A stretch of DNA of 64,000 nucleotides, taken from the sequence record MN276049.1; one strand, 5' to 3'. Source of the stretch: Acinetobacter phage BS46. The notes beneath the pieces are model-generated. The model did not search any database. It was given only the letters and a program-made list of their open reading frames with translations, and was not told the origin of the DNA. Position numbers and translations under genes: made by a program. This document shows positions 1 through 64,000 of this stretch, one piece after another; the first letter of the stretch is position 1, and each line of letters begins with the position of its first letter.

Positions 1-621
1 ACAGTATCAATTATAGATTACGTTAAAGAAGCAGAAGAAGGAAGTTCTTCTCTTCTTAATCAAAGTCCGATATATCTAGCATTCCTTGACGCAATTGTAG
101 AGTATTATCACGAGCAGCAAAAAGACTTTATCTGGTTATCTGAAAACTTATTAAACATTGAGGTTGCTGAAAAATGGCATCTTGATTTTATTGGAATGAT
201 TGTTGGACAACCAAGATTGTTAGTTTCATTTAACACAGAGCCTTATTTTGGATTCGAAGGAAGTTATCAGTCTGAAACGTTCTCAACAGCCTCCAACCCC
301 TCTCTTGGAGGTTATTGGAACTCAATGGATACTTTCAACACCGCTTCTGCTAGAAAGCTGACAGATGAAGAATATAGAAGAATAATTAAAGCTAGAGTTA
401 TTTTTAATAATAGCTTTTGCACCAGAACAGACTTATTAAATGTAATTAACCTAATAACAGGAAATACTTCTGCATCAATCACAAGAGAACGTCATGGTCT
501 CTTAAAAATAAGAGCTGTAGATGATAGTGGTTTATTAGCTTATTTTATGTCTCGATTAGAATTAGATGACAACATCTTACCTATCGGATATGGAATAAGA
601 GCAGAACAAGTGGAGATATAA
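1..621 (+). CDS. baseplate/tail structural protein, C-terminal part (gene begins upstream of window)
   Basis: Frame 1 is open from base 1 with no stop; TAA at 619-621 overlaps ATG of next gene (ATAAATG). Confidence 0.5.
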   Translation, partial: TVSIIDYVKEAEEGSSSLLNQSPIYLAFLDAIVEYYHEQQKDFIWLSENLLNIEVAEKWHLDFIGMIVGQPRLLVSFNTEPYFGFEGSYQSETFSTASNPSLGGYWNSMDTFNTASARKLTDEEYRRIIKARVIFNNSFCTRTDLLNVINLITGNTSASITRERHGLLKIRAVDDSGLLAYFMSRLELDDNILPIGYGIRAEQVEI

Positions 622-1785
622 ATGGCGGTAGTTAATAGACCAGATTATTCTGTAGGAGTATGGGCATCGAACGGTGATATTGCTGCTCCTACATCAGAAA
701 AGATTGAGATTGGTCATATTGTAGAAAAACCTTTAAAAGAGGTAATGAACTGGATTCAAAACAGACAAGATAAAGGGATTGTCTACTTATTTCAGCAAGG
801 TATTTCAGAGTGGGTGTCAACAGAAACTTATCCTGAAAACGGGTACGTAAAACGTTCTGGTGTTATTTATAAAGCATTATCACAAAATACAGACCGTGAT
901 CCTCTTACTTATACGGATATTTGGAGACAAGCTTTCGATACTTTTGGTAGTGCTGCTGAAGTGCAATTAGAAGTTGATGAAATAACCTCAACAGATGGGT
1001 ATTTAAGCTTTTACATCCAGAAATCAAATCCTCAGTCTTCTGTTCGCTTTGATGGCGTTGCTTATTCAGCAGCACAAGGGATTCCAAACTCTAGTGCAGA
1101 TCAAATGGGTTATGTCTTTAAAAATGTTGAGACATCTGGCTTATTTTATTCAGACGCACCTATAGTCCTAAATAATGGGTTAGAAGTTGTTAAGTTTAAA
1201 AAAACAGAAGATTTGACAGACTCATCAAACAATGTAGCTACAACCGAATGGGTTCAAAATTTAGTAGCGCAGGCTATGGATGCTATTGTACCTATTGGTG
1301 CAATTATTGAATATACAGATCAAGTTGTACCAACTGATAACTTCATGTATGCACACGGTCAAGCAGTAAGTCGAACTTTATATCCTATTCTTTTTGCACG
1401 AATTGGAACTAAATTTGGTTCAGGTGACGGATCAACAACATTCAATCTTCCTGATAAACGTGGTTTATTTACTCGTGAATGGGACAATGGTAAAGGTATT
1501 GACGCGGGTCGAGAGTTAGGTTCAAAACAAGAAGATGCTGTTGAGAAACATAAACACATCCAGTCTTTAGGGGAAGCTTACGATACAGCAGGTATCTTTG
1601 GTAAATCTACAGCAAAGGGTTATCAAGGGTCAAGTGGTGGTTTGGATAATGATAACTATCTATGGTATACAAATGATGGTACTCCGTATCAAGGAACTAA
1701 CCCCAATAGTGAGAACCCTAACGTAATCGGAGACGAAACTCGCCCTAAAAACATAGCAATGGTTTCCTTAATTCGCGTCAAATAA
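622..1785 (+). CDS. tail fibre protein with phage tail-collar domain
   Basis: 387 aa; C-terminal FNLPDKRGLFTREWDNGKG...GSKQEDAVEKH matches tail-collar domain consensus; translationally coupled to upstream gene. Confidence 0.7.
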   Translation: MAVVNRPDYSVGVWASNGDIAAPTSEKIEIGHIVEKPLKEVMNWIQNRQDKGIVYLFQQGISEWVSTETYPENGYVKRSGVIYKALSQNTDRDPLTYTDIWRQAFDTFGSAAEVQLEVDEITSTDGYLSFYIQKSNPQSSVRFDGVAYSAAQGIPNSSADQMGYVFKNVETSGLFYSDAPIVLNNGLEVVKFKKTEDLTDSSNNVATTEWVQNLVAQAMDAIVPIGAIIEYTDQVVPTDNFMYAHGQAVSRTLYPILFARIGTKFGSGDGSTTFNLPDKRGLFTREWDNGKGIDAGRELGSKQEDAVEKHKHIQSLGEAYDTAGIFGKSTAKGYQGSSGGLDNDNYLWYTNDGTPYQGTNPNSENPNVIGDETRPKNIAMVSLIRVK

Positions 1786-1797
1786 TAGGAGAAGAAA

Positions 1798-2196
1798 GTG
1801 GATGGCACTTCAACAACCTCTCTAATAGGTCTACTAAAGTTTTTATACCCTTCTTTAATCGGAAGTGCTTTAGCAGTATGGTATAAAAGAAATGATATAA
1901 AATGGAAAGAAAAAACTTTAGATGAAAAGATTTTCTACAGCTTTGTAGGGATTGCAGCAATAGTTGTTGGTGTCTCCATTGGTCTTGCTCTTGGTAATTC
2001 ACTTATTATTTATTTTGGTCTTGTAGAATACTGGTATTGCTTCGGTGTATATATGTTCTCAAGTCTGTCATCACTAAAGTTATTGGATGCTATTGTTAAA
2101 AATAGTGATGATATATTGTCAACTGTTTTCAACGGAATTAAAGATGTTGTTACTACATTCTTTGAAACTATAACTTCAAGATGGAAGAAAAAATGA
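1798..2196 (+). CDS. membrane protein (possible holin/antiholin partner)
   Basis: GTG start after AGGAGA; several hydrophobic helices; directly upstream of holin-like gene and endolysin. Confidence 0.45.
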   Translation: MDGTSTTSLIGLLKFLYPSLIGSALAVWYKRNDIKWKEKTLDEKIFYSFVGIAAIVVGVSIGLALGNSLIIYFGLVEYWYCFGVYMFSSLSSLKLLDAIVKNSDDILSTVFNGIKDVVTTFFETITSRWKKK

Positions 2197-2510
2197 TCAT
2201 TTATATCGCTTTAATCCAGCTATTTCTTTTAATTAATACAATTATTATATTTATATGTGAACACAGCCCATTATGGGCTAACACATGGAAGAGCGTTCTG
2301 CTACGCTTTATTATAGCCATATTATTTTTAGTTATTGGTAGTTATGTTCCTATGTTAGCACTACTCCCATATTATTGTACATTTATTGCTTTCTTTGCGT
2401 CAATTGTGTTCACAGTCTTATTAGTGAAATATATCATGCTTGAATATTTTGAAAGAGTTAGAAGAATATCCAAATTAAGGAGAAAAAATAAAAATGAAAA
2501 TGAACTTTGA
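2181..2510 (+). CDS. putative holin
   Basis: 109 aa, three predicted TM helices, highly charged C-terminus RRISKLRRKNKNENEL, overlaps endolysin start. Confidence 0.5.
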   Translation: MEEKMIIYIALIQLFLLINTIIIFICEHSPLWANTWKSVLLRFIIAILFLVIGSYVPMLALLPYYCTFIAFFASIVFTVLLVKYIMLEYFERVRRISKLRRKNKNENEL

Positions 2511-3090
2511 TAAAATTAGAAACTCTTTATTTGGTGGCTCATTAAAACAATCTCAAGTTGATGGAATTAATGCAATACTAGAATCCATTAATAAGCACGG
2601 AATTTCAAAAGAACAAGCAGCATATGTTTATGCAACTGTTTACCATGAGACAGCAAGAACAATGCAACCAATCGAAGAGTACGGTAAAGGTCAAGGTAGA
2701 CCTTACGGAACTTGGTATAAAAACTCAAAAGGTGAATTATATTCTTGGAAGAATGGAAATAAAAATACAGCCTATTTACATAAAGACTTTCCACACTTGT
2801 ATTATGGCAGATCATTTCCTCAATTAACTTGGTTTGATAATTACAAAAAAGCAGGAAATATTCTTGGTGTCGATTTCCTTAGAAACCCAAAACTTGTTAT
2901 GGACTTAAAATATGCATCTGAAATTCTAGTGGTTGGGATGATGGATGGATGGTTTACAGGTCGTAAGTTATCAGATTATATCAACCACTCAAAAACAGAT
3001 TATTATAATGCAAGAAGAATAATTAATGGTACAGACAGGGCTAAATTAATTTCTGAATATGCATCAACATTTAAAGAAGCATTGTTTTAA
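2494..3090 (+). CDS. endolysin, glycoside hydrolase family 19 (chitinase-like lysozyme)
   Basis: Motifs YHETAR, YYGRSFPQLTWFDNY, GVDFLRNPKLV resemble GH19 catalytic signatures; AAGGAG RBS. Confidence 0.7.
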   Translation: MKMNFDKIRNSLFGGSLKQSQVDGINAILESINKHGISKEQAAYVYATVYHETARTMQPIEEYGKGQGRPYGTWYKNSKGELYSWKNGNKNTAYLHKDFPHLYYGRSFPQLTWFDNYKKAGNILGVDFLRNPKLVMDLKYASEILVVGMMDGWFTGRKLSDYINHSKTDYYNARRIINGTDRAKLISEYASTFKEALF

Positions 3091-3099
3091 GAGGAATGT

Positions 3100-5577
3100 A
3101 TGGCTAGTACAAAAATACAAAACTTACCAATAAAATCCCCAATCGGTTCAATGAAAATACCTACTGGTGGTTTTGGGGATTATAGCATAACAGTTAACAG
3201 TATCGGTGAATTTATTATTGATACGTTCAATCTTGCAACAACCAACTACGTTGACAATATTGTAGCGGATAAAGAAGATAGAATTCTAACTACTGGTGGA
3301 AATCTATTACCAGTTTCTCAACTTAGTGAAATACCTGATACAAATAACGACATTATTGATGAAGTTGCTCAAGCACTATTAAACAGAATAGAGTACGTTA
3401 AGGATAATTTTAGCACAGCTCCTTCACACAATGAGTTATTGGGAAGAAGTGCATCAGGTGCTCACCCATCTACATCAATATCTCATAAGTCTGGAACTGT
3501 ATATACATATCTTCAAAACAATGAAACAGATATTAATCAAATTAAAAATACAGATATTCCAAATTTAAACATTAATTTATCAAACAAACAAGATATTATT
3601 TCTATAGGGGATGCTTTATCTTCAACACCCAATCTATCACAAGTTCCGTCTGTTTCTCATACTGGTATCAATACGGCACTGCAAGCTTTACTAAACAGAA
3701 ATACATATTTTAGTAATCACAATAATCTAACAAATAAATCAGATGAAAATAGTCACCCTGCTTCAGCCATACAGGACGAAACTGGTTTTTCTCAACAAGA
3801 GATTAACAACAGTATTAAATTAAAGACTTTTGATGATCTAAAAAACTTCAAACCAATAATGAACGGTCAAACAGTTTATGTTGGACAAAGAAGCAACACC
3901 TATTTGCAAGGCGGTGGACTTTTTTATGCTGATACATCTGATACCACTAGCTTAGATAATGATGGGACAATTCTAGTTGGTATTGATGGCACAAGATGGA
4001 AGAGAAAATGGAATACTTACGCAGACCCTTGCTGGTTTGGTGCTGATTATACAGGTACGGATGATTGTTCTGCCCAAGTACAGAAAGCAGTTGATGTATC
4101 ATATGGACGCGTTTGGTTTGGAAATGCTGATCGAAGTTTCAAAATGATGACACCTGTTGGACTGCCAACTAATAGTATCGTTGGCGACATGCTAATGGAA
4201 ATCTGCGGAGATGGAGCTAGGGTTTGGGTTTACTCAAATACAGGGATTTTTACATCAAAGAGATCAATAGGATTAGAAACATCAACCGATGATCTATATA
4301 CAGCAGCTCTTGAAATCGGGCGTGGTTTGAGATTTCAGGGAGATGGAACAAGTCAATCAGTCGTTGTTAATGGTGATCGTCTTTATAACGTTAATATGAA
4401 AGGTGGTCGATATTTGCGAATATCAGCACTAGTTAGAGCAACACAGCCACGCAGGAATGAAACAACTGGATACGTACAATCCGTGACGATTGAAAGTAAT
4501 CATTTAGCCCTTTGTAATCGTATCATTGATTCTAAGCGAGGTTTTAACGTCACGGTTAGTCGCAACTTTGGTGAATCATGCTATGGAGGTGTTTATTTAG
4601 ATGGTGATGGCAGCCCTGCGGTTAACGTTATTCGCTGTGATGGAAACTTATGGGAATCCAGCGGGGTATTTGCAAAGCTTGGAGCTATTTACGCTGGTAC
4701 ATTTATTGGAAACTATTTCGAAGGTAATAATTCTGGTGATTTACCTACACTTAAATGTCTTATTGAGTTGGGTAAAACTGGTACAACTGGGTATTCAAGC
4801 GGAGTAACATTTATTGGGAATCAGTTTGGCGCTGCTAATGCCTACAAGACAGATGTTGATTATGCTGATGTTAAGTTTACCTCATCATTAAGCGGAACTA
4901 GTTTAGATATTTTAGCGCCACCAACTTTTGTTGGGAACTGGACGAATGCATATAGAATGTGGACAGCAGGTCAAGTAGTTACACAATTCGGCAACGCATT
5001 TAGTGGTGGTAATGCGCGAAGACACCAAGCACCAAAATTACACACAGAAGCCAGAGTCACTTTTGATTTATCTCGAAAGGAGTTTTTAAGCTCTACGAAC
5101 TTGGTTGGTGGTGTTCACACTATTGCTGAGGTTGACACAAACTTGATATCAAATTTAGTGAACCAGTCAGCAAGAGCCTGTACAGCTGATATGAATATAT
5201 TCATGCAAATGAAGAATTCAAGTAACGTTGTTTTGGGGGCTGCGGTTGCTAAGGTTTCTCTAGTAGTGCAAGGTTCAGAGGGTATCGGTACTGGAGCAAC
5301 AACAGATGTTTATGTTGCAGCATCTCTAACTGGATTCACTCAATTAGAAGGTGGAGTTATTGATACAGTTAACAATGTTAGCTTGTTCAAGCATTTTACA
5401 TCACCAGTTTTAACAATTGAGCGAGTAGGTACAAAATACTTATTAAAATTGTCTGGTTATGTTGCAGCAAGTGGTTCTCTGTATGGGGCAACGGCTAAAG
5501 TTTTTTCAAATACAACTATGACGATTTACTCGTTAAATAGTGGTGCTTCATTAGCTGGTCAAATATATCCAACATAA
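3100..5577 (+). CDS. tail fibre / tailspike protein (large receptor-binding protein)
   Basis: 825 aa; N-terminal IPTGGFGDYSITVNSIGEFI anchor shared with next gene; internal repeated ALLNR..HPSTSISH modules; central Gly/Asn-rich beta-helix-like region. Confidence 0.65.
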   Translation: MASTKIQNLPIKSPIGSMKIPTGGFGDYSITVNSIGEFIIDTFNLATTNYVDNIVADKEDRILTTGGNLLPVSQLSEIPDTNNDIIDEVAQALLNRIEYVKDNFSTAPSHNELLGRSASGAHPSTSISHKSGTVYTYLQNNETDINQIKNTDIPNLNINLSNKQDIISIGDALSSTPNLSQVPSVSHTGINTALQALLNRNTYFSNHNNLTNKSDENSHPASAIQDETGFSQQEINNSIKLKTFDDLKNFKPIMNGQTVYVGQRSNTYLQGGGLFYADTSDTTSLDNDGTILVGIDGTRWKRKWNTYADPCWFGADYTGTDDCSAQVQKAVDVSYGRVWFGNADRSFKMMTPVGLPTNSIVGDMLMEICGDGARVWVYSNTGIFTSKRSIGLETSTDDLYTAALEIGRGLRFQGDGTSQSVVVNGDRLYNVNMKGGRYLRISALVRATQPRRNETTGYVQSVTIESNHLALCNRIIDSKRGFNVTVSRNFGESCYGGVYLDGDGSPAVNVIRCDGNLWESSGVFAKLGAIYAGTFIGNYFEGNNSGDLPTLKCLIELGKTGTTGYSSGVTFIGNQFGAANAYKTDVDYADVKFTSSLSGTSLDILAPPTFVGNWTNAYRMWTAGQVVTQFGNAFSGGNARRHQAPKLHTEARVTFDLSRKEFLSSTNLVGGVHTIAEVDTNLISNLVNQSARACTADMNIFMQMKNSSNVVLGAAVAKVSLVVQGSEGIGTGATTDVYVAASLTGFTQLEGGVIDTVNNVSLFKHFTSPVLTIERVGTKYLLKLSGYVAASGSLYGATAKVFSNTTMTIYSLNSGASLAGQIYPT

Positions 5578-5595
5578 TAAAAAGGAAAATAAAAA

Positions 5596-6366
5596 ATGAC
5601 GGATTTAAGAATTGCTGATGCTCCTGAATTAGCGTTGGAAACTATAACAGGTAATGAAAAAATACCTACGGGTGGTTATGGTAATAATTCTGTGACTATT
5701 TCAAATATTGGGCAGTTTGTAAAAACTGCCCTTACTTTAGCAACTGAAGCTTACGTATCAAATGTATTTAGTCAAACAGAAAATAAGATAATTTTAACAG
5801 GAAATAATTTAATTCCTTCTTCAAATTATGTTGAAATACCACAAATAAATAATATTGTTCTAAATAGTATTCATCAAAATTTACTTAACAGAATGGAATG
5901 GATTAAAAATAATGTTTCTGTTATTACAGATCACCAAGTACTATTAAATAGGTCATCAGTTAATACCCACCCATCAACATCAATATCTCATAACGGAACA
6001 TCCAATGTTTCAATTGAAATTGAAGAGTTAAAAAATGATGTTTTAAGAATCAACACGGAAACTATTCCAGAATTACAAAATTATATTGTAGGTAAACAAG
6101 ATGTAATTGTTAGTGATGCTAATTTAACACCAGTTTCCAGTTTATCAAATGTACCTTCTACAAATAACATCTCCCTAAATTCATCTCTTCAAGCTTTGTT
6201 AAATAGGATTGAATATGTGAGATTGAATAATATTGAAAAATCAGGAACTACAGCACAAAGACCAGCTGGTGTCACAACAGGTTATCAATTCTTTGATACA
6301 ACATTAGGAAAACCTATTTACTGGAACGGTAGCTCATGGGTTGACTCAACAGGAGCATCTGTATAA
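5596..6366 (+). CDS. second tail fibre protein sharing N-terminal anchor domain
   Basis: 256 aa; N-terminus IPTGGYGNNSVTISNIGQFV homologous to 3100-5577; repeated ALLNR modules; C-terminal FDTTLGKPIYWNGSSWVD motif. Confidence 0.6.
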   Translation: MTDLRIADAPELALETITGNEKIPTGGYGNNSVTISNIGQFVKTALTLATEAYVSNVFSQTENKIILTGNNLIPSSNYVEIPQINNIVLNSIHQNLLNRMEWIKNNVSVITDHQVLLNRSSVNTHPSTSISHNGTSNVSIEIEELKNDVLRINTETIPELQNYIVGKQDVIVSDANLTPVSSLSNVPSTNNISLNSSLQALLNRIEYVRLNNIEKSGTTAQRPAGVTTGYQFFDTTLGKPIYWNGSSWVDSTGASV

Positions 6367-6398
6367 CAAAATCCTCGCCTTCGGGTGGGGATTTTTTA
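6367..6398 (+). terminator. rho-independent terminator after fibre genes
   Basis: AAATCCTCGCC-TTCG-GGTGGGGATTT stem-loop followed by TTTTT. Confidence 0.7.
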
Positions 6399-6480
6399 CG
6401 TCTGTTATTTTATAAAATTAAATGTTTTGATTCTTTAATGATTATTTAATGTTTATTAAAAGATTCCGTGTATCATCTTT

Positions 6481-6598
6481 GATACCGTTATCAAGCAAAC
6501 TTGATACTGTTTATATGCAAAGATGTAACTGTTACTGGCAAAGATGTACCTGTTTAGAATTAATTAATTTGACAAGATTGCTACTGTTTATGTATGAT
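6481..6598. repeat. iteron-like direct repeat array overlapping promoter
   Basis: GCAAAGATGTAMCTGTT at 6517-6533 and 6538-6554 (21 bp phasing); TACTGTTTAT at 6505-6514 and 6582-6591; GATACCGTTAT at 6481-6491. Confidence 0.5.
6569..6598 (+). promoter_or_regulatory. sigma70-like promoter for HTH gene
   Basis: TTGACA (6569-6574) N18 TATGAT (6593-6598). Confidence 0.5.
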
Positions 6599-6676
6599 CA
6601 TTTCAGTTAGATTGATAGACGATTAAATTAGTGAAGGAAGTTAATTTAGTCTGTTATAAGTTAGAGGTTGTTTATT

Positions 6677-7441
6677 GTGAGTTTTAAGTACACTAAATCT
6701 GTTTGGAGCTTTTCTTTTAATGGGAAGAACAGAGCAATAAAAAAGTTAATCATGTTAAATCTTGCAGACAGGGCAGGAGATGATGGTTTGTGTTTTCCTT
6801 CTGTTGCTAAGATAGCAGAAGATACTTTATTAGACAGAAGAACAATCATGACTGCTATAACATCTATGATTGAAGAAGGTTTATTGGAAGACACAAAAAT
6901 GAGAAAAGGACAAACAAAACAGGTTAGGGTGTTGAGGATTTTAATAGATGTTGAAGATGACAATAAATCACTGTCAGATCACCGTAGCAAGAAGAAAGAG
7001 GATTCAGGTACGGTAGTACCACATACACCTAAAATTAAACCATGTCATGCGAAAAACACGTTTAAATCGAATGTTTCTTCTGGTGTCTCAGAATCTATGA
7101 AGAAGTCTTTTGAAGAGCAAGGGAAACCAAGAGATAATGTTGTTAAGGGTGGTGTACCAGAATCACTGAAACACTTGCTGAAAAGAAAGAAAGATGTTGT
7201 TGAAGAATCAAATGTTGAACAACACCAAGAATATTTAGAGGATTTTGAATTAACACAATCTGAATACGATGAGTGTGATGCAGCAATGTCGCATTCTCTC
7301 AACAATCCTATTGAATATGAGGATAAAGATTTGACATTGAGTGAATTAGTTGGTAGTGTGTTCAAACAAGGTGCTTCAGAAGATAGAAAGAAGATATATC
7401 AGATGGGGCAAATACAATACAAATTTAGTGAAGACTATTGA
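6677..7441 (+). CDS. helix-turn-helix (HTH_36/DnaD-like) replication-initiator or regulator protein
   Basis: LNLADRAGDDGLCFPSVAKIAEDTLLDRRTIMTAITSMIEEGLL is a typical winged-HTH replication/regulator N-domain; start uncertain (GTG 6677 after GAGG, or ATG 6752); acidic C-terminal half. Confidence 0.5.
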   Translation: MSFKYTKSVWSFSFNGKNRAIKKLIMLNLADRAGDDGLCFPSVAKIAEDTLLDRRTIMTAITSMIEEGLLEDTKMRKGQTKQVRVLRILIDVEDDNKSLSDHRSKKKEDSGTVVPHTPKIKPCHAKNTFKSNVSSGVSESMKKSFEEQGKPRDNVVKGGVPESLKHLLKRKKDVVEESNVEQHQEYLEDFELTQSEYDECDAAMSHSLNNPIEYEDKDLTLSELVGSVFKQGASEDRKKIYQMGQIQYKFSEDY

Positions 7442-7725
7442 GAATATTTTTGTTAACAGGAGTATTTATGAGACATAATTATAATGAAGTATATACAAGG
7501 CTTAGAAAGATGAATGAGAATCTTGAAACTGATGAAGAGAAGATTAATAAACGTTGTAAGAGAACAAAAGATATTATTTCTGAAAATATTGAAAAGCTTT
7601 ATGATGTTGGATTTGATTTAGATTATTTCCAAGATTATACTGGTGATGAAAATCTTAAAGAAGCTTCTGAATTAATTAATAAATCATTGGAATTAATGAA
7701 GAAGTTTGTGAGTAGTGTAAAGTGA
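7438..7725 (+). CDS. hypothetical protein
   Basis: 95 aa ORF, AGGAG RBS, overlaps neighbours by 4 nt. Confidence 0.4.
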   Translation: MRIFLLTGVFMRHNYNEVYTRLRKMNENLETDEEKINKRCKRTKDIISENIEKLYDVGFDLDYFQDYTGDENLKEASELINKSLELMKKFVSSVK

Positions 7726-8018
7726 CTTACATATTTGATGTCAACAACGAGCTTCAGTGGCTAAACGACCATAGATTTATTTGGGATTATTATGGAATTG
7801 ATATTCCAGATGGTAAACCTTATGTTTTTTGTAGAACAGAACATTGGTCAATTGCACTAACAAGAATTAAAGGTGAATTGTTATTTGAAGCCTATCACAC
7901 ACCAATTGGGAAAAGAATTGACGCTGATGCTGAATACGATTATAGTAGTATTAACTTACTGGATGTTTTGGACTGCATTCAATCCATCAGTGGTGAAGAA
8001 GAGTTGTTATATTATTAG
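7722..8018 (+). CDS. hypothetical protein
   Basis: 98 aa ORF in operon register. Confidence 0.4.
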   Translation: MTYIFDVNNELQWLNDHRFIWDYYGIDIPDGKPYVFCRTEHWSIALTRIKGELLFEAYHTPIGKRIDADAEYDYSSINLLDVLDCIQSISGEEELLYY

Positions 8019-8028
8019 GAGACATATT

Positions 8029-8466
8029 ATGGGTATGTATGGTGGAATGACAGGTTCAGTTTTATTGTCTAAAGATAACGTAGAAGACTTAAAATCTATT
8101 GACATAATGAATTATATCTTTGGTTGTTGGAATAGTGATGGGTTGGATTTTATTGAACATGGTATGGAAGGTTTTAGCCGAGAATTCAAATTTGATGATA
8201 AGGTCAATTTAAGTTTTGCTACTGGAACTAAGGCATACCGATTGACTGAAATTTTAGAAATAATATTTCGTGTCGCTGAAGCTTATCTTATTTATTATGC
8301 TGATGAGTATGGAAGAAAAAGTGTCTTCTATAAAGATACAGAAGATGGTTGTTATATATTTAATAGTATGAAGTTAATATCTTATTGGGTTGAGGATTTT
8401 GACTACTCTAACACAACTAAAAATCAGCATGTTATTAAGGAAGATGATTGGAGAAGCTATTTATGA
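8029..8466 (+). CDS. hypothetical protein
   Basis: ATG at 8029 preceded by AGGAGA (track ORF 7873 over-extended into previous gene). Confidence 0.5.
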   Translation: MGMYGGMTGSVLLSKDNVEDLKSIDIMNYIFGCWNSDGLDFIEHGMEGFSREFKFDDKVNLSFATGTKAYRLTEILEIIFRVAEAYLIYYADEYGRKSVFYKDTEDGCYIFNSMKLISYWVEDFDYSNTTKNQHVIKEDDWRSYL

Positions 8467-8663
8467 TTGCTGTAAGACTATACGAAGATTACGATGTTGA
8501 CATTTATGGTAATCCTAAAAGAAGTGGTAAGAAGATTCTTTGGGTTGATTATGGTGTTAATCTTGATTGGTTGACAACTGTTTGTTTACCCTGTGTTAGA
8601 TGGGAAGTTTTTAAACAACATTGTTATTATGATTCTGGAATTGGAGAGTGGATTTTAAAATGA
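8463..8663 (+). CDS. hypothetical protein
   Basis: ATG 8463 after GGAGAAG; ATGA overlap with previous stop. Confidence 0.4.
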   Translation: MIAVRLYEDYDVDIYGNPKRSGKKILWVDYGVNLDWLTTVCLPCVRWEVFKQHCYYDSGIGEWILK

Positions 8664-8800
8664 TTATGATATGTTTAGGATGTTATAATAAGTTCCCATT
8701 CTATTTAGAACCATTTCGAGATTATCCTTATTGTCCTGAATGTGGTTCAGGTAAAACAGGCTATTATGATGAAGATGGTAAATTGGTTATGAATAATTGA
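8660..8800 (+). CDS. small zinc-ribbon protein (46 aa)
   Basis: MIMICLGCYNKFPFYLEPFRDYPYCPECGSGKTGYY; CxxC...CxxC; ATGA overlap; not in ORF track (<60 aa). Confidence 0.35.
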   Translation: MIMICLGCYNKFPFYLEPFRDYPYCPECGSGKTGYYDEDGKLVMNN

Positions 8801-8809
8801 GGTTATGAA

Positions 8810-9148
8810 ATGAAAAAAGAAGTTGAACTATTGAAAGAGAATATGAAGAAGAAACGTGGTACAGGTCGAACTAGACGTATGATCTTTGAAGCTGCGCGTC
8901 AAGTATTCTTGGAAGGTAGGTCTGTTGTAATCGTAGCTAAGACAGAAGCTAGTAAAGTTGAAATAGCTTCACAAGTTACTAAATACTTTAACAAGTCAAT
9001 ATCGAATAATATTGACGTTAAGTCAATGGAATATTCTGGTGAGTATCTAAAATCTTTAGATAAAGATAAGGTTGTACTATATGACCATTATTGTTTTGAG
9101 CAGGACTTGCTTGACCTAATGGAAAAGTATACAATGTATGATAAATAA
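8810..9148 (+). CDS. hypothetical protein
   Basis: 112 aa ORF with RBS. Confidence 0.45.
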   Translation: MKKEVELLKENMKKKRGTGRTRRMIFEAARQVFLEGRSVVIVAKTEASKVEIASQVTKYFNKSISNNIDVKSMEYSGEYLKSLDKDKVVLYDHYCFEQDLLDLMEKYTMYDK

Positions 9149-9191
9149 ATTAAGGATTTAAAATGTGTGATAGAATCTTTGGAATTATCTC

Positions 9192-9431
9192 TTGGAGAGA
9201 TTGATGAGTAATAAACAATATTATTATCAAGATGAATTATACATCATTGAGAAAGATGAGATATGGGAAGAGGATTGGTACTTCTTGTATGAATACACAG
9301 TAGAGAATGGTAAGGTTAAGAAAGGTCATACAATCAAAGCATCTACTAACCACAGTGACATTGTAGAAGCAATGAGTGTACATAACATGTATTTAAGATC
9401 AAAGGATAAAGAGAAGGAGATGAACAAATGA
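9192..9431 (+). CDS. hypothetical protein
   Basis: 79 aa ORF. Confidence 0.4.
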   Translation: MERLMSNKQYYYQDELYIIEKDEIWEEDWYFLYEYTVENGKVKKGHTIKASTNHSDIVEAMSVHNMYLRSKDKEKEMNK

Positions 9432-9772
9432 AAGGACATGTGTTATTGAAAAACAAACAAGACACATTAAGAATGGTGAATGAATGCTTAGAGATTGTGT
9501 CTAATCTAAAATTAGAAGACATGAAGAAAGAAGAAGTAATTAGTTATAAGTTCTCTTGGAGAACATTGAGGTTTGAGAAGGTTGTAAAAGAGATTTATGT
9601 TAAGAATTTCTTATTACAAAAACAAGAGGAAGTTAAAGACTACTTAAAAGACTTAGTTAACATGATAATGACAGATAATGAGATATATTTATCAACAACA
9701 TCATATAACGAGTTAGTTAAGTTAAGTAAAGGAGATATTGATATTAACGCTTATTGGTTATTGTATTATTAA
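9428..9772 (+). CDS. hypothetical protein
   Basis: 114 aa ORF, ATGA overlap. Confidence 0.4.
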   Translation: MKGHVLLKNKQDTLRMVNECLEIVSNLKLEDMKKEEVISYKFSWRTLRFEKVVKEIYVKNFLLQKQEEVKDYLKDLVNMIMTDNEIYLSTTSYNELVKLSKGDIDINAYWLLYY

Positions 9773-9991
9773 TTATTTAGTGTTATATTAAGATAAACCA
9801 AATAAACTATAGTTTATTCGTAGCAATCATTTTAATGATTGACATTAATGTTGTTCACATAGTTCACACATTATCGTTTAAAAGAAAGTGACCAAAGAAA
9901 AATTAACTATAACATTGTCAAGAGGGTGTGTCAATATATTTAACAAAACAACAACAATTTAATTGACTTTGTTGTTAAATTGTATAAAGTG

Positions 9992-10020
9992 TTGACGAAC
10001 AAACACTCAAATGATAATGT
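9992..10020 (+). promoter_or_regulatory. sigma70-like promoter in 230-bp intergenic gap
   Basis: TTGACG N17 TAATGT; several further TTGAC-like boxes in 9780-10010. Confidence 0.35.
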
Positions 10021-10337
10021 TATCTTATATGAAAGTTATGAGATTTTTTGGAGGTAGTGTGGATATACGTGAAGATTATTTGAATCAAATAGAAGACGAT
10101 TGTAATAGTTTTAATTTTCATCACATTGAGTTAGTAGAGATTGGTCGTCATGCACCAATAAACCTAGTTGTGTTTCAAGTTTATGATGGGGATGATGCTG
10201 TGTACTTCGGTGCTGAAGTTGAGTCTTGGGTTTTTTATTCTGATTGTGGAGATGATTTTTCGTTTGAGGATATTGTTGATGATTTAAAACCAATTGAACA
10301 TGTTGAAGTTAAAGAAATGAAATGGAGGTTTAAATGA
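10011..10337 (+). CDS. hypothetical acidic protein (start uncertain)
   Basis: ORF overlaps -10 box; likely begins at ATG 10038 or GTG 10060 (GGAGG RBS). Confidence 0.4.
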   Translation: MIMLSYMKVMRFFGGSVDIREDYLNQIEDDCNSFNFHHIELVEIGRHAPINLVVFQVYDGDDAVYFGAEVESWVFYSDCGDDFSFEDIVDDLKPIEHVEVKEMKWRFK

Positions 10338-10591
10338 CAACTAATTTTTCTATTTTAATAATCGATGGTCTTGCGATTGAGTCTGTGTATGTTCGAGAAC
10401 TTACTTCTGAAAGTGAGTATGACCTCTCTGATGTTGATCAGGTTGTTGATTTTGTAGCTTATTTTCTTGGTCTCGAGAATTCAACTTTAATTATTGAAAA
10501 ATATAGTCGTTTTGCTAGATATGCTAGTATAAACTATGAAGACACGTATGGAGTAAAAGAAATTATTTTAACTTGGGAGAATTTTCAATGA
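10334..10591 (+). CDS. hypothetical protein
   Basis: 85 aa ORF, ATGA overlap. Confidence 0.4.
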   Translation: MTTNFSILIIDGLAIESVYVRELTSESEYDLSDVDQVVDFVAYFLGLENSTLIIEKYSRFARYASINYEDTYGVKEIILTWENFQ

Positions 10592-10842
10592 TTGGTCAAG
10601 ATATTGAGAATAAAGCTATTAATGATTTTAAAGATGCTTTATTAAAGATTAACGGAGCATTACTTAAATCTGGAACAGATACGAGTGAAGTTGTTATTAT
10701 GTTACCAAAAGAAGATTGGAATTATTGGTACACTGTGTTAAGCTATGAGAATTCAAATGCAAATAAGTTCTTTAAACCAAGTGATGAATTACCAAATGAG
10801 TTTAAACTTGCTGGGATTAAAGTTAGATCATTTAAGGGTTAA
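10588..10842 (+). CDS. hypothetical protein
   Basis: ATG 10588 after GGGAGA. Confidence 0.45.
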   Translation: MIGQDIENKAINDFKDALLKINGALLKSGTDTSEVVIMLPKEDWNYWYTVLSYENSNANKFFKPSDELPNEFKLAGIKVRSFKG

Positions 10843-10893
10843 TTAGTTTACGGTTTAAAAACATTATTAAATTGTGATATTGGAGGAAATATA

Positions 10894-11196
10894 GTGTATA
10901 ATATTATTAAACTAACAGTTAAGAATAGATCAACAATTAAATCTGGAAGTGTTGTTGATGTTGAGGTAAATGAAGAAGTTGTAATTCCGTATGTCAAAGG
11001 TCTTGGTTGTAAAGCATATGGTCAGTTCTTCTTGCGTAAATCCATTACAAAGCGTGGGGTAATCCAGATGGTAAATTCACCATTTCCTGAAGGTTATATC
11101 GGTAAACCGTTGGTGGTGCTAAAGAACGATGATGTTTCTGATATTGAGCTACTAGCTGGTGATGAATTAGGTGAGTTGTGGATTTTTGATAAGTGA
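10894..11196 (+). CDS. hypothetical protein
   Basis: GTG start after GGAGG. Confidence 0.45.
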   Translation: MYNIIKLTVKNRSTIKSGSVVDVEVNEEVVIPYVKGLGCKAYGQFFLRKSITKRGVIQMVNSPFPEGYIGKPLVVLKNDDVSDIELLAGDELGELWIFDK

Positions 11197-11219
11197 GTTA
11201 TACAGAGGTTTTATAGTTT

Positions 11220-11390
11220 ATGAATTTTACAGAGTATTTAAGTAATATTGATGATATCCTAACAGACAATGGTTTTTATATGGACACATTGGAAGAAGAT
11301 GAATATAAAGAATTAGTTGCTAAATTTAAGAAATGTTTTAAATCTGGTGTTGAAGTTGATGCTGCTGTTGATAAAGTAATGAACTGGTAA
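11220..11390 (+). CDS. hypothetical small protein (56 aa)
   Basis: MNFTEYLSNIDDILTDNGFYMDT...; same strand as operon; competes with antisense track ORF 11276-11494. Confidence 0.3.
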   Translation: MNFTEYLSNIDDILTDNGFYMDTLEEDEYKELVAKFKKCFKSGVEVDAAVDKVMNW

Positions 11391-11417
11391 TTGAAATTAG
11401 AATATCTTTTAACATAT

Positions 11418-11447
11418 AGGAGAGTGTTATGCATTTCTCCTTTTTGT
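11418..11447 (+). terminator. rho-independent terminator
   Basis: AGGAGA-N12-TCTCCT hairpin followed by TTTTTGTATT. Confidence 0.55.
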
Positions 11448-11460
11448 ATTGGAGGGAAAA

Positions 11461-13275
11461 TTGGGTAATTGTATTGGACATCAACCATGTCCACAATGTC
11501 AATCTGAAGGTAGAGATACTAGTGGTGACAATTTAGCAGTGTATGATGATAATTCTAAGTATTGTTTTAGTTGTGGATATAGCGAGAAAGGTGATAGTAA
11601 TTTAGGGTTAAAGGAGAAAAAGTTGATCAGTTCAGAAAAAGAATTGGAAAAGTTATTAAATAAGAAATTAAGTAAAGAAGAAATTGACGCGATTGTCAAG
11701 GAAACGAGTTCTGATCCTAAAGGTTGGCGTGGATTACAGGATCGTTATTTAAAAGGATTAGGGATTCGATTTAAGCATGATGATAGTGGTAATCCTTGTG
11801 AAATGTTAACTCCAACAACGACAACGTTGAATGGTAAGACAGAATTTGTTGGTTTTAAATCTCGTAAATTTCCTAAAGATTTCTCAAGTCCTAAGGGGTA
11901 TGTTGGTAATCTTTGTGATTTAATTGGTTATCATAAATTTAAAAACAACAAGAGAACTCTTGTATTGGTCGAGGGCGAAGGAGATTTTGCTTCTGCTTAT
12001 CAAATGTATCAAATGGATATGGAAGCTAAAGGTAAAAAATATGAAGTCCCTGCTGTTGTTTCTGTAGTTAACGGTATTAGTTCTCTTATTAAGTTGTTTA
12101 AAGAAAATGATAATAACTTTAAATTCTTTAAACAATTCGAACGAGTAGTTATTGCCGTTGATAACGATGAGGTTTCAAATAAGATAGTTGCAGAGTTTAT
12201 TGAGCAGATGCCACGAGAGACACTTTATCGGGCTACATTGCGATATAAAGATGCTAATGATTATTTGACACGAGGTGCTATCAATGAGTGGGTAAATGAC
12301 ACTTATTGGAATCCTACTCCTTGTTCTGTTGCTAGTATTGCTGGTAGTAATGATTGGTTGTCAGATGCTAAAGAAGAGTTGACAACACCACGATTATTAT
12401 TACCACCATTCATGCAAGGTGTTAATGCTGCAACACGAGGTGGTTTACCAATGGGAAGATATGTTATCTTTGCTGGTGCTAGTTCGATTGGTAAGACGGT
12501 TTTTGTTAACTCTATGATCTACGATTGGATTATTCAAGACACACACCGAATTGGTGTTGTCAGTTTGGAATTGTCAAGAGGTCAATATTATGTTGAGATG
12601 TTGTCTCGTCATATTGGAGTAAACATTGACGATATTGATGACAATAATGAGCGAGCTGTACTACTTGATAATGTAGATGTTGTTGATCGTGGTAATGAAT
12701 TATTCATGCGTGAAGATGGTACAAGTCGTTTCCATGTTGTTGATGATCGTGACGGAAGTATTGCTAAGATTCAAGAGTTGTGTGAAGAGCTTGTTCTTAA
12801 ACACAATATTGATGTTTTAATTCTTGATCCAATCAGTGATTTAACACAAAGACTTGACAACCAACAACAAGTAGTGTTTAATAGCTGGATTAAATCATTT
12901 ATTAAAAAACACAACGTGTTAATTGTTGGTATTAGTCATGTTAAGAAAGGTGACAAGAACTACGATAATGGTGATATTCCAGATGAAGGTGATCTAATTG
13001 GTAGTTACTCTGGTGCTTCTTCTGCTGCTGCAATTTTCTTCTTGAGTCGTAATAAGATGAGTAATGATTTGGTTGAACGAAACACTACATTAGTTACAAC
13101 TCCAAAGATTCGTTGGACTGGTAGAACAGGTGTAGTTGATAGAGTTTTCTTTGATCATACAACTAGACGCTTAATCAATTATAAAGATTATATGTCTGGA
13201 GATTATGTTCGAACTACAGAAACAGAAGAAAAGTCAGAAGATAATGAGACAAAGAAAGAAGTTATAGATTTTTAA
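11461..13275 (+). CDS. bifunctional DNA primase-helicase (T7 gp4-like)
   Basis: N-terminal Cys4 zinc ribbon CPQC...CFSC, TOPRIM region, DnaB-like helicase Walker A GASSIGKT; start TTG 11461 after GGAGGG (or TTG 11449). Confidence 0.75.
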   Translation: MGNCIGHQPCPQCQSEGRDTSGDNLAVYDDNSKYCFSCGYSEKGDSNLGLKEKKLISSEKELEKLLNKKLSKEEIDAIVKETSSDPKGWRGLQDRYLKGLGIRFKHDDSGNPCEMLTPTTTTLNGKTEFVGFKSRKFPKDFSSPKGYVGNLCDLIGYHKFKNNKRTLVLVEGEGDFASAYQMYQMDMEAKGKKYEVPAVVSVVNGISSLIKLFKENDNNFKFFKQFERVVIAVDNDEVSNKIVAEFIEQMPRETLYRATLRYKDANDYLTRGAINEWVNDTYWNPTPCSVASIAGSNDWLSDAKEELTTPRLLLPPFMQGVNAATRGGLPMGRYVIFAGASSIGKTVFVNSMIYDWIIQDTHRIGVVSLELSRGQYYVEMLSRHIGVNIDDIDDNNERAVLLDNVDVVDRGNELFMREDGTSRFHVVDDRDGSIAKIQELCEELVLKHNIDVLILDPISDLTQRLDNQQQVVFNSWIKSFIKKHNVLIVGISHVKKGDKNYDNGDIPDEGDLIGSYSGASSAAAIFFLSRNKMSNDLVERNTTLVTTPKIRWTGRTGVVDRVFFDHTTRRLINYKDYMSGDYVRTTETEEKSEDNETKKEVIDF

Positions 13276-13280
13276 TATTC

Positions 13281-13305
13281 ATGAGAGCTTCGGCTCTCAT
13301 ATTTT
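13281..13305 (+). terminator. rho-independent terminator
   Basis: ATGAGAGC-TTCG-GCTCTCAT + ATTTT. Confidence 0.6.
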
Positions 13306-13318
13306 AGGAGGATATTTA

Positions 13319-15511
13319 GTGGGTAAGTTTTTTAAAAATGATTGGCTGTACGATATTGAAGTTTACCCGAACATTTGTACATTTGCATTCAAGGAAGCGG
13401 AAACAAATCGAAAGTTATTATTCGAGATTTCAAAGCGAAGAAATGATTTAGATGATTTTTTGGAATTTTGTAGAGAAAGTGTGAGAAATGAATATAGATG
13501 GGTAGGGTTCAATAATCTAGGGTTTGATTATCCAGTTATACATTGGATTTTACTTAAAGCTTCGTCCGCTAAATCATCTAGAGAAAAACTAAAACTTACT
13601 GCTAATCAGATTTATAAATACGCAATGAAGGTTATTGATAGTAAACGTGATGGTCAGTTTGGTATTAACATTAAATCTGAAGATTGTTTAATTATACAAT
13701 TAGATTTATTTAAGATCAACCATTATGATAATAAAGCTAAGATGACCTCGTTGAAGTTATTAGAATTTAATATGCGTTTGGACAATATTAGTGATTTACC
13801 ATTCCCTGTAGGTAAAACTTTAACATCAGAAGAGATGGATACATTAATTGAATATAACTTCTCAGATGTTGATGCTACACATATTTTTTATGAGTTGAAT
13901 TATGATGCTATTAAATTTCGATCTGAATTAACAGAAAAATACGGGTTTGATTGTACAAATTTAAATGATTCGAATATTGGAGAACAGTTCTTTATTCGTA
14001 AGATTGAAGCAGAAAATCCTAATGCATTTTATGATTATGATATTGTTTCTGGAAAGAAGATTAAGAAACAAACTAAACGACCATTTGTTCGAATTGGAGA
14101 TTGTTTGTTTGATTATCTGAAGTTTCAAACTAAAGAAATGCAAGCTTTACATGCATGGTTTAAGAAGCAAGTAATTACTGAGACGAAGGGTGTATTTAGT
14201 GATATCGAAGAACACGATCTTGGTGAGCTTGCTAATTACTGCGAGTTGGTTACAAAAGAGGTTAAGTTTAAAACAGAACCAACAGAACAGGAAAAAGAAG
14301 AGTTTTTGAAAGCTCATCCTATGGGGTGGTTTGAAGTTCGTGAACTTAAAGCAATGGAGACATTGAAAGATGAAAATGGTAATCCAGTAAAAGAATCTTA
14401 TGTTGACGATAAGGGTAAAACTAAAGAGCGTGTAGTGAAGGTCCATAAAAAGGCTTTTTACGGCTGTTATAGGCTTGCTGATACACTCAATGTGGTGTTA
14501 GGTGGTATGAGGATTGATTACGGTGTAGGAGGGCTTCACGGGGCTGTACAAGGACATCATAAAAAGACAGCAGACAAGAGAATTAAATCTTGGGATGTTG
14601 CCTCAATGTATCCTAATATTGCAATTGCAAATAGAGTTTATCCTGAACATCTTGATGAAACTTTCTGTGATAGTTATGAAGATTTTTATAATGAACGTAA
14701 GAAGTTTCCTAAAGGTACAGGTGAGAATTTGGCAATTAAACTTGGCTTGAACTGCGTGTACGGTAAGTCTAATAGTGAGTTTAGTTGTTTCTACGATACA
14801 GCATATACAATGAAGATTACTGTAAATGGACAGTTAACGTTATCTATGCTTTTAGAAAGACTTATTATTGATTGTAATGTAAAACCTCTTATGGCTAACA
14901 CAGATGGTTTTGAGGTATTGATTGATAATGATCAAATTGAAAAAGCTGATTCAATTGTAACACGTTGGGAAAAATACGTAGGATTACAAATGGAAGCTGT
15001 TGAATACTCAGATATGTTTATTCGAGATGTAAACAACTATACAGCAGTATATGTTAATGGTGATATTAAGCAGAAAGGTGCTTATGAATATAAACCATTC
15101 TTGAGTAAAGATTTGGGAATGATGCATAAAAACCATTCAGCAATTATTGTACCAATGGCAGTTGAACATGAGTTAATGGGTAAAGGCAGTGCTGAAGATT
15201 TTATTCGAAGTCATAAAGATAAGTTTGATTTTATGTTGAGAGCGAAAGTTCCACGTAACTCAAAATTGGTTCTTGAAATTGATGGTGAGGATATTGAGCA
15301 GCAAAATATCTGTCGCTACTACGTTTCTGAAGAAGGTGGTTATTTAACAAAAATTATGCCACCATTACATGAAGGTGGTGAGGATAGACGTATGAGTATT
15401 GAGAGTGGTATTAAAGTAAAGACATGTAATGATATTAATGATTTCAAATGGGATATTAATTACAGTTATTATATTGAACAAGCAGATAAGTTGCTTGAAT
15501 TTTTTCGTTAA
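13319..15511 (+). CDS. DNA polymerase, family B, with 3'-5' exonuclease domain
   Basis: ExoI YDIEVYPN, ExoII FNNLGFDYPV, ExoIII YNFSDVDATHIFYEL; PolB motifs DVASMYPN (A), KLGLNCVYGKSNS (B), ANTDGFEV (C); GTG start after AGGAGGA. Confidence 0.8.
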   Translation: MGKFFKNDWLYDIEVYPNICTFAFKEAETNRKLLFEISKRRNDLDDFLEFCRESVRNEYRWVGFNNLGFDYPVIHWILLKASSAKSSREKLKLTANQIYKYAMKVIDSKRDGQFGINIKSEDCLIIQLDLFKINHYDNKAKMTSLKLLEFNMRLDNISDLPFPVGKTLTSEEMDTLIEYNFSDVDATHIFYELNYDAIKFRSELTEKYGFDCTNLNDSNIGEQFFIRKIEAENPNAFYDYDIVSGKKIKKQTKRPFVRIGDCLFDYLKFQTKEMQALHAWFKKQVITETKGVFSDIEEHDLGELANYCELVTKEVKFKTEPTEQEKEEFLKAHPMGWFEVRELKAMETLKDENGNPVKESYVDDKGKTKERVVKVHKKAFYGCYRLADTLNVVLGGMRIDYGVGGLHGAVQGHHKKTADKRIKSWDVASMYPNIAIANRVYPEHLDETFCDSYEDFYNERKKFPKGTGENLAIKLGLNCVYGKSNSEFSCFYDTAYTMKITVNGQLTLSMLLERLIIDCNVKPLMANTDGFEVLIDNDQIEKADSIVTRWEKYVGLQMEAVEYSDMFIRDVNNYTAVYVNGDIKQKGAYEYKPFLSKDLGMMHKNHSAIIVPMAVEHELMGKGSAEDFIRSHKDKFDFMLRAKVPRNSKLVLEIDGEDIEQQNICRYYVSEEGGYLTKIMPPLHEGGEDRRMSIESGIKVKTCNDINDFKWDINYSYYIEQADKLLEFFR

Positions 15512-15523
15512 AGGAGAGTTAAT

Positions 15524-16549
15524 ATGAAATATAAAAAAGGTGATAAAGTAGAGGTTGTAGAGTTTCTTAGTTCTACAGCAGCAAGTTATGGGGTTAAAAT
15601 CGGTGATATTGGTGTTGTAGCTATTGCATATGATGTTGGTGATGGTGTTCCGTATTTTGTGAAGTTAGATGCTATCAAAACTGGTAGTAATGGTTTATGG
15701 TTTAGTGAAGAGGGTATTAAATTGGTTAAAGAAGATGGTGTTGAAAAGAAAGTTGGTGAGCTGAAAGCTGGTGATAAAGTTATTTTAACTAATGCTCGTG
15801 CTGATAATGCAAGATATTATAATTTAAAAGAAGGTATCAAAGGTACTGTACGTGAAAATGATGGTGGTACTTATAAACCTATTCTTGTTGACTTTGAGGA
15901 GGCTTCAATTTGGGTTGATGCTGGTGATTTACAATTAGATGTTGTAGTTGAAAAAGAGAAAATTGAAACTGGTGATATTGTAAGTATTATTTCTAAGGAA
16001 AAGACCACTGATAAGTACGGTTGGTCCTGTCTTATGAAGCAGGTCGGAGAATCAATGAAAGTTGATGGTATTTATGGTGTGACTGTTGAGAATGGTATTT
16101 TTAAATATCATATTGACGATCTTGTTCTGCTTCGTAAAAGTAATGATGTTGATGAGTCTCACACAGAAAATCAAGACAAACCAGTAGACGATGCAGTTAA
16201 TAAACCTAAACACTACACTTCAGATGAGAGTGGTGTTGAATGTATTGATATTACAAAGAATATGTCTTTTGTTTACGGTAATGTTTTAAAATATTGTTGG
16301 AGAGTTGGTAAGAAAGACGATGATGTTCAAGAGCTGAGCAAAGCTCTTTGGTACTCTGAGTTTGGTATTAACAATAACATTCCAATCTTTATTAGTGAAA
16401 CATCTCTTGAGGATGAGAAGAATATACACAAAGTGTTAAAATTCTCAAAAGGGTGGAAGTACGTATTGTTAAATGCTATTTATTGGAATGACAAAGAAGA
16501 AGTAAATCGTGCAGTAAAAGGGCTTCTTGAGGATATTAACATTTCTTAA
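15524..16549 (+). CDS. DUF3310-domain protein with three N-terminal SH3/KOW-like repeats
   Basis: C-terminal PKHYTSDESGVECIDITKNMSFVYGNVLKYCWR resembles DUF3310; three repeats K(K/A)GDKV... Confidence 0.55.
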   Translation: MKYKKGDKVEVVEFLSSTAASYGVKIGDIGVVAIAYDVGDGVPYFVKLDAIKTGSNGLWFSEEGIKLVKEDGVEKKVGELKAGDKVILTNARADNARYYNLKEGIKGTVRENDGGTYKPILVDFEEASIWVDAGDLQLDVVVEKEKIETGDIVSIISKEKTTDKYGWSCLMKQVGESMKVDGIYGVTVENGIFKYHIDDLVLLRKSNDVDESHTENQDKPVDDAVNKPKHYTSDESGVECIDITKNMSFVYGNVLKYCWRVGKKDDDVQELSKALWYSEFGINNNIPIFISETSLEDEKNIHKVLKFSKGWKYVLLNAIYWNDKEEVNRAVKGLLEDINIS

Positions 16550-16560
16550 CATTGTTATTG

Positions 16561-16589
16561 TTGACAAGGGAATTTATGTTTGCAATAAT
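16561..16589 (+). promoter_or_regulatory. sigma70-like promoter at start of non-coding island
   Basis: TTGACA N17 AATAAT. Confidence 0.45.
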
Positions 16590-17273
16590 ACTTATCTAGA
16601 TTGATCGAATCTGTAGGCGATACAGCATGGCAATATGTGGTCAGATAGTATATAAGGCGGTTGCTGCAAGCCTTGCACTTAAAATTCTGACATGCAACTA
16701 TTCGCACGTTGCCGATCAATCTATTAAACAAGTGATTTATTCTGTATAGAGGATTGCTTAGGCGGTCGGTTGCTTGTTTTGACTGCTAGGAATAGACTAG
16801 CAAACTTAGAGAAGTGAATAGCTTAGGTGCTAGAATATTGCAGTTCACATTACAATATTGAATTAATTACTCAATCGGTTAATGTGGCGGTGGGATTGAT
16901 CAACCATTGTAAAATACTGTTGTATTGGTGAGTTAGATTCTCCCATGTTCACTTCATCTAAGTTTAAATTAAACTGATGATCACGTAGCTTTCGGCGTAA
17001 CTAAAACCGTTGGGTTATGAAACGTTAAGTACAAGATATTCTCGAAAGTCCAAACGCCTTGAGCGATATTACGAGATGGTGACGGGAACAATGAAAGGAC
17101 AACCCCAACCCCCTACTTGCAATGTGGTATTAGCGTCAAGTCAAAATGACAAAGTGCAAGATTGTAGACTGACTGATAGGAATAGACTATCACTTTCACA
17201 ATTAAAAAACGCATAAAGCGTCTATTAATATTTAAAATAAAACACAAAGAGTGTAATAATAGGAGTAAATAAA
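16590..17273 (+). other. 0.7 kb ORF-free, GC-richer island (candidate structured ncRNA / cis element)
   Basis: No convincing ORF on either strand; repeated motifs TAGGAATAGACTA (16787-16799, 17177-17189), GGCGGT x3, GATTGATC x3; directly downstream of a consensus promoter. Confidence 0.4.
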
Positions 17274-18290
17274 ATGGCTTTTAACGCATACAATACATCT
17301 ACAAGTTCAGAAACTAAACCAAAAGTAACTGTCAATTTCGAAGCGCTCAATCAATACGTTATAGATACAGCAGAGTGTGAACAACCAGAAACTTTAACTG
17401 GTGTAATTTCTGCAATCGTTGATTTAGGTAATCAAAAACAACCTGACTCAGAATATGATGTTGATGCTGGTGATGAGAATTTAACTGTTGAAGAGTTAAT
17501 GGAGAAGTATAAAGATCAATTAGCATCTAACTTCCCTGATGATGAACAGTACGGTAAAATTACTAAATTCGCTAAAGCTTACGATGGTCAAAAGAAAGAT
17601 TGGATTATTAAGAAATTTGTAAAGCAGAAAGATCGTCAATCGGTTGCATTTGCTGTTGATTTCCCATCTATCCAATTAGATAAAGGTAAGTTCTTCGGTG
17701 ATGATTCTGGTGAAACTAAACCATTGCGTTTATGGTCTGGTGGTCAATTCTATAATCCTTTCCAAAAGAAAATGATTATTCAAAACCTTTTACCTTTGAA
17801 GGTTACAAACATTTCAAAAGTTGATGGTGAAAAGGTTTGGTCACTTAATCCAAAATCTGTTTTACATAAAATGGCAGTAGCAGCTAAGATTATCAAGCAA
17901 GAGGAAGCTTTCCTTCCACAAGACATTGATAAACTTCTTGGTAAGACATTGCAATTTAAAGTTCAGATTAAGAACACAATTGGTAAAGATGGTAAGAAGT
18001 ATTACACAGAGAAAATGTCTTTTGTTGGTGCTTTAGGTCGTGGTCAAAAAGAAGAGAGTGTTGATAAAGTACATTTGATTCAGTTTGATGAGGTTAACGA
18101 TCAGGAGTCTTTGAAAGAATTACGTAAGCATGTAATCAATACAATTGAGAATGCTACTAACTTTGAAGGAAGTGCTATTCAAGCTCAATTACTTGAAGTT
18201 CGTCCTCAGTCTTTTATGAAGAAAGAGGAAGTTAAAGTTAAAGAGTCTGTTTTTACTGATGAAGATTTGGATGATAGTCTGCCATTCTAA
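17274..18290 (+). CDS. putative single-stranded DNA-binding protein
   Basis: 338 aa; acidic C-terminal tail ...TDEDLDDSLPF ending in aromatic residue as in SSB/gp2.5/gp32; strong RBS; position in replication module. Confidence 0.4.
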   Translation: MAFNAYNTSTSSETKPKVTVNFEALNQYVIDTAECEQPETLTGVISAIVDLGNQKQPDSEYDVDAGDENLTVEELMEKYKDQLASNFPDDEQYGKITKFAKAYDGQKKDWIIKKFVKQKDRQSVAFAVDFPSIQLDKGKFFGDDSGETKPLRLWSGGQFYNPFQKKMIIQNLLPLKVTNISKVDGEKVWSLNPKSVLHKMAVAAKIIKQEEAFLPQDIDKLLGKTLQFKVQIKNTIGKDGKKYYTEKMSFVGALGRGQKEESVDKVHLIQFDEVNDQESLKELRKHVINTIENATNFEGSAIQAQLLEVRPQSFMKKEEVKVKESVFTDEDLDDSLPF

Positions 18291-18358
18291 TTTGAACAAT
18301 AATCTTAAATAAGGGGCACAAGGCCCCTTCCTAAGTAATTATATTAAGGAGATAAGTT

Positions 18359-18586
18359 TTGATTAGTCGTAACGGTATTGAGTTGACTGTAGGGTTGAAG
18401 GTTTTGGTTCTTCGAACACCTATAAAAAATCAACACGAGTTTTATGAAGGGGTGATCACCAAACTAACAGATAAACAAGTTGTTGTTGAGGGTAAAGGAC
18501 AGCAGCATAAATGGAGGTATGGTGGTGACGATAAGGAAAGTACGTTTGAGTACAAGCGTTATCCAGAACAAGTAATCGTAATCTGA
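18359..18586 (+). CDS. hypothetical protein
   Basis: 75 aa ORF. Confidence 0.4.
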   Translation: MISRNGIELTVGLKVLVLRTPIKNQHEFYEGVITKLTDKQVVVEGKGQQHKWRYGGDDKESTFEYKRYPEQVIVI

Positions 18587-18596
18587 GGAGAAATAA

Positions 18597-18749
18597 ATGA
18601 CTAAAGTAATTAAAATTGGAATGCTAACTTTAGATATGGGTAGTGTTTCTGATGCAATTTATGTAAACACAAAGAAAGCTGATCAATTTAATACAGCTTT
18701 ACAGTTTGCAACATATCAAGCATCATTTGAGAAAAAGAAAGCTAAATAG
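18597..18749 (+). CDS. hypothetical small protein (50 aa)
   Basis: GAGGAG RBS + ATG 18597; not in ORF track. Confidence 0.35.
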   Translation: MTKVIKIGMLTLDMGSVSDAIYVNTKKADQFNTALQFATYQASFEKKKAK

Positions 18750-18760
18750 TTTGGTGTATT

Positions 18761-19114
18761 ATGAATGATGATGTAGATGATGAGTTTGTAGAGGAAATTG
18801 ATACAGTTGAAGACGAGGATGATCTAAAGGATTTATCTACATATGAAAGAGCAAAACTTGCTCGTAAAGCTGTTCAACATCGAAGGTTTTTTGTTACTCT
18901 GAGAAGTAAGCAAATTTACAGATCATTTAGAAAGACAATCAAGAAAGATCTGGACGATTTTACAGAAGATGAAATGTTAACAATATTTCGTGTTGTTGCT
19001 GATGCTTTGAATATGAAGAATCCTGATCTTAACTTACAAGCATATCGACATATGAGAGCAAGAGTTGAGCGAGCTTATAATCGTCAGAAACAGCTTTTAG
19101 GGAGAACTAAATAG
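18761..19114 (+). CDS. hypothetical protein with acidic N-terminus
   Basis: 117 aa ORF. Confidence 0.4.
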   Translation: MNDDVDDEFVEEIDTVEDEDDLKDLSTYERAKLARKAVQHRRFFVTLRSKQIYRSFRKTIKKDLDDFTEDEMLTIFRVVADALNMKNPDLNLQAYRHMRARVERAYNRQKQLLGRTK

Positions 19115-19311
19115 TGTCACAAGTAAATAACAATACAAATCATGGTGGTATCGGTTTTGTTGGTTTGTTAACAATTGTATTTATTACGCTGAAGTTAACA
19201 GGTGTTATTACATGGTCATGGTGGTTGGTATTTTTACCTATGATCATTTCTTTTGGTTTGTGGTTAATTATCATGTTATGTGTGTTGATTTATTTAGCAT
19301 CTAAAAAATGA
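19114..19311 (+). CDS. small membrane protein
   Basis: 65 aa, two hydrophobic helices. Confidence 0.45.
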   Translation: MSQVNNNTNHGGIGFVGLLTIVFITLKLTGVITWSWWLVFLPMIISFGLWLIIMLCVLIYLASKK

Positions 19312-19378
19312 TAACACTTTATATTTTAATTTTATTTTTATGGTTGTGTTATATTGATTTATTCACATAGGAGGGATA

Positions 19379-20320
19379 GTGTCAAAAAGAGATTACTCTT
19401 GTTATGATTTTGACAAGTTTGATTATAATAAGAAATATAATTTATATGTTGATATGGATACTTGTATATTCTCTGCTGCTGCTTCATGTGCAAAACAACC
19501 ATGTCAAGTTACACATAAGAAAACAGGAAGAACAAAAACATTCGAAAACTTTGATGCTTTCCAGAACTTCTTAGATCATGATGATAAAGGTAAGAACTTT
19601 ACAATAAATGACTTTGAAGTTCCAATTCTATATTTCGCATACGGAAACATAAACGCAAAAGTTGATGCTATCTTAGATAGAGAGTGGATTGATAAAGTTT
19701 CTTATTATGTTGGTGGGGTTGATAATTTCCGAAAAGGGGTGGATGAGAATTACAAAGGTAATCGAGCTGCAAAACCTTTATTACATAAGTATTGTTACTC
19801 ATACGCTGTTAAGAAATACAAACCAATTGTCTGTCACGGATATGAAGCGGAAGATCATTGTCTAGCAGACGCTTTAGCTGATGAGAATGGTGTTATATCT
19901 TGTGTTGATAAAGACCTGTTTAATCAATCAGCCTTCTTTTTAAACTACGGTTATCTTGATATGGGGGTATTCTGGATTTCACCAGAACAAGCTTTTTACA
20001 ATCTCTGTATTCAGTTGATGATTGGAGATAGAGGGACAGATAATATTAAAGGTATCGACTTTGTTTCACCAGAACTAAAAGAGAAGTATAAAGTATCAAC
20101 TAAGTCTATTGGTGAAGGAACAGCTAAGAAGTTATTAGAAGATGTAAAAGAATCTATTCCTGCAATGAAGAATCGTTTAGTAGATGTTTATAAGTTATCT
20201 TATGGTGATGGTTGGAAGGAAGCTTTAGATTTTACAGGTAAGTTAATTTACATAACACCAAAAAGAAATAAGATTTTCGATGTTAATGATTTCTTAGGGG
20301 ATGATGATAATGACACCTGA
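19379..20320 (+). CDS. 5'-3' exonuclease / flap endonuclease (FEN family)
   Basis: HGYEAEDHCLADALA matches GYEADD motif; SCVDKDLFNQ matches the GDKD motif; GTG start after GGAGGGA. Confidence 0.65.
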   Translation: MSKRDYSCYDFDKFDYNKKYNLYVDMDTCIFSAAASCAKQPCQVTHKKTGRTKTFENFDAFQNFLDHDDKGKNFTINDFEVPILYFAYGNINAKVDAILDREWIDKVSYYVGGVDNFRKGVDENYKGNRAAKPLLHKYCYSYAVKKYKPIVCHGYEAEDHCLADALADENGVISCVDKDLFNQSAFFLNYGYLDMGVFWISPEQAFYNLCIQLMIGDRGTDNIKGIDFVSPELKEKYKVSTKSIGEGTAKKLLEDVKESIPAMKNRLVDVYKLSYGDGWKEALDFTGKLIYITPKRNKIFDVNDFLGDDDNDT

Positions 20321-20879
20321 AGAAAAACTAGAAGAGATTCTTGAGAAGCACTCTGATATTTGGAATACAAAATCTAAATATTTAAGCTTTATACGTGGCG
20401 GTATTCGTAGAGGATGTTGGGAAAAACATCCTGTTAAGCTCCAGATCATTCTGGAGCGAAGAGTTCAAATTCCAAATCCAAACCCACGAGGTAATAAACC
20501 TACAGTATGGGGTTGTAAATGTGAACTTTGTGAAGGTTTGTTTAAACAATCTGATATTCAGGTAGATCATATTCGGTCACACTTTAGTAAATTCACAGAA
20601 ATTAACGATATCCAACAATTCGTTATTGATATGGTTATGGTTACAAAAGATGATTTACGTCTTGTTTGTAAAGAATGTCATGAAGTAGTGAGTCTTTCTC
20701 AGAAAGACGGTATTACATTCGAACAAGCTAAAATTAAAAAAGAGTTTATTAATATTTGTAAAGATAGTAATAAAGTTGTTGACCAACTTAAATCACTTGG
20801 AGTAGAATTAATACCTAAAACAAAGAAGGCTCAAAAGCAGCTTTTAGAGGAAATTATGTTGGGAGGAAGTAATGCCTAG
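20301..20879 (+). CDS. HNH-like endonuclease
   Basis: Cys pairs CKCELCEG ... VDHIRSH ... CKECHE. Confidence 0.45.
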   Translation: MMIMTPEEKLEEILEKHSDIWNTKSKYLSFIRGGIRRGCWEKHPVKLQIILERRVQIPNPNPRGNKPTVWGCKCELCEGLFKQSDIQVDHIRSHFSKFTEINDIQQFVIDMVMVTKDDLRLVCKECHEVVSLSQKDGITFEQAKIKKEFINICKDSNKVVDQLKSLGVELIPKTKKAQKQLLEEIMLGGSNA

Positions 20880-21177
20880 TTTATTTGTTAAATTAGAAGA
20901 TTTTGAAGATGTTGAATATGCTCGTATCGACCCGATTGAGGGTGATAAGTGGCAGATGATTGAAGAAGGTGATTGGATTTCTGATGGTAAGTATGACACA
21001 CAAACAAGTGTTGTTAAATGCACTTTCACTGGAAAGTATTACGAGTATACTTTGAGTCGATCAGGAAGTTATTCCTCAGAATACTATTACCCACACCGAG
21101 ATGCTGGTGGTGTTAATTTACATGAAGTAATTCCAGTTGAAAAGACTGTCGTTATTACTGAATGGAAACTTGTATAA
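20872..21177 (+). CDS. hypothetical protein
   Basis: 101 aa ORF. Confidence 0.4.
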   Translation: MPSLFVKLEDFEDVEYARIDPIEGDKWQMIEEGDWISDGKYDTQTSVVKCTFTGKYYEYTLSRSGSYSSEYYYPHRDAGGVNLHEVIPVEKTVVITEWKLV

Positions 21178-21201
21178 TTTATTTATTATTGGAGATTTAA
21201 A

Positions 21202-21504
21202 ATGACTGATTTAAAAACTATTGAACAAAACGAAAACAAAACATTTGATGAGATTATTGCTAAACCAGAAGGTCGAAAGCAGTTTGTCGAAGCTATCCAT
21301 AATTTAGCTCGTCAGAAAGTCTCTGTACAGCGATCACAGGAGATTTTGAAGGATGATGTATCAGTAGTAGCGGATGCATTTAAACTTAGTAAGACGGAAG
21401 TTAACAAGCTTGTGGAAGCTCAATTGAAGGACGATATTGAAGGTAGTGTTGAGAAACTAGAATCACTGATTGATAAATATCAAATTCTATTAGATGAGCA
21501 GTAA
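21202..21504 (+). CDS. hypothetical protein
   Basis: 100 aa ORF with RBS. Confidence 0.4.
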   Translation: MTDLKTIEQNENKTFDEIIAKPEGRKQFVEAIHNLARQKVSVQRSQEILKDDVSVVADAFKLSKTEVNKLVEAQLKDDIEGSVEKLESLIDKYQILLDEQ

Positions 21505-22262
21505 TGAGAATTTGCAAGGATAATTTTATAGGTAAAGAGTTCTTAACTAATAACAACGGTAGTTGTTTCATAATCGATTATGATAATGAATTAAACGTTA
21601 CAGTGATTTTTCATAAAACATTGTTTATTAAGAACTCAACAATGAAGCAACTAAAAAGAGGTGCGGTGAGAGATCCGTTTCACCCCAATAGTAGAAAGTT
21701 AGGGGTTGGTGTTGTTGATGTTCGAGCGGTTAAAGATGGTGTTCGTGATCTTGAGTTTAAATATTGGTCATCTATGATTGAAAGATGTTATAGTCCAAGC
21801 TATCATAACGCACAACCTACTTATGCGGATTGTTGTGTTGAAGGTGAGTGGTTAATTTATTCTATCTTTAAAAAAGATGTTCAAGATATGATTGGATTTG
21901 GACAGGAGGGTTGGCACTTGGATAAAGATATTCTTCTTAAAGGCAACAAGAAATATTCAAAAGACACTTGTTGTTTTGTACCAAGAGAAATAAACTCTTT
22001 CTTTAATGTAAAAAGAATATCTAGAGGTGATTTTCCTGTCGGTGTAAGTTTAAAAAAAGAAACAGGAAAATTTGTTTCCCATATATCTATAGATTCAAAT
22101 CGAATTTCGTTAGGTACTTACATGACACCTGAAGAAGCCTTCTATGCTTACAAGAAAGCTAAAGAAGGTTATGCTAAAGAATTAGCTTACAAATGGAAAG
22201 ATCAAATTGACCCTAGAGCTTTTGAAGCTTTAATAAATTATGAGGTAGATATTAATGAATAA
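21504..22262 (+). CDS. AP2-domain DNA-binding protein, probable free-standing homing endonuclease
   Basis: C-terminal ISRGDFPVGVSLKKETGKFVSHISIDSNRISLGTYMTPEEAFYAYKKAKE resembles AP2 domain common in phage HNH homing endonucleases. Confidence 0.5.
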   Translation: MRICKDNFIGKEFLTNNNGSCFIIDYDNELNVTVIFHKTLFIKNSTMKQLKRGAVRDPFHPNSRKLGVGVVDVRAVKDGVRDLEFKYWSSMIERCYSPSYHNAQPTYADCCVEGEWLIYSIFKKDVQDMIGFGQEGWHLDKDILLKGNKKYSKDTCCFVPREINSFFNVKRISRGDFPVGVSLKKETGKFVSHISIDSNRISLGTYMTPEEAFYAYKKAKEGYAKELAYKWKDQIDPRAFEALINYEVDINE

Positions 22263-22506
22263 ACCACTAGAAGTAACATTGTCTGATTTCTTACCAACAA
22301 CAGAAGAGCTTGAAAAGTTCTATTTGGTGTATAAGAATCACGAGAATCTTCTAAGTATTGACATCAAGGAGGAAGACGAAAGTCTTCTCTCTGCTTATGA
22401 TGAATTCTTTGAAGGTAAAGATATGGATGCTGAGTTATTGTTTAATGCTTTATTTATTTCAAAATTATTCTATGAATCAATTAACCATGTGGAGATTGTT
22501 GAATGA
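22255..22506 (+). CDS. hypothetical protein
   Basis: 83 aa ORF. Confidence 0.4.
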   Translation: MNKPLEVTLSDFLPTTEELEKFYLVYKNHENLLSIDIKEEDESLLSAYDEFFEGKDMDAELLFNALFISKLFYESINHVEIVE

Positions 22507-22673
22507 GTAAGTTTAAGGAGAATGTTGGTAGTATTGTAATGCCGTCAGAATGGTCGAGTGAAATGCAAGGTACTATTCTTACTTATATTGAGTTATTTTA
22601 TAATCGAGGTTACAATGCTGGTTATGAAGATGGTGTAAAAGATATTACGGGTCATAATGAGGATGAAGAATGA
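22503..22673 (+). CDS. hypothetical small protein (56 aa)
   Basis: ATGA overlaps at both ends; not in ORF track. Confidence 0.35.
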   Translation: MSKFKENVGSIVMPSEWSSEMQGTILTYIELFYNRGYNAGYEDGVKDITGHNEDEE

Positions 22674-22876
22674 GTGTATATTGGTTTACTGTTCCTATTA
22701 AGGGTGAGGAAACCTTCGCTGTGGAAGCTAATTCATTAGAAGAAGCTTTAGAGAGAGTGACTAAAGGAGAATACGTATCAGAACCTGAGATTCGAGATGT
22801 TGATTGGGATTTTGATTGGAGACCGGCAAAAGAGTGTTTATCAAATTGTGTATGTTCAATTGAGGAAAATGAATGA
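22670..22876 (+). CDS. hypothetical protein
   Basis: 68 aa ORF. Confidence 0.4.
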   Translation: MSVYWFTVPIKGEETFAVEANSLEEALERVTKGEYVSEPEIRDVDWDFDWRPAKECLSNCVCSIEENE

Positions 22877-23844
22877 AAGATTGGCAAATTAAAGCTCTTG
22901 AGTATCGAGAACAAGGGTTATCATCAAGAAAGATTTGTGAGAAGTTAGGTTGGAGAAAAACACAGAAGAGTTCTGTCAACGATTTTTTCGCACGACACGA
23001 TGCAGAACAACAAGCTGTTGACGTTCTATTGAATAAAAATCAGAAAATCTTATATATTGATATTGAAAAGACTTTTGCTTTTTCTGGGCATTTTTCACAA
23101 TGGGGTGTCAATTTAGCTCAAGAGGCGAAGTTAAAAGAGAGTTACATTCTTTCTTTTTCTTATGCGTGGGGTGATGGAGATATTCACAGTGAGGTTTTAA
23201 AAGCAGAAGCAATTCGAGGTGATTTACTTCGATCTATTGTGCAGAATGATGTAACAACAGATATTGATTTTGATTTGGTTCTAAAAATTTGGCATTTATT
23301 AGATCAGGCAAATGTAGTTGTAGCTCACAATGGTCGTGGTTATGATATTAAGGAAATTAATGCAGCATTCCTTCGTTATAACTTACCTTTACCATCCCCT
23401 TATAAAGTTATTGATACATTGAGTATTGCTAAGAAGATGTTTAGAACACCTTTTAAGAGTCTAAAATATTTAGCACAATATTTAAATGTAACTCAGAAAA
23501 TTAGTAATGATGGTAATAAATTCTGGAAGCTTGCCTCTATTGGTTATTCGGATGAAATTTTAGAAGAGATGGCTGCCTATAACCGAGGTGATATACAAAC
23601 CCTTCGGGAAGTGTATTTAAAATTAAGAGGGTATTCAAATGATGGGGTCAATCTTGCTACATTTAATGATAGTTCTGAATTGGCATGTCCTAATTGCGGG
23701 CATCATAACGTATCTAAGTTGAATAAGTTAGCAACTACTACTAGATACCAATACGAAGCATATCGTTGTGGTAATTGTGGTGCTGTTAGTAGAGCAACAA
23801 ACTTACGTGGTGAAACTAAAGCTTTGACAACGGTGTCTAAATGA
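22873..23844 (+). CDS. DnaQ-like (DEDDh) 3'-5' exonuclease with C-terminal zinc ribbon
   Basis: ILYIDIEKT (Exo I), VVAHNGRGYDI (Exo II/III-like), C-terminal CPNCGHH...CGNCG. Confidence 0.55.
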   Translation: MKDWQIKALEYREQGLSSRKICEKLGWRKTQKSSVNDFFARHDAEQQAVDVLLNKNQKILYIDIEKTFAFSGHFSQWGVNLAQEAKLKESYILSFSYAWGDGDIHSEVLKAEAIRGDLLRSIVQNDVTTDIDFDLVLKIWHLLDQANVVVAHNGRGYDIKEINAAFLRYNLPLPSPYKVIDTLSIAKKMFRTPFKSLKYLAQYLNVTQKISNDGNKFWKLASIGYSDEILEEMAAYNRGDIQTLREVYLKLRGYSNDGVNLATFNDSSELACPNCGHHNVSKLNKLATTTRYQYEAYRCGNCGAVSRATNLRGETKALTTVSK

Positions 23845-24068
23845 TAAAATTTCTAGAGAAAGAAAATATTTTTGATATTGTAGAGGATTTCAAAAACTAT
23901 GTATGGGCTGAGTCAGAGACTTCTGGTCGGTGTGCAGTACACACGTATTGGAACGTTTCTTGTGATAAACTTGTAATTGAGAAAGTTGGTTGCGAGTATT
24001 CGGTTACTTTAAATGGTAAAGTGATATACACGTATGTTAATGTTCTAGAAGCTATAGAGGTTTTATAA
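23841..24068 (+). CDS. hypothetical protein
   Basis: 75 aa ORF. Confidence 0.4.
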   Translation: MIKFLEKENIFDIVEDFKNYVWAESETSGRCAVHTYWNVSCDKLVIEKVGCEYSVTLNGKVIYTYVNVLEAIEVL

Positions 24069-24069
24069 G

Positions 24070-24339
24070 ATGGAAGTTAAAGTTAAGTCTAAAGTAACTG
24101 AGGTTGATATCAATTCTAAAATCCTTCAACTGAAAGGTTTGACACGGATGAATACTCATACAATAAGTATGGAGAGAACATTTGGTCGTTATGGGTTGTA
24201 TTCACAAGTTGTTGAACTGTTAATCTTTGATGAAGATTTAGGTCAAGTCAAGATCGAGATTAAATCTGAAGGTGTTGTTCAAAATGAGAACTTGCAAAAA
24301 CTTATTGAAGGTATATTCAGGCTTAAAAACTCTGACTAA
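24070..24339 (+). CDS. hypothetical protein
   Basis: 89 aa ORF. Confidence 0.4.
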   Translation: MEVKVKSKVTEVDINSKILQLKGLTRMNTHTISMERTFGRYGLYSQVVELLIFDEDLGQVKIEIKSEGVVQNENLQKLIEGIFRLKNSD

Positions 24340-24375
24340 AATAACAACACTTAGACTTTAAATTGAAAATAAATC

Positions 24376-24404
24376 TTGACACATTCTAGTTGGTGTGTCA
24401 TTAT
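24376..24404 (+). promoter_or_regulatory. promoter for tRNA gene
   Basis: TTGACA N17 CATTAT, 12 nt upstream of tRNA 5' end. Confidence 0.5.
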
Positions 24405-24416
24405 TCATCTCATAAA

Positions 24417-24493
24417 GCGCTGTTAGCTCAGTTGGATAGAGCATTCGCCTTCTAAGTGAATGGTCACAGGTTCAAGTCCTGTACAGCGCGCCA
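24417..24493 (+). tRNA. tRNA-Arg (anticodon UCU), CCA encoded
   Basis: Cloverleaf: acceptor GCGCTGT/ACAGCGC, D-arm GCTC-AGTTGGATA-GAGC, anticodon stem TTCGC/GTGAA with loop CTTCTAA, T-arm ACAGG-TTCAAGT-CCTGT, discriminator G + CCA. Confidence 0.85.
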
Positions 24494-24628
24494 AATTAAT
24501 TATTATAATTTAATACAGGTCGTGTAGCTTAAAGAAAGCAGGTGGATTTATAAACCATTTCCCTAGATAAGGGCTTGATTCGGGGGCAGTACCCGACACG
24601 ACTACCAAATCAATGTAGGAGAGAAGAG

Positions 24629-25279
24629 TTGGTAAATAATGTTGAGCAATATAAAAGTATTTTGAATAAAGCGTTACAATCTGCAATATTATTAAATAAA
24701 ATTATTCGTGGTAAAGCAGTAGAAGAATATACAAAAGAAGAATTAGAAGAAGCAATTTTCACTCAGTCTAATGTCGTAACAAAAGAAGAAATTATTGAGT
24801 GGATTGATAACTATGGATTAGATTTAGTAGAAGAAATTGATGGTGCTGTTGATGTTATTTATACACTTTCTTATTTGCACTATTTAATTGAAGAAGCTAA
24901 GAAACGTGAAGGTATTATTGTTAATTATAAGCACACAAACTTAATTTTAGCTGTTGGTAATTTTGTATTGTCTAATCTACCTACCGATGTGGATGGTAGT
25001 TATAACGTTCTTGAAAAAGCTGTTGATCGTATTATTGAAAATAATATGTCAAAAGTAACAACAGATGTTGATTATTTCAGAACATGGGTGTCACCAAAAG
25101 GAGAAAATTTATTCCCTAAATCTACAGTGGTCGATGGTGTTCGTTATTATCTTCTTGTTAATGAAAATGGTAAGTGTCGTAAACCTGAACATTTTGTTGG
25201 TGTTGACTTGGAGGATTTAGCTGAAGAGCTAACAGAGCAATATATGAATATGGAAATTAAAGATGAAAAAGAAGATTAA
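24629..25279 (+). CDS. putative MazG-like nucleoside triphosphate pyrophosphohydrolase
   Basis: KEELEEA and LVEEIDGAVDVIYTLSYL resemble the EExxE...D helices of all-alpha NTP-PPases; start TTG 24629 after AGGAGAG (track start 24575 is TTG without SD). Confidence 0.35.
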   Translation: MVNNVEQYKSILNKALQSAILLNKIIRGKAVEEYTKEELEEAIFTQSNVVTKEEIIEWIDNYGLDLVEEIDGAVDVIYTLSYLHYLIEEAKKREGIIVNYKHTNLILAVGNFVLSNLPTDVDGSYNVLEKAVDRIIENNMSKVTTDVDYFRTWVSPKGENLFPKSTVVDGVRYYLLVNENGKCRKPEHFVGVDLEDLAEELTEQYMNMEIKDEKED

Positions 25280-25691
25280 AGAAGATAAAATACAACATCG
25301 TGTTGGGGTGTTTGCTACAGAGAGTGATTTAAAAAATGCTGATGTTGCTTTTCTTGCTGTTCAATGTGGATTGATTAAACCAGAAAATTACATGATTGTA
25401 GAGAAAGAAGTTGGTGAGGGTGATGATAAAAAAGTTGTTAAAGAACTTATTGTCACCAATTACACAGAAGAATCAATTCAAGCTATTCTTAAAAACTTAT
25501 TTGGTTTTAGGAATGGATGGTATGAAGTTGAAGTTGTTGAAAAACAAAAAACATTATTGACAGGTCAGATTGTTCTCAATGAGAAACGATATACTGGTTT
25601 GGAGAGAGAAGATAAAGCTTGGGTAAGCAGTAGAATGTGTTCAGATCAAATGAAGACTGCTGTACTGTTTGGTAGTCACGGAGAGATTTGA
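25263..25691 (+). CDS. hypothetical protein
   Basis: 142 aa ORF. Confidence 0.4.
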   Translation: MKKKIKEDKIQHRVGVFATESDLKNADVAFLAVQCGLIKPENYMIVEKEVGEGDDKKVVKELIVTNYTEESIQAILKNLFGFRNGWYEVEVVEKQKTLLTGQIVLNEKRYTGLEREDKAWVSSRMCSDQMKTAVLFGSHGEI

Positions 25692-25945
25692 TGTTCTATG
25701 TATTTGTGTTATACTTACTTGTTGGTGTAGTGTTAACAACTTTATTAGTGAAGAATGTTGAAGATAATAAAGAAGAGTTTCGTGAGTTTGTTGGTAATGA
25801 TGCAACAGTAGATCATTACTTTAAATTCAAAGGTGTTTACTTTTCTATCTTAATTTTCATTACACCAATTTGGACACTGTGGAAATTAACAGAGATGTTA
25901 GTAGTTTGGATTTATAGTTTAATTTTTAAACGAGGTAATAAGTGA
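25688..25945 (+). CDS. small membrane protein
   Basis: 85 aa, two TM helices. Confidence 0.4.
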   Translation: MMFYVFVLYLLVGVVLTTLLVKNVEDNKEEFREFVGNDATVDHYFKFKGVYFSILIFITPIWTLWKLTEMLVVWIYSLIFKRGNK

Positions 25946-28119
25946 AAGTTGTAAAACGTAACGGAAAGCTTGAAGAGTATAATTGTAAGAAAATTAAGAA
26001 AGCGATTACGTTTGCTTGTGATGGTTTGGAAGTAAATCCTTTGGAGTTGGAAGCTAAGTTTGACGAATTCTTGTTCGATGGTGTTACGACTAAAGCCATT
26101 CAAGATAATCTTATCCATCATGCTAAAAACTTAGCGTCACCATTAAATGATGCATGGTTATTAGTAGCTGGTCGTCTTGCTACGATGAATCGTTGGAATG
26201 ATACCCGTGCTTATGAGTTATCATTTCTTGATTACTTTAAAAAGCAGCAAGCAACAGGTGAGTGGTCTCATGAGAAGTTTGATGTTTACAGTGAAGAAGA
26301 TATTGTTAAGATTGGAACTTTCTTGAAGAAAGAGAATGATCTACAACACACTATTGCTTCTGTTGAAACAGCAGAGAGTAAGTATCTTGGTAAGAATGAG
26401 TGTATTCAGCATGTCTTACTTGGTAATGCAATGCTTTATGCTAGTGTTGAGGAAGAGAGTATTCGTTTATATTGGGTAGAACATTTTTATAATTACCTAA
26501 GTAGTTTAGAGTGGTCATTAGCATCTCCTCAGTTAATGAATATGCGTAGAGGATTAAATAATGCCTCTTGCTTCATTATCGCACCTGATGATGATATTAA
26601 TAGTATCTACGATGCGTTTAAAGATGTTGCTAAGATTTCAAAGAGTGGGGGAGGTTTAGGCTTCTTTGCTGGATTGATTCGAGCTAAAGGAAGTAAACTG
26701 ATGGGACAAGATGACGCTTCTGGTGGTGTTGTTCCTATGCTTAAAGTGTTTAATGATACTTTAGTGTATGTTAACCAAGCAGGTAAGAGAAAAGGCGCTG
26801 GAACAGCAGCGTTACCGATTTGGCATAATGACATTCTAGACTTCCTTGATATTCAGACAGAGGTCGGTGATCCACGTAGTAAATGTTTTGATATCCAACC
26901 TCAAGTAACAATCTTTGATTTGTTCATGAAGAAACTGGAAGAAGATAAAACACAAACTTGGTTGACTTTCTGTCCTCATGAAGTTAAAGAAGTTCTCGGT
27001 ATTAACATTGGCTACTTGTTTAATGAAGAATTCGAAGAAGCATATTCAGAGATTGAAAAAGCGTATGCTGAAGGAAAGCTGAAAGTTGTAACAGAGCACG
27101 TTGTTAATGACTTATGGAAACACTTATTAATGGTGTTCTTTGAGCGTGGTAGACCTTATCCAATCTTTATAGATAAGATTAACCGTGATAACCCTAATAA
27201 ACATGATGGTGTTATTTTTTGTGTGAATTTATGTATTGAATCGTTTAGTAATACATTACCAGATTATTATGCTCATACTTGTTCTTTAGCTTCTTTAGTT
27301 GTTGGTCGAATCCCCGTAAACAAGTTATCAGACAGTGCTTCTGATTTGACACGCTTATTAAGTAATGGTATGGAGATTACAACAGCACCTATTAAGCAGT
27401 CATTAAATCATATGAGAGATTACCGTACAATTGGTATTGGTATTCAAGGAATGGCAGACATTCTTGCTCGTGAGGGTAGAACATATGAAGATTTAGATTT
27501 CATTACTGAGGTAGCAGAACGTATTCAATTTGGTTTTGTTCGTGAGAGTATTAAGTTAGCTAAAGAACGTGGTGCTTATCCTAAGTTTAAAGGTTCTCGT
27601 TGGGATGTTGGGGATATCTTTGATGAATATCATAAGAACAGTGTGTGTCCTGACTTGGATTGGTTAGAGTTGAAACGCCTGTGTAAGTTGTATGGTATTT
27701 ACAGTAGTCAAGGTACAAGCCCTGCACCCAACACAAGTACCTCATTGTTTATGATGGCTGCTGCTGGATTTATGCCACATTATGCTGAATACTTCTACGA
27801 AGACAACAAGGATGGTAAGACTCCAGTTTCATCTATGTATTTAAATGAAAACCCGATTTTCTACAGTTTCTCAATCGGTTATTTCAAGCAATACGAATTG
27901 ACTAAAGCTGTAGGAGCTGCTCAGAAGTTCGTTGATACAGGTATCTCTGCTGAGTATGTGATGGATCGTAATATACATGAGATTACAGCATCGGATATTG
28001 ATAAACTTGTTAAAGACGCTTGGCGTAACGGAAACAAAGGTGTATACTACCTACGTACTGTTAAGAAAGGTGAAAGTCTTGTTAAGACTGATGATGCTTG
28101 TTTAGCATGTGCTGGTTAA
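25942..28119 (+). CDS. nrdA: ribonucleoside-diphosphate reductase large subunit (class I)
   Basis: N-terminal ATP-cone VVKRNGKLEEYNCKKIKKAI; active-site VNLCIESF; C-terminal CLAC redox pair; GTG start after GAGG. Confidence 0.85.
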   Translation: MKVVKRNGKLEEYNCKKIKKAITFACDGLEVNPLELEAKFDEFLFDGVTTKAIQDNLIHHAKNLASPLNDAWLLVAGRLATMNRWNDTRAYELSFLDYFKKQQATGEWSHEKFDVYSEEDIVKIGTFLKKENDLQHTIASVETAESKYLGKNECIQHVLLGNAMLYASVEEESIRLYWVEHFYNYLSSLEWSLASPQLMNMRRGLNNASCFIIAPDDDINSIYDAFKDVAKISKSGGGLGFFAGLIRAKGSKLMGQDDASGGVVPMLKVFNDTLVYVNQAGKRKGAGTAALPIWHNDILDFLDIQTEVGDPRSKCFDIQPQVTIFDLFMKKLEEDKTQTWLTFCPHEVKEVLGINIGYLFNEEFEEAYSEIEKAYAEGKLKVVTEHVVNDLWKHLLMVFFERGRPYPIFIDKINRDNPNKHDGVIFCVNLCIESFSNTLPDYYAHTCSLASLVVGRIPVNKLSDSASDLTRLLSNGMEITTAPIKQSLNHMRDYRTIGIGIQGMADILAREGRTYEDLDFITEVAERIQFGFVRESIKLAKERGAYPKFKGSRWDVGDIFDEYHKNSVCPDLDWLELKRLCKLYGIYSSQGTSPAPNTSTSLFMMAAAGFMPHYAEYFYEDNKDGKTPVSSMYLNENPIFYSFSIGYFKQYELTKAVGAAQKFVDTGISAEYVMDRNIHEITASDIDKLVKDAWRNGNKGVYYLRTVKKGESLVKTDDACLACAG

Positions 28120-28125
28120 TATATG

Positions 28126-28153
28126 GCAGGGTTAATTCCCTGCTTTTATTTTC
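28126..28153 (+). terminator. intrinsic terminator between nrdA and nrdB
   Basis: GCAGGG-TTAATT-CCCTGC + TTTTATTTT. Confidence 0.55.
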
Positions 28154-28162
28154 GGAGAAATA

Positions 28163-29212
28163 ATGAAATTAAATATTGAAAAACTCAACCCTATTTATCA
28201 AAATATACCCTTAGAGAAGGCATCTATATTTAATGAAAACGGTAGTGACGCTTACGAAGATCAATTGTTGGTTGGTGGTAGTCCTACTGGTATTGTTAAC
28301 TTAAACACTGTGCGCCATCAATGGGCTGTTTCGATCTATAATCAAATGTTAGCAAATTTTTGGATTCCTCAAGCTGTAGATATGACGGATGATAAGAGAA
28401 CTAAAGAATTACTAACACCAGATGAAGAAGAATCAACATATGACACAGTAAGTTTCTTAATATTCTTGGATAGTTTTCAAGTAACAAACTTGCCCAATAT
28501 TGCTGAAGTAATTACTTCTAAAATTGTGAATAACTGTTTAACAAGTCAGGCATTTGATGAAACAATTCATACGTTGGCATATCAGTATATTGCTGAAACA
28601 CTTTTACCAACTATGACTCGTGATGACATTTATAATCGCTGGAGAGATGTAGAGCCATTAAAAGAACGTATTCTAACAATGACAAAAATTGCTGAAGAAT
28701 ATGTTGCTAATCCGTGCTGGGATACTTTCTATAAAGTATTGGTTATGAATTTAATTCTAGAGGGTTTATACTTCTATCAAGGATTTAATTACTTTGATCA
28801 GTTAGCCCATCGTAAAAAATTGGTTCAATGTGCTAAACAGATTGATTATATTCGTAGACAAGAGTTTGTACACAGAGGATTGTTTATTCAAATCATTAAA
28901 GAGCTTGGTGTTGATGATGAGCTAATTATCTCTATGATTAAAGAAGCTGTAAAGAATGAAATAAAATGGTGTCATTATGTTTATGGTGATAGAATCTTAG
29001 GTATTAGTAAGAAATCTAGTTCTGCTTATGTAATGTACTTAGCAAACGGTTTGTTAAAGGCTCTAGGTATTAAAGAAATCTATGATGTTGAAAACCCGTA
29101 TAAACACTTAGAGCAAGCTGCTAAACAAGGTGGGACTAGAGAAAATATGTTTGAGACTACAGTAACTTCTTACGATACAGCAGGAAGCTTATCAGGATGG
29201 GATACGATTTAG
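28163..29212 (+). CDS. nrdB: ribonucleoside-diphosphate reductase small subunit (class I R2)
   Basis: Di-iron/tyrosyl motif DETIHTLAY (E, H at +3, Y at +7) and EGLYFYQGF. Confidence 0.8.
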   Translation: MKLNIEKLNPIYQNIPLEKASIFNENGSDAYEDQLLVGGSPTGIVNLNTVRHQWAVSIYNQMLANFWIPQAVDMTDDKRTKELLTPDEEESTYDTVSFLIFLDSFQVTNLPNIAEVITSKIVNNCLTSQAFDETIHTLAYQYIAETLLPTMTRDDIYNRWRDVEPLKERILTMTKIAEEYVANPCWDTFYKVLVMNLILEGLYFYQGFNYFDQLAHRKKLVQCAKQIDYIRRQEFVHRGLFIQIIKELGVDDELIISMIKEAVKNEIKWCHYVYGDRILGISKKSSSAYVMYLANGLLKALGIKEIYDVENPYKHLEQAAKQGGTRENMFETTVTSYDTAGSLSGWDTI

Positions 29213-29223
29213 GAGATATGTAT

Positions 29224-29445
29224 ATGGTTAAAATTTATGGTAAGTCGTCATGCTCGGCTTGCGAAACAGCAAAAGCATATTGTCAAACAAATGGTATTGA
29301 ATATGAGGCTCTAACACTTGGTAAGGATTACCAGTTAAATGAGTTTATGAAGATTGGTCAAGGTAAGTGGAAAAGTTTTCCATTGATTACTTACAATGAT
29401 GAATTTGTTGGTGATTTAGAATCACTGAAAAATATTTTAAAATAA
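29224..29445 (+). CDS. glutaredoxin/NrdH-like redoxin
   Basis: KIYGKSSCSACETAKAYC CxxC motif; AGGAGA RBS 7 nt upstream of ATG 29224. Confidence 0.6.
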   Translation: MVKIYGKSSCSACETAKAYCQTNGIEYEALTLGKDYQLNEFMKIGQGKWKSFPLITYNDEFVGDLESLKNILK

Positions 29446-29449
29446 TTTT

Positions 29450-29484
29450 AAGATGTCAGGTCAAAAGGCTTGACATCTTTTTTA
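29450..29484 (+). terminator. rho-independent terminator
   Basis: AAGATGTCA-N12-TGACATCTT + TTTTT. Confidence 0.6.
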
Positions 29485-29498
29485 TTGTCGGTAATAAT
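29470..29498 (+). promoter_or_regulatory. promoter embedded in terminator 3' arm
   Basis: TTGACA N17 AATAAT. Confidence 0.4.
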
Positions 29499-29540
29499 AT
29501 AAAAAGTTAACAAGCAATATTTTTTAGTGTGAGGTTTAAA

Positions 29541-29741
29541 ATGATTAGTGTTGGTGATAAGGTAACTTATATAAAACAAACACACAGAGTTAAAGTGGAT
29601 AGTGAGATAAAAGTAGGGATGTCTGGTATTGTGGTTGATAAAGACAATGACCCTGATTTAAACCACTATGTTGTTTTTATAATTGATGGTGGTAATGTGG
29701 GTGAATGGTTCTCAGAAGATGAATTGGAAGTATATAAATGA
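29541..29741 (+). CDS. hypothetical protein
   Basis: ATG 29541 after GAGG. Confidence 0.4.
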   Translation: MISVGDKVTYIKQTHRVKVDSEIKVGMSGIVVDKDNDPDLNHYVVFIIDGGNVGEWFSEDELEVYK

Positions 29742-29935
29742 AACGTTTGGACGTAAGTAATTTTAAATCTGACTATGAATATGAGCAAGCTAAGAAACGT
29801 ATTAAGAAAGGTGCTGTAGAAGCTCGAAATAAGCGCTTACAGCGTGATTATGATGTTGATAGTATGTTTGTATCAGGCGAGAGTGAAAGTATTCAGGACA
29901 GCTTATATTACAGCTTAAATAAGGAGTTTTGTTAA
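29738..29935 (+). CDS. hypothetical protein
   Basis: 65 aa ORF. Confidence 0.4.
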   Translation: MKRLDVSNFKSDYEYEQAKKRIKKGAVEARNKRLQRDYDVDSMFVSGESESIQDSLYYSLNKEFC

Positions 29936-30087
29936 TGGATGAGCAACGGTGGTTGGAAATTGTAGATGAGGTTGATAAAATTCTCAATGATGGAGATTGG
30001 GTTGAAGGTTTTGCTAATTTAAGCAAAGAAGAGTGTAAGTTGGTTATTTCTGTCCTTGCTAATAACATTCCTTTTACAATAGATTAG
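29935..30087 (+). CDS. hypothetical small protein (50 aa)
   Basis: TAATG overlap; competes with antisense track ORF 29802-30068. Confidence 0.35.
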   Translation: MDEQRWLEIVDEVDKILNDGDWVEGFANLSKEECKLVISVLANNIPFTID

Positions 30088-30097
30088 GAATGTCTAG

Positions 30098-30334
30098 ATG
30101 AATGATATAAGTTTAAGTGAATTAAAGTTATCACTATATACAAATGTTGATGAAGATAAGTTAAACTCTTATATTGACACACTCGTTGAACAGTGTAGAG
30201 ATAAGTGGTCTGATCTTAGTCAAGATTATAATTTGTTTGAAGAATATATTTTGGATCAATTCGATGTTGACTATTTATTTGAATCAGGTATTATAAAGAT
30301 CGAGAGTGAATTTTTAAAAACTAAGGATAACTAA
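30098..30334 (+). CDS. hypothetical acidic protein
   Basis: 78 aa ORF. Confidence 0.4.
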   Translation: MNDISLSELKLSLYTNVDEDKLNSYIDTLVEQCRDKWSDLSQDYNLFEEYILDQFDVDYLFESGIIKIESEFLKTKDN

Positions 30335-30335
30335 C

Positions 30336-30818
30336 ATGTCAGATGTGAAAGTATTTAAGTTGAATAGATTTGAATTTATACCGTGGGATAATGTTGAGAT
30401 TGTTCGTCATATTGGCGATGTAACTTATAAAGCATTTGATGGTAAGGTTTTTACATCAGAAGTGGTTTTGCAAGATTATATTGAAAAATCCTTGAAAGAC
30501 AGAACTCGAATGCTTGCACTGGAGAAAAAGGCTGTATTGTCTAATGAAGAATTGTTTGCAATTTTTCCAAACTATAAACATCTACATAAAACACCAAAGC
30601 AAATAAAAGAATATGAAACAAGAAAATCATATTTTTATGTAGCGAGTATTGTTGATGAGTATGGAGATGGTAGTCAAATTGCTCAATCCGACGATCTTGA
30701 TAGATTAAAAGATCAATTAAATAACTATTTTGATGCTAGATGGAATCTTGAAATGGTTTTAGAGGAAATTAAGGAGGAAGGTGATGTTAATTCTGAAACA
30801 TCCGATTCAGTTGGATGA
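30336..30818 (+). CDS. hypothetical protein
   Basis: 160 aa ORF. Confidence 0.45.
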   Translation: MSDVKVFKLNRFEFIPWDNVEIVRHIGDVTYKAFDGKVFTSEVVLQDYIEKSLKDRTRMLALEKKAVLSNEELFAIFPNYKHLHKTPKQIKEYETRKSYFYVASIVDEYGDGSQIAQSDDLDRLKDQLNNYFDARWNLEMVLEEIKEEGDVNSETSDSVG

Positions 30819-31101
30819 CGGGAATGTAGAAGTTGGTTATGCAATTGATGGTGATGATTTTAACATTATTTTGTATAAACTAACTATTTCTCAGAAAGGT
30901 AAGAGTGTTGGAGAAGTTGCAAGATATGTTGTAGGTTATTATTCAAGCCTTAGTGCAGTGTTACAGCGCATTTACTCATTAGAGGTAGGATTGGTAGGGT
31001 TTGAAGATTTACAAGCTCTACATGAGCGTGTAAGCTCTACAATTGACCGTTGTGTAGAGACTCTTGGTAAATTAAATTATATTCGTGGAGAGATTAAGTA
31101 A
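30781..31101 (+). CDS. hypothetical protein
   Basis: 106 aa ORF. Confidence 0.4.
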   Translation: MMLILKHPIQLDDGNVEVGYAIDGDDFNIILYKLTISQKGKSVGEVARYVVGYYSSLSAVLQRIYSLEVGLVGFEDLQALHERVSSTIDRCVETLGKLNYIRGEIK

Positions 31102-31313
31102 TGAAGAAAATTGTAATTGAGCAAATGACTGATTATTCTGATTGCGAACAATGTGGTGGTGGTTCAGAACAAGGTGGTCGAGTAACCGTTGATGGTAAGG
31201 TTGTTTTTGAGCACATTCCTGTTGGGAGTTGTTACGGAAACAATGATTTTTTCGTTGAGGACTTGCTTGTAAAAGCTCTGAATTATTTGGGATATGATGT
31301 TGAGATTAAGTAA
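31101..31313 (+). CDS. hypothetical Cys-containing small protein
   Basis: 70 aa ORF. Confidence 0.4.
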   Translation: MKKIVIEQMTDYSDCEQCGGGSEQGGRVTVDGKVVFEHIPVGSCYGNNDFFVEDLLVKALNYLGYDVEIK

Positions 31314-31341
31314 TGGTTATGTTCGAAGAGGGCGATGAATA

Positions 31342-31647
31342 GTGACTACAAGTAAATACTATGATGATGATCGTGAATTTCAGTATAAAGAAGCAGAAAA
31401 GTTTATCCGTAAAGTTAGTGATATTGTTCTATACAAAGGAAAGAAATGGTTTGTTTCTGACTCAACTATGATAAAAAGCAGGGGTGGTGTTTATTACATT
31501 AATGATTGTATTTGTTGTTATACGGTTTTACGTATTAATAAGAAAAATAATCAAGTAGAGGAAATGCATCTTTATAATGATGAAATTGAAACACTACCAC
31601 TAATTGCTAGTAATAACACTAAATATGTAAAATTTGAAAAGGAGTAA
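31342..31647 (+). CDS. hypothetical protein
   Basis: GTG start. Confidence 0.4.
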   Translation: MTTSKYYDDDREFQYKEAEKFIRKVSDIVLYKGKKWFVSDSTMIKSRGGVYYINDCICCYTVLRINKKNNQVEEMHLYNDEIETLPLIASNNTKYVKFEKE

Positions 31648-31649
31648 AG

Positions 31650-31895
31650 ATGAGCGCAAGAGATTATTACGATAATTTAAATTCAAACTTGAAAGTTCAA
31701 ACTGAATGTAATAGAAATTCATCTGATGTAAAATTTGACATTGATAAGTTTATTGTGTTTGGAACTAATGATTATGGTGAAACTGAACAAGTTTCAATTG
31801 GTTTAAATACTTATGAGGAAGCTAAAAGTTTTATTGATAGACACACTAACAGAATAGGAAGTTCTTTATTTATTATGGTAACAATTAAGGAGTAA
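31650..31895 (+). CDS. hypothetical protein
   Basis: 81 aa ORF, AGGAG RBS. Confidence 0.4.
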   Translation: MSARDYYDNLNSNLKVQTECNRNSSDVKFDIDKFIVFGTNDYGETEQVSIGLNTYEEAKSFIDRHTNRIGSSLFIMVTIKE

Positions 31896-31897
31896 AA

Positions 31898-32554
31898 ATG
31901 TTTGATTTTAATAAAGTAAGAGTAATTGGTGTAACACAGCCTGTAGTTGATGAGATTCCAGATAGTGAAGGAATTTTAAGTTATGCAGCCCGTGTTTCAA
32001 ATCCAAGTAATCAGGATAATTTTGAGACAGCAGGTAAACTATTGCAGTATTGTGTTAAGCATAAGCATTATTCTGTTTTTGAAACTTGTAATATAGTAAT
32101 GGAAATCGAAACTCCACGAGATATTGCTCGTCAAATTTTACGTCACCGTTCATTTTCATTTCAAGAATTTAGTCAACGTTATGCTCAATCAACTAACTTT
32201 ATTATTCGTGAGTGTAGAATGCAAGACCAAAAGAATCGTCAAAATAGTCTAGAATGTTTTGATGAGGATACTACTCATGTTTGGAAAGTTATGCAAGATG
32301 AAGTTTTAGCAGTTGTTGAGAAGAATTACCAACACGCTCTTGATATTGGTATTGCAAAAGAAGTTGCTCGTACAATACTCCCTGAAGGATTAACAATGAG
32401 TCGAATGTATATGAATGGTACAGTGCGTTCGTGGTTACATTTCATTAATGTTCGTGATGATGAGGGTACGGCTCAGAAAGAAGTTGTTGATGTTGCTCGT
32501 AAGGCAAAAGAACAAATTCTACAACACTTTCCATTCTTGGAGGAATTAATGTGA
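31898..32554 (+). CDS. thyX: flavin-dependent thymidylate synthase
   Basis: ThyX signature ILRHRSFSFQEFSQRY (RHR...S.QE.S.RY). Confidence 0.8.
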   Translation: MFDFNKVRVIGVTQPVVDEIPDSEGILSYAARVSNPSNQDNFETAGKLLQYCVKHKHYSVFETCNIVMEIETPRDIARQILRHRSFSFQEFSQRYAQSTNFIIRECRMQDQKNRQNSLECFDEDTTHVWKVMQDEVLAVVEKNYQHALDIGIAKEVARTILPEGLTMSRMYMNGTVRSWLHFINVRDDEGTAQKEVVDVARKAKEQILQHFPFLEELM

Positions 32555-32835
32555 ACATCTACTTAGTATCTCAAGACGATGTTTATGGTTATGATACCTA
32601 CGATAGTTTTATTTGTTATGCTGAAAGTGAGGAAGAAGCTAGGTATATGTCACCAGACAACTTTTATCGTTGGATAAACGGAAGCTGGCATTTCTGCTGC
32701 TCTGACGGGACAACAAAGGAATATGGTTGTAGAAGTGATTGGAGTTTACCAAGCGAAGTTGAGGTTGAATTAATAGGTACAACAGCAGATGATGTTGAAG
32801 CTGGAGTTATCTTGGCATCTTTTAATGCTGGTTAA
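32551..32835 (+). CDS. hypothetical protein
   Basis: 94 aa ORF. Confidence 0.4.
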   Translation: MNIYLVSQDDVYGYDTYDSFICYAESEEEARYMSPDNFYRWINGSWHFCCSDGTTKEYGCRSDWSLPSEVEVELIGTTADDVEAGVILASFNAG

Positions 32836-32851
32836 AAGTTAATGAAACTAT

Positions 32852-32880
32852 TTGACAACTAAAATTTAAATGGTTATATT
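32852..32880 (+). promoter_or_regulatory. sigma70-like promoter
   Basis: TTGACA N17 TATATT. Confidence 0.5.
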
Positions 32881-32914
32881 AAGGACATGAGCAAACAGCT
32901 TGTGTCCTTTTTAT
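32881..32914 (+). terminator. hairpin + U-tract immediately after promoter -10
   Basis: AAGGACA-N15-TGTCCTT + TTTTATTT. Confidence 0.4.
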
Positions 32915-32926
32915 TTGGAGATAAAT

Positions 32927-33160
32927 ATGAAGCTTAAAAAGTTTGTTTCAAAGCTAAACAAGTATTTGGAAGAAAACCCTAATGATGGAGATTTGAAAGT
33001 TACTGTGTCAAAATGGTCAAATGGAGATGTTAAAGACAAGGTTCTTGGGGTAGATATTGGTAAATCAAGACGTAATCCTGATAACACTCGCTATGACCCT
33101 GATTATGATTCTGATGAGTTACACAGAACAGAAGTTACAATAAACATTGGAGAGATTTGA
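32927..33160 (+). CDS. hypothetical protein
   Basis: ATG 32927 after GGAGA. Confidence 0.45.
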   Translation: MKLKKFVSKLNKYLEENPNDGDLKVTVSKWSNGDVKDKVLGVDIGKSRRNPDNTRYDPDYDSDELHRTEVTINIGEI

Positions 33161-33350
33161 AATGAAAACCAGAAATGAAGTGGTTAGGTTAATTCTTCTT
33201 GATTTTCTTGAGTCAAAACTTTGTACGGATTTGTTTGAAAAGACTGATAAAAGTTATGAATGGATTAATGGAGTACCTACGTTCAAAAATGAGAAAATAC
33301 AAATTTGTTTTACTGGTTATTTTTATTCAAAAGTTGAGGGTTTGAAATGA
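33147..33350 (+). CDS. hypothetical protein
   Basis: 67 aa ORF. Confidence 0.4.
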   Translation: MERFEMKTRNEVVRLILLDFLESKLCTDLFEKTDKSYEWINGVPTFKNEKIQICFTGYFYSKVEGLK

Positions 33351-33727
33351 CAGATTTGAATAAGTTAATAAGTGAGTTTGAGACTTGGTTCACCACTACT
33401 GATGTTTATAAAAGAATTAGCCATCAGATAGAGATGTGTGGGTCTGGAAGGCATCAAGATATATCTACTGTATTTCAGCGTGACGACTGGAATGAAGATA
33501 ATTATGCGCAAGTTTCCGTTATGGCATCTTGGTTAGCATGGCAAGAAAAATCCAAAGCTCAGGTAGTACCAGATGGTTATTTTTTAGTTCCTAAAGATAT
33601 TCCAGATAGAGTTGTCAGTTGTTTAGAAAACAGTAGATTCCATTGGGGTGATAGGACTCGTGATTATTACACACCTATTTATTCTTTGATGGTTGAAGTA
33701 GCAAGCGAATCGGGAGATGAGGGATGA
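33347..33727 (+). CDS. hypothetical protein
   Basis: 126 aa ORF. Confidence 0.4.
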   Translation: MTDLNKLISEFETWFTTTDVYKRISHQIEMCGSGRHQDISTVFQRDDWNEDNYAQVSVMASWLAWQEKSKAQVVPDGYFLVPKDIPDRVVSCLENSRFHWGDRTRDYYTPIYSLMVEVASESGDEG

Positions 33728-33903
33728 GTGAATACAACATCGAATTAAGTGTAATGGGTTATGTCAGCTTCACCATAACTACAGCTTGTAGTGAAGAGCA
33801 TGCAAAAGAATTAGCTATTCAATACTTACAACAAGACTATCCAGATTTAACCGCCATTGTTGTTAATGCTGAAGAAGTTAAAGAGGAAAGTGAGGATGAG
33901 TAA
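33724..33903 (+). CDS. hypothetical small acidic protein (59 aa)
   Basis: ATGA overlap; not in ORF track. Confidence 0.35.
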   Translation: MSEYNIELSVMGYVSFTITTACSEEHAKELAIQYLQQDYPDLTAIVVNAEEVKEESEDE

Positions 33904-34126
33904 ACCAAGATCAATAAAGGAAATTATAGAACAGACAAATGATCTTGCTCGTGAGTTTTATAAGGAAATGGGATATGTTGAAAGTCGTCCAGATTTCAAG
34001 TTCTATTCGTCTCAGCATCCAACTGAGTTACTTATGTGGCGCTTTGCTTGCATGGCTCAGTTAGAACTTACGGACACAGATCCATATGATCTTATTGGTG
34101 AATATGAAGATGAGTGCGAGGAATAA
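33896..34126 (+). CDS. hypothetical protein
   Basis: ATG 33896 after GAGGA. Confidence 0.45.
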   Translation: MSKPRSIKEIIEQTNDLAREFYKEMGYVESRPDFKFYSSQHPTELLMWRFACMAQLELTDTDPYDLIGEYEDECEE

Positions 34127-34129
34127 CCA

Positions 34130-34357
34130 ATGAGTGAAGTAAAAACACCTGACTGGTGGTATCGTTATAAGTTTTACTCAGAAGAAGATGCTTCTATTGA
34201 AATTGTAAATGATACACCGTACTCAACTGAGGGCGCTATTAAGTTTGTAGAATCTCTTGGTTATGAAGTTAGAGGTGAATACAATGATGTTAGCTTTGAC
34301 CCAATGATGGGTGACTGGCGAGGTTCAATTTATGTGGTAATTACTTGCGGGAGTTAA
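34130..34357 (+). CDS. hypothetical protein
   Basis: 75 aa ORF. Confidence 0.4.
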   Translation: MSEVKTPDWWYRYKFYSEEDASIEIVNDTPYSTEGAIKFVESLGYEVRGEYNDVSFDPMMGDWRGSIYVVITCGS

Positions 34358-34362
34358 TATAG

Positions 34363-34575
34363 ATGATTAAAAAATTTTGGCTAGAGATTGTTTATCGGTT
34401 TGGTATAATCTTTCAAGGTAAATTAACACGTGAAGAGATTGCTTGGAATCAGAGATTTCCTTGTAAATATTGTAGACCTGATTTTAAACCATTACCGTAT
34501 AGTACAATGTGTGGTAACATTGAAGATAATTGTTCAGAATGTGGTAGAACAATTTACATCTCTTTAGGATATTAA
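34363..34575 (+). CDS. hypothetical Cys-rich protein
   Basis: 70 aa ORF. Confidence 0.4.
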   Translation: MIKKFWLEIVYRFGIIFQGKLTREEIAWNQRFPCKYCRPDFKPLPYSTMCGNIEDNCSECGRTIYISLGY

Positions 34576-34611
34576 GGTAAGTATTATTCATTGATTTACA
34601 GGAGACATATG

Positions 34612-34803
34612 ATGGAACTTGAAGACAAAATAGATGGACTTATTCAATACAAGAATCAAGTGTTAGTTATGGTTAATTGTGGAGAATATTTACTTGAGAC
34701 TGGTGTTATCAGTGAATGTTATACTAACCATAACGAACGATGGTATAAAATAACACCATTAAATTTGTGGTTTAAAGAATCAGAGCTTGACGAATATAAA
34801 TAA
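34612..34803 (+). CDS. hypothetical protein
   Basis: ATG 34612, 6 nt after AGGAGA. Confidence 0.4.
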   Translation: MELEDKIDGLIQYKNQVLVMVNCGEYLLETGVISECYTNHNERWYKITPLNLWFKESELDEYK

Positions 34804-34841
34804 TTCAAGTATATTAATCATATTAACAGGAGGAAAGTGTT

Positions 34842-35132
34842 ATGGAAAATTTAAAGTCTTTAATCATGTCAACTAACTCGCGGATGTTTATGGTTAAATT
34901 TGTCAAAGCTAATGGCGAGGTTCGCACAATGTTTGCTAAAACAGGAATTAAAAAGTTCCTGTCTAAAAAACCAAATAAACGTAAATCTTATAAACTAAAT
35001 GAAAATACTATTCGTGTATTTGATTGTGAAAAGAAAGAGTATCGTTCATTTAACATTTCAAATATTCTTGAATTTTCGTGTGGTAATAAAAAATTTGTAT
35101 CTGAAATGAGTAACATTGAGGTTAGTAATTAG
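34842..35132 (+). CDS. hypothetical basic protein
   Basis: 96 aa ORF, AGGAGG RBS. Confidence 0.45.
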   Translation: MENLKSLIMSTNSRMFMVKFVKANGEVRTMFAKTGIKKFLSKKPNKRKSYKLNENTIRVFDCEKKEYRSFNISNILEFSCGNKKFVSEMSNIEVSN

Positions 35133-35198
35133 TTGTAGCTTTAAGTAAGCTACTAAAAAATTAATTTAGATTATTTTACATGTCAATGTCGAAAGATG

Positions 35199-35227
35199 TT
35201 GACATGTTTTTTATGTTCCTATATATT
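35199..35227 (+). promoter_or_regulatory. consensus promoter whose -35 lies inside a 9-bp inverted repeat
   Basis: TTGACA N17 TATATT; ACATGTCAA (35178-35186) / TTGACATGT (35199-35207). Confidence 0.5.
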
Positions 35228-35251
35228 ATATTCATACACAGGAGATATACC

Positions 35252-35542
35252 ATGAAGCACATTCAAATTGAAAAATACGGTAACACAGCAGACAACATTG
35301 AATTTAATTATGTTGACATTAACTCTAATAACTGGATAATCTATGTAACAGTTAATAATGTTGATCTAAAATCAGATTGTTATGGAGTAGAAGGTAGTGG
35401 ATGGATTGAGATTGATGAAGGCACTTTAGATTATACTTTAGAAGTTACAAACTGTTGTGGTGAGACTTTAGAGTTATCTGAAGCTGAAAAAGAATATGTA
35501 CATAACGAAATAATTTCATTCTTGTTGGAGGAGTTATGTTAA
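35252..35542 (+). CDS. hypothetical protein
   Basis: ATG 35252 after AGGAGA. Confidence 0.45.
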   Translation: MKHIQIEKYGNTADNIEFNYVDINSNNWIIYVTVNNVDLKSDCYGVEGSGWIEIDEGTLDYTLEVTNCCGETLELSEAEKEYVHNEIISFLLEELC

Positions 35543-35754
35543 GCAAAAAGCAACTTATGTTGTTAAGAGATTGGAGATTACTGAAGAAAGGTAATATTAT
35601 TAAATCACGTCTTTCTTTTTCTATTTATGAAGTTACAGATGTTGGTGAACATTTTGTACAATTTAAATATCAAGATAATCGAATAGGTTATCTTTTTGTT
35701 ATCCCTCTAAGTATGGAAGACTTCGATGGCTTTCCGTTTGAGAAATTAAATTAA
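35536..35754 (+). CDS. hypothetical protein
   Basis: 72 aa ORF. Confidence 0.4.
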   Translation: MLSKKQLMLLRDWRLLKKGNIIKSRLSFSIYEVTDVGEHFVQFKYQDNRIGYLFVIPLSMEDFDGFPFEKLN

Positions 35755-35770
35755 TATTTATTCAAAAAGA

Positions 35771-35797
35771 AACCCCGCTTTGACGGGGCTTTTTTAC
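35771..35797. terminator. bidirectional rho-independent terminator at strand switch
   Basis: AAACCCCG-CTTTGA-CGGGGCTT flanked by A-run and T-run. Confidence 0.7.
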
Positions 35798-35806
35798 ATC
35801 TATTGT

Positions 35807-36565
35807 TTATAACATCTCAGAAAACTTCAATAACACTCGTTTCAATTCTTTTGTGGTAATATCACGAGTAGCACTCTTGCTTTCTAACACTTCATTCTTC
35901 AACGCATTAATGTATGCAGAACAAGCAACTGTATTTTCTCTGCTATACCCTTTTGTACTGTCAATACGATCTAAGGACAAAGAATGTAATCCATCTACTG
36001 TTAATTCAACGCCAGAATAATAACAACGTTTACGAGACATTAACCGTTTCATATCAGAGAATGTTAAAGCAAACTCAATTCCACGTCTTGCACACTGGAT
36101 TTGCTTATGAAGAAGCTTAACAGATACATACGTATCAAATGGTACTTTGTTAGTATCTACACATAATTGACTAAACACTTCGTTGGTGTTGCGTAAATCT
36201 AATTCGTAATCTAGGTTAATTCCTGTACGTTCAAAGATCGAAATTGTAGAAGGTTCACACAGCTTTAAATAATCTTCATGAATATCTGTGATTGTCTTAA
36301 TACCGTTCTCGTGAGTAATGTCTGATAACGAGATCACGTCATTCAAACATAGCTGCATTAGAATATAGTTATATTCTTCGATATAAACTTCTTTTAAGCT
36401 ATGTGAGCTTCGATTAGAGCAATAGTTCTGTATAAAGTAGTCTAATGTATAGTCTAGCACTTTAGCAGCCTTAGAGAGCAGTTTAGGGCGGTTTAATGAT
36501 GGGTTGTCAAAAGCACATAAGACACGAATTGGTGTTTGTTTAGTGATATTGTTTGTTAAAGACAT
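35807..36565 (-). CDS. putative HNH-family homing endonuclease
   Basis: C-terminal SLDRIDSTKGYSRENTVACSAYINALKN resembles HNH_3-type motif; isolated gene at module boundary. Confidence 0.35.
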   Translation of the reverse strand: MSLTNNITKQTPIRVLCAFDNPSLNRPKLLSKAAKVLDYTLDYFIQNYCSNRSSHSLKEVYIEEYNYILMQLCLNDVISLSDITHENGIKTITDIHEDYLKLCEPSTISIFERTGINLDYELDLRNTNEVFSQLCVDTNKVPFDTYVSVKLLHKQIQCARRGIEFALTFSDMKRLMSRKRCYYSGVELTVDGLHSLSLDRIDSTKGYSRENTVACSAYINALKNEVLESKSATRDITTKELKRVLLKFSEML

Positions 36566-36634
36566 TATATAACTCCTGTAAAATAAAAAGAGAGCAGAAG
36601 CTCTCTTGTAGATTAACGGCTTAACTTATATTTG

Positions 36635-36844
36635 TCAAGAAATAATGTGTGACAGAAGAACCATCACTGTAATAAAACAAACTACTAATTGTAATAACAA
36701 ACCTCCAACAACAACGTTTATCAGTGAAAATTCTTTAGATAGTTTATCCAGCTCTTTCTCACGAAAAGCAATATAAATCAGAGATATTACTGTTGGAAAT
36801 GAACACAGTAGAAATAAACCAATTACAAACGATACAACATACAT
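36635..36844 (-). CDS. small membrane protein
   Basis: 69 aa, two TM helices. Confidence 0.4.
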   Translation of the reverse strand: MYVVSFVIGLFLLCSFPTVISLIYIAFREKELDKLSKEFSLINVVVGGLLLQLVVCFITVMVLLSHIIS

Positions 36845-37029
36845 GTTAATTTTCCTTCTTCACATTTTTCTAAAACCCAATTTAAAGCATCAAGTCGAGT
36901 ATAGGCACATACGCTCATCATCCAAGCATTTCCATCTTTATCTCCAGATTCTACCATTTTATCAATAGATTCATTGTAAACATCCCAAAGACGATCTATC
37001 TCTTTTTGAATATCTTCCTCTAATTTCAT
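36823..37029 (-). CDS. hypothetical protein
   Basis: 68 aa ORF. Confidence 0.4.
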   Translation of the reverse strand: MKLEEDIQKEIDRLWDVYNESIDKMVESGDKDGNAWMMSVCAYTRLDALNWVLEKCEEGKLTCMLYRL

Positions 37030-37036
37030 AATAACC

Positions 37037-37474
37037 TCAGATTAAACCTAAGTCAAACAGACTACTATCAGCTTTAACTTTTATGTGCTCACCTTCAATG
37101 TTGTAATGATATGTTGGATAATCATCTTCTTCATATTGCGAGTAACCAATCAAGCCTGACTGAACATAAGGTGTAATAAAGTTAAAGAATAAATCAACCT
37201 CATTATCATAGTTTTTAAAATCACTAAAACTCACTAAATAATATCGTTGTGAGATGTCATTATACTCTAATTTTGTAACATTGAAAGGTGTAAAATAAAA
37301 ACTAGAACACAATAACATAAAACCCCATCTTGGTGTTTGAAATAATGGGTGGTTTGGTAACTTGTGTTTGTCTATCTCAATCTCTCCAACCATCATTTTT
37401 AATGCTGAAATAACATCGTCAGGTGTATTCTCATTTAGTTTAAGGTTGGTATGAATTTGTGTGTACATTCCCAT
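37037..37474 (-). CDS. hypothetical protein
   Basis: 145 aa ORF. Confidence 0.45.
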   Translation of the reverse strand: MGMYTQIHTNLKLNENTPDDVISALKMMVGEIEIDKHKLPNHPLFQTPRWGFMLLCSSFYFTPFNVTKLEYNDISQRYYLVSFSDFKNYDNEVDLFFNFITPYVQSGLIGYSQYEEDDYPTYHYNIEGEHIKVKADSSLFDLGLI

Positions 37475-37484
37475 TGTAATTTCC

Positions 37485-37754
37485 TCAGTCAGTACAAATT
37501 AATAAAATTTTATTATAAGCAACAACACTGTTAGTCTCATAATAAATATAATTACATTGTTCTTCAGTTAAATGGTGTGATAATACAGAGTTAGCTAAAA
37601 CATATTGTCCAAATAACTGCTGTCTAGTTCCACTGTTCCATTTAAGATATAATTTATTTAACTCTTTAATAGTCATAATACTATTCCTATTGTTCAGTGT
37701 AGGTGATTTATATAGTATGACATGGTGTAAAACTATTGTCAATAAAAAAGACAC
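37485..37754 (-). CDS. hypothetical protein
   Basis: 89 aa ORF. Confidence 0.4.
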   Translation of the reverse strand: MSFLLTIVLHHVILYKSPTLNNRNSIMTIKELNKLYLKWNSGTRQQLFGQYVLANSVLSHHLTEEQCNYIYYETNSVVAYNKILLICTD

Positions 37755-37794
37755 CCGAAGGTGTCTTAATTTTAAGCTTGTCTTAATTTAAATA

Positions 37795-38478
37795 TTATTC
37801 AGAAGTATTTTCTGATTTACCATGTTGTAACTTCAATGCTTCAAGTTTACTTTCAATTGAAGCACGAGGAGCTGATTCATATTTCTTCTCAACGTTCTCA
37901 CCAAGTTTCTCAGAAATAATCTCTTTAGCTTCTACAGATGCTTTGGCTTTCTGTACACGTTTACGTAAGTCATCAATGTTATAACCAAATGTTCCATCAA
38001 CACCACCCAACATATCAGCGCGTAAATTATAAGCCTTTTCTTCAATAGCCATTCTACGAATCTCTGTCTCTAAACTGCGCTTCTCTGCTTCTAGTGTTTG
38101 GATATAATTTAACTGTTGTGCAATAACAGGCTCTAAAATATTGTTAGACTGTTGTAAGCTATTAATTGTTTCAGTAAACAGCTCTACCCGATTGAGTGCT
38201 TGAATAGCATCTTCATCATTACCCGCTTTAACTGCACGAGCTGCTGTTTCATTCATTAATGATACTTGCTGATTTAAAGTTTTAATCTCATCTTTGTTCA
38301 TTTGAACTTGAGTTTGAGCTTCAGTTAAACGTGTACGAAGTGTCGTAACTTTACCATCAATCTTGCGGATAATTGCACCCCCTTCACGTTTAATATCTAC
38401 TACATTGTCCAATACTTTTTCAGCTTTCTCAGTTACTACGTTAGATGATACTGAAAGTAATTTAGATAACCATGACAT
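37795..38478 (-). CDS. PspA/IM30 (phage-shock protein A / Vipp1)-like coiled-coil protein
   Basis: 227 aa; N-terminus MSWLSKLLSVSSNVVTEKAEKVLDNVVD and long heptad-repeat coiled coil with AARAVKAGNDEDAIQAL resemble PspA family. Confidence 0.5.
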   Translation of the reverse strand: MSWLSKLLSVSSNVVTEKAEKVLDNVVDIKREGGAIIRKIDGKVTTLRTRLTEAQTQVQMNKDEIKTLNQQVSLMNETAARAVKAGNDEDAIQALNRVELFTETINSLQQSNNILEPVIAQQLNYIQTLEAEKRSLETEIRRMAIEEKAYNLRADMLGGVDGTFGYNIDDLRKRVQKAKASVEAKEIISEKLGENVEKKYESAPRASIESKLEALKLQHGKSENTSE

Positions 38479-38545
38479 AATGTCTCTCCTTTGTTTAATT
38501 AAATTAGGAGGAGAATAAATTTCTCTCCTCTTGTGTGTTTGTATA

Positions 38546-39040
38546 TTACTGGTTTTTTAAAATGTTTGTCAACAAGTTTGTATAATTAATTTTATATTTT
38601 TTATATAAAACCATATCTTGTTGATCTAAAAGTTTACGTATTGTTTCTACCTTACCGTTAAATTCATTATAAAATGCATTTACATTTCCGCAATCGTAAC
38701 CGATACCATTAGTTACTTTTACATTAAGATTTACTAACTCTCTGAATGAGTAAGTTGCCTGATAGTTAGACAGTTTATAAACAATAAAATAATCAAAACG
38801 TCTAGAATCATCGAGATATTGCTCATAATCAATAAACAAATTCTTGTAGTTTAATGTTAAATTATCAGCACACCATTGATAATTAAGAATAAACTTCTCT
38901 TTATTGTTTGCTTTTACGTAGGTTGAACCATGTAAAGTTTTCTCTGTCTCCAATTTATCACCACTACGAATAATAAACCATATGAATAGAGCAATTGCTA
39001 TACATAATATGAATAACCACCAAATCATTTTAATCTCCAA
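38546..39040 (-). CDS. membrane-anchored protein, paralogue A
   Basis: N-terminal TM; C-terminus DQQDMVLYKKYKINYTNLLTNILKN similar to next gene. Confidence 0.45.
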   Translation of the reverse strand: MEIKMIWWLFILCIAIALFIWFIIRSGDKLETEKTLHGSTYVKANNKEKFILNYQWCADNLTLNYKNLFIDYEQYLDDSRRFDYFIVYKLSNYQATYSFRELVNLNVKVTNGIGYDCGNVNAFYNEFNGKVETIRKLLDQQDMVLYKKYKINYTNLLTNILKNQ

Positions 39041-39542
39041 TAATGTTTTTCATAAGACATTTATAACTTACACCGTACTTAATGTAAAGTTTAATATCTT
39101 CTGAATCATGAAAGTCCCTAACTCTGTTTACAATTTCGTTAAACTCAACCATAAAAGAATACACCCAAGTCGGAGCTTCTTTGTCCTGACAACACGTAGT
39201 TTCATAAATCTTTGTTTTTGGGAACGGTAGATTGTGAGGGTATATATACTTGAATCGGAAATGATCACCCATTACCATAACGTGATTATACAACCAATAC
39301 CTACCACCATATTCTGTTTCAGATGTGTCAGTAAATACATTATTGGACACCCCAAATGTTTTACAAGCCCAAAGATAATTAGCTTTGTATTCAGCTTTTA
39401 GATTCTCTAAACCACTTGTTCTTACCCATGTTATAGGTGATTTTTCTTTATCTGATTTTCCATATTCATTCCACCAATACTTTAGTATTAATAATAGCAT
39501 TAAAAATAAAGCAACCAGTGTAGCAAATATAAAACCTTCCAT
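39030..39542 (-). CDS. membrane-anchored protein, paralogue B
   Basis: N-terminal TM; C-terminus DSEDIKLYIKYGVSYKCLMKNII. Confidence 0.45.
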   Translation of the reverse strand: MEGFIFATLVALFLMLLLILKYWWNEYGKSDKEKSPITWVRTSGLENLKAEYKANYLWACKTFGVSNNVFTDTSETEYGGRYWLYNHVMVMGDHFRFKYIYPHNLPFPKTKIYETTCCQDKEAPTWVYSFMVEFNEIVNRVRDFHDSEDIKLYIKYGVSYKCLMKNIIGD

Positions 39543-39575
39543 TAACTATCTCCCGAATGTTTCATGAGATTTACC

Positions 39576-40061
39576 TCAATTTAAAGTGTCTACAAATGAT
39601 AATCGAATCATAACTCTTTTGCAAGCACTTTTTACACGTGGACTTTGATGATATTCACGATGATATTTATAAATACTGTTTGGTAATGTTTCACCAATAA
39701 ACTCATTATATGTATAGAACTTTGTACCACCTGTACTTGTATATAAGAAGTGTGTCTCTTCTTTATTAGGGTGATTAAGATCGTTTGTCCAATCTAAATG
39801 AACTTGATTAAGGTCGTCACCTGAATCTCCAGCTTTAAGATCACGAACTTTAACATCAAGATAACAGTGATCATACTTTTCAAATAATCCTTCTGTATGT
39901 TTTAATATTTCATGTATAATTAACTGAATAGTAGGGTGGAAATTACAAACAACTGATTTGAGATGATCCTCAGATAAAACTTTTTTATACTTACAGTAAG
40001 TTAGTGGAATGTTTTTTGTTCTTGAAAGTGTTGTCAAAGACAGTGTTTTTACGTGTTCCAT
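39576..40061 (-). CDS. hypothetical protein
   Basis: ATG 40061 after GGAGA. Confidence 0.45.
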   Translation of the reverse strand: MEHVKTLSLTTLSRTKNIPLTYCKYKKVLSEDHLKSVVCNFHPTIQLIIHEILKHTEGLFEKYDHCYLDVKVRDLKAGDSGDDLNQVHLDWTNDLNHPNKEETHFLYTSTGGTKFYTYNEFIGETLPNSIYKYHREYHQSPRVKSACKRVMIRLSFVDTLN

Positions 40062-40122
40062 ATATTTCTCCAAAAGAAAACGGATAACATAAGCTACCCG
40101 TCTTGTGTTAATAATATATTAA

Positions 40123-40614
40123 TTAATAATCAGGATCACAATATTCTGATACATAACTAACAACACCATCTTTGTACTTGACTCGTACTTCATAGTTTGT
40201 ATCATTCACATCATCAATAAATGAAGCGAAGTTAGTGATACCTTCTTCAAAACTCTGATTATTTGCGTAACGTGTATTAATAGTTGTTTTATTTTCTTCA
40301 TCGTACTCAAACAACTCCGTATATACATCATCACCATCAAAACGATCATATATATATAGATCATCGTTATCAAAACCCCACCGATTAGGACTAGTTACAA
40401 GACTGTAATCATAACTATGTGTACATTCATCACCATCATTCCATGTTGGAGTAGTGCCTCTAACAACTAATGCGAAATTACCATGATTTTTACCAATAAT
40501 TTCTGCGTAAGCTTCAATGTGTTTTGAAGTTAATTGACTTAGTTTTGATTGATATTCCTTTTTAATTTCAAGGTATTCACCAACTAATTTCATTGCTTCA
40601 TTCGATTGTGTCAT
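40123..40614 (-). CDS. hypothetical protein
   Basis: 163 aa ORF. Confidence 0.45.
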   Translation of the reverse strand: MTQSNEAMKLVGEYLEIKKEYQSKLSQLTSKHIEAYAEIIGKNHGNFALVVRGTTPTWNDGDECTHSYDYSLVTSPNRWGFDNDDLYIYDRFDGDDVYTELFEYDEENKTTINTRYANNQSFEEGITNFASFIDDVNDTNYEVRVKYKDGVVSYVSEYCDPDY

Positions 40615-40626
40615 TTTATATCTCCT

Positions 40627-41031
40627 TTATTGTGTTACACTTGTTTTTAGATCAATATCTGGAATAATCACTTCAGGTTTAAATGTTACTTTATAGTGAT
40701 AAACACTTACATTTGCTCCATCAATTTGCTCTGAGAAATAACTAATGTTATCAGATAGACCTAAGAAATGTTTCTTGTAACTATTTTCACCAGTCTTACA
40801 TGTTACTTCAAGCTGGTTGTCTGCACCATCTGCTTTTAATGAGCATTTACCTTCAATAGTTAACATATAATCACCAGTAATTCCATTGTAGAAAACTACT
40901 CGTCTATTCAATTGAAAGTTATCAGCAGCTTGAGATAAGTTACTAGATGCAACCTGTGCATCATTAGTACAAGCAACTGCACTTAAAGTTAATAGACCAA
41001 CAACAATAGCTTTAATAAATTTATTTAACAT
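40627..41031 (-). CDS. putative lipoprotein
   Basis: MLNKFIKAIVVGLLTLSAVAC: signal peptide + lipobox-like AVAC; GGAG RBS 7 nt upstream of ATG 41031. Confidence 0.5.
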   Translation of the reverse strand: MLNKFIKAIVVGLLTLSAVACTNDAQVASSNLSQAADNFQLNRRVVFYNGITGDYMLTIEGKCSLKADGADNQLEVTCKTGENSYKKHFLGLSDNISYFSEQIDGANVSVYHYKVTFKPEVIIPDIDLKTSVTQ

Positions 41032-41142
41032 TTTAATCTCCAATTTCATCATAACCAACTAAAAAATCTTCTCTACTTTTAATATCATACCAGTTATGAA
41101 TCAAAAGTTCAAGTGATTCAATTTGTCTATCATACAAACCCA

Positions 41143-41346
41143 TTAATTACCTCCGACCTTCCACGGATAAAATTTCAAATCTTTAGTATGTAATAAAGCA
41201 TGAACTGGTAATATTTCTGTTCCATCAAACGATCCAATCCTCATCTTTTGAACGTGTGTTAGATACTCCCCGTGTTTAGTAACACGAAACCATGTTTTAC
41301 TTTTCTCGTGGTAACACATTTGATGAAGCATTTTATCATTACGCAT
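41143..41346 (-). CDS. hypothetical protein
   Basis: 67 aa ORF. Confidence 0.4.
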   Translation of the reverse strand: MRNDKMLHQMCYHEKSKTWFRVTKHGEYLTHVQKMRIGSFDGTEILPVHALLHTKDLKFYPWKVGGN

Positions 41347-41565
41347 AATATAACCTACTTTTGAACACAGTATGCATCTTTTATTGTATCACGCTTAACA
41401 CTAAATTGTTGTGCTGCAATACAACGTTCTTTACTTGTAAATTCAACATGATCAATAGCAAGACCTGAACTATTCCAACTTGATGTGATTAATATTAAAA
41501 CCCACATTTTATATCTCCAATAAAAAGATGACTATCAACTTGGGATAATCATCTCATTAATATAT

Positions 41566-42174
41566 TTAGTTGTCAACTAATTTCTTTAACTTTTCCAAAA
41601 CTAATTGGAAATTATCATTCACTTGATATTGTTGTGGTTGATTATATAAACCTTCAGTAATAAAAGAATTACCTAAAACAACACTACTTTCTTCAACAAA
41701 ACCATGTTCCTTTACAATCCATATTGTACCTTTTGAACATGATACGGAATGAACAAGATCACTCGGTAGAAATATTTCAGAACCTACTGGTAATTGTGTA
41801 GATTCAAGTCTCCAATTACTTATACCTGTTCTTACTAAACCATTACCACCATTTAAAGGAGATCGATACACATATGTTTTTAAACGAACTGACTCAGCGT
41901 TATAGTAAGACTGATCAGTTTCTTCAAGTGCAACATGATGTTCAAAACAACCATGAACAACACCAATAGTTAAATCATAACGATGTGAGTGAAACTGAAT
42001 ATCAAAAGGTTTAATCTTTTTATTAGCAATAAAGATACGAGTTAAATTACCATTCTCTGTTCCACCAACAACTAAACTAAACACACCTTTTAAATGTACA
42101 TCAGCTAATGATTTAGTTAATGTTTCTGGATCAATATGACCAGTCATTAATTCAAATACCTCATCAAAAATCAT
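41566..42174 (-). CDS. hypothetical protein
   Basis: 202 aa ORF. Confidence 0.45.
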   Translation of the reverse strand: MIFDEVFELMTGHIDPETLTKSLADVHLKGVFSLVVGGTENGNLTRIFIANKKIKPFDIQFHSHRYDLTIGVVHGCFEHHVALEETDQSYYNAESVRLKTYVYRSPLNGGNGLVRTGISNWRLESTQLPVGSEIFLPSDLVHSVSCSKGTIWIVKEHGFVEESSVVLGNSFITEGLYNQPQQYQVNDNFQLVLEKLKKLVDN

Positions 42175-42367
42175 CAGTAATACCCTCCTTTTTACTCGAA
42201 CACTTCAAAGTTTTCTAAATGATCTACACTAATATAAAAGCCACAAACATATAACGGTACTTTATCAATACCACCAAACAATTCTACAGTAGCTTGACTA
42301 CAAGTGTAGAAAACTAATGTGTTGCTGTAACTTTGGCGAACGTATACACAGATATCATTACTCATAT

Positions 42368-42574
42368 TTAATCTCCTTGACTAATATCAGTCTCAAAAAT
42401 GATCGTCACAGTGTGTCGCTCAATTGGTTCTTGCATATAATTATCTGTCATACATAATGCCACACTTGAAGAAACTTGTAGTGGAATGTGCTTCGTGCGT
42501 TTAATATATTTATCAATTTCATATTCAACATCAAACCCTGTATTTTGTGAAAATACTTTAACAATCTTAGCCAC
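42368..42574 (-). CDS. hypothetical protein
   Basis: 68 aa ORF. Confidence 0.4.
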   Translation of the reverse strand: MAKIVKVFSQNTGFDVEYEIDKYIKRTKHIPLQVSSSVALCMTDNYMQEPIERHTVTIIFETDISQGD

Positions 42575-42658
42575 ATTAATTAACCTCCAAATAAATTTAT
42601 ATATACATAATAAAACAGACTCAACGTTTATGTCAAGTCTGTTATGATAATATTTATA

Positions 42659-43198
42659 TTAAACCTTATAGAAATGCGATATCAAATAACTTGCTACCTC
42701 TCTTGCAGTTTTGTTGTCACCATAAACAAAACCAACTGCACCTGCAACTTGATCAACCTCTATACTTTTAGGTTTTAAAAGATTAGCATTAATACTCTCA
42801 GGTTTAATTCTCCACTCATATCTTGAGTTAATTAAATCACCTAATGTGAAATCTTCTTCATCAGTAATAAGATAAATGTCACTCCAAGCTCGTGTGTTGT
42901 CATCTGTTTTATATCGATACTGAATCTCTTTACCTGCTTTAATAAGTCGCGGTACATCAATAGCATCAATAATCTCACCATTAGCATAATCTTTTTTCAT
43001 CTCACTTTCCTGTTTTTTAGGTAATTCAATTAAGTGTTTAACAAGCCATTCGTCACTATTTAATGATACACGCCATTCATTAGCACTTGGTAGAAAAAAA
43101 TACATAGTATCATCAATTTTTAAATACTTAGTAACCGATGTTCCTTCAGGGAAATAGTGTGTTGCATCATTTGGATCATTTCTTTCTAATATACTCAT
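42659..43198 (-). CDS. hypothetical protein with N-terminal NDPNDATHY motif (relative of small ATHY family)
   Basis: MSILERNDPNDATHYFPEG resembles N-termini of genes at 55345-55914. Confidence 0.45.
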   Translation of the reverse strand: MSILERNDPNDATHYFPEGTSVTKYLKIDDTMYFFLPSANEWRVSLNSDEWLVKHLIELPKKQESEMKKDYANGEIIDAIDVPRLIKAGKEIQYRYKTDDNTRAWSDIYLITDEEDFTLGDLINSRYEWRIKPESINANLLKPKSIEVDQVAGAVGFVYGDNKTAREVASYLISHFYKV

Positions 43199-43855
43199 TT
43201 AACTTCCTTTCGTAAACCTAACATCAATAATTTCAGCATCACCAAAGATTCTAGATTTAACTTCATCCAGATCAAAGACATTACGATTACCTACTACAAT
43301 AATATCTTCAACAATTAGGTCTGGTAGATCGTCCGATGTTTCTAAACTATCTAATTCTAATACTGATTTACCCGATAGTGCAGCTAAATGTGACTTCAAC
43401 GTACAACTATCACCATGAAAAATTAACACAGGACGTTTATCAAAAATACGTTCTGGAAATGCTGTGAATAATTCTAGATTAACATGAACATAACCATGAG
43501 GATAGTAACTATCACCACCATCATCAGAATAACTAAACACTTCGTTATCTATTTCTTCATCCCCAATATCAAACTCAATTTCAGTTTTCTCATTAATATT
43601 ATGAGTCCAACCAGCAAAGTTATTAACTTCTTTTAGATCAATATAACCAAATGAAGCTGTACACCAACCACTACCACATTCACCTTCCAATTCCCATAGT
43701 GATAGCTCATATTTCTTACCATAAAATCCTGTAAGTAATAACACATAACGTTCAAAAATTTCTGGTGTGTATTCAAAGTCACAGTTATGACCATTAACAC
43801 TATCACCAACGTATTTTTCTACACGCAATCCTAATACATTATAACGTTGTAACAT
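43199..43855 (-). CDS. hypothetical acidic protein
   Basis: ATG 43855 after GGAGAG (track start over-extended). Confidence 0.45.
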   Translation of the reverse strand: MLQRYNVLGLRVEKYVGDSVNGHNCDFEYTPEIFERYVLLLTGFYGKKYELSLWELEGECGSGWCTASFGYIDLKEVNNFAGWTHNINEKTEIEFDIGDEEIDNEVFSYSDDGGDSYYPHGYVHVNLELFTAFPERIFDKRPVLIFHGDSCTLKSHLAALSGKSVLELDSLETSDDLPDLIVEDIIVVGNRNVFDLDEVKSRIFGDAEIIDVRFTKGS

Positions 43856-44135
43856 TTTTACTCTCCAACTTTTCTTCTTCAAGTTTGTATAATTTACGAC
43901 CTTCTTCATCACCTAAAGGTAATAGGTATTCAGCAGGAACAGCAACACCTTTACCTTTACTAGCAAAAGTAAGACGCTCAAAATCACCCTCTATTATCCA
44001 ATAGTCTTTTCTGAAACCAAATCCAACTGTTATACCTTCACCTTGAAAACCGACAAGTTTTACAACTTTCATAAGATTTTCAGGGTAAGTTGCTTTAAGA
44101 ATTAATGCTAATCCACCAGCTTGCAATCTACTCAT
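43839..44135 (-). CDS. hypothetical protein
   Basis: 98 aa ORF. Confidence 0.4.
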   Translation of the reverse strand: MSRLQAGGLALILKATYPENLMKVVKLVGFQGEGITVGFGFRKDYWIIEGDFERLTFASKGKGVAVPAEYLLPLGDEEGRKLYKLEEEKLESKNVTTL

Positions 44136-44250
44136 TTCTTAATACCTCTATCAGCACGTTCATCCTTTGCTTCTACTCGAACAACAAAAATTAAATGTAA
44201 AATAATTGGTAGAAACAATAAAAACGCAACAATTAAGCAGTCTATAATGG

Positions 44251-44487
44251 TCATTTATTAACACCTCTTTTATTCCAACCATCAATACGTTTAATACATT
44301 TTAACAAACAATCCATTTCAATTATCACATCATTACCGTTTTTATTACCGATAATAGCGTGACACATTTTTAGTTGCAATCCAACATGATATGGATAGAT
44401 TTGAATTACATAACCACCATACTCAACTCTTGTAATTTCATCTTGAGTTGGGTATACAATCATATTTACAGCTTTCCAATGTTTCAT
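44251..44487 (-). CDS. hypothetical protein
   Basis: 78 aa ORF. Confidence 0.4.
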   Translation of the reverse strand: MKHWKAVNMIVYPTQDEITRVEYGGYVIQIYPYHVGLQLKMCHAIIGNKNGNDVIIEMDCLLKCIKRIDGWNKRGVNK

Positions 44488-44496
44488 AAATAATCC

Positions 44497-44937
44497 TCAT
44501 AACTCATTAATTACATCAAAGATATTATCTTTTATGTGTTGGTATAAGTCAAGACGTAATCGACCATAGTCAGTAGTCATGTCGTACAAGTTTACAGAAT
44601 AATCATAGGCTACTTCCTGAGGAGTTACGGTGGGATGTCTTATGTCAACTATTTCACGAATCAGCATACACTGTTCTTGATCTTCGCGGAACGGTACAGG
44701 GTATGAATAACTCCCACTGAAATGTCCCCAAGACCTAAATAAAGACCTTGATATGTCTTCTGTTTTTCCACGCACATCTTTATTAGTTATATTATCTTCA
44801 ATTAAATCGAACAAATTATGACAAAGACCAAACGTTTTTGAAAAGTAACCGAGTTGGCTTGTCCCATCTTTGAGAAACTTTTCAAAATCTTTGAATACTT
44901 GGTTAATCATTAATATGTCTTGTTCAGTAATTTTCAT
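44497..44937 (-). CDS. hypothetical protein
   Basis: ATG 44937 after AGGAGA. Confidence 0.45.
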   Translation of the reverse strand: MKITEQDILMINQVFKDFEKFLKDGTSQLGYFSKTFGLCHNLFDLIEDNITNKDVRGKTEDISRSLFRSWGHFSGSYSYPVPFREDQEQCMLIREIVDIRHPTVTPQEVAYDYSVNLYDMTTDYGRLRLDLYQHIKDNIFDVINEL

Positions 44938-45060
44938 GTTGATTCTCCTGTTAATGTAAAACAAATATATCAGACAATAAAAAAGAGGTCAACAATAAAT
45001 GCAACCTCTTTATAAAATATTATTCCTAAAAATATTTAGTAATCATCTTTAATGTTCATC

Positions 45061-45264
45061 TCACTCTCCTAATAACCTTACTGTGTTCTTTAATTTAAGT
45101 GTTAAAAACTCAACAAGCTCCTTTTGATCTTGAACAATAGTGTAATCTGAAATTTTACACAATGTATGGTAATCAAATTCTAAACTTTCAAGTTTTTCAA
45201 CTTCCTCTTTAAGCTTCTCTGCACGTTGAATTAGTTGTGTTAATGTTTCTTTCATGATATTCAT
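45061..45264 (-). CDS. hypothetical coiled-coil protein
   Basis: 67 aa ORF. Confidence 0.4.
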   Translation of the reverse strand: MNIMKETLTQLIQRAEKLKEEVEKLESLEFDYHTLCKISDYTIVQDQKELVEFLTLKLKNTVRLLGE

Positions 45265-45266
45265 TT

Positions 45267-45815
45267 TTAATCACCATCTTCCAAATCAAAGTTATTCTTA
45301 ACATACTTCAATAAGTTCTCAACACTCTTAAACTCAACACCGTTTATTGTTACATATTTAGGAGCTTCACGAAACTTAATATCAGAACGTTTAATATATT
45401 GCATAGCGCCTTCAGTAAGGTTATGCCACTGAGAGTTATCTGTTTCCTCTCCTAACATATACTGAATCTTCTCACCATTCAACCACTTCTCAATAAATTT
45501 GAGTCTGTCTTGAGTTGATGTGTTAGGTGTTGCAGTATTTCTTTCCCATAATACCTTACCCATACCTTTGTGCAATTCTTTGATTGTACCTTTAATCCAA
45601 GTGTTATTCGAGGCATCATTAGCATCAGTGTAATACTCATGGAATACCTCTCCATCGTGTTTTACAAAGTAAAGTATATCTTCACCGAAATATCTATCTA
45701 GTAAGAAAATCTCAGCGCCTTCTGGAACTTCGATTAAATCTTCGACACTAAATCCTGAATGATGATCTGTTAGCACATAATCACCATACATGTTTTTGAC
45801 TAAATACTCTTTCAT
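45267..45815 (-). CDS. hypothetical protein
   Basis: 182 aa ORF. Confidence 0.45.
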   Translation of the reverse strand: MKEYLVKNMYGDYVLTDHHSGFSVEDLIEVPEGAEIFLLDRYFGEDILYFVKHDGEVFHEYYTDANDASNNTWIKGTIKELHKGMGKVLWERNTATPNTSTQDRLKFIEKWLNGEKIQYMLGEETDNSQWHNLTEGAMQYIKRSDIKFREAPKYVTINGVEFKSVENLLKYVKNNFDLEDGD

Positions 45816-45826
45816 TTCATTCTCTA

Positions 45827-46117
45827 CTACAAGTTGAAGTTAATAAAATTATGTACATTATAGCAATGTTGACAAACAGAATAAATATCTTTACCTGTTC
45901 TGCTTCCAACGCACATATAATTTTCATCACTATGAGAGTCACAGAACCAGCAATCACCTTCTTCAAACATTTCTGGATTGTCTTGAAGTGTTTCAATCAT
46001 GTAAGGATGTTTTAATACATACAATGCTCCAATATGATTGAATTGTTGCTTGTGATACGCAATATCATCCTTTGTAATACTAAGTTCGTTGATAATAATG
46101 TCGTTAAACTCTTTCAT
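45827..46117 (-). CDS. hypothetical zinc-finger protein
   Basis: CWFCDSH...CQHC; ATG 46117 after GAGGG. Confidence 0.45.
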   Translation of the reverse strand: MKEFNDIIINELSITKDDIAYHKQQFNHIGALYVLKHPYMIETLQDNPEMFEEGDCWFCDSHSDENYMCVGSRTGKDIYSVCQHCYNVHNFINFNL

Positions 46118-46136
46118 TTTAATACCCTCTAAACAA

Positions 46137-46715
46137 TTAAATATTACTACATACATAATTAACCATTTTGTCAAAACCCTTATTGCTTGTCAACACATTC
46201 TCTTCAATAGTTTTAAATAAACTATAAGAATCTTTAAACATTTTGCATTTTGACTTACGAATTTTATGATATTCAACATTATTTACACCAAACATTTTCT
46301 TCATGTTTAGCTTAAACTTACGCATATCCCAAATATCATTGTAAAATACTTCGTCACCAACAACAACCATTACTTCATGTTTAAATACTTTGTGAACAGG
46401 GGTCAGGAAGTATCGCTTGTACGGTTTTCTTTTCATAACATATTGTTCTTCATTATATAACTTACCATCGTAAACAACATCATCTGATTTGTATAATGAT
46501 CCATAACTGGTACGACCCCAAGTAGAATAAGCGTAGTAACGGTCACTGTTTAAATGAAGTGGGTTTAGGTAGAAAATCTTGGCAGTTTTACCAAAATATT
46601 TTCCACGACATTCAGGATTTATTTGCAGGTGATTGTGCTTATATTTCCACATATCTCCACCATGATACGCACAATTGTCACTAGAACATTCACAAACTTT
46701 TTCAATTGCAGCCAT
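46137..46715 (-). CDS. hypothetical Cys/His-rich protein
   Basis: ATG 46715 (MAAIEKVCECSSDNCAYHGG). Confidence 0.4.
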   Translation of the reverse strand: MAAIEKVCECSSDNCAYHGGDMWKYKHNHLQINPECRGKYFGKTAKIFYLNPLHLNSDRYYAYSTWGRTSYGSLYKSDDVVYDGKLYNEEQYVMKRKPYKRYFLTPVHKVFKHEVMVVVGDEVFYNDIWDMRKFKLNMKKMFGVNNVEYHKIRKSKCKMFKDSYSLFKTIEENVLTSNKGFDKMVNYVCSNI

Positions 46716-46844
46716 TATTTCTAACCTTATATATAAGTTTAAATTCATTATGACAAAGTAGTCTAACGTAATCAATATTTTTTTAAATTGTGTCGAAATC
46801 ATTTCTTTTCCAAGAGGAAATTTCTAGACGCAATTGTTCTAATT

Positions 46845-47564
46845 TCATGGTTGTATACCCTTAACTATAAATAGTTTTTCTACAGCATTATGCGTTGCTT
46901 TCTTTCTTGTACTTGCAAAGTTTGTTTTTACTTCACCACGCCAAACTTCAATAAAATCGTCTGGTGCGTTGTATTCTGAAACAAAAACAATATTCTTTTT
47001 AGCTTGCTGTCTACACCAATCAAAAAATTTTTCATGGTCAAACGATCCAGTTTTATAACCAGTTGTACCTTGATATGGCGGGTCGCAATAGATTAAACAA
47101 TTTTCAAAATCTAGGTTTTCATATGAATCGCAAATAAACTGCACATTTTGAATTTTTGGTGATTGTTTTATAGCATTTCTTTTTACTTCTGCCGCAAAAT
47201 TTCTAGGAGGAATACCTTGCAAATCCCTAGCATATCCATTTTCAAATTTACCACCAAAAGAACAACCAAAGCGCACCCAACTCGTAATACTTTGTGGTGG
47301 CAATCCTTTGTATCCTTTGTATTCCTTCTCACTCACAGTATCTGGTAATTTATCCACATTGTCACGAATATCAATCAACGCATGGATAGTATGATCATTC
47401 AAATCATACCCTACACGCTTGTATGTATCAGGAACTTTATCAATCATGTTTGCACCACCAACAAACGGCTCAACCCATGTGGTGATACTATGTTTTTCAG
47501 CTTCGGCTAGCATGATTGGTAATAAGTGTTTAGCTATGCGATTTTTGCTGCCCATATATTTCAC
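46845..47564 (-). CDS. DNA N6-adenine methyltransferase, D12 class (Dam-like)
   Basis: N-terminal YMGSKNRIAKHLLPIM (motif I) and YCDPPYQGTTGY (DPPY motif IV). Confidence 0.75.
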   Translation of the reverse strand: MKYMGSKNRIAKHLLPIMLAEAEKHSITTWVEPFVGGANMIDKVPDTYKRVGYDLNDHTIHALIDIRDNVDKLPDTVSEKEYKGYKGLPPQSITSWVRFGCSFGGKFENGYARDLQGIPPRNFAAEVKRNAIKQSPKIQNVQFICDSYENLDFENCLIYCDPPYQGTTGYKTGSFDHEKFFDWCRQQAKKNIVFVSEYNAPDDFIEVWRGEVKTNFASTRKKATHNAVEKLFIVKGIQP

Positions 47565-47646
47565 TTCAATACTCCTATTTGTTTATTCATTGAATGTATA
47601 ATTGCATATAACTAAATTGTTTGCAAGGGGTGTTATTCAATATATG

Positions 47647-49005
47647 TTAAGTGTTTTTACACTTATTTAAGTAGTCAGAAAAATGTGTGTAGTCCTCATT
47701 ATCTAGAGGTAAGTCATGCAACCAATTCAAAAATAACAATCTCATTCGAGTAGACAAGATAGCTAAGGTAATTGGTTTACCATCACGAATTCTAGAACGC
47801 CACACCCATTGCAATAACTCTGAAATAGCAAATACGTCTCTATCTACAGGGTGGTTAAAGTCTTGTAAGTATGATGCAACAGATTGATTTGGATACCGAT
47901 CATATGCATGAATAACACAATACTTATGTCTATATTTGTTTGTAGCTCTTGTACTACTAGCTAACCAACAAATATTATCAGGATTAGACTTCTCTTTCAA
48001 GTGAGTATCAACCATTCCTTTGGGTTTGATCTTAGTTTTCTTACTATCACTTAGATTACAACGATCTTTAGGGAAAGTAAACATAGTTTCATAATCACTA
48101 ACACCACAATCTTTAGTTACAGCAAGAATGTAGTTAGATATATGTTTAATATCTGCTGTAGACATATTATGATAACCAGTAACAGATAGTTTTAACTCCT
48201 TTCTCCACTTGGGATGTTTAGGAGTGTACAATCGAACATTCTGCATAATAGATTGTTTACTGATCTGGTTAATTGTCACATCAGTAAATGATTTATATTC
48301 TAAACCCTTCAACTTTAAGAAGGATGAGAGGGTATTGCCTTCAAACATATATGTTAGGATAATACAACGCTTAGCTACTGTGATGAGTTTAATTGGTAAT
48401 TGACACACAAAGATATTAGCGTCACGCTTGCTCACATAGATCATTTCATTCTCTACGTGTCTCTTAAAGTTGTGATAACGGTGTGTAATATCATCAAACT
48501 CTGTTACTTCATTATTCTTCCACACTAACATACCATCATGTTCTTGAATATCAATACAGTTTAGTTTCTGTAATGATTTAACATCAGGAGAACTATAGTT
48601 CTTGTAATCATCAATCATTCCTAACTCTTCATCAATGATTAGAACATAATTATGTTTAGCCATCTCAGCAAAATGCTCATCTGTCATAGATAAATACAAA
48701 GAGTGAGTGCAGGTAATGTTAGCCCCAATCTTAAGCAAATTTAACAGGTTATCAATCTTACGTTTATCATGAACACCTCTTTGCATATCTTCAGATAACT
48801 TACGGTCTTCCTCTTTCGTCATAGGGGATACAAATCGTGTTGTTGGACATGATTGTTGAATCCTTCCTCCATCTTTAACTTCATCTAGTAATGGAGATAT
48901 ATAGAAGAACTTATACACATGGTTATTCTCTTCCATCCATTTGCAGGTGTTACGAGTCTTAGAACTACCCATAATACCATCTAGAATCTCTACAGTCTTT
49001 GTCAC
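47647..49005 (-). CDS. P-loop NTPase of unknown function
   Basis: Walker A GIMGSSKT, Walker B VLIIDEE; P-loop spacing resembles Zot/pI-type and thymidine-kinase-type ATPases but 452 aa with unrelated C-terminal half. Confidence 0.5.
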   Translation of the reverse strand: MTKTVEILDGIMGSSKTRNTCKWMEENNHVYKFFYISPLLDEVKDGGRIQQSCPTTRFVSPMTKEEDRKLSEDMQRGVHDKRKIDNLLNLLKIGANITCTHSLYLSMTDEHFAEMAKHNYVLIIDEELGMIDDYKNYSSPDVKSLQKLNCIDIQEHDGMLVWKNNEVTEFDDITHRYHNFKRHVENEMIYVSKRDANIFVCQLPIKLITVAKRCIILTYMFEGNTLSSFLKLKGLEYKSFTDVTINQISKQSIMQNVRLYTPKHPKWRKELKLSVTGYHNMSTADIKHISNYILAVTKDCGVSDYETMFTFPKDRCNLSDSKKTKIKPKGMVDTHLKEKSNPDNICWLASSTRATNKYRHKYCVIHAYDRYPNQSVASYLQDFNHPVDRDVFAISELLQWVWRSRIRDGKPITLAILSTRMRLLFLNWLHDLPLDNEDYTHFSDYLNKCKNT

Positions 49006-49015
49006 CTATTTCTCC

Positions 49016-49381
49016 TTAAATTGTATATCTTGGTTTTTTATTAACCTGACTATCAACCCATTTGTCAGAGAACTTTGTATAACCATTACGCAATCTCTGA
49101 ATCTTACTTGAGTTTCTACCAATCTGTTCTAATAATCTTGCTATTTCATGAGTACAGGCAGTTATAGATATCGTCCAACCACGACTTAATGATTTAGTGT
49201 AAACCTCTACTTGTAAATTACGTCTCTTATCAGCAAGAATACGGTTAGCTCTCTTTAACTTGATAATCTTACGTAATGCTTTTAAGCGGTAATATTCTCT
49301 CCATTGATTTAATGGGATATAACCATATTCTGTATAGTTATACTCAATACGTTTGAGTCTTTCTCTATCTTTAATCTTCAT
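49016..49381 (-). CDS. hypothetical basic protein
   Basis: 121 aa, Lys/Arg-rich. Confidence 0.45.
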   Translation of the reverse strand: MKIKDRERLKRIEYNYTEYGYIPLNQWREYYRLKALRKIIKLKRANRILADKRRNLQVEVYTKSLSRGWTISITACTHEIARLLEQIGRNSSKIQRLRNGYTKFSDKWVDSQVNKKPRYTI

Positions 49382-49926
49382 AATATTCTCCTAACACAAT
49401 AAATGACTGGCAAGTCACAAAACCAAGAACCATTAGTATTTATCCATCAACATATAAATTTACACACATCAAACTATACTTATTTATTAACATAGAGTCT
49501 TAACATTCTTCTATGTTTCTTAGAGCTTCCTTATAAGAAAGTGGTATGTAACTTGTTGATAATAAAAGTGAATAAAAAACTTATTACCCCCATCAAAGTC
49601 AAAAGTCTAATTTAGGGTACTAATTAACGGGTATTTTAACAAATAAATTAACTAATAACTATACATAAAGAAAGATAACTTAATCTTAATTGTATATTTT
49701 GTGTAACTAATATATTACAATGAATAAATCCTTACTATAACTATTGTATTGGTTATAAGTGTTAAATACACATAAAACAACAACATAAAAGAATAAGAGA
49801 TAATGTAATATAAATGTTATTATATTGTGGTGTACAACATATGTATATCACTAACATCATGATCGTTAAGATCATATATAAATATACAGCATCATATATG
49901 AGAGAACATTAGAGAACACAACACCT

Positions 49927-49943
49927 ATTGTTCGTTAGAACAT
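49927..49943. promoter_or_regulatory. operator-like palindrome, site 1
   Basis: ATTGTTC-GTTA-GAACAT. Confidence 0.4.
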
Positions 49944-50222
49944 AGCAATACCAACAGGTGTAAAGAATTTACACAACAAAAGAACACAGTTAAAAGAGTA
50001 ATAACATAGTTAAAAAGAGTAATAACTTGGAATGGGGATTACATTGGAATGGAATGAGAATGTTAATCACCTTACAAGAATATATGTCAACAAATAAAAT
50101 TTGTTATATTTTGTAATTCTACTAATAACTAAACGTTATTAATTAGGGTTACTATGTAATTTACAATTACAATTATCTGTTGTTTTCTTAATCTATAACT
50201 AATAACTTATGATTATTGACTA

Positions 50223-50251
50223 TTGACATATTCTACGAATAACTGTATGTA
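50223..50251 (+). promoter_or_regulatory. sigma70-like promoter (rightward)
   Basis: TTGACA N17 TATGTA, preceded by TTGACT. Confidence 0.5.
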
Positions 50252-50274
50252 TAACTATATATGATTGTAGTGTT

Positions 50275-50300
50275 TATCCATTGTTGTCACCAACAATATA
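50275..50300. promoter_or_regulatory. operator-like palindrome, site 2
   Basis: TATCCATTGTTG-TCAC-CAACAATATA; perfect 7-bp arms, just downstream of promoter 50223. Confidence 0.5.
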
Positions 50301-50397
50301 GCTTTTGTTGTTCTTTTTGCTTTTCTGTGTCTATCTAGCGATAGCGTAGATGCTTTTGCTTTTTAATCTTATGTATATTTGTATATAACCTTATGTG

Positions 50398-50426
50398 AAT
50401 ATCCATTGTTCTTAGCGAACAATATA
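50398..50426. promoter_or_regulatory. operator-like palindrome, site 3
   Basis: TATCCATTGTTC-TTAGC-GAACAATATA; perfect 7-bp arms. Confidence 0.5.
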
Positions 50427-50611
50427 TGTTTATATATCCTCGAAAGCTCGGATGATGTTTACATTATTCTTCTTTTGTGTTATGCTTTTGATGTTAAAGC
50501 AGACGTTGTACGGCGCTGCTGGTGGGATGTTCATATCGGATATTTTATGTTTTTAAAACATAATGCCGTTACTTTTTCCCCGTAGGGGTATGCTCTTAAA
50601 TTCTAAGGTTA

Positions 50612-50833
50612 TTGGAGATGTTTATGTTATTTGTTAAATTGTTAATTACTGTATTTATTGTATGTACTTTCTTATTTGGATTACTACAAGTCATTTACAA
50701 CATATTTAACCTAACACGTTACACTTGGTTTGAATATATTGTATTGTTCTGTGCTTTTCTAGCTGCAACTTCTGGTGTTATCTTAATAGGTTTAATGTTT
50801 GGTCATCTCTTATTCTTAATTTGGACAACATAA
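50612..50833 (+). CDS. small membrane protein
   Basis: 73 aa, two TM helices, GGAG RBS. Confidence 0.4.
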   Translation: MEMFMLFVKLLITVFIVCTFLFGLLQVIYNIFNLTRYTWFEYIVLFCAFLAATSGVILIGLMFGHLLFLIWTT

Positions 50834-51272
50834 TATAATTAATCACTAAGCTCACAATTGACCTTCTCATGCGTGAGCCTGTGTGAAAAATTTTTGGGGG
50901 AATTTTGAAAATTATTTTGAAAATACTGGTGAGTGAAAAATCATATCGGGTTTTATCGATATGATACATTATTTTTATGTAGAATGAAAGGTAAAGAAAT
51001 GTAATTTTTCTTGATTTACAATTATTTCTGTGTTATTCACACGCGTTTCTATTTATACGAAAGGTGAAAGGGTGTATCTCAGTCTTTCAACTGGTGAACA
51101 ATCCTTTGTTTCCTTGCTAGTAATGATAAAAGACGGCACTCAATTCGCCTAAATAAATGATTTTCTATATCTATTCATAAAAGATTTAATAAAATAAATA
51201 ATTAAATTCACTTTATTTTCATGTATTTATCAGTATTTTTAGTATTATTTTAAAATTATTTGAAAAAAGGAC

Positions 51273-51301
51273 TTGCAATGAATCTAAAATTTGTTATTAT
51301 G
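51273..51301 (+). promoter_or_regulatory. promoter for rightward small-gene block
   Basis: TTGCAA N17 ATTATG. Confidence 0.4.
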
Positions 51302-51348
51302 AACTCATCGAAACGAAACAAGCTAAACAGCTTTAAAGGAAAGACGTT

Positions 51349-51717
51349 ATGACTACTTCAGTATACGACAAACACTCTAAACATTTCGCTCAAGTGTCTG
51401 CTTATGTGATCATTGACAGTGAAGGGGATCAAAAAGGTAATATGTCTATTAAGTACCCAAAAGACGGTGCAGGAAAGTTATACTTATATTTACACTTACA
51501 TGGTTCACAAATGGTTCAAGTCAGTGTAAGTGGCTGCGGTTTTGATAAACTTAGTGTTGCAGTGCAAAAAGCTGCTGATACATATGTTAAGCAAAATTTA
51601 GGTAATGACAAATTAAACGTTCAAGACTTAGATTTTCTACAAGCATTATGTAATGTAAACCATGATTTTAATCGTTTTAATAAATACGGCTCATATAAGT
51701 TCTTACAAGCTATTTAA
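51349..51717 (+). CDS. hypothetical protein
   Basis: 122 aa ORF, AAGGA RBS. Confidence 0.45.
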   Translation: MTTSVYDKHSKHFAQVSAYVIIDSEGDQKGNMSIKYPKDGAGKLYLYLHLHGSQMVQVSVSGCGFDKLSVAVQKAADTYVKQNLGNDKLNVQDLDFLQALCNVNHDFNRFNKYGSYKFLQAI

Positions 51718-51730
51718 GGAATTGTTTCAA

Positions 51731-51940
51731 ATGTACAAAATAATCGAAAGTAGTGCAATGTCACAAAAGCAAGGTACATCAAAGTATGTAATTATGTTAG
51801 ATTCTTCTCGTTTTGACTATGTATATGTAGGCAAATTTAATCGAGATCATTTTGATTTTATCGAAAAAACTGGAATTAAAAACTTAACACAAGCTGATTT
51901 AGAAAGAATCTATTGTGAGAGAAAAAAGAAGTTTAATTGA
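51731..51940 (+). CDS. hypothetical protein
   Basis: ATG 51731 (track start 51662 overlaps previous gene). Confidence 0.4.
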   Translation: MYKIIESSAMSQKQGTSKYVIMLDSSRFDYVYVGKFNRDHFDFIEKTGIKNLTQADLERIYCERKKKFN

Positions 51941-52159
51941 GGACCTAACATGTTAAAAGTTACATTAGAGAATTATCAAGTAATATATGTTAAAAGTATT
52001 GGTGAAGCTCATGAGCAAGCTTTTAAGTTAGGACAACGTATCCGTAACGTTGAATGACAGTTAGACAAACGTGCATTGTGTTAAGAACAATATGATGCGC
52101 AATATTAAATGATTCTTTTGGAGTTTTTATTCCATTACATTACATAAAGGTAAAATATT

Positions 52160-52609
52160 ATGTTCAATTTCGATGTCAACACAAACGAATCTGTTCAACG
52201 TGTTATCACTTCAGCTTACAACTCTAAGCAACGTGTACGTATTGTTTACGGTAATTCTGAAGACGGTATAGATTGGTTAGAAGAGTATGATGTTATAGGT
52301 ACAATCGGACGTTCAACGGGTGAAAGAAAAGTGCCATTGTTAATTAATAACACAAAGTCTTTGGGTGGTGGTGCAATCTTGACAGCTAACATATTAAAGA
52401 TTGTTGATGTTAAAAGTAAACGTGTTTTATACCAACACGAGAAATATCAGACACCTATTCTTGTTAAGTGTGCATCACGCCATGAAGATTATATGTATGA
52501 TGTTTATCACTCGTTAAACGGTGAAAACAAATTACATGCTAGATTTAAAAACGAAAAACAAGCTGACAACTATATAGCGTTCATGCTCTGTAAACGTATG
52601 AGTAAATAA
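52160..52609 (+). CDS. hypothetical protein
   Basis: 149 aa ORF. Confidence 0.45.
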   Translation: MFNFDVNTNESVQRVITSAYNSKQRVRIVYGNSEDGIDWLEEYDVIGTIGRSTGERKVPLLINNTKSLGGGAILTANILKIVDVKSKRVLYQHEKYQTPILVKCASRHEDYMYDVYHSLNGENKLHARFKNEKQADNYIAFMLCKRMSK

Positions 52610-52627
52610 CAAGGAGGATTTAAACCA

Positions 52628-52834
52628 ATGTTAATCATTAACCGTTACAAATGCCCTATATCAGGTAAAACATCAATCTGTGCCCATAAAGTTAATAACA
52701 TGAAAGTGATTAAATCATATAAACCATGTGATGAATCGTTTATTGAAATGTTATCTCAAGGACATAAGCAATTCTTATTATGTGACGTTCCTGCTTACAG
52801 TATGTTAGCTAAAATCAATATTGTTAAAAGTTAA
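52628..52834 (+). CDS. hypothetical protein
   Basis: 68 aa ORF, AGGAGG RBS. Confidence 0.45.
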   Translation: MLIINRYKCPISGKTSICAHKVNNMKVIKSYKPCDESFIEMLSQGHKQFLLCDVPAYSMLAKINIVKS

Positions 52835-52843
52835 TCGGAGTAT

Positions 52844-53131
52844 ATGAAAATGAAGATTACAAAAGAACATGCATTGTTCTATGCAAGCAAGAAAAGTAAA
52901 CTTTTCCCGTGTGACGTTAGCATTCACACATTGATTAATGTACAAACTAAGTTAGATAAGAGATTTATAGACAAACACAACGATTTGCAGTTGTTAAAGA
53001 TGATTTATCGACGTTGTAAACGCAATAAAGAAAACCTTATAACTGAATTGACTAGGATTGAGTTGTCAGGTTATAGCAAGAATAGAACAAGATTATTTAG
53101 AAAATATAGATTAAAATTATCAAGGATGTAA
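52844..53131 (+). CDS. hypothetical basic protein
   Basis: 95 aa ORF. Confidence 0.45.
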   Translation: MKMKITKEHALFYASKKSKLFPCDVSIHTLINVQTKLDKRFIDKHNDLQLLKMIYRRCKRNKENLITELTRIELSGYSKNRTRLFRKYRLKLSRM

Positions 53132-53142
53132 GTTGAAAATGC

Positions 53143-53170
53143 TTGCATCCTTTTTTTGTTTCTGTATAAT
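53143..53170 (+). promoter_or_regulatory. sigma70-like promoter
   Basis: TTGCAT N16 TATAAT; overlaps hairpin GGATG...CATCC + T-run. Confidence 0.45.
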
Positions 53171-53207
53171 GAAAAATATAAGGTAAATAACTTAAAGGAA
53201 ATTTGAA

Positions 53208-53375
53208 ATGAGTACAATTTCAGAAATTCAAAACACTAAACAACAAGAGCTTAACTTGTTAAAACTTGCATATTACAAATGCAGTAATTGTGGTTTTGTT
53301 AGATCTCATGATTGCTATTTTGCAATAAGCCATTTCTTATGTTGTAACTTATGTGGTAACGAGATAGAATCTTAA
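53208..53375 (+). CDS. small zinc-ribbon protein (55 aa)
   Basis: CSNCGF...CCNLCGNE; AAAGGAAA RBS; not in ORF track. Confidence 0.4.
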   Translation: MSTISEIQNTKQQELNLLKLAYYKCSNCGFVRSHDCYFAISHFLCCNLCGNEIES

Positions 53376-53442
53376 TTGTTTATTTATCCGTGACAATCTG
53401 GTATGGTTGTCATTAATAAGTAATCAGTTGAAAGGTATTTAT

Positions 53443-53652
53443 ATGAAATTAGAATTGCGCTTTACAAGTCATAATGGTACAATTATTCGTAAATTTGAAT
53501 TACGTTCTGATATTGATGAAATGATTCAAGTACAAAACCGTTTAGAAAGTTTTCTACATCATGTCAACAGATATAATTTGCGTACTGTAAAAGAAATATT
53601 AGAACGTGATTTAATTCGCTATGATGATTTAATTTTAATCTGGTTTTCATAA
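53443..53652 (+). CDS. hypothetical protein
   Basis: ATG 53443. Confidence 0.4.
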   Translation: MKLELRFTSHNGTIIRKFELRSDIDEMIQVQNRLESFLHHVNRYNLRTVKEILERDLIRYDDLILIWFS

Positions 53653-53742
53653 ATAAATAAATTTTTATTAAATACACTTTACACTGTTTTAAAGATTCTG
53701 TTATACTTGCTTCATACAGTGAAAAACTCAGGAATCACAGAC

Positions 53743-54096
53743 ATGTTATCTCAAATCACCACTAAGTCATTCAATGTTTACTTAAACAACAACACCATTA
53801 CACTTGCTAAATGTCGTGTAACTGGTCGTTTTGTTAAACACGCTATAGCTCAAGTTGAATTAGACGCAGAATTAAAAGCACGTTCAGAAGCTATGAATAG
53901 CATTTCTTTTGTTGAACAAGCTAAAAAACGCCATGCAGCATTCACTAAAGCACGTTTGAATGCTGCTGCTATTGAGAACGTAAACAAAGCAATTAATAAC
54001 TCGTTAGTTGAAAAAGCTAAAATACAATTACAAGCTTCACTAGCTAAAGTTGCAATGTTAGGCATGATTACACTATCTGCTTTCAATTTTGCTTAA
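53743..54096 (+). CDS. hypothetical protein with hydrophobic C-terminus
   Basis: ATG 53743 after AGGA. Confidence 0.4.
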   Translation: MLSQITTKSFNVYLNNNTITLAKCRVTGRFVKHAIAQVELDAELKARSEAMNSISFVEQAKKRHAAFTKARLNAAAIENVNKAINNSLVEKAKIQLQASLAKVAMLGMITLSAFNFA

Positions 54097-54141
54097 TGTA
54101 GTATATAGTTTAAACAACAAACCCCACAAAAGGAATACATC

Positions 54142-54327
54142 ATGGTAAATCAGAAACAGTTAGCTATCGAATTGAATGAAGCTTATATAGAGTATTACAA
54201 CGACTTCTTAACAGTAGAACGTTATGCAACATACAAAGGTTGGTCCTTGTTCTTCACTAAACAAGTGATTAAGTCAGGTCGAAAGATCAATCATAATCAA
54301 GAGTTATTAAACAAACTTTATTCATAA
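54142..54327 (+). CDS. hypothetical protein
   Basis: 61 aa ORF, AAGGA RBS. Confidence 0.4.
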   Translation: MVNQKQLAIELNEAYIEYYNDFLTVERYATYKGWSLFFTKQVIKSGRKINHNQELLNKLYS

Positions 54328-54338
54328 GGAATATAACC

Positions 54339-54506
54339 ATGTTATTTAAACTTATTCTACTCGTAACAATGAATGGTAACGTATACGCTGATGTAGTAGA
54401 CTATGATCTAACTAGAGAGGATTGTATTAATCAAATGATCTATGTTAATAGTAAATTAAAGAATGATTCTATAGAGTATATCTGTCAAGGTGAAATAGAA
54501 TATTAA
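54339..54506 (+). CDS. small protein with N-terminal signal-like segment (55 aa)
   Basis: MLFKLILLVTMNGNVYA...; not in ORF track. Confidence 0.35.
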   Translation: MLFKLILLVTMNGNVYADVVDYDLTREDCINQMIYVNSKLKNDSIEYICQGEIEY

Positions 54507-54523
54507 ACCAACTAAACACACAA

Positions 54524-54548
54524 TGCCCGCCTAGTGCGGGTTTTTTAT
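54524..54548 (+). terminator. rho-independent terminator
   Basis: CCCGCC-TAGT-GCGGG + TTTTTTATT. Confidence 0.7.
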
Positions 54549-55037
54549 TGTCTAAAGAAAAGTAATAGAGAATAGATCAAATAACATAGCATTGTAGAGC
54601 CGTATACAAGCCTTATTAAGCTTTAATTAGGTGTAGTGGTACTATCCTACCTTAATTGGTAAACATTGCTGTAATCGCTCTATATGAGCAAATAAAAGAA
54701 TGTTGTTGAGTAAAGTTTATTGTTTAGTATTCTTATTTAAATTTAAATCATTAAAGAATTAAACCAATGCCCACATATAAGAATAAAAGAGCTAAGTAAG
54801 AATGTTTCTAACAAAAGATATAAACAAAGATTAAAAGCTTATGTGATTGGTTATCTATCCATGCATAGGATACACGGGCAATGTGAAATTAAAGTCATTA
54901 ATCTTTGAAGCGATATTATAGGATATTTTAAAATATAAAAGGCTTAATTATTGAGGGCAGTCGGAAGGTGTTAAGCACTCCATTATATAGATAATGATAT
55001 TTTCCAACTATAGCACCCCACCTCCAATTCTAAAAAC

Positions 55038-55265
55038 CTACTTCCAAAAATTTTTCCCAAAATCTTCAGAGCTGTATAATTTGTCCCAAGTTTGCATAAC
55101 TTGCCACCCATATACAAACACACCAACTCTTTTCATACACACACCAAGTTCGATGTGGGTAATATAGAAAACACCAGCATGATATATAACACACATTTCC
55201 TCACTGTTATGTACAACGCAATAGGATGATGGTATCATTATGTGATCTGAAATTACCTGTAGCAT
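55038..55265 (-). CDS. hypothetical protein
   Basis: 75 aa ORF. Confidence 0.4.
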   Translation of the reverse strand: MLQVISDHIMIPSSYCVVHNSEEMCVIYHAGVFYITHIELGVCMKRVGVFVYGWQVMQTWDKLYSSEDFGKNFWK

Positions 55266-55344
55266 TATTTAATACTCCTTGTGTTATGTATAAGAATAAA
55301 ACATGTTCTTGATTATAGTAAGTAATTGTTGTAAAAAAGTCCCA

Positions 55345-55533
55345 TCAAAGGGGCTTGCAGTTTTCTTCATAATACCTGAAATCACCAGAAAATAAATTCC
55401 ACCAATCACCATTATCATCAGCAGCCAACCAGTGACCTTCATCATTCAAATAATAACAAATATACCCATCAACACACTCTTCATAATGTGTCGCTCCTTC
55501 AGGAGCATTTCTCTTAATCTCGTCAATATTCAT
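55345..55533 (-). CDS. ATHY-motif small protein, copy 1
   Basis: MNIDEIKRNAPEGATHY...; AGGA RBS; stop embedded in terminator-like hairpin + T6. Confidence 0.5.
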   Translation of the reverse strand: MNIDEIKRNAPEGATHYEECVDGYICYYLNDEGHWLAADDNGDWWNLFSGDFRYYEENCKPL

Positions 55534-55541
55534 TTTCAATC

Positions 55542-55721
55542 CTAGCAAAGCGGTTTAATGTCTCTGTATTTTCTTGGGTCAAAATGCAATGATAACCAGC
55601 AATCTTCACGATCATCCCACTCAAACCACTGGAAATTAAAATAAAAATATCCAATATATGGTTCACTACAATAATGCGTTGCACCCTTTGGTTTGTTCTT
55701 TCTAATTTCTTCAATATCCAT
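55542..55721 (-). CDS. ATHY-motif small protein, copy 2 (unannotated, 59 aa)
   Basis: MDIEEIRKNKPKGATHYCSEPY...; AGGA RBS; track shows only an out-of-frame ORF here. Confidence 0.5.
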   Translation of the reverse strand: MDIEEIRKNKPKGATHYCSEPYIGYFYFNFQWFEWDDREDCWLSLHFDPRKYRDIKPLC

Positions 55722-55914
55722 AATACAATCCTAAATTAAGTGGCTTAATAAAACTATTATGTGACCAACCAGTTATCCTCCACATACCATTACAGTATTT
55801 TAAATTCATACCATATGGTGGTCTCATGTAGTACTCAACCTCTCGACCAGCTTTTATAATTCTGTAGTGTGTCGCACCCTTCGGAGCATTAGCTCTGATT
55901 TCATCAATGTTCAC
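55711..55914 (-). CDS. ATHY-motif small protein, copy 3
   Basis: (M)VNIDEIRANAPKGATHY...; GTG start after GGAG. Confidence 0.5.
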   Translation of the reverse strand: MNIDEIRANAPKGATHYRIIKAGREVEYYMRPPYGMNLKYCNGMWRITGWSHNSFIKPLNLGLYYGY

Positions 55915-56185
55915 TTATAAACTCCAAAGCATCTTGAAATATACACCAATCAATTTTAAATCCATTATTAAGCATATCTGATTTTGCTTTATTTAATTCG
56001 GATTGATTTTCGCAAGCTATGTAATCAACACCAAATATCTTTTTATTATTCATGAAATGGATTAACACATAATTTCCAACCATCTCATGACTGTCCTTTG
56101 TCAACCATATTCTTGACATTGCAAAATCAAATTTATGGTGAAATCCTTTCTTTCTAGCTAACTCTATTGACTTAATCATTATCAA
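55904..56185 (-). CDS. hypothetical protein
   Basis: 93 aa ORF. Confidence 0.4.
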   Translation of the reverse strand: MIMIKSIELARKKGFHHKFDFAMSRIWLTKDSHEMVGNYVLIHFMNNKKIFGVDYIACENQSELNKAKSDMLNNGFKIDWCIFQDALEFISEH

Positions 56186-56273
56186 ACCTCATCTTGTCGT
56201 AGTGTATGTATGTATAAATAAGCTTTATATATCCAGCAATATTGATATTCATGATTGTATTCAAAGGATGCTA

Positions 56274-56672
56274 TTATTTAGTTAGATCCTCAATATCAAT
56301 ATCTTTAATATTTCGAACTGCATATGCTAGGTTCTTGTAGCTAGATAGCTTTCGATTTAAATCACTGTACTGAGTGACAAGTCTTTGATTGTCAGCAATC
56401 AGGCGCTCTATGCACTGTTCTTTATCTTTATTTGCTTGAACTCTTGCTTTTGATTTGATTGCTTTGATCTGTGTGCGGTATTGAGGTAATTGTTCTGCTC
56501 CAACACCGTGCAGAAAATGTTCTAAGCTCTTAGTCAATCGACTACTATTTTTTGTGATGAACATTGTGAAGAAACCCGCATCTATTCTGATCATCTTATC
56601 AAAAGACTCATGTCCAAATTCATGACAGACAAATATTCTTGGAAAGCAAAATCTAAATTCAATAAAAATCAT
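56274..56672 (-). CDS. hypothetical protein
   Basis: ATG 56672 after GAGGA. Confidence 0.45.
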   Translation of the reverse strand: MIFIEFRFCFPRIFVCHEFGHESFDKMIRIDAGFFTMFITKNSSRLTKSLEHFLHGVGAEQLPQYRTQIKAIKSKARVQANKDKEQCIERLIADNQRLVTQYSDLNRKLSSYKNLAYAVRNIKDIDIEDLTK

Positions 56673-56781
56673 AACACAATCCTCTAATTAATTCTTCACC
56701 AGAAGAATAAAAACACAAATTCCAGCAATAACAAGCCAAACAAATGACCAGCCTGTTCCTCTTTTCATTAATTCATACTCT

Positions 56782-57141
56782 TCATGTCGACTTACTGTTA
56801 AATACTTTTATTTCTGGTCTTTTTTCCAATGAATCTTGCCACTCACCCTTATATGGATTTTCATAAGACCAATATATGAGTCTTTTATTGCCTCCACAAT
56901 ACCAAAACCCTGAATGTAGCCATCCACTTAAAGGCTTCCCTTCATACCCCCATACAAATCCGTTTTCATTTTTTGCAACCCAATTCACATCATCTGGAAT
57001 TTTTGACCAGTCATATTTAGTTTTAGGTTCTTCGTTTTCGTTACTTTGAATGTATTCATTAAGCATTTCACGCATCATAAAGAACAAAACTGTGATGCTC
57101 ACTGAATAGATGATTAGTACACTAATTATAAATGTTATCAT
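56782..57141 (-). CDS. membrane-anchored protein
   Basis: N-terminal TM helix. Confidence 0.4.
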   Translation of the reverse strand: MITFIISVLIIYSVSITVLFFMMREMLNEYIQSNENEEPKTKYDWSKIPDDVNWVAKNENGFVWGYEGKPLSGWLHSGFWYCGGNKRLIYWSYENPYKGEWQDSLEKRPEIKVFNSKST

Positions 57142-57509
57142 CCTTCCCCCTTGAGCGCTTGCTCTGCCTTTTTCAAGATCATCATTTTTCTCCTAGTACG
57201 CGCATTAAATTCTTGAGTTTTAAATGATCCGATTACAGCAGCGCGCATTTTACTTAATGTGTCCGTAGCTTTTAATCGATTTTCTAACCATTCCACTCGC
57301 TTTTGCAGCTCCTCCACCTGTTCTTCCAAAGAACAAACTTTCGATTGTTGGTGTTGCAATCCCTGCTTAAAACCCTCAAATCTATCCTTGTAACCTGACG
57401 CATAAGGATCAATTAGTATATAAACATGCTGACAGTAACCATCACCGCAACGACTCAAATTTTCTGGAATTGGATTAATAGATTCATATAAATCTTGTAG
57501 TTCACTCAT
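57138..57509 (-). CDS. hypothetical protein
   Basis: 123 aa ORF. Confidence 0.4.
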   Translation of the reverse strand: MSELQDLYESINPIPENLSRCGDGYCQHVYILIDPYASGYKDRFEGFKQGLQHQQSKVCSLEEQVEELQKRVEWLENRLKATDTLSKMRAAVIGSFKTQEFNARTRRKMMILKKAEQALKGEG

Positions 57510-57544
57510 AATCGATCACCTTACAATTCTTAGAGATATGATTC

Positions 57545-57826
57545 TCAATGTGGGAGTCGTCGCCCATGTCTTGTCATGATGCTTTCACCTTCTTCTAATT
57601 CGTTAAGTACTTGGCTAGCAGTTTCATAATCATGAAATTCTTCTAGTAGGTTTATTGCTTTAAACTCACTCATGGCTGGCTCCTTGCAATCCACAATTTC
57701 AACCTTTACATCATTGTCAGATTCTCTAAATTGAATACCTTTATGCTCTAATACAAACTTTTCTGCATCCGTCTGATCAGCCCATTCCAATAGAGCGCGT
57801 TTAGACTTTTTCCTTTTTTCACTCAT
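57545..57826 (-). CDS. hypothetical protein
   Basis: 93 aa ORF. Confidence 0.4.
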   Translation of the reverse strand: MSEKRKKSKRALLEWADQTDAEKFVLEHKGIQFRESDNDVKVEIVDCKEPAMSEFKAINLLEEFHDYETASQVLNELEEGESIMTRHGRRLPH

Positions 57827-58151
57827 CTCCGCCTCCGTATATTGATTCGTGGTCGCGTACAGCCTCTCGAATTGGTTCAGGGTCTTCTGTCAGTTCATGT
57901 AGCATGTAAAGACTTTGCTTGCATGACTCGATACCACCATAAGACTCGACCAAATCCAAAGACTTCACCAGACGCTTGACCACGGACCGTTCAAACACAC
58001 GATCTCCATGATGTGGTTTAATTTCATCTGTAAAATCAATTTCACCTTCATGAACCACCAAATACTTAGCAGTGTTGACAAATGACATTGATATTCTGAA
58101 AGTGTTAGGCCCAAACTCACGAATAAACTGTTCTGGTTTCATAATGAGCAC
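57819..58151 (-). CDS. hypothetical protein
   Basis: 110 aa ORF. Confidence 0.4.
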   Translation of the reverse strand: MLIMKPEQFIREFGPNTFRISMSFVNTAKYLVVHEGEIDFTDEIKPHHGDRVFERSVVKRLVKSLDLVESYGGIESCKQSLYMLHELTEDPEPIREAVRDHESIYGGGDE

Positions 58152-58414
58152 TCCAAAGATTCAATAAATTCGTAAATCTCATTGCCTGTTTTTAGTGAGA
58201 AAAGTTTTTCTATGATTTCTGTAGTTGCCTCATAGTTATCACCCTTACCGCGACCATCTGTAATGAGGAATCCATCTCCAGCACAGTATGTAATGCCAAT
58301 TTCATGAGCGCCCAATAAACTAAAATGCTGCTCAACCTCTTTAAAGAAATCATTCACAGTAGTTTGAGCTTTATGTGCTCTTGCCAATCCCCTTAATGCT
58401 TGAAGTGGTTTCAT
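58139..58414 (-). CDS. hypothetical protein
   Basis: 91 aa ORF. Confidence 0.4.
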   Translation of the reverse strand: MKPLQALRGLARAHKAQTTVNDFFKEVEQHFSLLGAHEIGITYCAGDGFLITDGRGKGDNYEATTEIIEKLFSLKTGNEIYEFIESLECSL

Positions 58415-58548
58415 TGTTGCTCACTCTTTAACTTGTTAATTTGCGCATAAACTTTGCCCCATCTTTCTTGATCAGCTTTCATTCTTTGCTCTTCTCTAAT
58501 CAATCTTTTTATGTGTGGATCTATTAACAGTCTGCAACTATTTTTCAT

Positions 58549-58740
58549 TTAATTCTCCATGCAATATTTGATTGCTTGTTCCAACATTCTAAATTGAGCC
58601 AACACAACATGATCTTCACCCTCAACATACCAAATTGAGTCGTCTTGTGATTCTTTTATAACAAGGTTATTTACTTGTATTTGGATCTCACCAGAAACCA
58701 CTTTCGCTTCAATCATTTCGCCATTACCCCTACGATGCAA
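58549..58740 (-). CDS. hypothetical protein
   Basis: 63 aa ORF. Confidence 0.35.
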   Translation of the reverse strand: MHRRGNGEMIEAKVVSGEIQIQVNNLVIKESQDDSIWYVEGEDHVVLAQFRMLEQAIKYCMEN

Positions 58741-58907
58741 TAAGAATCCTTGATCTTTCCTTTATTCCCATATGTCTTTGCATTTTGCAAACACTGCTGC
58801 ATATTGACTTGCGGTATTTGAATGGTGGCGATTGCTTTACCAGTATCACCAGTATAACCACCCGCAGGTACATATAAAACCAAAATCAAATAAACTACAT
58901 TAATCAT
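58713..58907 (-). CDS. small protein with signal-peptide-like N-terminus
   Basis: MINVVYLILVLYVPAGG... Confidence 0.35.
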   Translation of the reverse strand: MINVVYLILVLYVPAGGYTGDTGKAIATIQIPQVNMQQCLQNAKTYGNKGKIKDSYCIVGVMAK

Positions 58908-59061
58908 TTCAAATACTCTCCTGTTTGGTATGCGACATTAATCAAAATAAGCTACAAAGAAATTCTTCATATCTATTGTATCACCACAATCTAGTTCGTC
59001 AATAGGTACTCCTAAATTTCTTAGGAATTCACTACGATTGCAATCACAAGAATAGTTGTCT

Positions 59062-59289
59062 TTATGATTTTCCATAATAACCCCCAAATATATTGTGACG
59101 CATAATCTCAGAAATTACATCAACAATTTCCAATGACTTTTCAGAAATTAGTATATCGTACTTTTCTTTATCTGTAAACACTAATTTTTCAACTTTTAAT
59201 CTCTCAAGCTGTACATGTAAAGAATGTAGTTTTGTATAAAGTTTTGCTAATGCACTTGTTGTTTCTAAATCAAACATCGTACTCTCCAT
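59062..59289 (-). CDS. hypothetical protein
   Basis: 75 aa ORF. Confidence 0.4.
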   Translation of the reverse strand: MESTMFDLETTSALAKLYTKLHSLHVQLERLKVEKLVFTDKEKYDILISEKSLEIVDVISEIMRHNIFGGYYGKS

Positions 59290-59572
59290 TTAACTTGTCT
59301 TCAAATGCTTTAATTTCTTCGTTGGTGTATAATGAATGACATTCTCCTGAACATTCATCATCTTCAAAAACAGCAGGGTTAAAAACTCTCCACTTCCCTG
59401 TTCTAGTGTCTTTAATTGTAAATAAAACTTCATCAGCTTTATACTCTTTTTTGTGCATATCCCAATCCTCTTTAATATCCTTAGCCCATTTTCTTCTCTC
59501 TTCTCTTGTCAATCCAGAAGGCATTCTAAAAGAAGGCTCTTTTGTTAGCTGAATTAACTTTTCAATGTCCAT
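59270..59572 (-). CDS. hypothetical protein
   Basis: 100 aa ORF. Confidence 0.4.
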   Translation of the reverse strand: MDIEKLIQLTKEPSFRMPSGLTREERRKWAKDIKEDWDMHKKEYKADEVLFTIKDTRTGKWRVFNPAVFEDDECSGECHSLYTNEEIKAFEDKLNGEYDV

Positions 59573-59576
59573 TTAA

Positions 59577-59933
59577 TTACCACCAACGTTTTAGTTTCCT
59601 AAGTTCAGGAGGAGAGGGAGGAGGTGGTATATCATCACCCACTTTAATAAATTTATTTATACTATAAACAATATCAGTACCGACTTTTGTAAAGCTTCCA
59701 ACAATTCCGTACCTTGAAGCAAGAGTTGGATTTAAAAGAGTTAAATCCTGATTATAATGAGAAATGGTTATTGTATATGGTAAATTACAACCATCTAAAA
59801 TTCTTTCTCTAGCTTTTTCGTAAATTTCCTCTACTACAGAGTTAAAATCTTTATAGCATGGACTACCAACAGATTTATCATACAAGTCGTATAATGATTC
59901 AGGCACGAGTTCTCTCCTTAAATTTATAAACAC
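59577..59933 (-). CDS. hypothetical protein with Pro-rich C-terminus
   Basis: 118 aa, ...DDIPPPPSPPELRKLKRWW. Confidence 0.4.
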   Translation of the reverse strand: MFINLRRELVPESLYDLYDKSVGSPCYKDFNSVVEEIYEKARERILDGCNLPYTITISHYNQDLTLLNPTLASRYGIVGSFTKVGTDIVYSINKFIKVGDDIPPPPSPPELRKLKRWW

Positions 59934-60516
59934 CTTTTTCTTTCAAAAATTCAATAATGTCCTGAATTACCTTTTCTTTGTCAGAAACACCGAGATTAAA
60001 TATAGGAATATTATATTTCATTGCAAGTTTGATTGCTGTAGCTGTACCACCTTGTATCTTACCTTCTGGTGTCCAACAGATAACGCAATCAACTGGACTT
60101 TCTAAATCATAACCAAGAATCTGATGACAATTACGACTATGCATACCTCTAGCCCATTCATTGCATCTAGACCAATGCGATTCACCCATAACAGATTTAG
60201 CAATCTCCTCAGATTTTTCAATTAAGTCTGGGTTTCTTACAACAGCTAAATGTTTATTAGGTAAACAACTTCGATTAATGTTTTTCTGTTCAGCAACATA
60301 TACTTCAAAGTTTTTCTCGTTAACCCATCCATTTTCCATCGCCTTACTGTAAGCTTTCTGTGCAATTCCATCCATACCAAGCTCACAAAGACCAGATGTG
60401 AATGTATATCCTTGTTGGGCACAAGCTAAACACACATTCCAACAAAAGATTATTTGATCATGGTATTTAGGATTTTTCTCAAGCTCACGACTTCCTATTA
60501 ACGCAACTCTGAACAT
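59899..60516 (-). CDS. DprA/Smf-like (SLOG Rossmann-fold) protein
   Basis: VALIGSRE, FTSGLCELGMDGIAQKAY (cf. DprA SGxARGIDaaAH), C-terminal GGTATAIKLAMKYNIPIFNLG. Confidence 0.5.
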   Translation of the reverse strand: MFRVALIGSRELEKNPKYHDQIIFCWNVCLACAQQGYTFTSGLCELGMDGIAQKAYSKAMENGWVNEKNFEVYVAEQKNINRSCLPNKHLAVVRNPDLIEKSEEIAKSVMGESHWSRCNEWARGMHSRNCHQILGYDLESPVDCVICWTPEGKIQGGTATAIKLAMKYNIPIFNLGVSDKEKVIQDIIEFLKEKGVYKFKERTRA

Positions 60517-60549
60517 TTAAATAACACCTTTTGATTTATGATAACTTAA

Positions 60550-60801
60550 TTAAAAATAAATTACTTTGCTCTGATTTAATGCAACAACCTCTCGTATTAG
60601 TAGCAATTCAGCTTTAGTAAGATTACAACGCTTCCCGTTAAGCTCCAACCAACCACCTCCTGTATCAAAGTAATAACCAATCATAACATAATTACCATTT
60701 TCAAACAAGTATTTTTCACTTGACACACAATTCTCATGAATTACACTTTCACTATTTTTAAAGTAAAGTAGGACACTCTCAATGGTTTTTAATTTTGTCA
60801 T
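60550..60801 (-). CDS. hypothetical protein
   Basis: 83 aa ORF. Confidence 0.4.
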   Translation of the reverse strand: MTKLKTIESVLLYFKNSESVIHENCVSSEKYLFENGNYVMIGYYFDTGGGWLELNGKRCNLTKAELLLIREVVALNQSKVIYF

Positions 60802-61134
60802 TTACTTATTCACCCCTAAAATCTCACCAAACAAGAGCTTTTCACACTCACTTTCACCTTCATAACGATCTATATCACAACCTTCGTAGATCATCTCAAT
60901 ACTATATATATCTTTCTTAAAATGTTCTAGGTTTATTTTAATTGCTCTAAGAGCATCTTCATAACCACGATTATATTCTGAAATAGTTTCACTTGTATTT
61001 AAGGTAACAATTTCATCACCATTCTTCCAGTATTCACAATATGATTTACTTCCAACTTTTACATAACCGTTGTTTAACAAATAATCTGGTGTTAATTTAG
61101 ATACCATTTTCAAACTCCTTACCCGTGTACCCAC
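60802..61134 (-). CDS. hypothetical protein
   Basis: 110 aa ORF. Confidence 0.4.
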   Translation of the reverse strand: MGTRVRSLKMVSKLTPDYLLNNGYVKVGSKSYCEYWKNGDEIVTLNTSETISEYNRGYEDALRAIKINLEHFKKDIYSIEMIYEGCDIDRYEGESECEKLLFGEILGVNK

Positions 61135-61352
61135 TCGGAACCATCTTCATTGATTAAGATAATATTGTAATCATTTTTATTTGATTCTTTTAATGTGAAA
61201 TACATACTTGTTTCTGAAGTAAATTTAACATTTTCTGTGTTCAGGTTGTACTTACAAATTAAATCAATAAGTAAGTCAGCAAACAGTTGATTACTCAAGT
61301 CTTCACAATAAAACCCTTTATCTTCATCCCAACTAATAACCAAATCTTTCAT
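61119..61352 (-). CDS. hypothetical protein
   Basis: 77 aa ORF. Confidence 0.4.
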   Translation of the reverse strand: MKDLVISWDEDKGFYCEDLSNQLFADLLIDLICKYNLNTENVKFTSETSMYFTLKESNKNDYNIILINEDGSEWVHG

Positions 61353-61413
61353 TTATTTCTCCGAATAAAAATTTAAATAGAGTGTAAACCAAAACAGGAA
61401 GGTATTCAAGTTT

Positions 61414-61902
61414 TTATTTGCTTAGTATATCATCCATAAAATTACAACGTGATACATTGTACTCACCATTTCTAACTAAACTAGATAACATAGAAGGTAT
61501 TTCACCAAAATATCCTTTCTTATACGATTTACCATAAAACATGAATGTGTAAAAATCTTCCAAATTAATTGCATTAAAGTAGAACATTTCAGTCAAAACA
61601 TCAGTATCGTAAGTTTCATAAAAGTCCATTAGAATCTCATGCACAACATCCTCATTTAAGTTCAACCAAACTTTCAACTCATCTCTTATAAACTTGGATT
61701 TGTTTATACCGTCTGAAATTACTCCAGAAGTACCATCAAAAGACACATTATGTGCCTTGCCATGACAATCTGTACATAACTCAATTAAGTTTTCTTTAGT
61801 ATCCCTCCCTCCCCTACTTCTTGGTACAATGTGGTGTAAGTGAGTATCTTGACCTACAAAACCACAGTTAGAACATTTTCCTGTTTTCAACATAATCTCC
61901 AT
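61414..61902 (-). CDS. HNH endonuclease
   Basis: CSNCGF...HLHHIVPRSRGGRDTKENLIELCTDCHGKAH canonical HNH. Confidence 0.7.
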   Translation of the reverse strand: MEIMLKTGKCSNCGFVGQDTHLHHIVPRSRGGRDTKENLIELCTDCHGKAHNVSFDGTSGVISDGINKSKFIRDELKVWLNLNEDVVHEILMDFYETYDTDVLTEMFYFNAINLEDFYTFMFYGKSYKKGYFGEIPSMLSSLVRNGEYNVSRCNFMDDILSK

Positions 61903-62023
61903 TCAACTAATGTGTCAAGATCACTAACCATTACATCAAAATTAATATAATTGTTATCATACCAACCAAAATTCATTCTGCAATCCTCTCATATTCATAA
62001 AAACCCTAATAAATCCTTACTAA

Positions 62024-62788
62024 TCATTCCAAATCCACAATACGTTTTACACCAATATTAAAATACCCTTCATCCATCTCAATACCAATAAACTTACGGT
62101 TTGTGTTTAAAGCTGCTACACCTGTAGAAAACGACCCTGCTGTAAAGTCTAACACTGTTTCACCTTCTTGTGTATAAGTTTTAATTAAATAGTCGAGAAG
62201 TGCGACTGGTTTTTGAGTGGGATGAAGTTTCTCTTTATCTTTTGAAAATTTCAGAAGGTCGTTGGGATACCCTGTTTTCTTTTGTTCATATGGTTTATGT
62301 GAAGGTCTGTATGTTTTAAACGTACCACCTGTCTTTCCATAGTCATCACCTTTCCGTTTCTTTGAACAATCAACAAGTCCTTGTGGGTAATATCTCATTT
62401 TGTTTTTACTTCCATTAGCAACATTCCCTGTGCTAAAAACCATAACCTTCTCGATCTTTCTCATAGGTTTGTTTTTTGCGTTCATGGCATCAGTTGCATC
62501 ATTTTTCTCCCACATCCAATCATACTTATACATATTAATATTACTAATTCTTACCATTGAACAAAACGGTTCGGTCCCAAACAAAACAATAACACCATTA
62601 GGTTTGATAATTCGTTTTAATTCAGCCCACATTGGCTCGAAAGGAATAACTGAATCCCACTTACAAGCTGTAGTTCCATAAGGTGGGTCTGTTAAAACTA
62701 AATCTACACTACCCTCAGGTATCTCTTTCATTCTTTCTAAGCAATCACCAAATAACAAAGAATAACTCTCTGTAATAACATCTTTCAA
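62024..62788 (-). CDS. DNA amino-methyltransferase, beta class (N6_N4_Mtase family)
   Basis: LVLTDPPYG (motif IV) followed by HPTQKPVALLDYLI and DFTAGSFSTG (motif I) in beta-class order. Confidence 0.8.
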   Translation of the reverse strand: MKDVITESYSLLFGDCLERMKEIPEGSVDLVLTDPPYGTTACKWDSVIPFEPMWAELKRIIKPNGVIVLFGTEPFCSMVRISNINMYKYDWMWEKNDATDAMNAKNKPMRKIEKVMVFSTGNVANGSKNKMRYYPQGLVDCSKKRKGDDYGKTGGTFKTYRPSHKPYEQKKTGYPNDLLKFSKDKEKLHPTQKPVALLDYLIKTYTQEGETVLDFTAGSFSTGVAALNTNRKFIGIEMDEGYFNIGVKRIVDLE

Positions 62789-62845
62789 AATTCACCTCCA
62801 TTATTAAGAACATTACTAATTATCTTGTGAGTTTCTGTATGTATA

Positions 62846-63361
62846 TCAGTCCCACAAATTATCAAAATACTTAATGAATAACTCTCGTCCTTCATCCACT
62901 TTGCGTTTAATCTCAGCATCATAAACTCGACTACGTTCCCACCAAGCATCTACATCTGCTTGTATAACACCATCTTTTAACACTTTTCTCCACTCTGTTA
63001 TCTTACCATAAATAGGGTGATCTTCCCACACTTGTTCAGGAAACTTTTCAGGGTGTGTTAAATCATCGTAATAAAAGTCATAAGGCTCAATATCAAAGTA
63101 TGTTGGATGTTCTTTAAATGCAAAGATCATCTTATCTAACAACTCTTGCCATTGTTCATCACAATATTCACTAGAATAATCCCAATAAAACTTCCTACCA
63201 GTTTCAGGATTAATATCTTCAGTGACTAAGTGTGGTGGGATTGTATTCTTGCGAATACCTTTAAACTGCTCTAACCCCTCAACAATAACTTTAGCAAGGT
63301 GTTTATCTAAGTTCCACAACTCTCGCTTGTTAAAGCGAAGTTTACCCTTCTGAATATGCAT
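62846..63361 (-). CDS. hypothetical protein
   Basis: 171 aa ORF. Confidence 0.45.
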   Translation of the reverse strand: MHIQKGKLRFNKRELWNLDKHLAKVIVEGLEQFKGIRKNTIPPHLVTEDINPETGRKFYWDYSSEYCDEQWQELLDKMIFAFKEHPTYFDIEPYDFYYDDLTHPEKFPEQVWEDHPIYGKITEWRKVLKDGVIQADVDAWWERSRVYDAEIKRKVDEGRELFIKYFDNLWD

Positions 63362-63705
63362 TAATTTTTACTCCATTTCAAATTTATGATGTACTTTAAA
63401 CGGTCTAATTCAAATCTAGCGAAAGTAAAACAACTTAATACAACCTTATCATAACAATCTTTAGAATTGTAAACACTATCAACTTTCTTGTCAAGAATAA
63501 TGACTACATCTTTATCAAATACTCCTGTAAATCCATCTAGTTGGTATTCACCAATTAGTTTTATAGCATCTGTGTATTCGCACCATTCTTTTTGAAAAGA
63601 CTCAACAACATCTAAACTTGGATAGTAAGGACCGTTAATGCAAGGTTCTACATTTAAGCAATATTCCAAACTACTAAAGTTATAACCGAAACATGGATTT
63701 TTCAT
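63361..63705 (-). CDS. hypothetical Cys-rich protein
   Basis: 114 aa ORF. Confidence 0.4.
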   Translation of the reverse strand: MKNPCFGYNFSSLEYCLNVEPCINGPYYPSLDVVESFQKEWCEYTDAIKLIGEYQLDGFTGVFDKDVVIILDKKVDSVYNSKDCYDKVVLSCFTFARFELDRLKYIINLKWSKN

Positions 63706-63975
63706 TTATTTCTCCTGTACAGAATCATGAGACACAACCCACCCTAAAACTTCATTAATATATTCTTCACATCTCATTTCAATAAACTTAATAGCTTCTT
63801 CTGCTGTATCAAATTTCTCATTAAACAGATGCTCCCACCAGAAAGGTGCAAACACAAACCAATCGCCTTTGTTCTCATATCTACGAATAGTTAATATACC
63901 AAACACACTATCAATCTCTTGCATCTCAAAGCCATTAACAACTTGAAGCGGTGCAATGTTTAATTTGACTTTCAT
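63706..63975 (-). CDS. hypothetical protein
   Basis: 89 aa ORF. Confidence 0.4.
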   Translation of the reverse strand: MKVKLNIAPLQVVNGFEMQEIDSVFGILTIRRYENKGDWFVFAPFWWEHLFNEKFDTAEEAIKFIEMRCEEYINEVLGWVVSHDSVQEK

Positions 63976-64000
63976 TTAATTCTCCACGTACAACTAATTT

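Follow-up and report, generated by a model that had tools for sequence, protein, structure and literature searches.

Positions 16550-17273 of the 64,000-nt stretch of Acinetobacter phage BS46 DNA analysed here (the window) separate a DUF3310 gene (15524-16549; Pfam PF11753, E 1.7e-14) from the gene at 17274-18290. What does this island specify, if not a protein? The first-pass annotation had offered three candidates: a structured non-coding RNA, a replication origin, or the scar of an excised intron or homing element. The first of these stands, although as an array of modules; the other two do not, on the evidence given below. The island is very probably an array of structured non-coding RNAs on the plus strand, and the presence of four or more distinct, conserved RNA modules, as opposed to one sRNA or a ribozyme remnant, is strongly supported. 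The statement as a whole, that several small RNAs with a link to tRNA biology arise from the island via one precursor, we consider rather probable. Its component concerning function, namely that the array is processed into separate small RNAs with a tRNA-related role, is about an even bet.

Gene content and transcription signals

All ORFs between the two flanking genes are at most 68 aa long. The longest, 17010-17216, overlaps module E described below, and might be taken for what is left of a decayed protein-coding gene. This is almost certainly wrong, as the frame is broken by a stop codon in the closest relative, a 96% identical copy in metagenome contig L063, the corresponding position in the sister phage Phab24 likewise has no gene, and conservation takes the form of compensatory base pairing and is not codon-like. 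Thus the earlier description of about 720 bp lacking any credible gene was correct. The reported rise in GC content exists (36.6% in the island, 33.3% in the flanks, 32.8% in the window) but is mild, the island being only at the 91st percentile among 724-nt windows. The island is more than a chance sequence, since parts of it are 94-100% identical to unannotated DNA in unrelated phages. It is rich in inverted repeats. The following features were assigned to it.

16561-16589, plus strand: sigma-70-type candidate promoter, TTGACA-N17-(TG)-AATAAT (score 11/12, extended -10 TG)
16597-16723, plus strand: module A, four-way-junction RNA of tRNA-like topology (covariation, conservation)
16597-16607 / 16713-16723, plus strand: module A, helix P1 (covariation)
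16608-16610, plus strand: module A, junction AAU
16611-16615 / 16621-16625, plus strand: module A, helix P2 with loop GGCGA at 16616-16620 (covariation)
16626-16691, plus strand: module A, hypervariable arm P3
16694-16698 / 16708-16712, plus strand: module A, helix P4 with loop UAUUCGCAC at 16699-16707, adjoining the 3' strand of P1
16726-16779, plus strand: hairpin G, closed by AAACAAG / CUUGUUU (RNAfold -15.1 kcal/mol, z -2.2)
16780-16802, plus strand: hairpin H1, repeat copy 1, UGAC-U-GCUAG-GAAUAGA-CUAGC-A (repeat family D1, covariation)
16803-16964, plus strand: unit C as a whole, with a 127-nt interior at 16820-16946
16803-16819 / 16947-16964, plus strand: unit C, 17-bp closing helix with one bulged A (covariation)
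16965-17034, plus strand: spacer X, no recognisable module (fold z -0.13, no better than shuffles)
17035-17169, plus strand: module E, pseudoknotted RNA of about 130 nt (comparative helices and a 4-bp pseudoknot)
17170-17192, plus strand: hairpin H2, repeat copy 2, UGAC-U-GAUAG-GAAUAGA-CUAUC-A (repeat family D1, covariation)
17207-17223, plus strand: short hairpin ACGC-AUAAA-GCGU with an A/U-rich tail, at best a weak terminator

The consensus promoter claimed at 16561 is present in near-consensus form and is the best-scoring site in the region. Promoter-like sites overall are not in excess (10 observed, 7.2 +/- 2.6 in shuffled sequences). Transcription is predicted to start at, or just 5' of, the first base of module A. 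In most other lineages 6 nt lie between the end of the -10 box and an 8-bp P1; in the window phage and Phab24 the spacing is 10 nt, with P1 extended by 3 bp.

The terminator scan called only the minus strand at the site of the short hairpin. The plus strand of 17166-17240 folds with z -3.0. In other lineages the array ends in a strong intrinsic terminator. As the plus-strand terminator is weak in the window phage, some transcription may continue from the array into the next gene. One possibility is that the island is a long cis-acting leader of this SSB-like gene, acting for instance by attenuation or by mRNA stabilisation: the gene at 17274 follows the weak terminator within 50 nt, and the arrangement is retained in Phab24. 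However, a further promoter-like site (17231-17260) lies directly upstream of the gene, and in other phages the modules lie upstream of unrelated genes or are closed by strong terminators, so that the leader reading is distinctly unlikely.

On the plus strand, G.U pairs outnumber A.C pairs both in the stem of unit C (25 vs 2) and in module A (18 vs 7). The folding energy of the whole island is uninformative as regards the strand (z -2.2 for the plus strand, -4.4 for the minus strand).

Structure of the modules

Module A is modelled as a tRNA-shaped RNA in which the loops of P2 and P4 are complementary and covary. Its elements follow each other as in a cloverleaf: P1, AAU, P2, P3, two nucleotides, P4 and the 3' strand of P1, which P4 joins without a linker. 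P1 and P2 covary, with 90.5% of cells pairing as compared to 24-46% with slid partners; none of 500 shuffles attained the observed values. The tetrads of the P2 and P4 loops are fully complementary in 72 of 76 cases (shuffle mean 34, maximum 47), being GCGA:UCGC in 33 copies, CUGA:UCAG in 36 and UCGA:UCGA in 3, although this loop-loop covariation reflects a few clade-level events and not many independent ones. Both tetrads and the P4 stem covary between the Acinetobacter-type and the enterobacterial-type clades. The place of the contact between the D- and T-loops is thus taken by an analogous contact of a different kind. The P3 arm is variable, from 20 to 145 nt, and the P4 loop has 9 nt, as opposed to the 7-nt anticodon and T loops (UUCRANN) of tRNA. 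No CCA is encoded after P1, and tRNA searches of 16400-17400 (ARAGORN; Rfam RF00005, E up to 10) gave no match to module A or unit C.

Two short strings had been reported to occur three times in the island. One of them, GATTGATC, is found at 16599 and 16894, whereas the third occurrence, at 16714, is its reverse complement GATCAATC; the strings at 16599 and 16714 pair with each other as helix P1. The other, GGCGGT, indeed occurs at 16656, 16761 and 16886, which are three of its eight copies in the window, both strands counted.

The core of module A is present, unannotated, in 144 Acinetobacter phage records, and the 20-mer GCAACTATTCGCACGTTGCC is invariant across 40 distinct Acinetobacter-type copies. 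Relatives occur in phages of Klebsiella, Cronobacter and Shigella. The core, invariant in Acinetobacter phages, is different in the enterobacterial phages, whereas the P3 arm of the window phage is 88% identical over 43 nt to the Klebsiella, Cronobacter and Shigella phage copies. A host-clade-specific core with a portable arm would fit an RNA engaging a host-specific factor that reads tRNA shape, and suggests a direct route to the host partner. A scan of metagenomes with the invariant 20-mer yielded 12 contigs, in each of which it lies inside a module A-type sequence; no separate host target site was found in these 12 contigs, of which L060 ends before its 5' half. In L052, L042, L061 and L062 the module stands alone between a promoter and a terminator of its own, and a lone copy lies between late genes of Friunavirus. 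In some phage genomes module A is hidden beneath a wrongly extended tail-protein CDS.

A tRNA gene lies on the same strand within 1.5 kb downstream of module A in 7 of 36 Acinetobacter-type and 8 of 53 enterobacterial-type copies, that is, in only about 15-20% of cases, and at times only 5-10 nt from the module. Fri1-like phages have been said to encode a CCA-adding enzyme (PMC5537680); Pfam did not identify this enzyme among two phiAB1 proteins and eleven window proteins. It is conceivable, if doubtful, that module A represents a new class of tRNA-shaped RNAs of gammaproteobacterial phages, which would attain the L-shape via the kissing loop and engage a host-specific factor reading tRNA shape, with C, E and H being further effectors released from a single precursor. 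Possible roles of module A could be that of a decoy against tRNA-directed immunity, or the capture of tRNA processing or modification machinery.

Hairpin G is common only to Phab24 among the fetched loci (95% identity). Judged by eye, its interior resembles the CUGUAUAGGG...GGUUG motif of L040, L065, L023, L056 and L059.

The direct repeat reported as 19 matches in 21 bp is real and longer than stated: it comprises 23 nt, 21 of them identical, at 16780-16802 and 17170-17192, and corresponds to hairpins H1 and H2. The copies differ at two positions (C>A and G>T), and these changes compensate for each other. No further good copy exists within the 64-kb window. In the alignment of 19 distinct copies of the H family, where the register of the 3' strand was set by eye, all five stem pairs covary and 94.7% of cells pair.

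The closing stem of unit C is 99.1% paired, with eight pairs changed on both sides, and again 0 of 500 shuffles attained the observed values. The interior ends in a T-arm-like hairpin, GGUGAG-UUAGAUU-CUCCC. The segment 16803-16966 is 94-98% identical to Obolenskvirus phages. The interiors of unit C in other lineages differ and score as tRNA (40.8 bits in L005, 28.1 bits in L054). Locus L023 carries a tandem pair of H and C units.

The junction of H and C raises the possibility that the hairpin and the start of unit C mimic a type I-F CRISPR repeat and form an RNA anti-CRISPR or a crRNA-like decoy against the I-F system of Acinetobacter. The sequence AA(C/U)UUAGAGAA comes after the H hairpin, the I-F repeats of A. 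baumannii (GTTCATGGCGGCATACGCCATTTAGAAA) and L066 (GTTCACTGCCATGTAGGCAGCTTAGAAA) end in a hairpin followed by (C/U)UUAGAAA, the 3' strand of C begins with GUUCAC as does the I-F repeat, and RNA anti-CRISPRs derived from solitary repeats are known (PMC10651486). Contig L066 has a genuine solitary CRISPR repeat elsewhere (41.6 bits). However, the match is short and requires an offset of 2-3 nt and a 1-nt insertion, and its UUAGAG segment is base-paired within the covarying C stem. The stems of H vary freely across copies, in related arrays H is also found ahead of tRNAs, of module A and of hammerhead-like sequences, and the Rfam CRISPR-DR models have no match in the window. Such mimicry is therefore highly improbable.

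Spacer X has no homologue in any fetched locus. Both CUGAUGA and GAAA are present in it (16974-17022). A hammerhead ribozyme was considered here and rejected, as on manual reading the stretch between CUGAUGA and GAAA cannot close stem II, and Rfam gave no match.

As a single sequence, module E folds no more stably than its shuffles. Its counterpart in L063 is 96% identical, and homologous copies exist in Obolenskvirus phages and the IMG/VR contigs L023 and L048. In this comparison, the pairing of helices Pa, Pc and Pe and of the 4-bp pseudoknot is kept through different sequences in three to four lineages. Conserved single-stranded stretches include CGAAAG, AUAUUACG, AACAAUGAAAG and CAAAAUG(A)CAAAGUG. 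Among phage lineages, covariation is thus seen in helices of all four modules A, C, H and E.

A search of Rfam, proposed in the first-pass annotation as a check, matched no family in the island: neither the whole window, scanned with cmscan at gathering thresholds, nor 16400-17400, scanned at E up to 10, gave anything except a tRNA outside the island. ARAGORN found nothing in the island. Antisense targets of the variable parts, searched in the window, were not above chance. No description of these elements was found in the literature by topic or by exact sequence, and non-coding RNA is not mentioned in the paper on the phiAbp1 transcriptome. The elements are also distinct from svsR/co293, an sRNA of a prophage.

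Arrangement in related phages and alternative readings

The order of the modules is constant across arrays, with A always first. Modules A, E and H occur together in L063, and E is followed by H in L063, L048 and L023. In L016 and L065 the 3' strand of P1 is directly followed by the UGAC of H, and H directly by the C stem. The positions of modules can be occupied by tRNAs: in L051, H is followed by tRNA-Phe, and an identical upstream hairpin precedes tRNA-Arg in L066 and a C unit in L054 and L049. Hammerhead-like sequences, partly read by eye, are found in the arrays of L057, L049 and L152; that of L057 scores 21.8 bits with HH9, which is under the threshold.

The constant order, and the near absence of linkers between some modules (L016, L065), could mean that the island encodes a single large multi-domain RNA working as a whole, in the manner of GOLLD and ROOL, which also occur near phage tRNA islands, the variable linker of GOLLD being able to hold tRNAs (PMC12286853, PMC5737381). 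This seems unlikely. Each module is found without the others (A alone; A, E and H; tandem H and C), cassette content differs between phages that are 93% identical, and the Rfam models of GOLLD and ROOL have no match.

The exchange of cassettes is seen in Phab24, which has the same gene order and arrangement around the island. Homology to the window phage stops at 16803, immediately after H1, and resumes at 17170, with H2. This agrees with the earlier suggestion that the direct repeats mark boundaries. Between the repeats, Phab24 carries a cassette with a motif common to other arrays.

The coincidence of the H repeats with a recombination boundary, the abundance of inverted repeats, the location of the island between replication genes in the window phage, and the minus strand folding no worse than the plus strand could all point to a role at the level of DNA: a replication origin or a hot spot of recombination or packaging, with the hairpins forming in single-stranded DNA. 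Such a role is very improbable. No tandem repeats, iterons or DnaA boxes are present in the island, the skew switch is near 35-36 kb, and the island is GC-richer than its flanks, whereas origins have an AT-rich unwinding element. In other phages the same modules are found among head, tail or terminase genes, or adjoining the Q and lysis genes. The promoters are placed precisely at P1, tRNA genes share the arrays and their strand, and the excess of G.U over A.C pairs on the plus strand also argues against it.

A remnant of a group I or group II intron, or a homing scar, was likewise rejected. There is no Rfam intron, both flanking genes are complete, the gene order in Phab24 is the same, and the repeats belong to a conserved type of hairpin that recurs throughout the related arrays. 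When one genome per bacterial species was scanned with the H and C anchor, chance matches alone came up and no Acinetobacter chromosome, and the plasmid collection gave no match.

The array of non-coding RNAs could operate as follows. Host RNA polymerase would start at the consensus promoter, so that the first transcribed bases are P1 of module A, and the modules A, G, H1, C, X, E and H2 would follow one another along the transcript, each folding on its own. In module A, P4 would stack on P1, the loops of P2 and P4 would pair like the D and T loops of tRNA, and the arm at the anticodon position would be freely exchangeable. Unit C is a long helix, conserved and with one bulged A, around a variable cargo, and module E is a compact pseudoknot. 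The H hairpins may serve as punctuation between modules, and their repetition would let recombination swap cassettes. The precursor might be cut to stable small RNAs by tRNA-processing or double-strand-specific RNases of the host, and hammerhead ribozymes may add to the processing in relatives. The RNAs might then act on a host factor recognising tRNA shape, either supporting phage translation or tRNA metabolism or serving as decoys. Of this picture, the modules with their structures, strand, promoter geometry and distribution are shown, whereas processing and any function are inferred.

The RNA families A, the C scaffold, E and H are absent from Rfam and are defined here; they share a common grammar with tRNAs and hammerhead-like sequences. 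Phages of Friunavirus and Obolenskvirus are the leading candidates for treating infections with multidrug-resistant Acinetobacter baumannii, and in more than 140 of their deposited genomes module A is present but unannotated. The modules are short and both phages and hosts can be cultured, which makes this a tractable system for the long-standing question why phages put elaborate non-coding RNAs beside tRNA islands.

Comparison with known systems

GOLLD and ROOL are non-coding, highly structured, phage-borne RNAs of unknown function, often located by tRNA islands (PMC5737381, PMC12286853). The island array is also non-coding, structured and phage-borne. However, it consists of separable modules of 23-165 nt in place of one conserved fold of 580-800 nt, its hosts are Gammaproteobacteria, and there is no match at the level of sequence or model.

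RNA anti-CRISPRs and solitary CRISPR repeat units resemble H in being short, conserved hairpins that lie dispersed in the non-coding DNA of phages; in addition, what follows H is weakly similar to the I-F repeat. However, the sequence and register of the 28-nt repeat GUUCA-hairpin-(C/U)UUAGAAA are not kept, and the H stems vary.

The tRNA cluster of phage T4 includes two stable RNAs of unknown function. Similar to such phage tRNA arrays, the island would be a polycistronic, promoter-driven array of small structured RNAs, and in its relatives real tRNAs fill the same slots and come after A at a tRNA-like spacing of 5-10 nt. In contrast to them, the array of the window has no canonical tRNA, anticodon loops, canonical T loops or CCA ends.

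Bacterial Y RNAs (YrlA) combine a long protein-binding stem with a tRNA-like domain. Unit C resembles them in that a long helix with a single bulged nucleotide closes a domain that is tRNA-like in some lineages, and module A mimics the shape of tRNA. On the other hand, no Rfam family matches the island, and the tRNA-like insert of unit C keeps its own acceptor-like stem and is not joined via the anticodon position.

Among viral and cellular tRNA-like structures (plant-virus TLS, mascRNA, the tRNA-like domain of tmRNA), the closest parallels are to module A, which has a cloverleaf-like junction, a T-like arm predicted to stack on an acceptor-like helix, and a covariation-supported contact of D- and T-like loops. 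It differs from them in that the contact is a 4-bp Watson-Crick kissing interaction of a 5-6-nt loop with a 9-nt loop, the arm at the anticodon position is hypervariable and 20-145 nt long, and the module lies at the 5' end of the predicted transcript.

The island and its layout

In this Acinetobacter phage, the island between the DUF3310 gene and the SSB-like gene is an array, driven by a promoter, that comprises at least four conserved RNA families and begins with a widespread, unannotated tRNA-shaped RNA. The first-pass annotation had proposed a structured non-coding RNA; this was correct, but the island contains several of them. Comparative analysis established the structure, strand, promoter geometry and distribution of the modules. 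The region 15500-18300 is 93% identical to the sister phage Phab24 (93.6 kb); unrelated phages share the island piece by piece.

Features of the island and its flanks (window coordinates; modules on the + strand)
15524-16549, DUF3310 gene (Pfam E 1.7e-14)
16561-16589, promoter TTGACA-N17-AATAAT with upstream TG
16597-16723, module A
16726-16779, hairpin G, among fetched loci common to Phab24 only
16780-16802, hairpin H1, first repeat copy
16803-16964, unit C
16965-17034, spacer X, without homologue among fetched loci and without significant fold
17035-17169, module E
17170-17192, hairpin H2, second repeat copy
17207-17223, short hairpin, a poor terminator on the + strand
17274-18290, next gene downstream

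As described earlier, the segment is gene-free: the 724 bases between the flanking genes hold short ORFs only. In the nearest relative of the ORF-bearing segment, a stop codon interrupts the longest ORF (17010-17216, 68 aa). A pseudogene was rejected, given intact flanking genes and an ORF without conservation. The same intact genes, and the lack of a match to intron models, speak against the suggested scar of an excised intron. The proposed promoter (score 11/12), the direct repeat, here 23 nt long, and the three occurrences of GGCGGT were all recovered. The GC content is indeed raised, but only mildly (36.6% vs 33.3% in the flanks, 91st percentile of 724-nt windows); of the three reported copies of GATTGATC, two are direct and the third is a reverse complement. 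Some read-through from the array into the gene at 17274 is likely, given the poor + strand terminator at 17207-17223.

A replication origin was rejected: the island has no iterons, DnaA boxes or skew switch, and its genomic context differs among phages. GC skew and gene orientation both change at window positions ~35000-36000 (+ genes to ~35 kb, - genes beyond), which makes this stretch a more plausible candidate than the island for a replication or transcription boundary. A CRISPR mimic was also dismissed: the resemblance is short, out of register, and lies within a covarying helix. The island has no match in Rfam, and a literature search yielded no description of its modules.

Module A, the leader of the array

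Forty distinct Acinetobacter-type copies of module A have a common 5' part (the 5' strand of the closing helix P1, AAU, and hairpin P2) and a common 3' part (hairpin P4 and the 3' strand of P1). The arm between them, P3, is ~20-90 nt long and cannot be aligned across these copies; covariation in P1 and P2 was scored with P3 masked. Changes on both sides were observed in 9 of 12 tested pairs of P1 and 4 of 5 pairs of P2. In P1 and P2 together, 90.5% of cells pair, versus 24-46% with slid partners, and 0/500 shuffles match the observed values. The sequence GCAACUAUUCGCACGUUGCC (P4, its loop and the next base) is invariant in 40/40 copies, including loci recovered by the 5' anchor only. Acinetobacter phage records with the core number 144, among them Friunavirus, Obolenskvirus, the Phab24 type and HFM1. 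A metagenome scan with the invariant 20-mer produced 12 contigs, one of which (L060) ends before the 5' half of its module A; in each the 20-mer lies within module A-type sequence, and none holds a separate host target site for it.

In nearly all lineages using the host polymerase, the end of the -10 hexamer lies 6 nt 5' of the 8-bp P1; the window and Phab24 have 10 nt here and a P1 longer by 3 bp. By this geometry, module A is the predicted 5' end of a primary transcript. Friunavirus genomes carry module A by itself, with no promoter of this kind, flanked by a small late gene and the gene for tail tubular protein A. The CDS of the latter (also named 'tail protein') is annotated as starting within module A, at the ATG of AUGCAAC; a start with a good Shine-Dalgarno box, AAGGAGG, is located 69 nt downstream. 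This over-extension, shared by many Friunavirus records (in phiAB1, L038 2001-2069, that is, NC_028675 25106-25174), is a wrong annotation.

A part of the window P3 (16643-16685, 43 nt) has an 88% identical, unannotated counterpart in phages of Klebsiella, Cronobacter and Shigella. The matching P3 (L069 1201-1243) belongs to an enterobacterial-type element with the same architecture as module A, GUUGUGGUG-AAU-GCGCA-GGCUGA-UGCGC ... P3 ... GCCGG-AGAUCAGCA-CCGGC-CACCACAAC. Its 5' 15-mer occurs at no fewer than 120 IMG/VR loci, with 76 distinct elements among the matches listed. Since similar P3 arms sit in cores of different clades, P3 looks like a portable sub-module.

When 35 Acinetobacter-type and 41 enterobacterial-type sequences are combined, covariation is seen in the P4 stem (GCAAC/GUUGC, GCCGG/CCGGC, GCAGG/CCUGC). 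Complementarity also links the last four P2-loop bases to P4-loop bases 4-7, in the combinations GCGA:UCGC (33), CUGA:UCAG (36) and UCGA:UCGA (3). Complementarity is full in 72/76 sequences (shuffles: mean 34, maximum 47), with a few clade-level changes underlying both this and the P4 signal; both loops are nearly invariant within the Acinetobacter clade, and the loop-loop covariation is a between-clade comparison. By these patterns, module A is a four-way junction, with P4 stacked on P1 and its side loops kissing each other. The topology is that of tRNA, with an exchangeable domain in place of the anticodon arm. Neither ARAGORN nor Rfam recognised module A as a tRNA by sequence. Contig L152 bridges the clades, combining an enterobacterial P1 with the Acinetobacter-type GGCGA loop and the matching GAUCGCAU loop; it also carries hairpin H and a hammerhead-like sequence.

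A 'type 2' element in the e14 prophage of E. coli K-12 (L195 1501-1632) resembles module A in P1 (GUUGUGGUG/CACCACAAC), in the AAU junction and in a P4 hairpin, CCGGG-AGGCA-CCCGG, that stacks on P1. It is present in 1853/5426 complete E. coli genomes, overlaps the hypothetical gene ymfH, and may be a relative of module A.

Hairpin H, unit C and module E

Hairpin H has the form UGAC-N, a 5-bp stem, a GAAAGA or GAAUAGA loop, the returning stem, and A. In 19 distinct copies, 5/5 stem pairs covary and 94.7% of cells pair, with the 3' register set by eye, a choice favouring pairing. The homology with Phab24 ends at 16803 and restarts at 17170, exactly at the two repeat copies, between which Phab24 has a different, 137-nt cassette. 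Related arrays have C units 3' of H; in L056 and L057, H is followed by module A, in L051 by a genuine tRNA-Phe, and in L057 also directly by a hammerhead-like sequence (4513-4560). Module E precedes H in the window, L063, L048 and L023. Judging from these arrangements, H behaves as punctuation and a cassette-exchange site.

The hammerhead-like sequences, found in the arrays of L049, L057 and L152, consist of CUGAUGA, stem II, GAAAC, stem III and GUC; the Rfam score, obtained for L057, is weak (HH9, 21.8 bits, under threshold). The Phab24 cassette (L001 3299-3435) stands in place of C, X and E. Its motif GGGGCAUGMAAYCCCGAUUGAUG, a putative further module F, recurs just 5' of H in several Obolenskvirus and IMG/VR arrays.

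About 59 Obolenskvirus genomes (myoviruses, ~44 kb) carry unannotated DNA with 94-98% identity to window segment 16803-16966. The closing helix of unit C (17 bp, one bulged A) is 99.1% paired; 8 pairs are changed on both sides, and 0/500 shuffles are as good as observed. The excess of G.U (25) over A.C (2) fixes the strand. The interior varies with the lineage (29-127 nt), and in L005 (40.8 bits) and L054 (28.1 bits) it holds a stretch that the Rfam tRNA model scores. In the window it ends with a T-arm-like hairpin, and Rfam detected no tRNA. The same hairpin lies 5' of tRNA-Arg in L066 and of unit C in L054 and L049, so C units and tRNAs use the same slots.

Module E is 96% identical to the metagenome contig L063, where it lies directly 3' of module A; other homologues occur in Obolenskvirus phages, L023 and L048. 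Base pairing in its helices is preserved although the sequences differ:
Helix Pa, UCUCG/CGAGA, UCACG/CGUGA, AGACG/CGUCU
Pseudoknot, GUCC/GGAC, GCCA/UGGC, GGCA/UGCC, GCAC/GUGC
Helix Pc, GGG/CCC, GUGA/UCAC, GCGA/UCGC
Helix Pe, CUUGCA/UGCAAG, GAUACA/UGUAUC, AACACA/UGUGUU
The single-sequence folding energy of module E is unremarkable, as expected for a pseudoknot.

Association with tRNA genes

Many further loci were recovered by pattern scans of IMG/VR and metagenomes. In the aligned loci, the modules follow a fixed grammar, all on one strand, with a sigma-70-like promoter 5' of the array in most lineages and usually a strong terminator 3' of it. Same-strand tRNA genes occur within 1.5 kb 3' of module A in 7/36 Acinetobacter-type and 8/53 enterobacterial type 1 copies; some begin 5-10 nt past P1, e.g. 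tRNA-Ser, tRNA-Arg and tRNA-Met in Klebsiella phage KP591P1.

Two tRNA features were observed elsewhere in the window:
24417-24493, tRNA-Arg(UCU), preceded, on inspection, by a promoter-like TTGACA-N17-CATTAT
24518-24604, + strand, an odd second tRNA-like gene ~25 nt past tRNA-Arg(UCU)
The variable arm of the latter is long, its anticodon is UAU, its T loop (GGCAGUA) is non-canonical, and ACCA is encoded. A search of this region by itself with the Rfam tRNA model gives the gene 30.5 bits; ARAGORN and the whole-window Rfam scan missed it.

The phage contig Ga0075465_10002734 (L066), which holds module A and three tRNAs, also contains a solitary type I-F CRISPR repeat GTTCACTGCCATGTAGGCAGCTTAGAAA (2904-2931; Rfam CRISPR-DR4, 41.6 bits) with a terminator behind it; this repeat may be an RNA anti-CRISPR.

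We infer that the array would be cut into separate small RNAs, whose role may be tied to host factors recognising tRNA. Among known systems, phage tRNA arrays come closest to the island, together with the GOLLD and ROOL RNAs found alongside such arrays.

Follow-up and report, generated by a model that had tools for sequence, protein, structure and literature searches.

A 2-kb region of the Acinetobacter phage BS46 genome (MN276049.1) raises the question of what separates a leftward block of genes from the rightward block of small genes that follows it. The region spans positions 49382-51348 of the window, by which is meant the whole 64,000-nt stretch of DNA that was analysed, and with a GC content of 0.28-0.29 it is the most AT-rich part of that stretch. 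A preliminary description had placed here a regulatory hub of three palindromic operators under a consensus promoter, with a replication origin or a terminal-repeat junction as fallbacks. That headline is not supported, as there are only two copies of the palindrome and the promoter is neither consensus nor conserved. The terminal-repeat junction is instead strongly supported, being favoured by relatives whose records show the repeat explicitly, with boundary motifs at homologous positions. With a probability of roughly 0.82, the region is the point at which a collapsed assembly has brought together both ends of a genome that is linear and terminally redundant. We infer the repeat and its exact ends in BS46 by homology with the records of these relatives. 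The region as a whole is an ordinary kind of feature, namely a collapsed junction together with early promoters, a gene for a 69-aa membrane protein and a terminator.

The described layout of leftward block, non-coding DNA and rightward small-gene block is correct, and the small-gene block would itself be the terminal repeat. Counting open reading frames (ORFs) of at least 60 aa, 49382-50378 is indeed the largest ORF-free stretch of the window, as had been said of the entire region, but 50624-50833 encodes a 69-aa protein. Both predicted boundaries of the repeat fall in the two largest ORF-free stretches by the same count. Only a tRNA (24417-24490) reaches the gathering threshold when the window is searched against Rfam 15, and a search of 49300-51400 at E-values up to 1 returned no match. 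The coordinates of the features discussed here are collected in Table 1.

Table 1. Features at and around the predicted terminal-repeat junction, in window coordinates; DTR, direct terminal repeat
Feature	Position	Strand	Basis or remark
Non-coding right end of the unique genome, just outside the predicted DTR	49382..50065	.	Lacks ORFs of at least 60 aa
Conserved island TAATTGTAYRYTTTRTGTAACT..ATATTA..AATAAA	49683..49730	-	Kept in window/Phab24 and B9/Ab5/TaPaz
Site 1, TGTTCGTTAGAACA (TGTTC-GTTA-GAACA), 5-bp inverted repeat	49929..49942	.	
Tandem repeat, period 21, 2.1 copies	49983..50026	.	TRF score 74
Three TGGAATG words (50028, 50045, 50050)	50028..50057	+	Directly left of the predicted cut site
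Predicted left terminus motif TGTTAATCACCTTA	50061..50074	+	Homology to DTR starts of relatives
Predicted DTR, ~4.9 kb, collapsed to one copy	50066..54972	+	Relatives' DTRs, same early-gene block
Doubtful promoter of the preliminary description, TTGACA-N17-TATGTA	50223..50251	+	Sequence inspection
Repeat module A, includes site 2	50240..50302	+	Alignment to module B
Repeat module B, includes site 3	50364..50436	+	Alignment to module A
Promoter P2, TTTACA-N17-TGtTATGCT (extended -10)	50458..50486	+	Promoter scan
First gene in the predicted DTR, encoding a 69-aa membrane protein (two hydrophobic helices)	50624..50833	+	GGAG ribosome-binding site 6 nt upstream
Bidirectional intrinsic terminator	50940..50965	.	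Terminator scan, both strands
Highly conserved non-coding block with main early promoter	51025..51345	+	Comparison with relatives
Main early promoter, TTGCAA-N16-TGtTATTAT	51273..51300	+	~170 nt of near-invariant AT-rich DNA upstream
Terminator closing the early operon	54525..54541	+	~430 nt before predicted right DTR boundary
Predicted right terminus motif GTGTTAAGCA	54968..54977	+	Alignment with B9 DTR end

The predicted termini

Sequence comparison places the window in an Acinetobacter myophage of the Phab24/B9/TaPaz group, with Phab24 (complete genome, 93.6 kb) as the closest relative. The BS46 phage is also contained in sequencing run SRR10030293, from which a Logan contig corresponds to window 49242-59116. 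Exact direct terminal repeats (DTRs) of 3.9-5.0 kb are found in the GenBank records of five relatives. These are B9 (vB_AbaM_B9, MH133207; 4915 bp), Ab5 (3864 bp), Ab7, the record of which is matched at two places, Ab3-TPeters (3972 bp) and the cluster-13 phage Ab15 (5018 bp), with Ab5, Ab7 and Ab3-TPeters deposited as PP763256-8. The termini are not mentioned in the TaPaz, Phab24 and review papers, and those on AbpL and vB_AbaM_P1 were set aside as comparisons, as they concern other genera.

The left DTR boundary lies inside the 12-mer TTAATCACCTTA in four of the five records, and the phiAB441 record begins within it. The B9 repeat starts at GTGTTA/ATCACCTTAG (the slash marking the boundary), in Ab5 and Ab3 the repeat begins immediately past ATCACCTTAG, and CCTTAG is the first sequence of the phiAB441 record; all four positions are at most 10 nt apart inside the 12-mer. 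The window holds this 12-mer a single time (50063-50074), and so does the complete Phab24 genome, where its position is homologous. TaPaz, L151, L152 and L154 have it there as well; the more distant relatives L155 and L156 have GTGTTAAACA in the same intergenic position. From the 12-mer to the small membrane-protein gene there are 558 nt here and 605 nt in B9. The window therefore carries, at the homologous position, a sequence homologous to the record boundaries of its relatives. Identity to L154, computed in 30-nt bins, also changes at this point, from 0.33-0.94 (~0.7) left of 50066 to 0.93-1.0 just right of it. The left physical end is accordingly predicted at 50065/50066 by the B9 convention or at 50075/50076 by that of Ab5, and as the two conventions are offset by 10 nt at either boundary, the position of the cut is fixed only to ~10 nt. 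The boundary sequences of Ab15 are unrelated to TTAATCACCTTA, so that the wider group does not share the cut motif throughout.

At the other side, the end of the B9 repeat (GGTATT/AAACA) aligns on GGTGTT/AAGCA of the window, which places the predicted end of the DTR at 54972/54973. In four relatives' records the right boundary falls in a core, GTRTTAARCA, that resembles the left 12-mer, and a core of the GTGTTAAGCA type is also present in Phab24 and L154. The window holds four matches to TGTTAANCAC, where 1.4 are expected, and two of the four are the predicted boundaries. The right-boundary motif is short, and two further matches to it lie elsewhere in the window.

The gene content of the proposed repeat agrees with these boundaries, as the DTRs of the relatives carry the same early-gene block as the rightward small genes of the window. 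A 68-aa ORF (52628-52834) has counterparts of 92-100% identity within the B9 and Ab15 DTRs, found at two places in each record, and the conserved promoter block and the position of the small membrane gene are likewise matched. The terminator that closes the early operon has a counterpart in B9 (4457-4473), 442 nt before the end of that DTR. Pfam and PHROGs searches of the DTR genes gave no match, and a comparison of Phab24_id069 with Ab15 CDS0001 revealed no relationship. The genes of the repeat are small, of no known function and swapped among relatives, as is expected for early take-over genes.

Promoters and first gene of the predicted repeat

The promoter at 50223, previously taken as consensus, is present as a sequence, but its -10 element lacks the conserved final T, it was not listed by the promoter scan, and it is not conserved. 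It reads TTGCTT..TATGTG in Phab24, its TTGACA is lost in L154, and the surrounding DNA carries indels across the window and these two phages. P2, on the other hand, was returned by the scan, is conserved in L154 and is homologous to TTCTTCTTTGT..TGTGTTATAAT/TATATT in Ab5, TaPaz and B9; it is predicted to serve the small membrane-protein gene. That gene is also called on the Logan contig, and genes of the same size, place and hydrophobic pattern occur in B9, TaPaz, Ab5 and phiAB441 at 15-25% identity. Its product has no Pfam or PHROG match, and tblastn gave none. An annotated terminator follows the equivalent gene of B9, AB9_001, at the same place as the bidirectional terminator here.

Beyond this terminator, the non-coding block that contains the main early promoter is 85-91% identical in Phab24, phiAB441, TaPaz, B9, Herod, Ab15, YMC13/03/R2096 and P577, and the first gene downstream of it differs among these relatives. 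A 40-codon ORF within the block is broken by frame-breaking indels among relatives. RNAalifold applied to 51030-51160 gave -12.8 kcal/mol with no compensatory pairs (no covariation), and thus no structured RNA is claimed for this segment.

The two palindromes

Two of the three palindromes originally described are real, and these are exactly the perfect 7-bp inverted repeats with shared flanks that were reported. Site 2 (50275-50299) reads TATCCATTGTT-GTCACC-AACAATAT, with the stem ATTGTTG/CAACAAT and a 4-nt loop, TCAC; site 3 (50400-50425) reads TATCCATTGTT-CTTAGCG-AACAATAT, with the stem ATTGTTC/GAACAAT and a 5-nt loop, TTAGC. Site 1, held to be a shorter version of the same operator, is a 5-bp repeat devoid of the flanks of sites 2 and 3. 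It is altered to TATTCATTGGAATA in L154, and at least one such match arose in 15 of 100 shuffles; site 1 is a chance-level inverted repeat. Neither the 11-mer arm nor the perfect inverted repeat has another occurrence in the 64 kb, and scans for the full motif found two copies in the window and two in the complete 93.6-kb Phab24 genome, which does not bear out a genome-wide operator. In IMG/VR, a scan for TATCCATTGTT-N4-9-AACAATAT gave 10 single-copy matches, none in sequences similar to the window by blastn, and JGI and other metagenomes gave at least 120 more single-copy matches, a lower bound beyond which true relatives may lie; the matches are most simply taken as chance.

The sites lie 210 and 335 nt inside the predicted left end, and form the ends of modules A and B, which align over ~65 nt as TATGTATA..TATAT..GTG..TATCCATTGTT..AACAATATA. 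Both sites, loops included, are unchanged in Phab24 and L154, the homology with Phab24 ending at 50430. No other lineage has the motif; all use other sequences there, and in B9-type phages the palindromes found equally far from the end are different ones. Two further resemblances were considered and rejected. A likeness between the cut site (TGTTWAKC) and the flanks of sites 2 and 3 was not retained, as this pattern has 32 matches in the window, and TTGTAGTGTT, beside site 2, matches a pre-cut word of B9 but is altered in Phab24. In our reading the palindromes are cis elements local to the left-end module, and not a dispersed operator set.

As to what such elements might do, a tentative reading, held at well below even odds, is that they are binding sites through which one protein, from phage or host, acts on the first promoters. 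This is slightly preferred over a role as leader hairpins because the non-palindromic flanks and the loops are unchanged in three phages that are ~85% identical overall. However, ~100 nt around site 2 are as conserved as the site itself in comparison with L154, so that selection on the palindrome itself is not demonstrated.

The leader-hairpin alternative, only slightly less probable, has sites 2 and 3 forming 5'-proximal RNA hairpins in leaders or small RNAs that stabilize or process the first early transcripts. The pair that closes the loop differs in a compensatory manner between the copies (G-C in one, C-G in the other), and neither the length nor the sequence of the loop is shared. Site 3 is also part of a longer imperfect hairpin (50392-50436), with a 101-nt RNA fold of -24.6 kcal/mol (z -4.45), and the one flank change of L154, U to C, converts a U-G pair of its outer stem to C-G. 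Downstream of site 2 lie U-rich tracts and another hairpin, and in B9-type phages the leader hairpin keeps its place with the stem replaced (CUAAGAC/GUCUUAG versus CUGAUC/GAUCAG). Against these stands the failure to find a conserved promoter upstream of either site, as well as the weakness of site 2 as RNA (-5 kcal/mol, z -1.9; as DNA, -4.9 kcal/mol, z -4.4). A plain structural hairpin also does not need loops that are invariant in three phages; the sites have no Rfam match, and three near-identical sequences give no real covariation test. Neither site is an intrinsic terminator by the scan, which finds only 50940-50965 in the region, and each stem has one G-C pair.

It is doubtful that the palindromes are functionless leftovers of a ~65-nt tandem duplication, in an end module kept for packaging or DNA entry. 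Their position at the ends of two aligned modules would fit such an origin, as would an additional, partial duplication of that module in L154, flanks as conserved as the sites, and the restriction of the motif to one lineage. Nevertheless, the perfect 7-bp stem is retained in both copies despite a changed innermost pair, and the 11- and 8-nt arms are identical while the modules are otherwise 73% alike.

Less probable again is the original proposal, in which three operator copies across a 2-kb hub are bound by a dimeric repressor of the phage, which blocks the promoter at 50223 from site 2. In its favour, sites 2 and 3 are genuine palindromes whose non-palindromic flanks match exactly, and they are conserved with their loops as noted above. 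In Phab24, and there only, site 3 is directly next to a perfect extended -10 (TGTTATAAT) and would cover the -35 and spacer of that promoter, and in B9-type phages palindromes directly follow TTGACT-N17-TATAAC at the equivalent place. An operator set of this kind is nonetheless hard to reconcile with two copies that differ by 1 bp in half-site spacing (6 nt in site 2, 7 nt in site 3) and lie 125 nt apart in the window but 166 nt apart in L154. Site 2 follows the non-conserved promoter-like sequence at 50223, site 3 lies ~80 nt upstream of the P2 start in the window and does not overlap P2, and the main early promoter has no copy at all. Pfam and PHROGs searches of the neighbouring and DTR genes found no DNA-binding domain and no candidate repressor gene nearby, and the HTH_36 protein encoded at 6677 could not be connected to the sites. 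The window-type 122-aa first gene was considered as the palindrome binder and rejected, as in L151 it accompanies a B9-type module that lacks the sites.

Sequence left of the predicted cut

By its position, the non-coding stretch 49382-50065 must hold the promoter or promoters of the leftward genes that start at 49381, and the equivalent gap in B9 is 635 nt, between AB9_156 and the right DTR copy. Homology with Phab24 begins at 49681, although the flanking leftward genes differ. Within the ~385 nt left of the terminus, the conserved island (49683-49730) and the 12-mer are the only two blocks common to window/Phab24 and B9/Ab5/TaPaz. The island is a candidate leftward promoter, with a putative -10 of TACAAT on the minus strand.

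Nearer to the cut are short repeats. The tandem repeat, first given as 18-bp units at 49989-50027, has a period of 21 according to TRF, and its unit is present once in Phab24 and twice in L154. The GGAATG repeats are present three times as reported (50029, 50046, 50051), but L154, the third phage of this lineage, does not preserve them, and for that reason the TGGAATG words are probably functionless. Enrichment of k-mers near the terminus is borderline only (TGGAATG three times, AGAACA four times, and TATGT). An AT-rich unwinding region with iterons, that is, a replication origin, would find some encouragement in the base composition, in these repeats and in an HTH_36/DnaD_N-like protein encoded at 6677, but it is very improbable, as the 21-bp unit reaches only 2.1 copies here, short of three conserved iterons, and a single one in Phab24, the GGAATG words are lost in L154, DnaA-box-like sequences are at chance level and not clustered in the region, the turns in GC skew simply track gene orientation, and Pfam and PHROGs searches found no adjacent initiator gene.

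A possible exchangeable end module

Near the cut, B9-type phages carry 11-16 same-strand TAGTGT words together with ACTAGTG palindromes. The window, Phab24 and L154 have none of this set, and instead have the two TATCCATTGTT..AACAATAT modules. Compared with the B9-type phages, the window has another sequence version over ~385 nt to the left of the cut and over the first ~400 nt to its right. It was considered whether these lineage words track the type of terminase, and they do not: the large terminase of Ab3 is 98.8% identical to that of Phab24, whereas Ab3 has the B9-type module and cuts at TTAATCACCTTA.

One speculative and rather improbable proposal is that the first ~400 nt inside the left end constitute an exchangeable module, in which the lineage-specific words and palindromes would be a binding array for a putative protein that acts on the DNA end as it enters the cell or once it is packaged. 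Because Ab3 combines a Phab24-type large terminase with a B9-type module and the same 12-mer, such an array would be independent of the terminase. If the proposal is true, its roles could include end protection, control of DNA entry or the shutting off of the first promoters. The words and palindromes of the proposed array differ by lineage, with TATCCATTGTT..AACAATAT here, TAGTGT/ACTAGTG in B9-type phages and GRGATAACYTCTRGG in Ab15.

Proposed organization and relation to known systems

Virion DNA of BS46 would start at ~50066, with the repeat ending at ~54972. The stretch 49382-50065 would then be the last, non-coding part of the unique genome, holding the leftward promoter or promoters and the sequence beside the terminase cut, and 50066-51348 would be the first 1.3 kb of the repeat. 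From the left end, the predicted order is a very conserved segment of ~150 nt, a variable promoter-like stretch, two ~65-nt modules that each end in a palindrome able to form a hairpin, P2, the 69-aa membrane-protein gene, the bidirectional terminator and the main early promoter for host RNA polymerase, with its long, conserved AT-rich upstream region. The palindromes would serve either as protein sites at the first promoters or as hairpins in the first leader transcripts.

The DTRs of B9, Ab5, Ab7 and Ab3-TPeters share with that predicted for BS46 the same left 12-mer, the same right core and a similar length of ~4.9 kb. The order of elements in B9-type phages is also the same, running from non-coding DNA and the cut through an AT-rich end, a promoter, a two-helix membrane gene, a terminator, the conserved early promoter and small early genes to a terminator and the second cut. 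The predicted BS46 repeat, in contrast to those in the B9-type records, is unannotated and collapsed.

Long terminal repeats that contain the first-expressed host-takeover genes are known from the phages T5, where they form the pre-early, first-step-transfer region, and SPO1. Such repeats hold many small genes that host RNA polymerase reads from strong promoters of the sigma-70 type, with terminators at their borders. The predicted BS46 repeat would resemble these in being a multi-kb direct repeat at both ends with small genes of unassigned function, although at ~4.9 kb it is shorter than those of T5 (~10 kb) and SPO1 (~13 kb). By analogy, host RNA polymerase may transcribe the repeat first after DNA entry, and the repeat may be duplicated as terminase cleaves concatemers at the two related motifs. 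A two-step DNA transfer or an injection stop signal has no support in BS46. The palindromes also bear some likeness to lambda OR/OL, as short conserved palindromes in tandem near early promoters, but there are two sites with variable spacing, there is no adjacent repressor gene, and in the window no conserved promoter core is overlapped.

Biological significance

The BS46 genome, like those of Phab24, TaPaz and phiAB441, exists as a deposit or assembly that is circular or begins at an arbitrary point. Linear DNA with ends at ~50066 and ~54972 and a ~4.9-kb repeat would fix the genome map and identify the gene set for early host take-over, and knowledge of the ends is needed for rebooting or engineering these therapeutic-candidate phages of A. 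baumannii. The concept that emerges is a modest one, in which a short cut-site core, GTRTTAAWCA, appears at both boundaries and persists from one sub-lineage to the next as the end module around it changes, and for which the two palindromes provide a small, testable handle on what may act at the left end.

Predicted terminal repeat and its boundaries

Sequence matches to the 1967-nt region (49382-51348) are limited to Acinetobacter baumannii myophages, with Phab24 aligning at 90% identity across 62% of the query and shorter pieces matched in phiAB441, TaPaz, Herod, Ab15, B9, YMC13/03/R2096 and P577. A published review groups Phab24, BS46, TaPaz and B9 together in a single cluster and assigns Herod and YMC13 to its sister. 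Several relatives are deposited as linear records with identical sequence at both ends, the exact terminal repeat measuring 5018 bp in Ab15, 4915 bp in B9, 3864 bp in Ab5 and 3972 bp in Ab3-TPeters (Ab3). This repeat comprises the rightward small-gene block, including a conserved non-coding block and a 68-aa ORF that are both present in the window.

The left boundary of the B9 record falls between GTAGTGTTA and ATCACCTTAG, that of Ab5 and Ab3 between ATCACCTTAG and a following A, and the phiAB441 record begins with CCTTAG. The ends chosen by independent depositors therefore differ by no more than 10 nt and all fall in the 12-mer TTAATCACCTTA. Both the window and the complete Phab24 genome have a single copy of this 12-mer, which is found too in TaPaz, L151, L152 and L154, the last being a third member of the window/Phab24 lineage. 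In all cases it follows the last leftward gene and precedes the small membrane-protein gene; the more distant loci L155 and L156 carry GTGTTAAACA at the same intergenic position. Its flanks cannot be aligned between the window/Phab24/L154 and B9 lineages, except for a second island about 385 nt leftward. Compared with L154, the window is about 0.7 identical left of 50066 and 0.93-1.0 identical over the next 150 nt.

At the right end, the B9 terminus (GGTATT/AAACA) aligns to GGTGTT/AAGCA at 54972/54973 of the window, so that a core, GTRTTAA(N)CA, is common to both boundaries in direct orientation; the right core of L154 is B9-type. The terminal repeat predicted from these boundaries spans 50066-54972 (4907 bp); by the Ab5 convention it would be 50076-54962. 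The Ab5 and Ab3 records are shifted inward by 10 nt at both ends, which we infer to be a library artefact. One boundary lies in each of the window's two largest ORF-free stretches, and a terminator stands about 430 nt ahead of the right repeat end, as seen in B9. Window positions 49242-59116 are 100% identical to a Logan contig from run SRR10030293. The preliminary description had offered a terminal-repeat junction as its fallback, and this reading appears to be borne out by the relatives' deposited repeats, the common 12-mer and the right-boundary alignment.

Features of the junction, the predicted repeat and other parts of the window
Feature	Position (strand)	Sequence or composition	Remarks
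HTH gene	6677-7000 (+)	HTH_36 domain	weak DnaD_N match
tRNA gene	24417-24490 (+)		sole Rfam match in the window at gathering threshold
Methyltransferase gene	46845-47564 (-)	D12-class N6-adenine DNA methyltransferase	next to the 452-aa gene
452-aa gene	47647-49005 (-)	PHROG 2467 (unknown function)	adjoins junction
Conserved island	49683-49730	putative minus-strand -10 TACAAT
Site 1	49929-49942	TGTTC-GTTA-GAACA	left of cut
21-bp repeat			left of cut
TGGAATG words		three copies	left of cut
12-mer	50063-50074	TTAATCACCTTA	left boundary
Predicted terminal repeat	50066-54972	4907 bp
Repeat modules (two)		TATGTATA..TATAT..GTG..TATCCATTGTT-loop-AACAATATA	about 65 nt each; ends are sites 2 and 3
Site 2	50275-50299	TATCCATTGTT-GTCACC-AACAATAT	loop 4 nt
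Site 3	50400-50425	TATCCATTGTT-CTTAGCG-AACAATAT	loop 5 nt
Promoter P2	50458-50486	TTTACA-N17-TGtTATGCT	kept in L154, recognisable in B9 lineage
Perfect 9-bp palindrome	50545-50563	TTATGTTTT-A-AAAACATAA	leader of 69-aa gene
69-aa gene	50624-50833	two hydrophobic helices	GGAG 6 nt upstream
Bidirectional terminator	50940-50965
Non-coding block	51025-51345	about 320 nt
68-aa ORF	52628-52834 (+)		inside predicted repeat

The palindromes and the operator reading

The region was originally viewed as a regulatory hub with three copies of a palindromic operator, a reading that the analysis does not support. Sites 2 and 3 fully match their original description, each with a perfect 7-bp stem, but site 1, a 5-bp inverted repeat, lacks the flanks that those two share and is of a kind matched in 15 of 100 shuffles. 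The window thus holds two copies of the full motif, as does the whole Phab24 genome, and neither has a third; a search of the rest of the 64 kb found no further copy of the 11-mer or of the perfect inverted repeat. Motif scans of IMG/VR and metagenomes gave single-copy matches only, among the matches listed, and those in IMG/VR had no DNA similarity to the window. Including their loops, the sites are identical in Phab24 and L154 apart from one flank base; the neighbouring 100 nt are conserved equally well, so this conservation does not single out the palindromes as the target of selection. The sites lie 125 nt apart in the window and 166 nt apart in L154, which carries one more partial duplication of the module.

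The innermost stem pair differs in a compensatory manner between the two sites, and the L154 flank change converts U-G to C-G in the outer stem of site 3. Site 3 lies inside a longer hairpin (101-nt RNA fold, -24.6 kcal/mol, z -4.45), and site 2 alone forms a weak RNA hairpin (-5 kcal/mol). A perfect extended -10 directly adjoins site 3 in Phab24; in the window, about 80 nt separate the site from the P2 start downstream. The pair may be protein sites or leader hairpins, either being possible. Homology to Phab24 ends exactly after site 3 and returns before the terminator. In place of window 50430-50875, Phab24 (L001 3695-4628) carries genes for a 186-aa protein and a 65-aa membrane protein, an arrangement that resembles a cassette exchange with the palindrome as its left junction.

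The promoter assigned to the hub, TTGACA-N17-TATGTA, is present in sequence but neither consensus nor conserved: the missing final T of its -10 keeps it out of the promoter scan's list, and its -35 reads TTGCTT in Phab24 and is absent from L154. It lies in a variable stretch that follows the AT-rich, near-invariant first 150 nt or so right of the predicted cut. Counterparts of the 69-aa gene, of the same size and in the same place, are annotated in B9, TaPaz, Ab5 and phiAB441; what had been called the largest non-coding stretch is the window's largest ORF-poor region, but contains this real small gene. The 9-bp palindrome in its leader is followed by a block, AATGCCGTT..CCCCGTAGGGG, conserved in the B9 lineage. 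There, the leader hairpin of the small membrane gene (B9 L019 ~3560-3620; Ab5 L021 ~4450-4500) keeps its place and its flanks (TTGCTCC...GAGCA), with the stem replaced (CTAAGAC..GTCTTAG in B9, TaPaz, phiAB441 and Ab3; CTGATC..GATCAG in Ab5), and may be a structured leader.

The non-coding block shares 85-91% identity across both phage clusters, and the first gene downstream is non-homologous among those phages. It holds TTGCAA-N16-TGtTATTAT at 51273-51300 and, in front of this, about 170 nt of AT-rich, nearly invariant sequence; we read the block as a putative main early promoter together with its extended upstream element. Its conservation exceeds that of most nearby coding DNA; no covariation or Rfam match was found in it, and its only ORF is broken by indels. 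A 41-nt match (93%, 51290-51330) to Escherichia phage vB_EcoS_PHB17, within the first early gene's leader, is probably due to chance.

Left of the cut, the conserved island may be a leftward promoter, and the TGGAATG words are not kept in L154. The tandem repeat, first given as 18 bp, is real but has a period of 21 and 2.1 copies, and is single-copy in Phab24; a replication origin, the other alternative once raised, is unlikely, given the lack of conservation of this iteron-like repeat, a number of DnaA-box matches no higher than chance, and GC-skew turns that track gene orientation. The HTH gene, by its domain content, looks more like a replication/primosome-type protein than a repressor.

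Neighbouring genes and exchange of end modules

The 68-aa ORF, much better conserved than any other early protein and set among freely swapped neighbours, is 92-100% identical across both clusters (Phab24, Herod, Ab15, P577, YMC13/03/R2096, TaPaz and B9), with a weak relative (31%) in Vibrio phage VH-8 and no match in Pfam or PHROG. Homologues of the 452-aa gene in relatives match Pfam YonV_C.

In B9-type phages, the stretch +150 to +195 relative to the end is occupied by different palindromes, ACTAGTG..CACTAGT. In B9, Ab5, TaPaz and Ab3, 11-16 copies of TAGTGT, all on one strand, form a symmetric cluster about the cut site (-260 to +275) and are rare in the rest of those loci. Four GRGATAACYTCTRGG units lie just outside the repeat of Ab15. 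The TAGTGT words are independent of terminase type, and the window-type 122-aa first gene co-occurs with the B9-type module too, so that neither protein is the obvious partner. The large terminases of Phab24 and B9 share only 58% identity, as against 73-76% for two adjoining genes. Ab3 (PP763256) combines a Phab24-type terminase (98.8% identical) with a B9/Ab5-type terminal repeat and a record cut at the 12-mer; terminase gene and end module therefore assort independently.

The predicted terminal repeat of the window adds to a known kind, as such repeats are already deposited for relatives. The palindromes are a minor detail, and the small additions made here are a cut-site core common to both boundaries and an end module that would be swappable.
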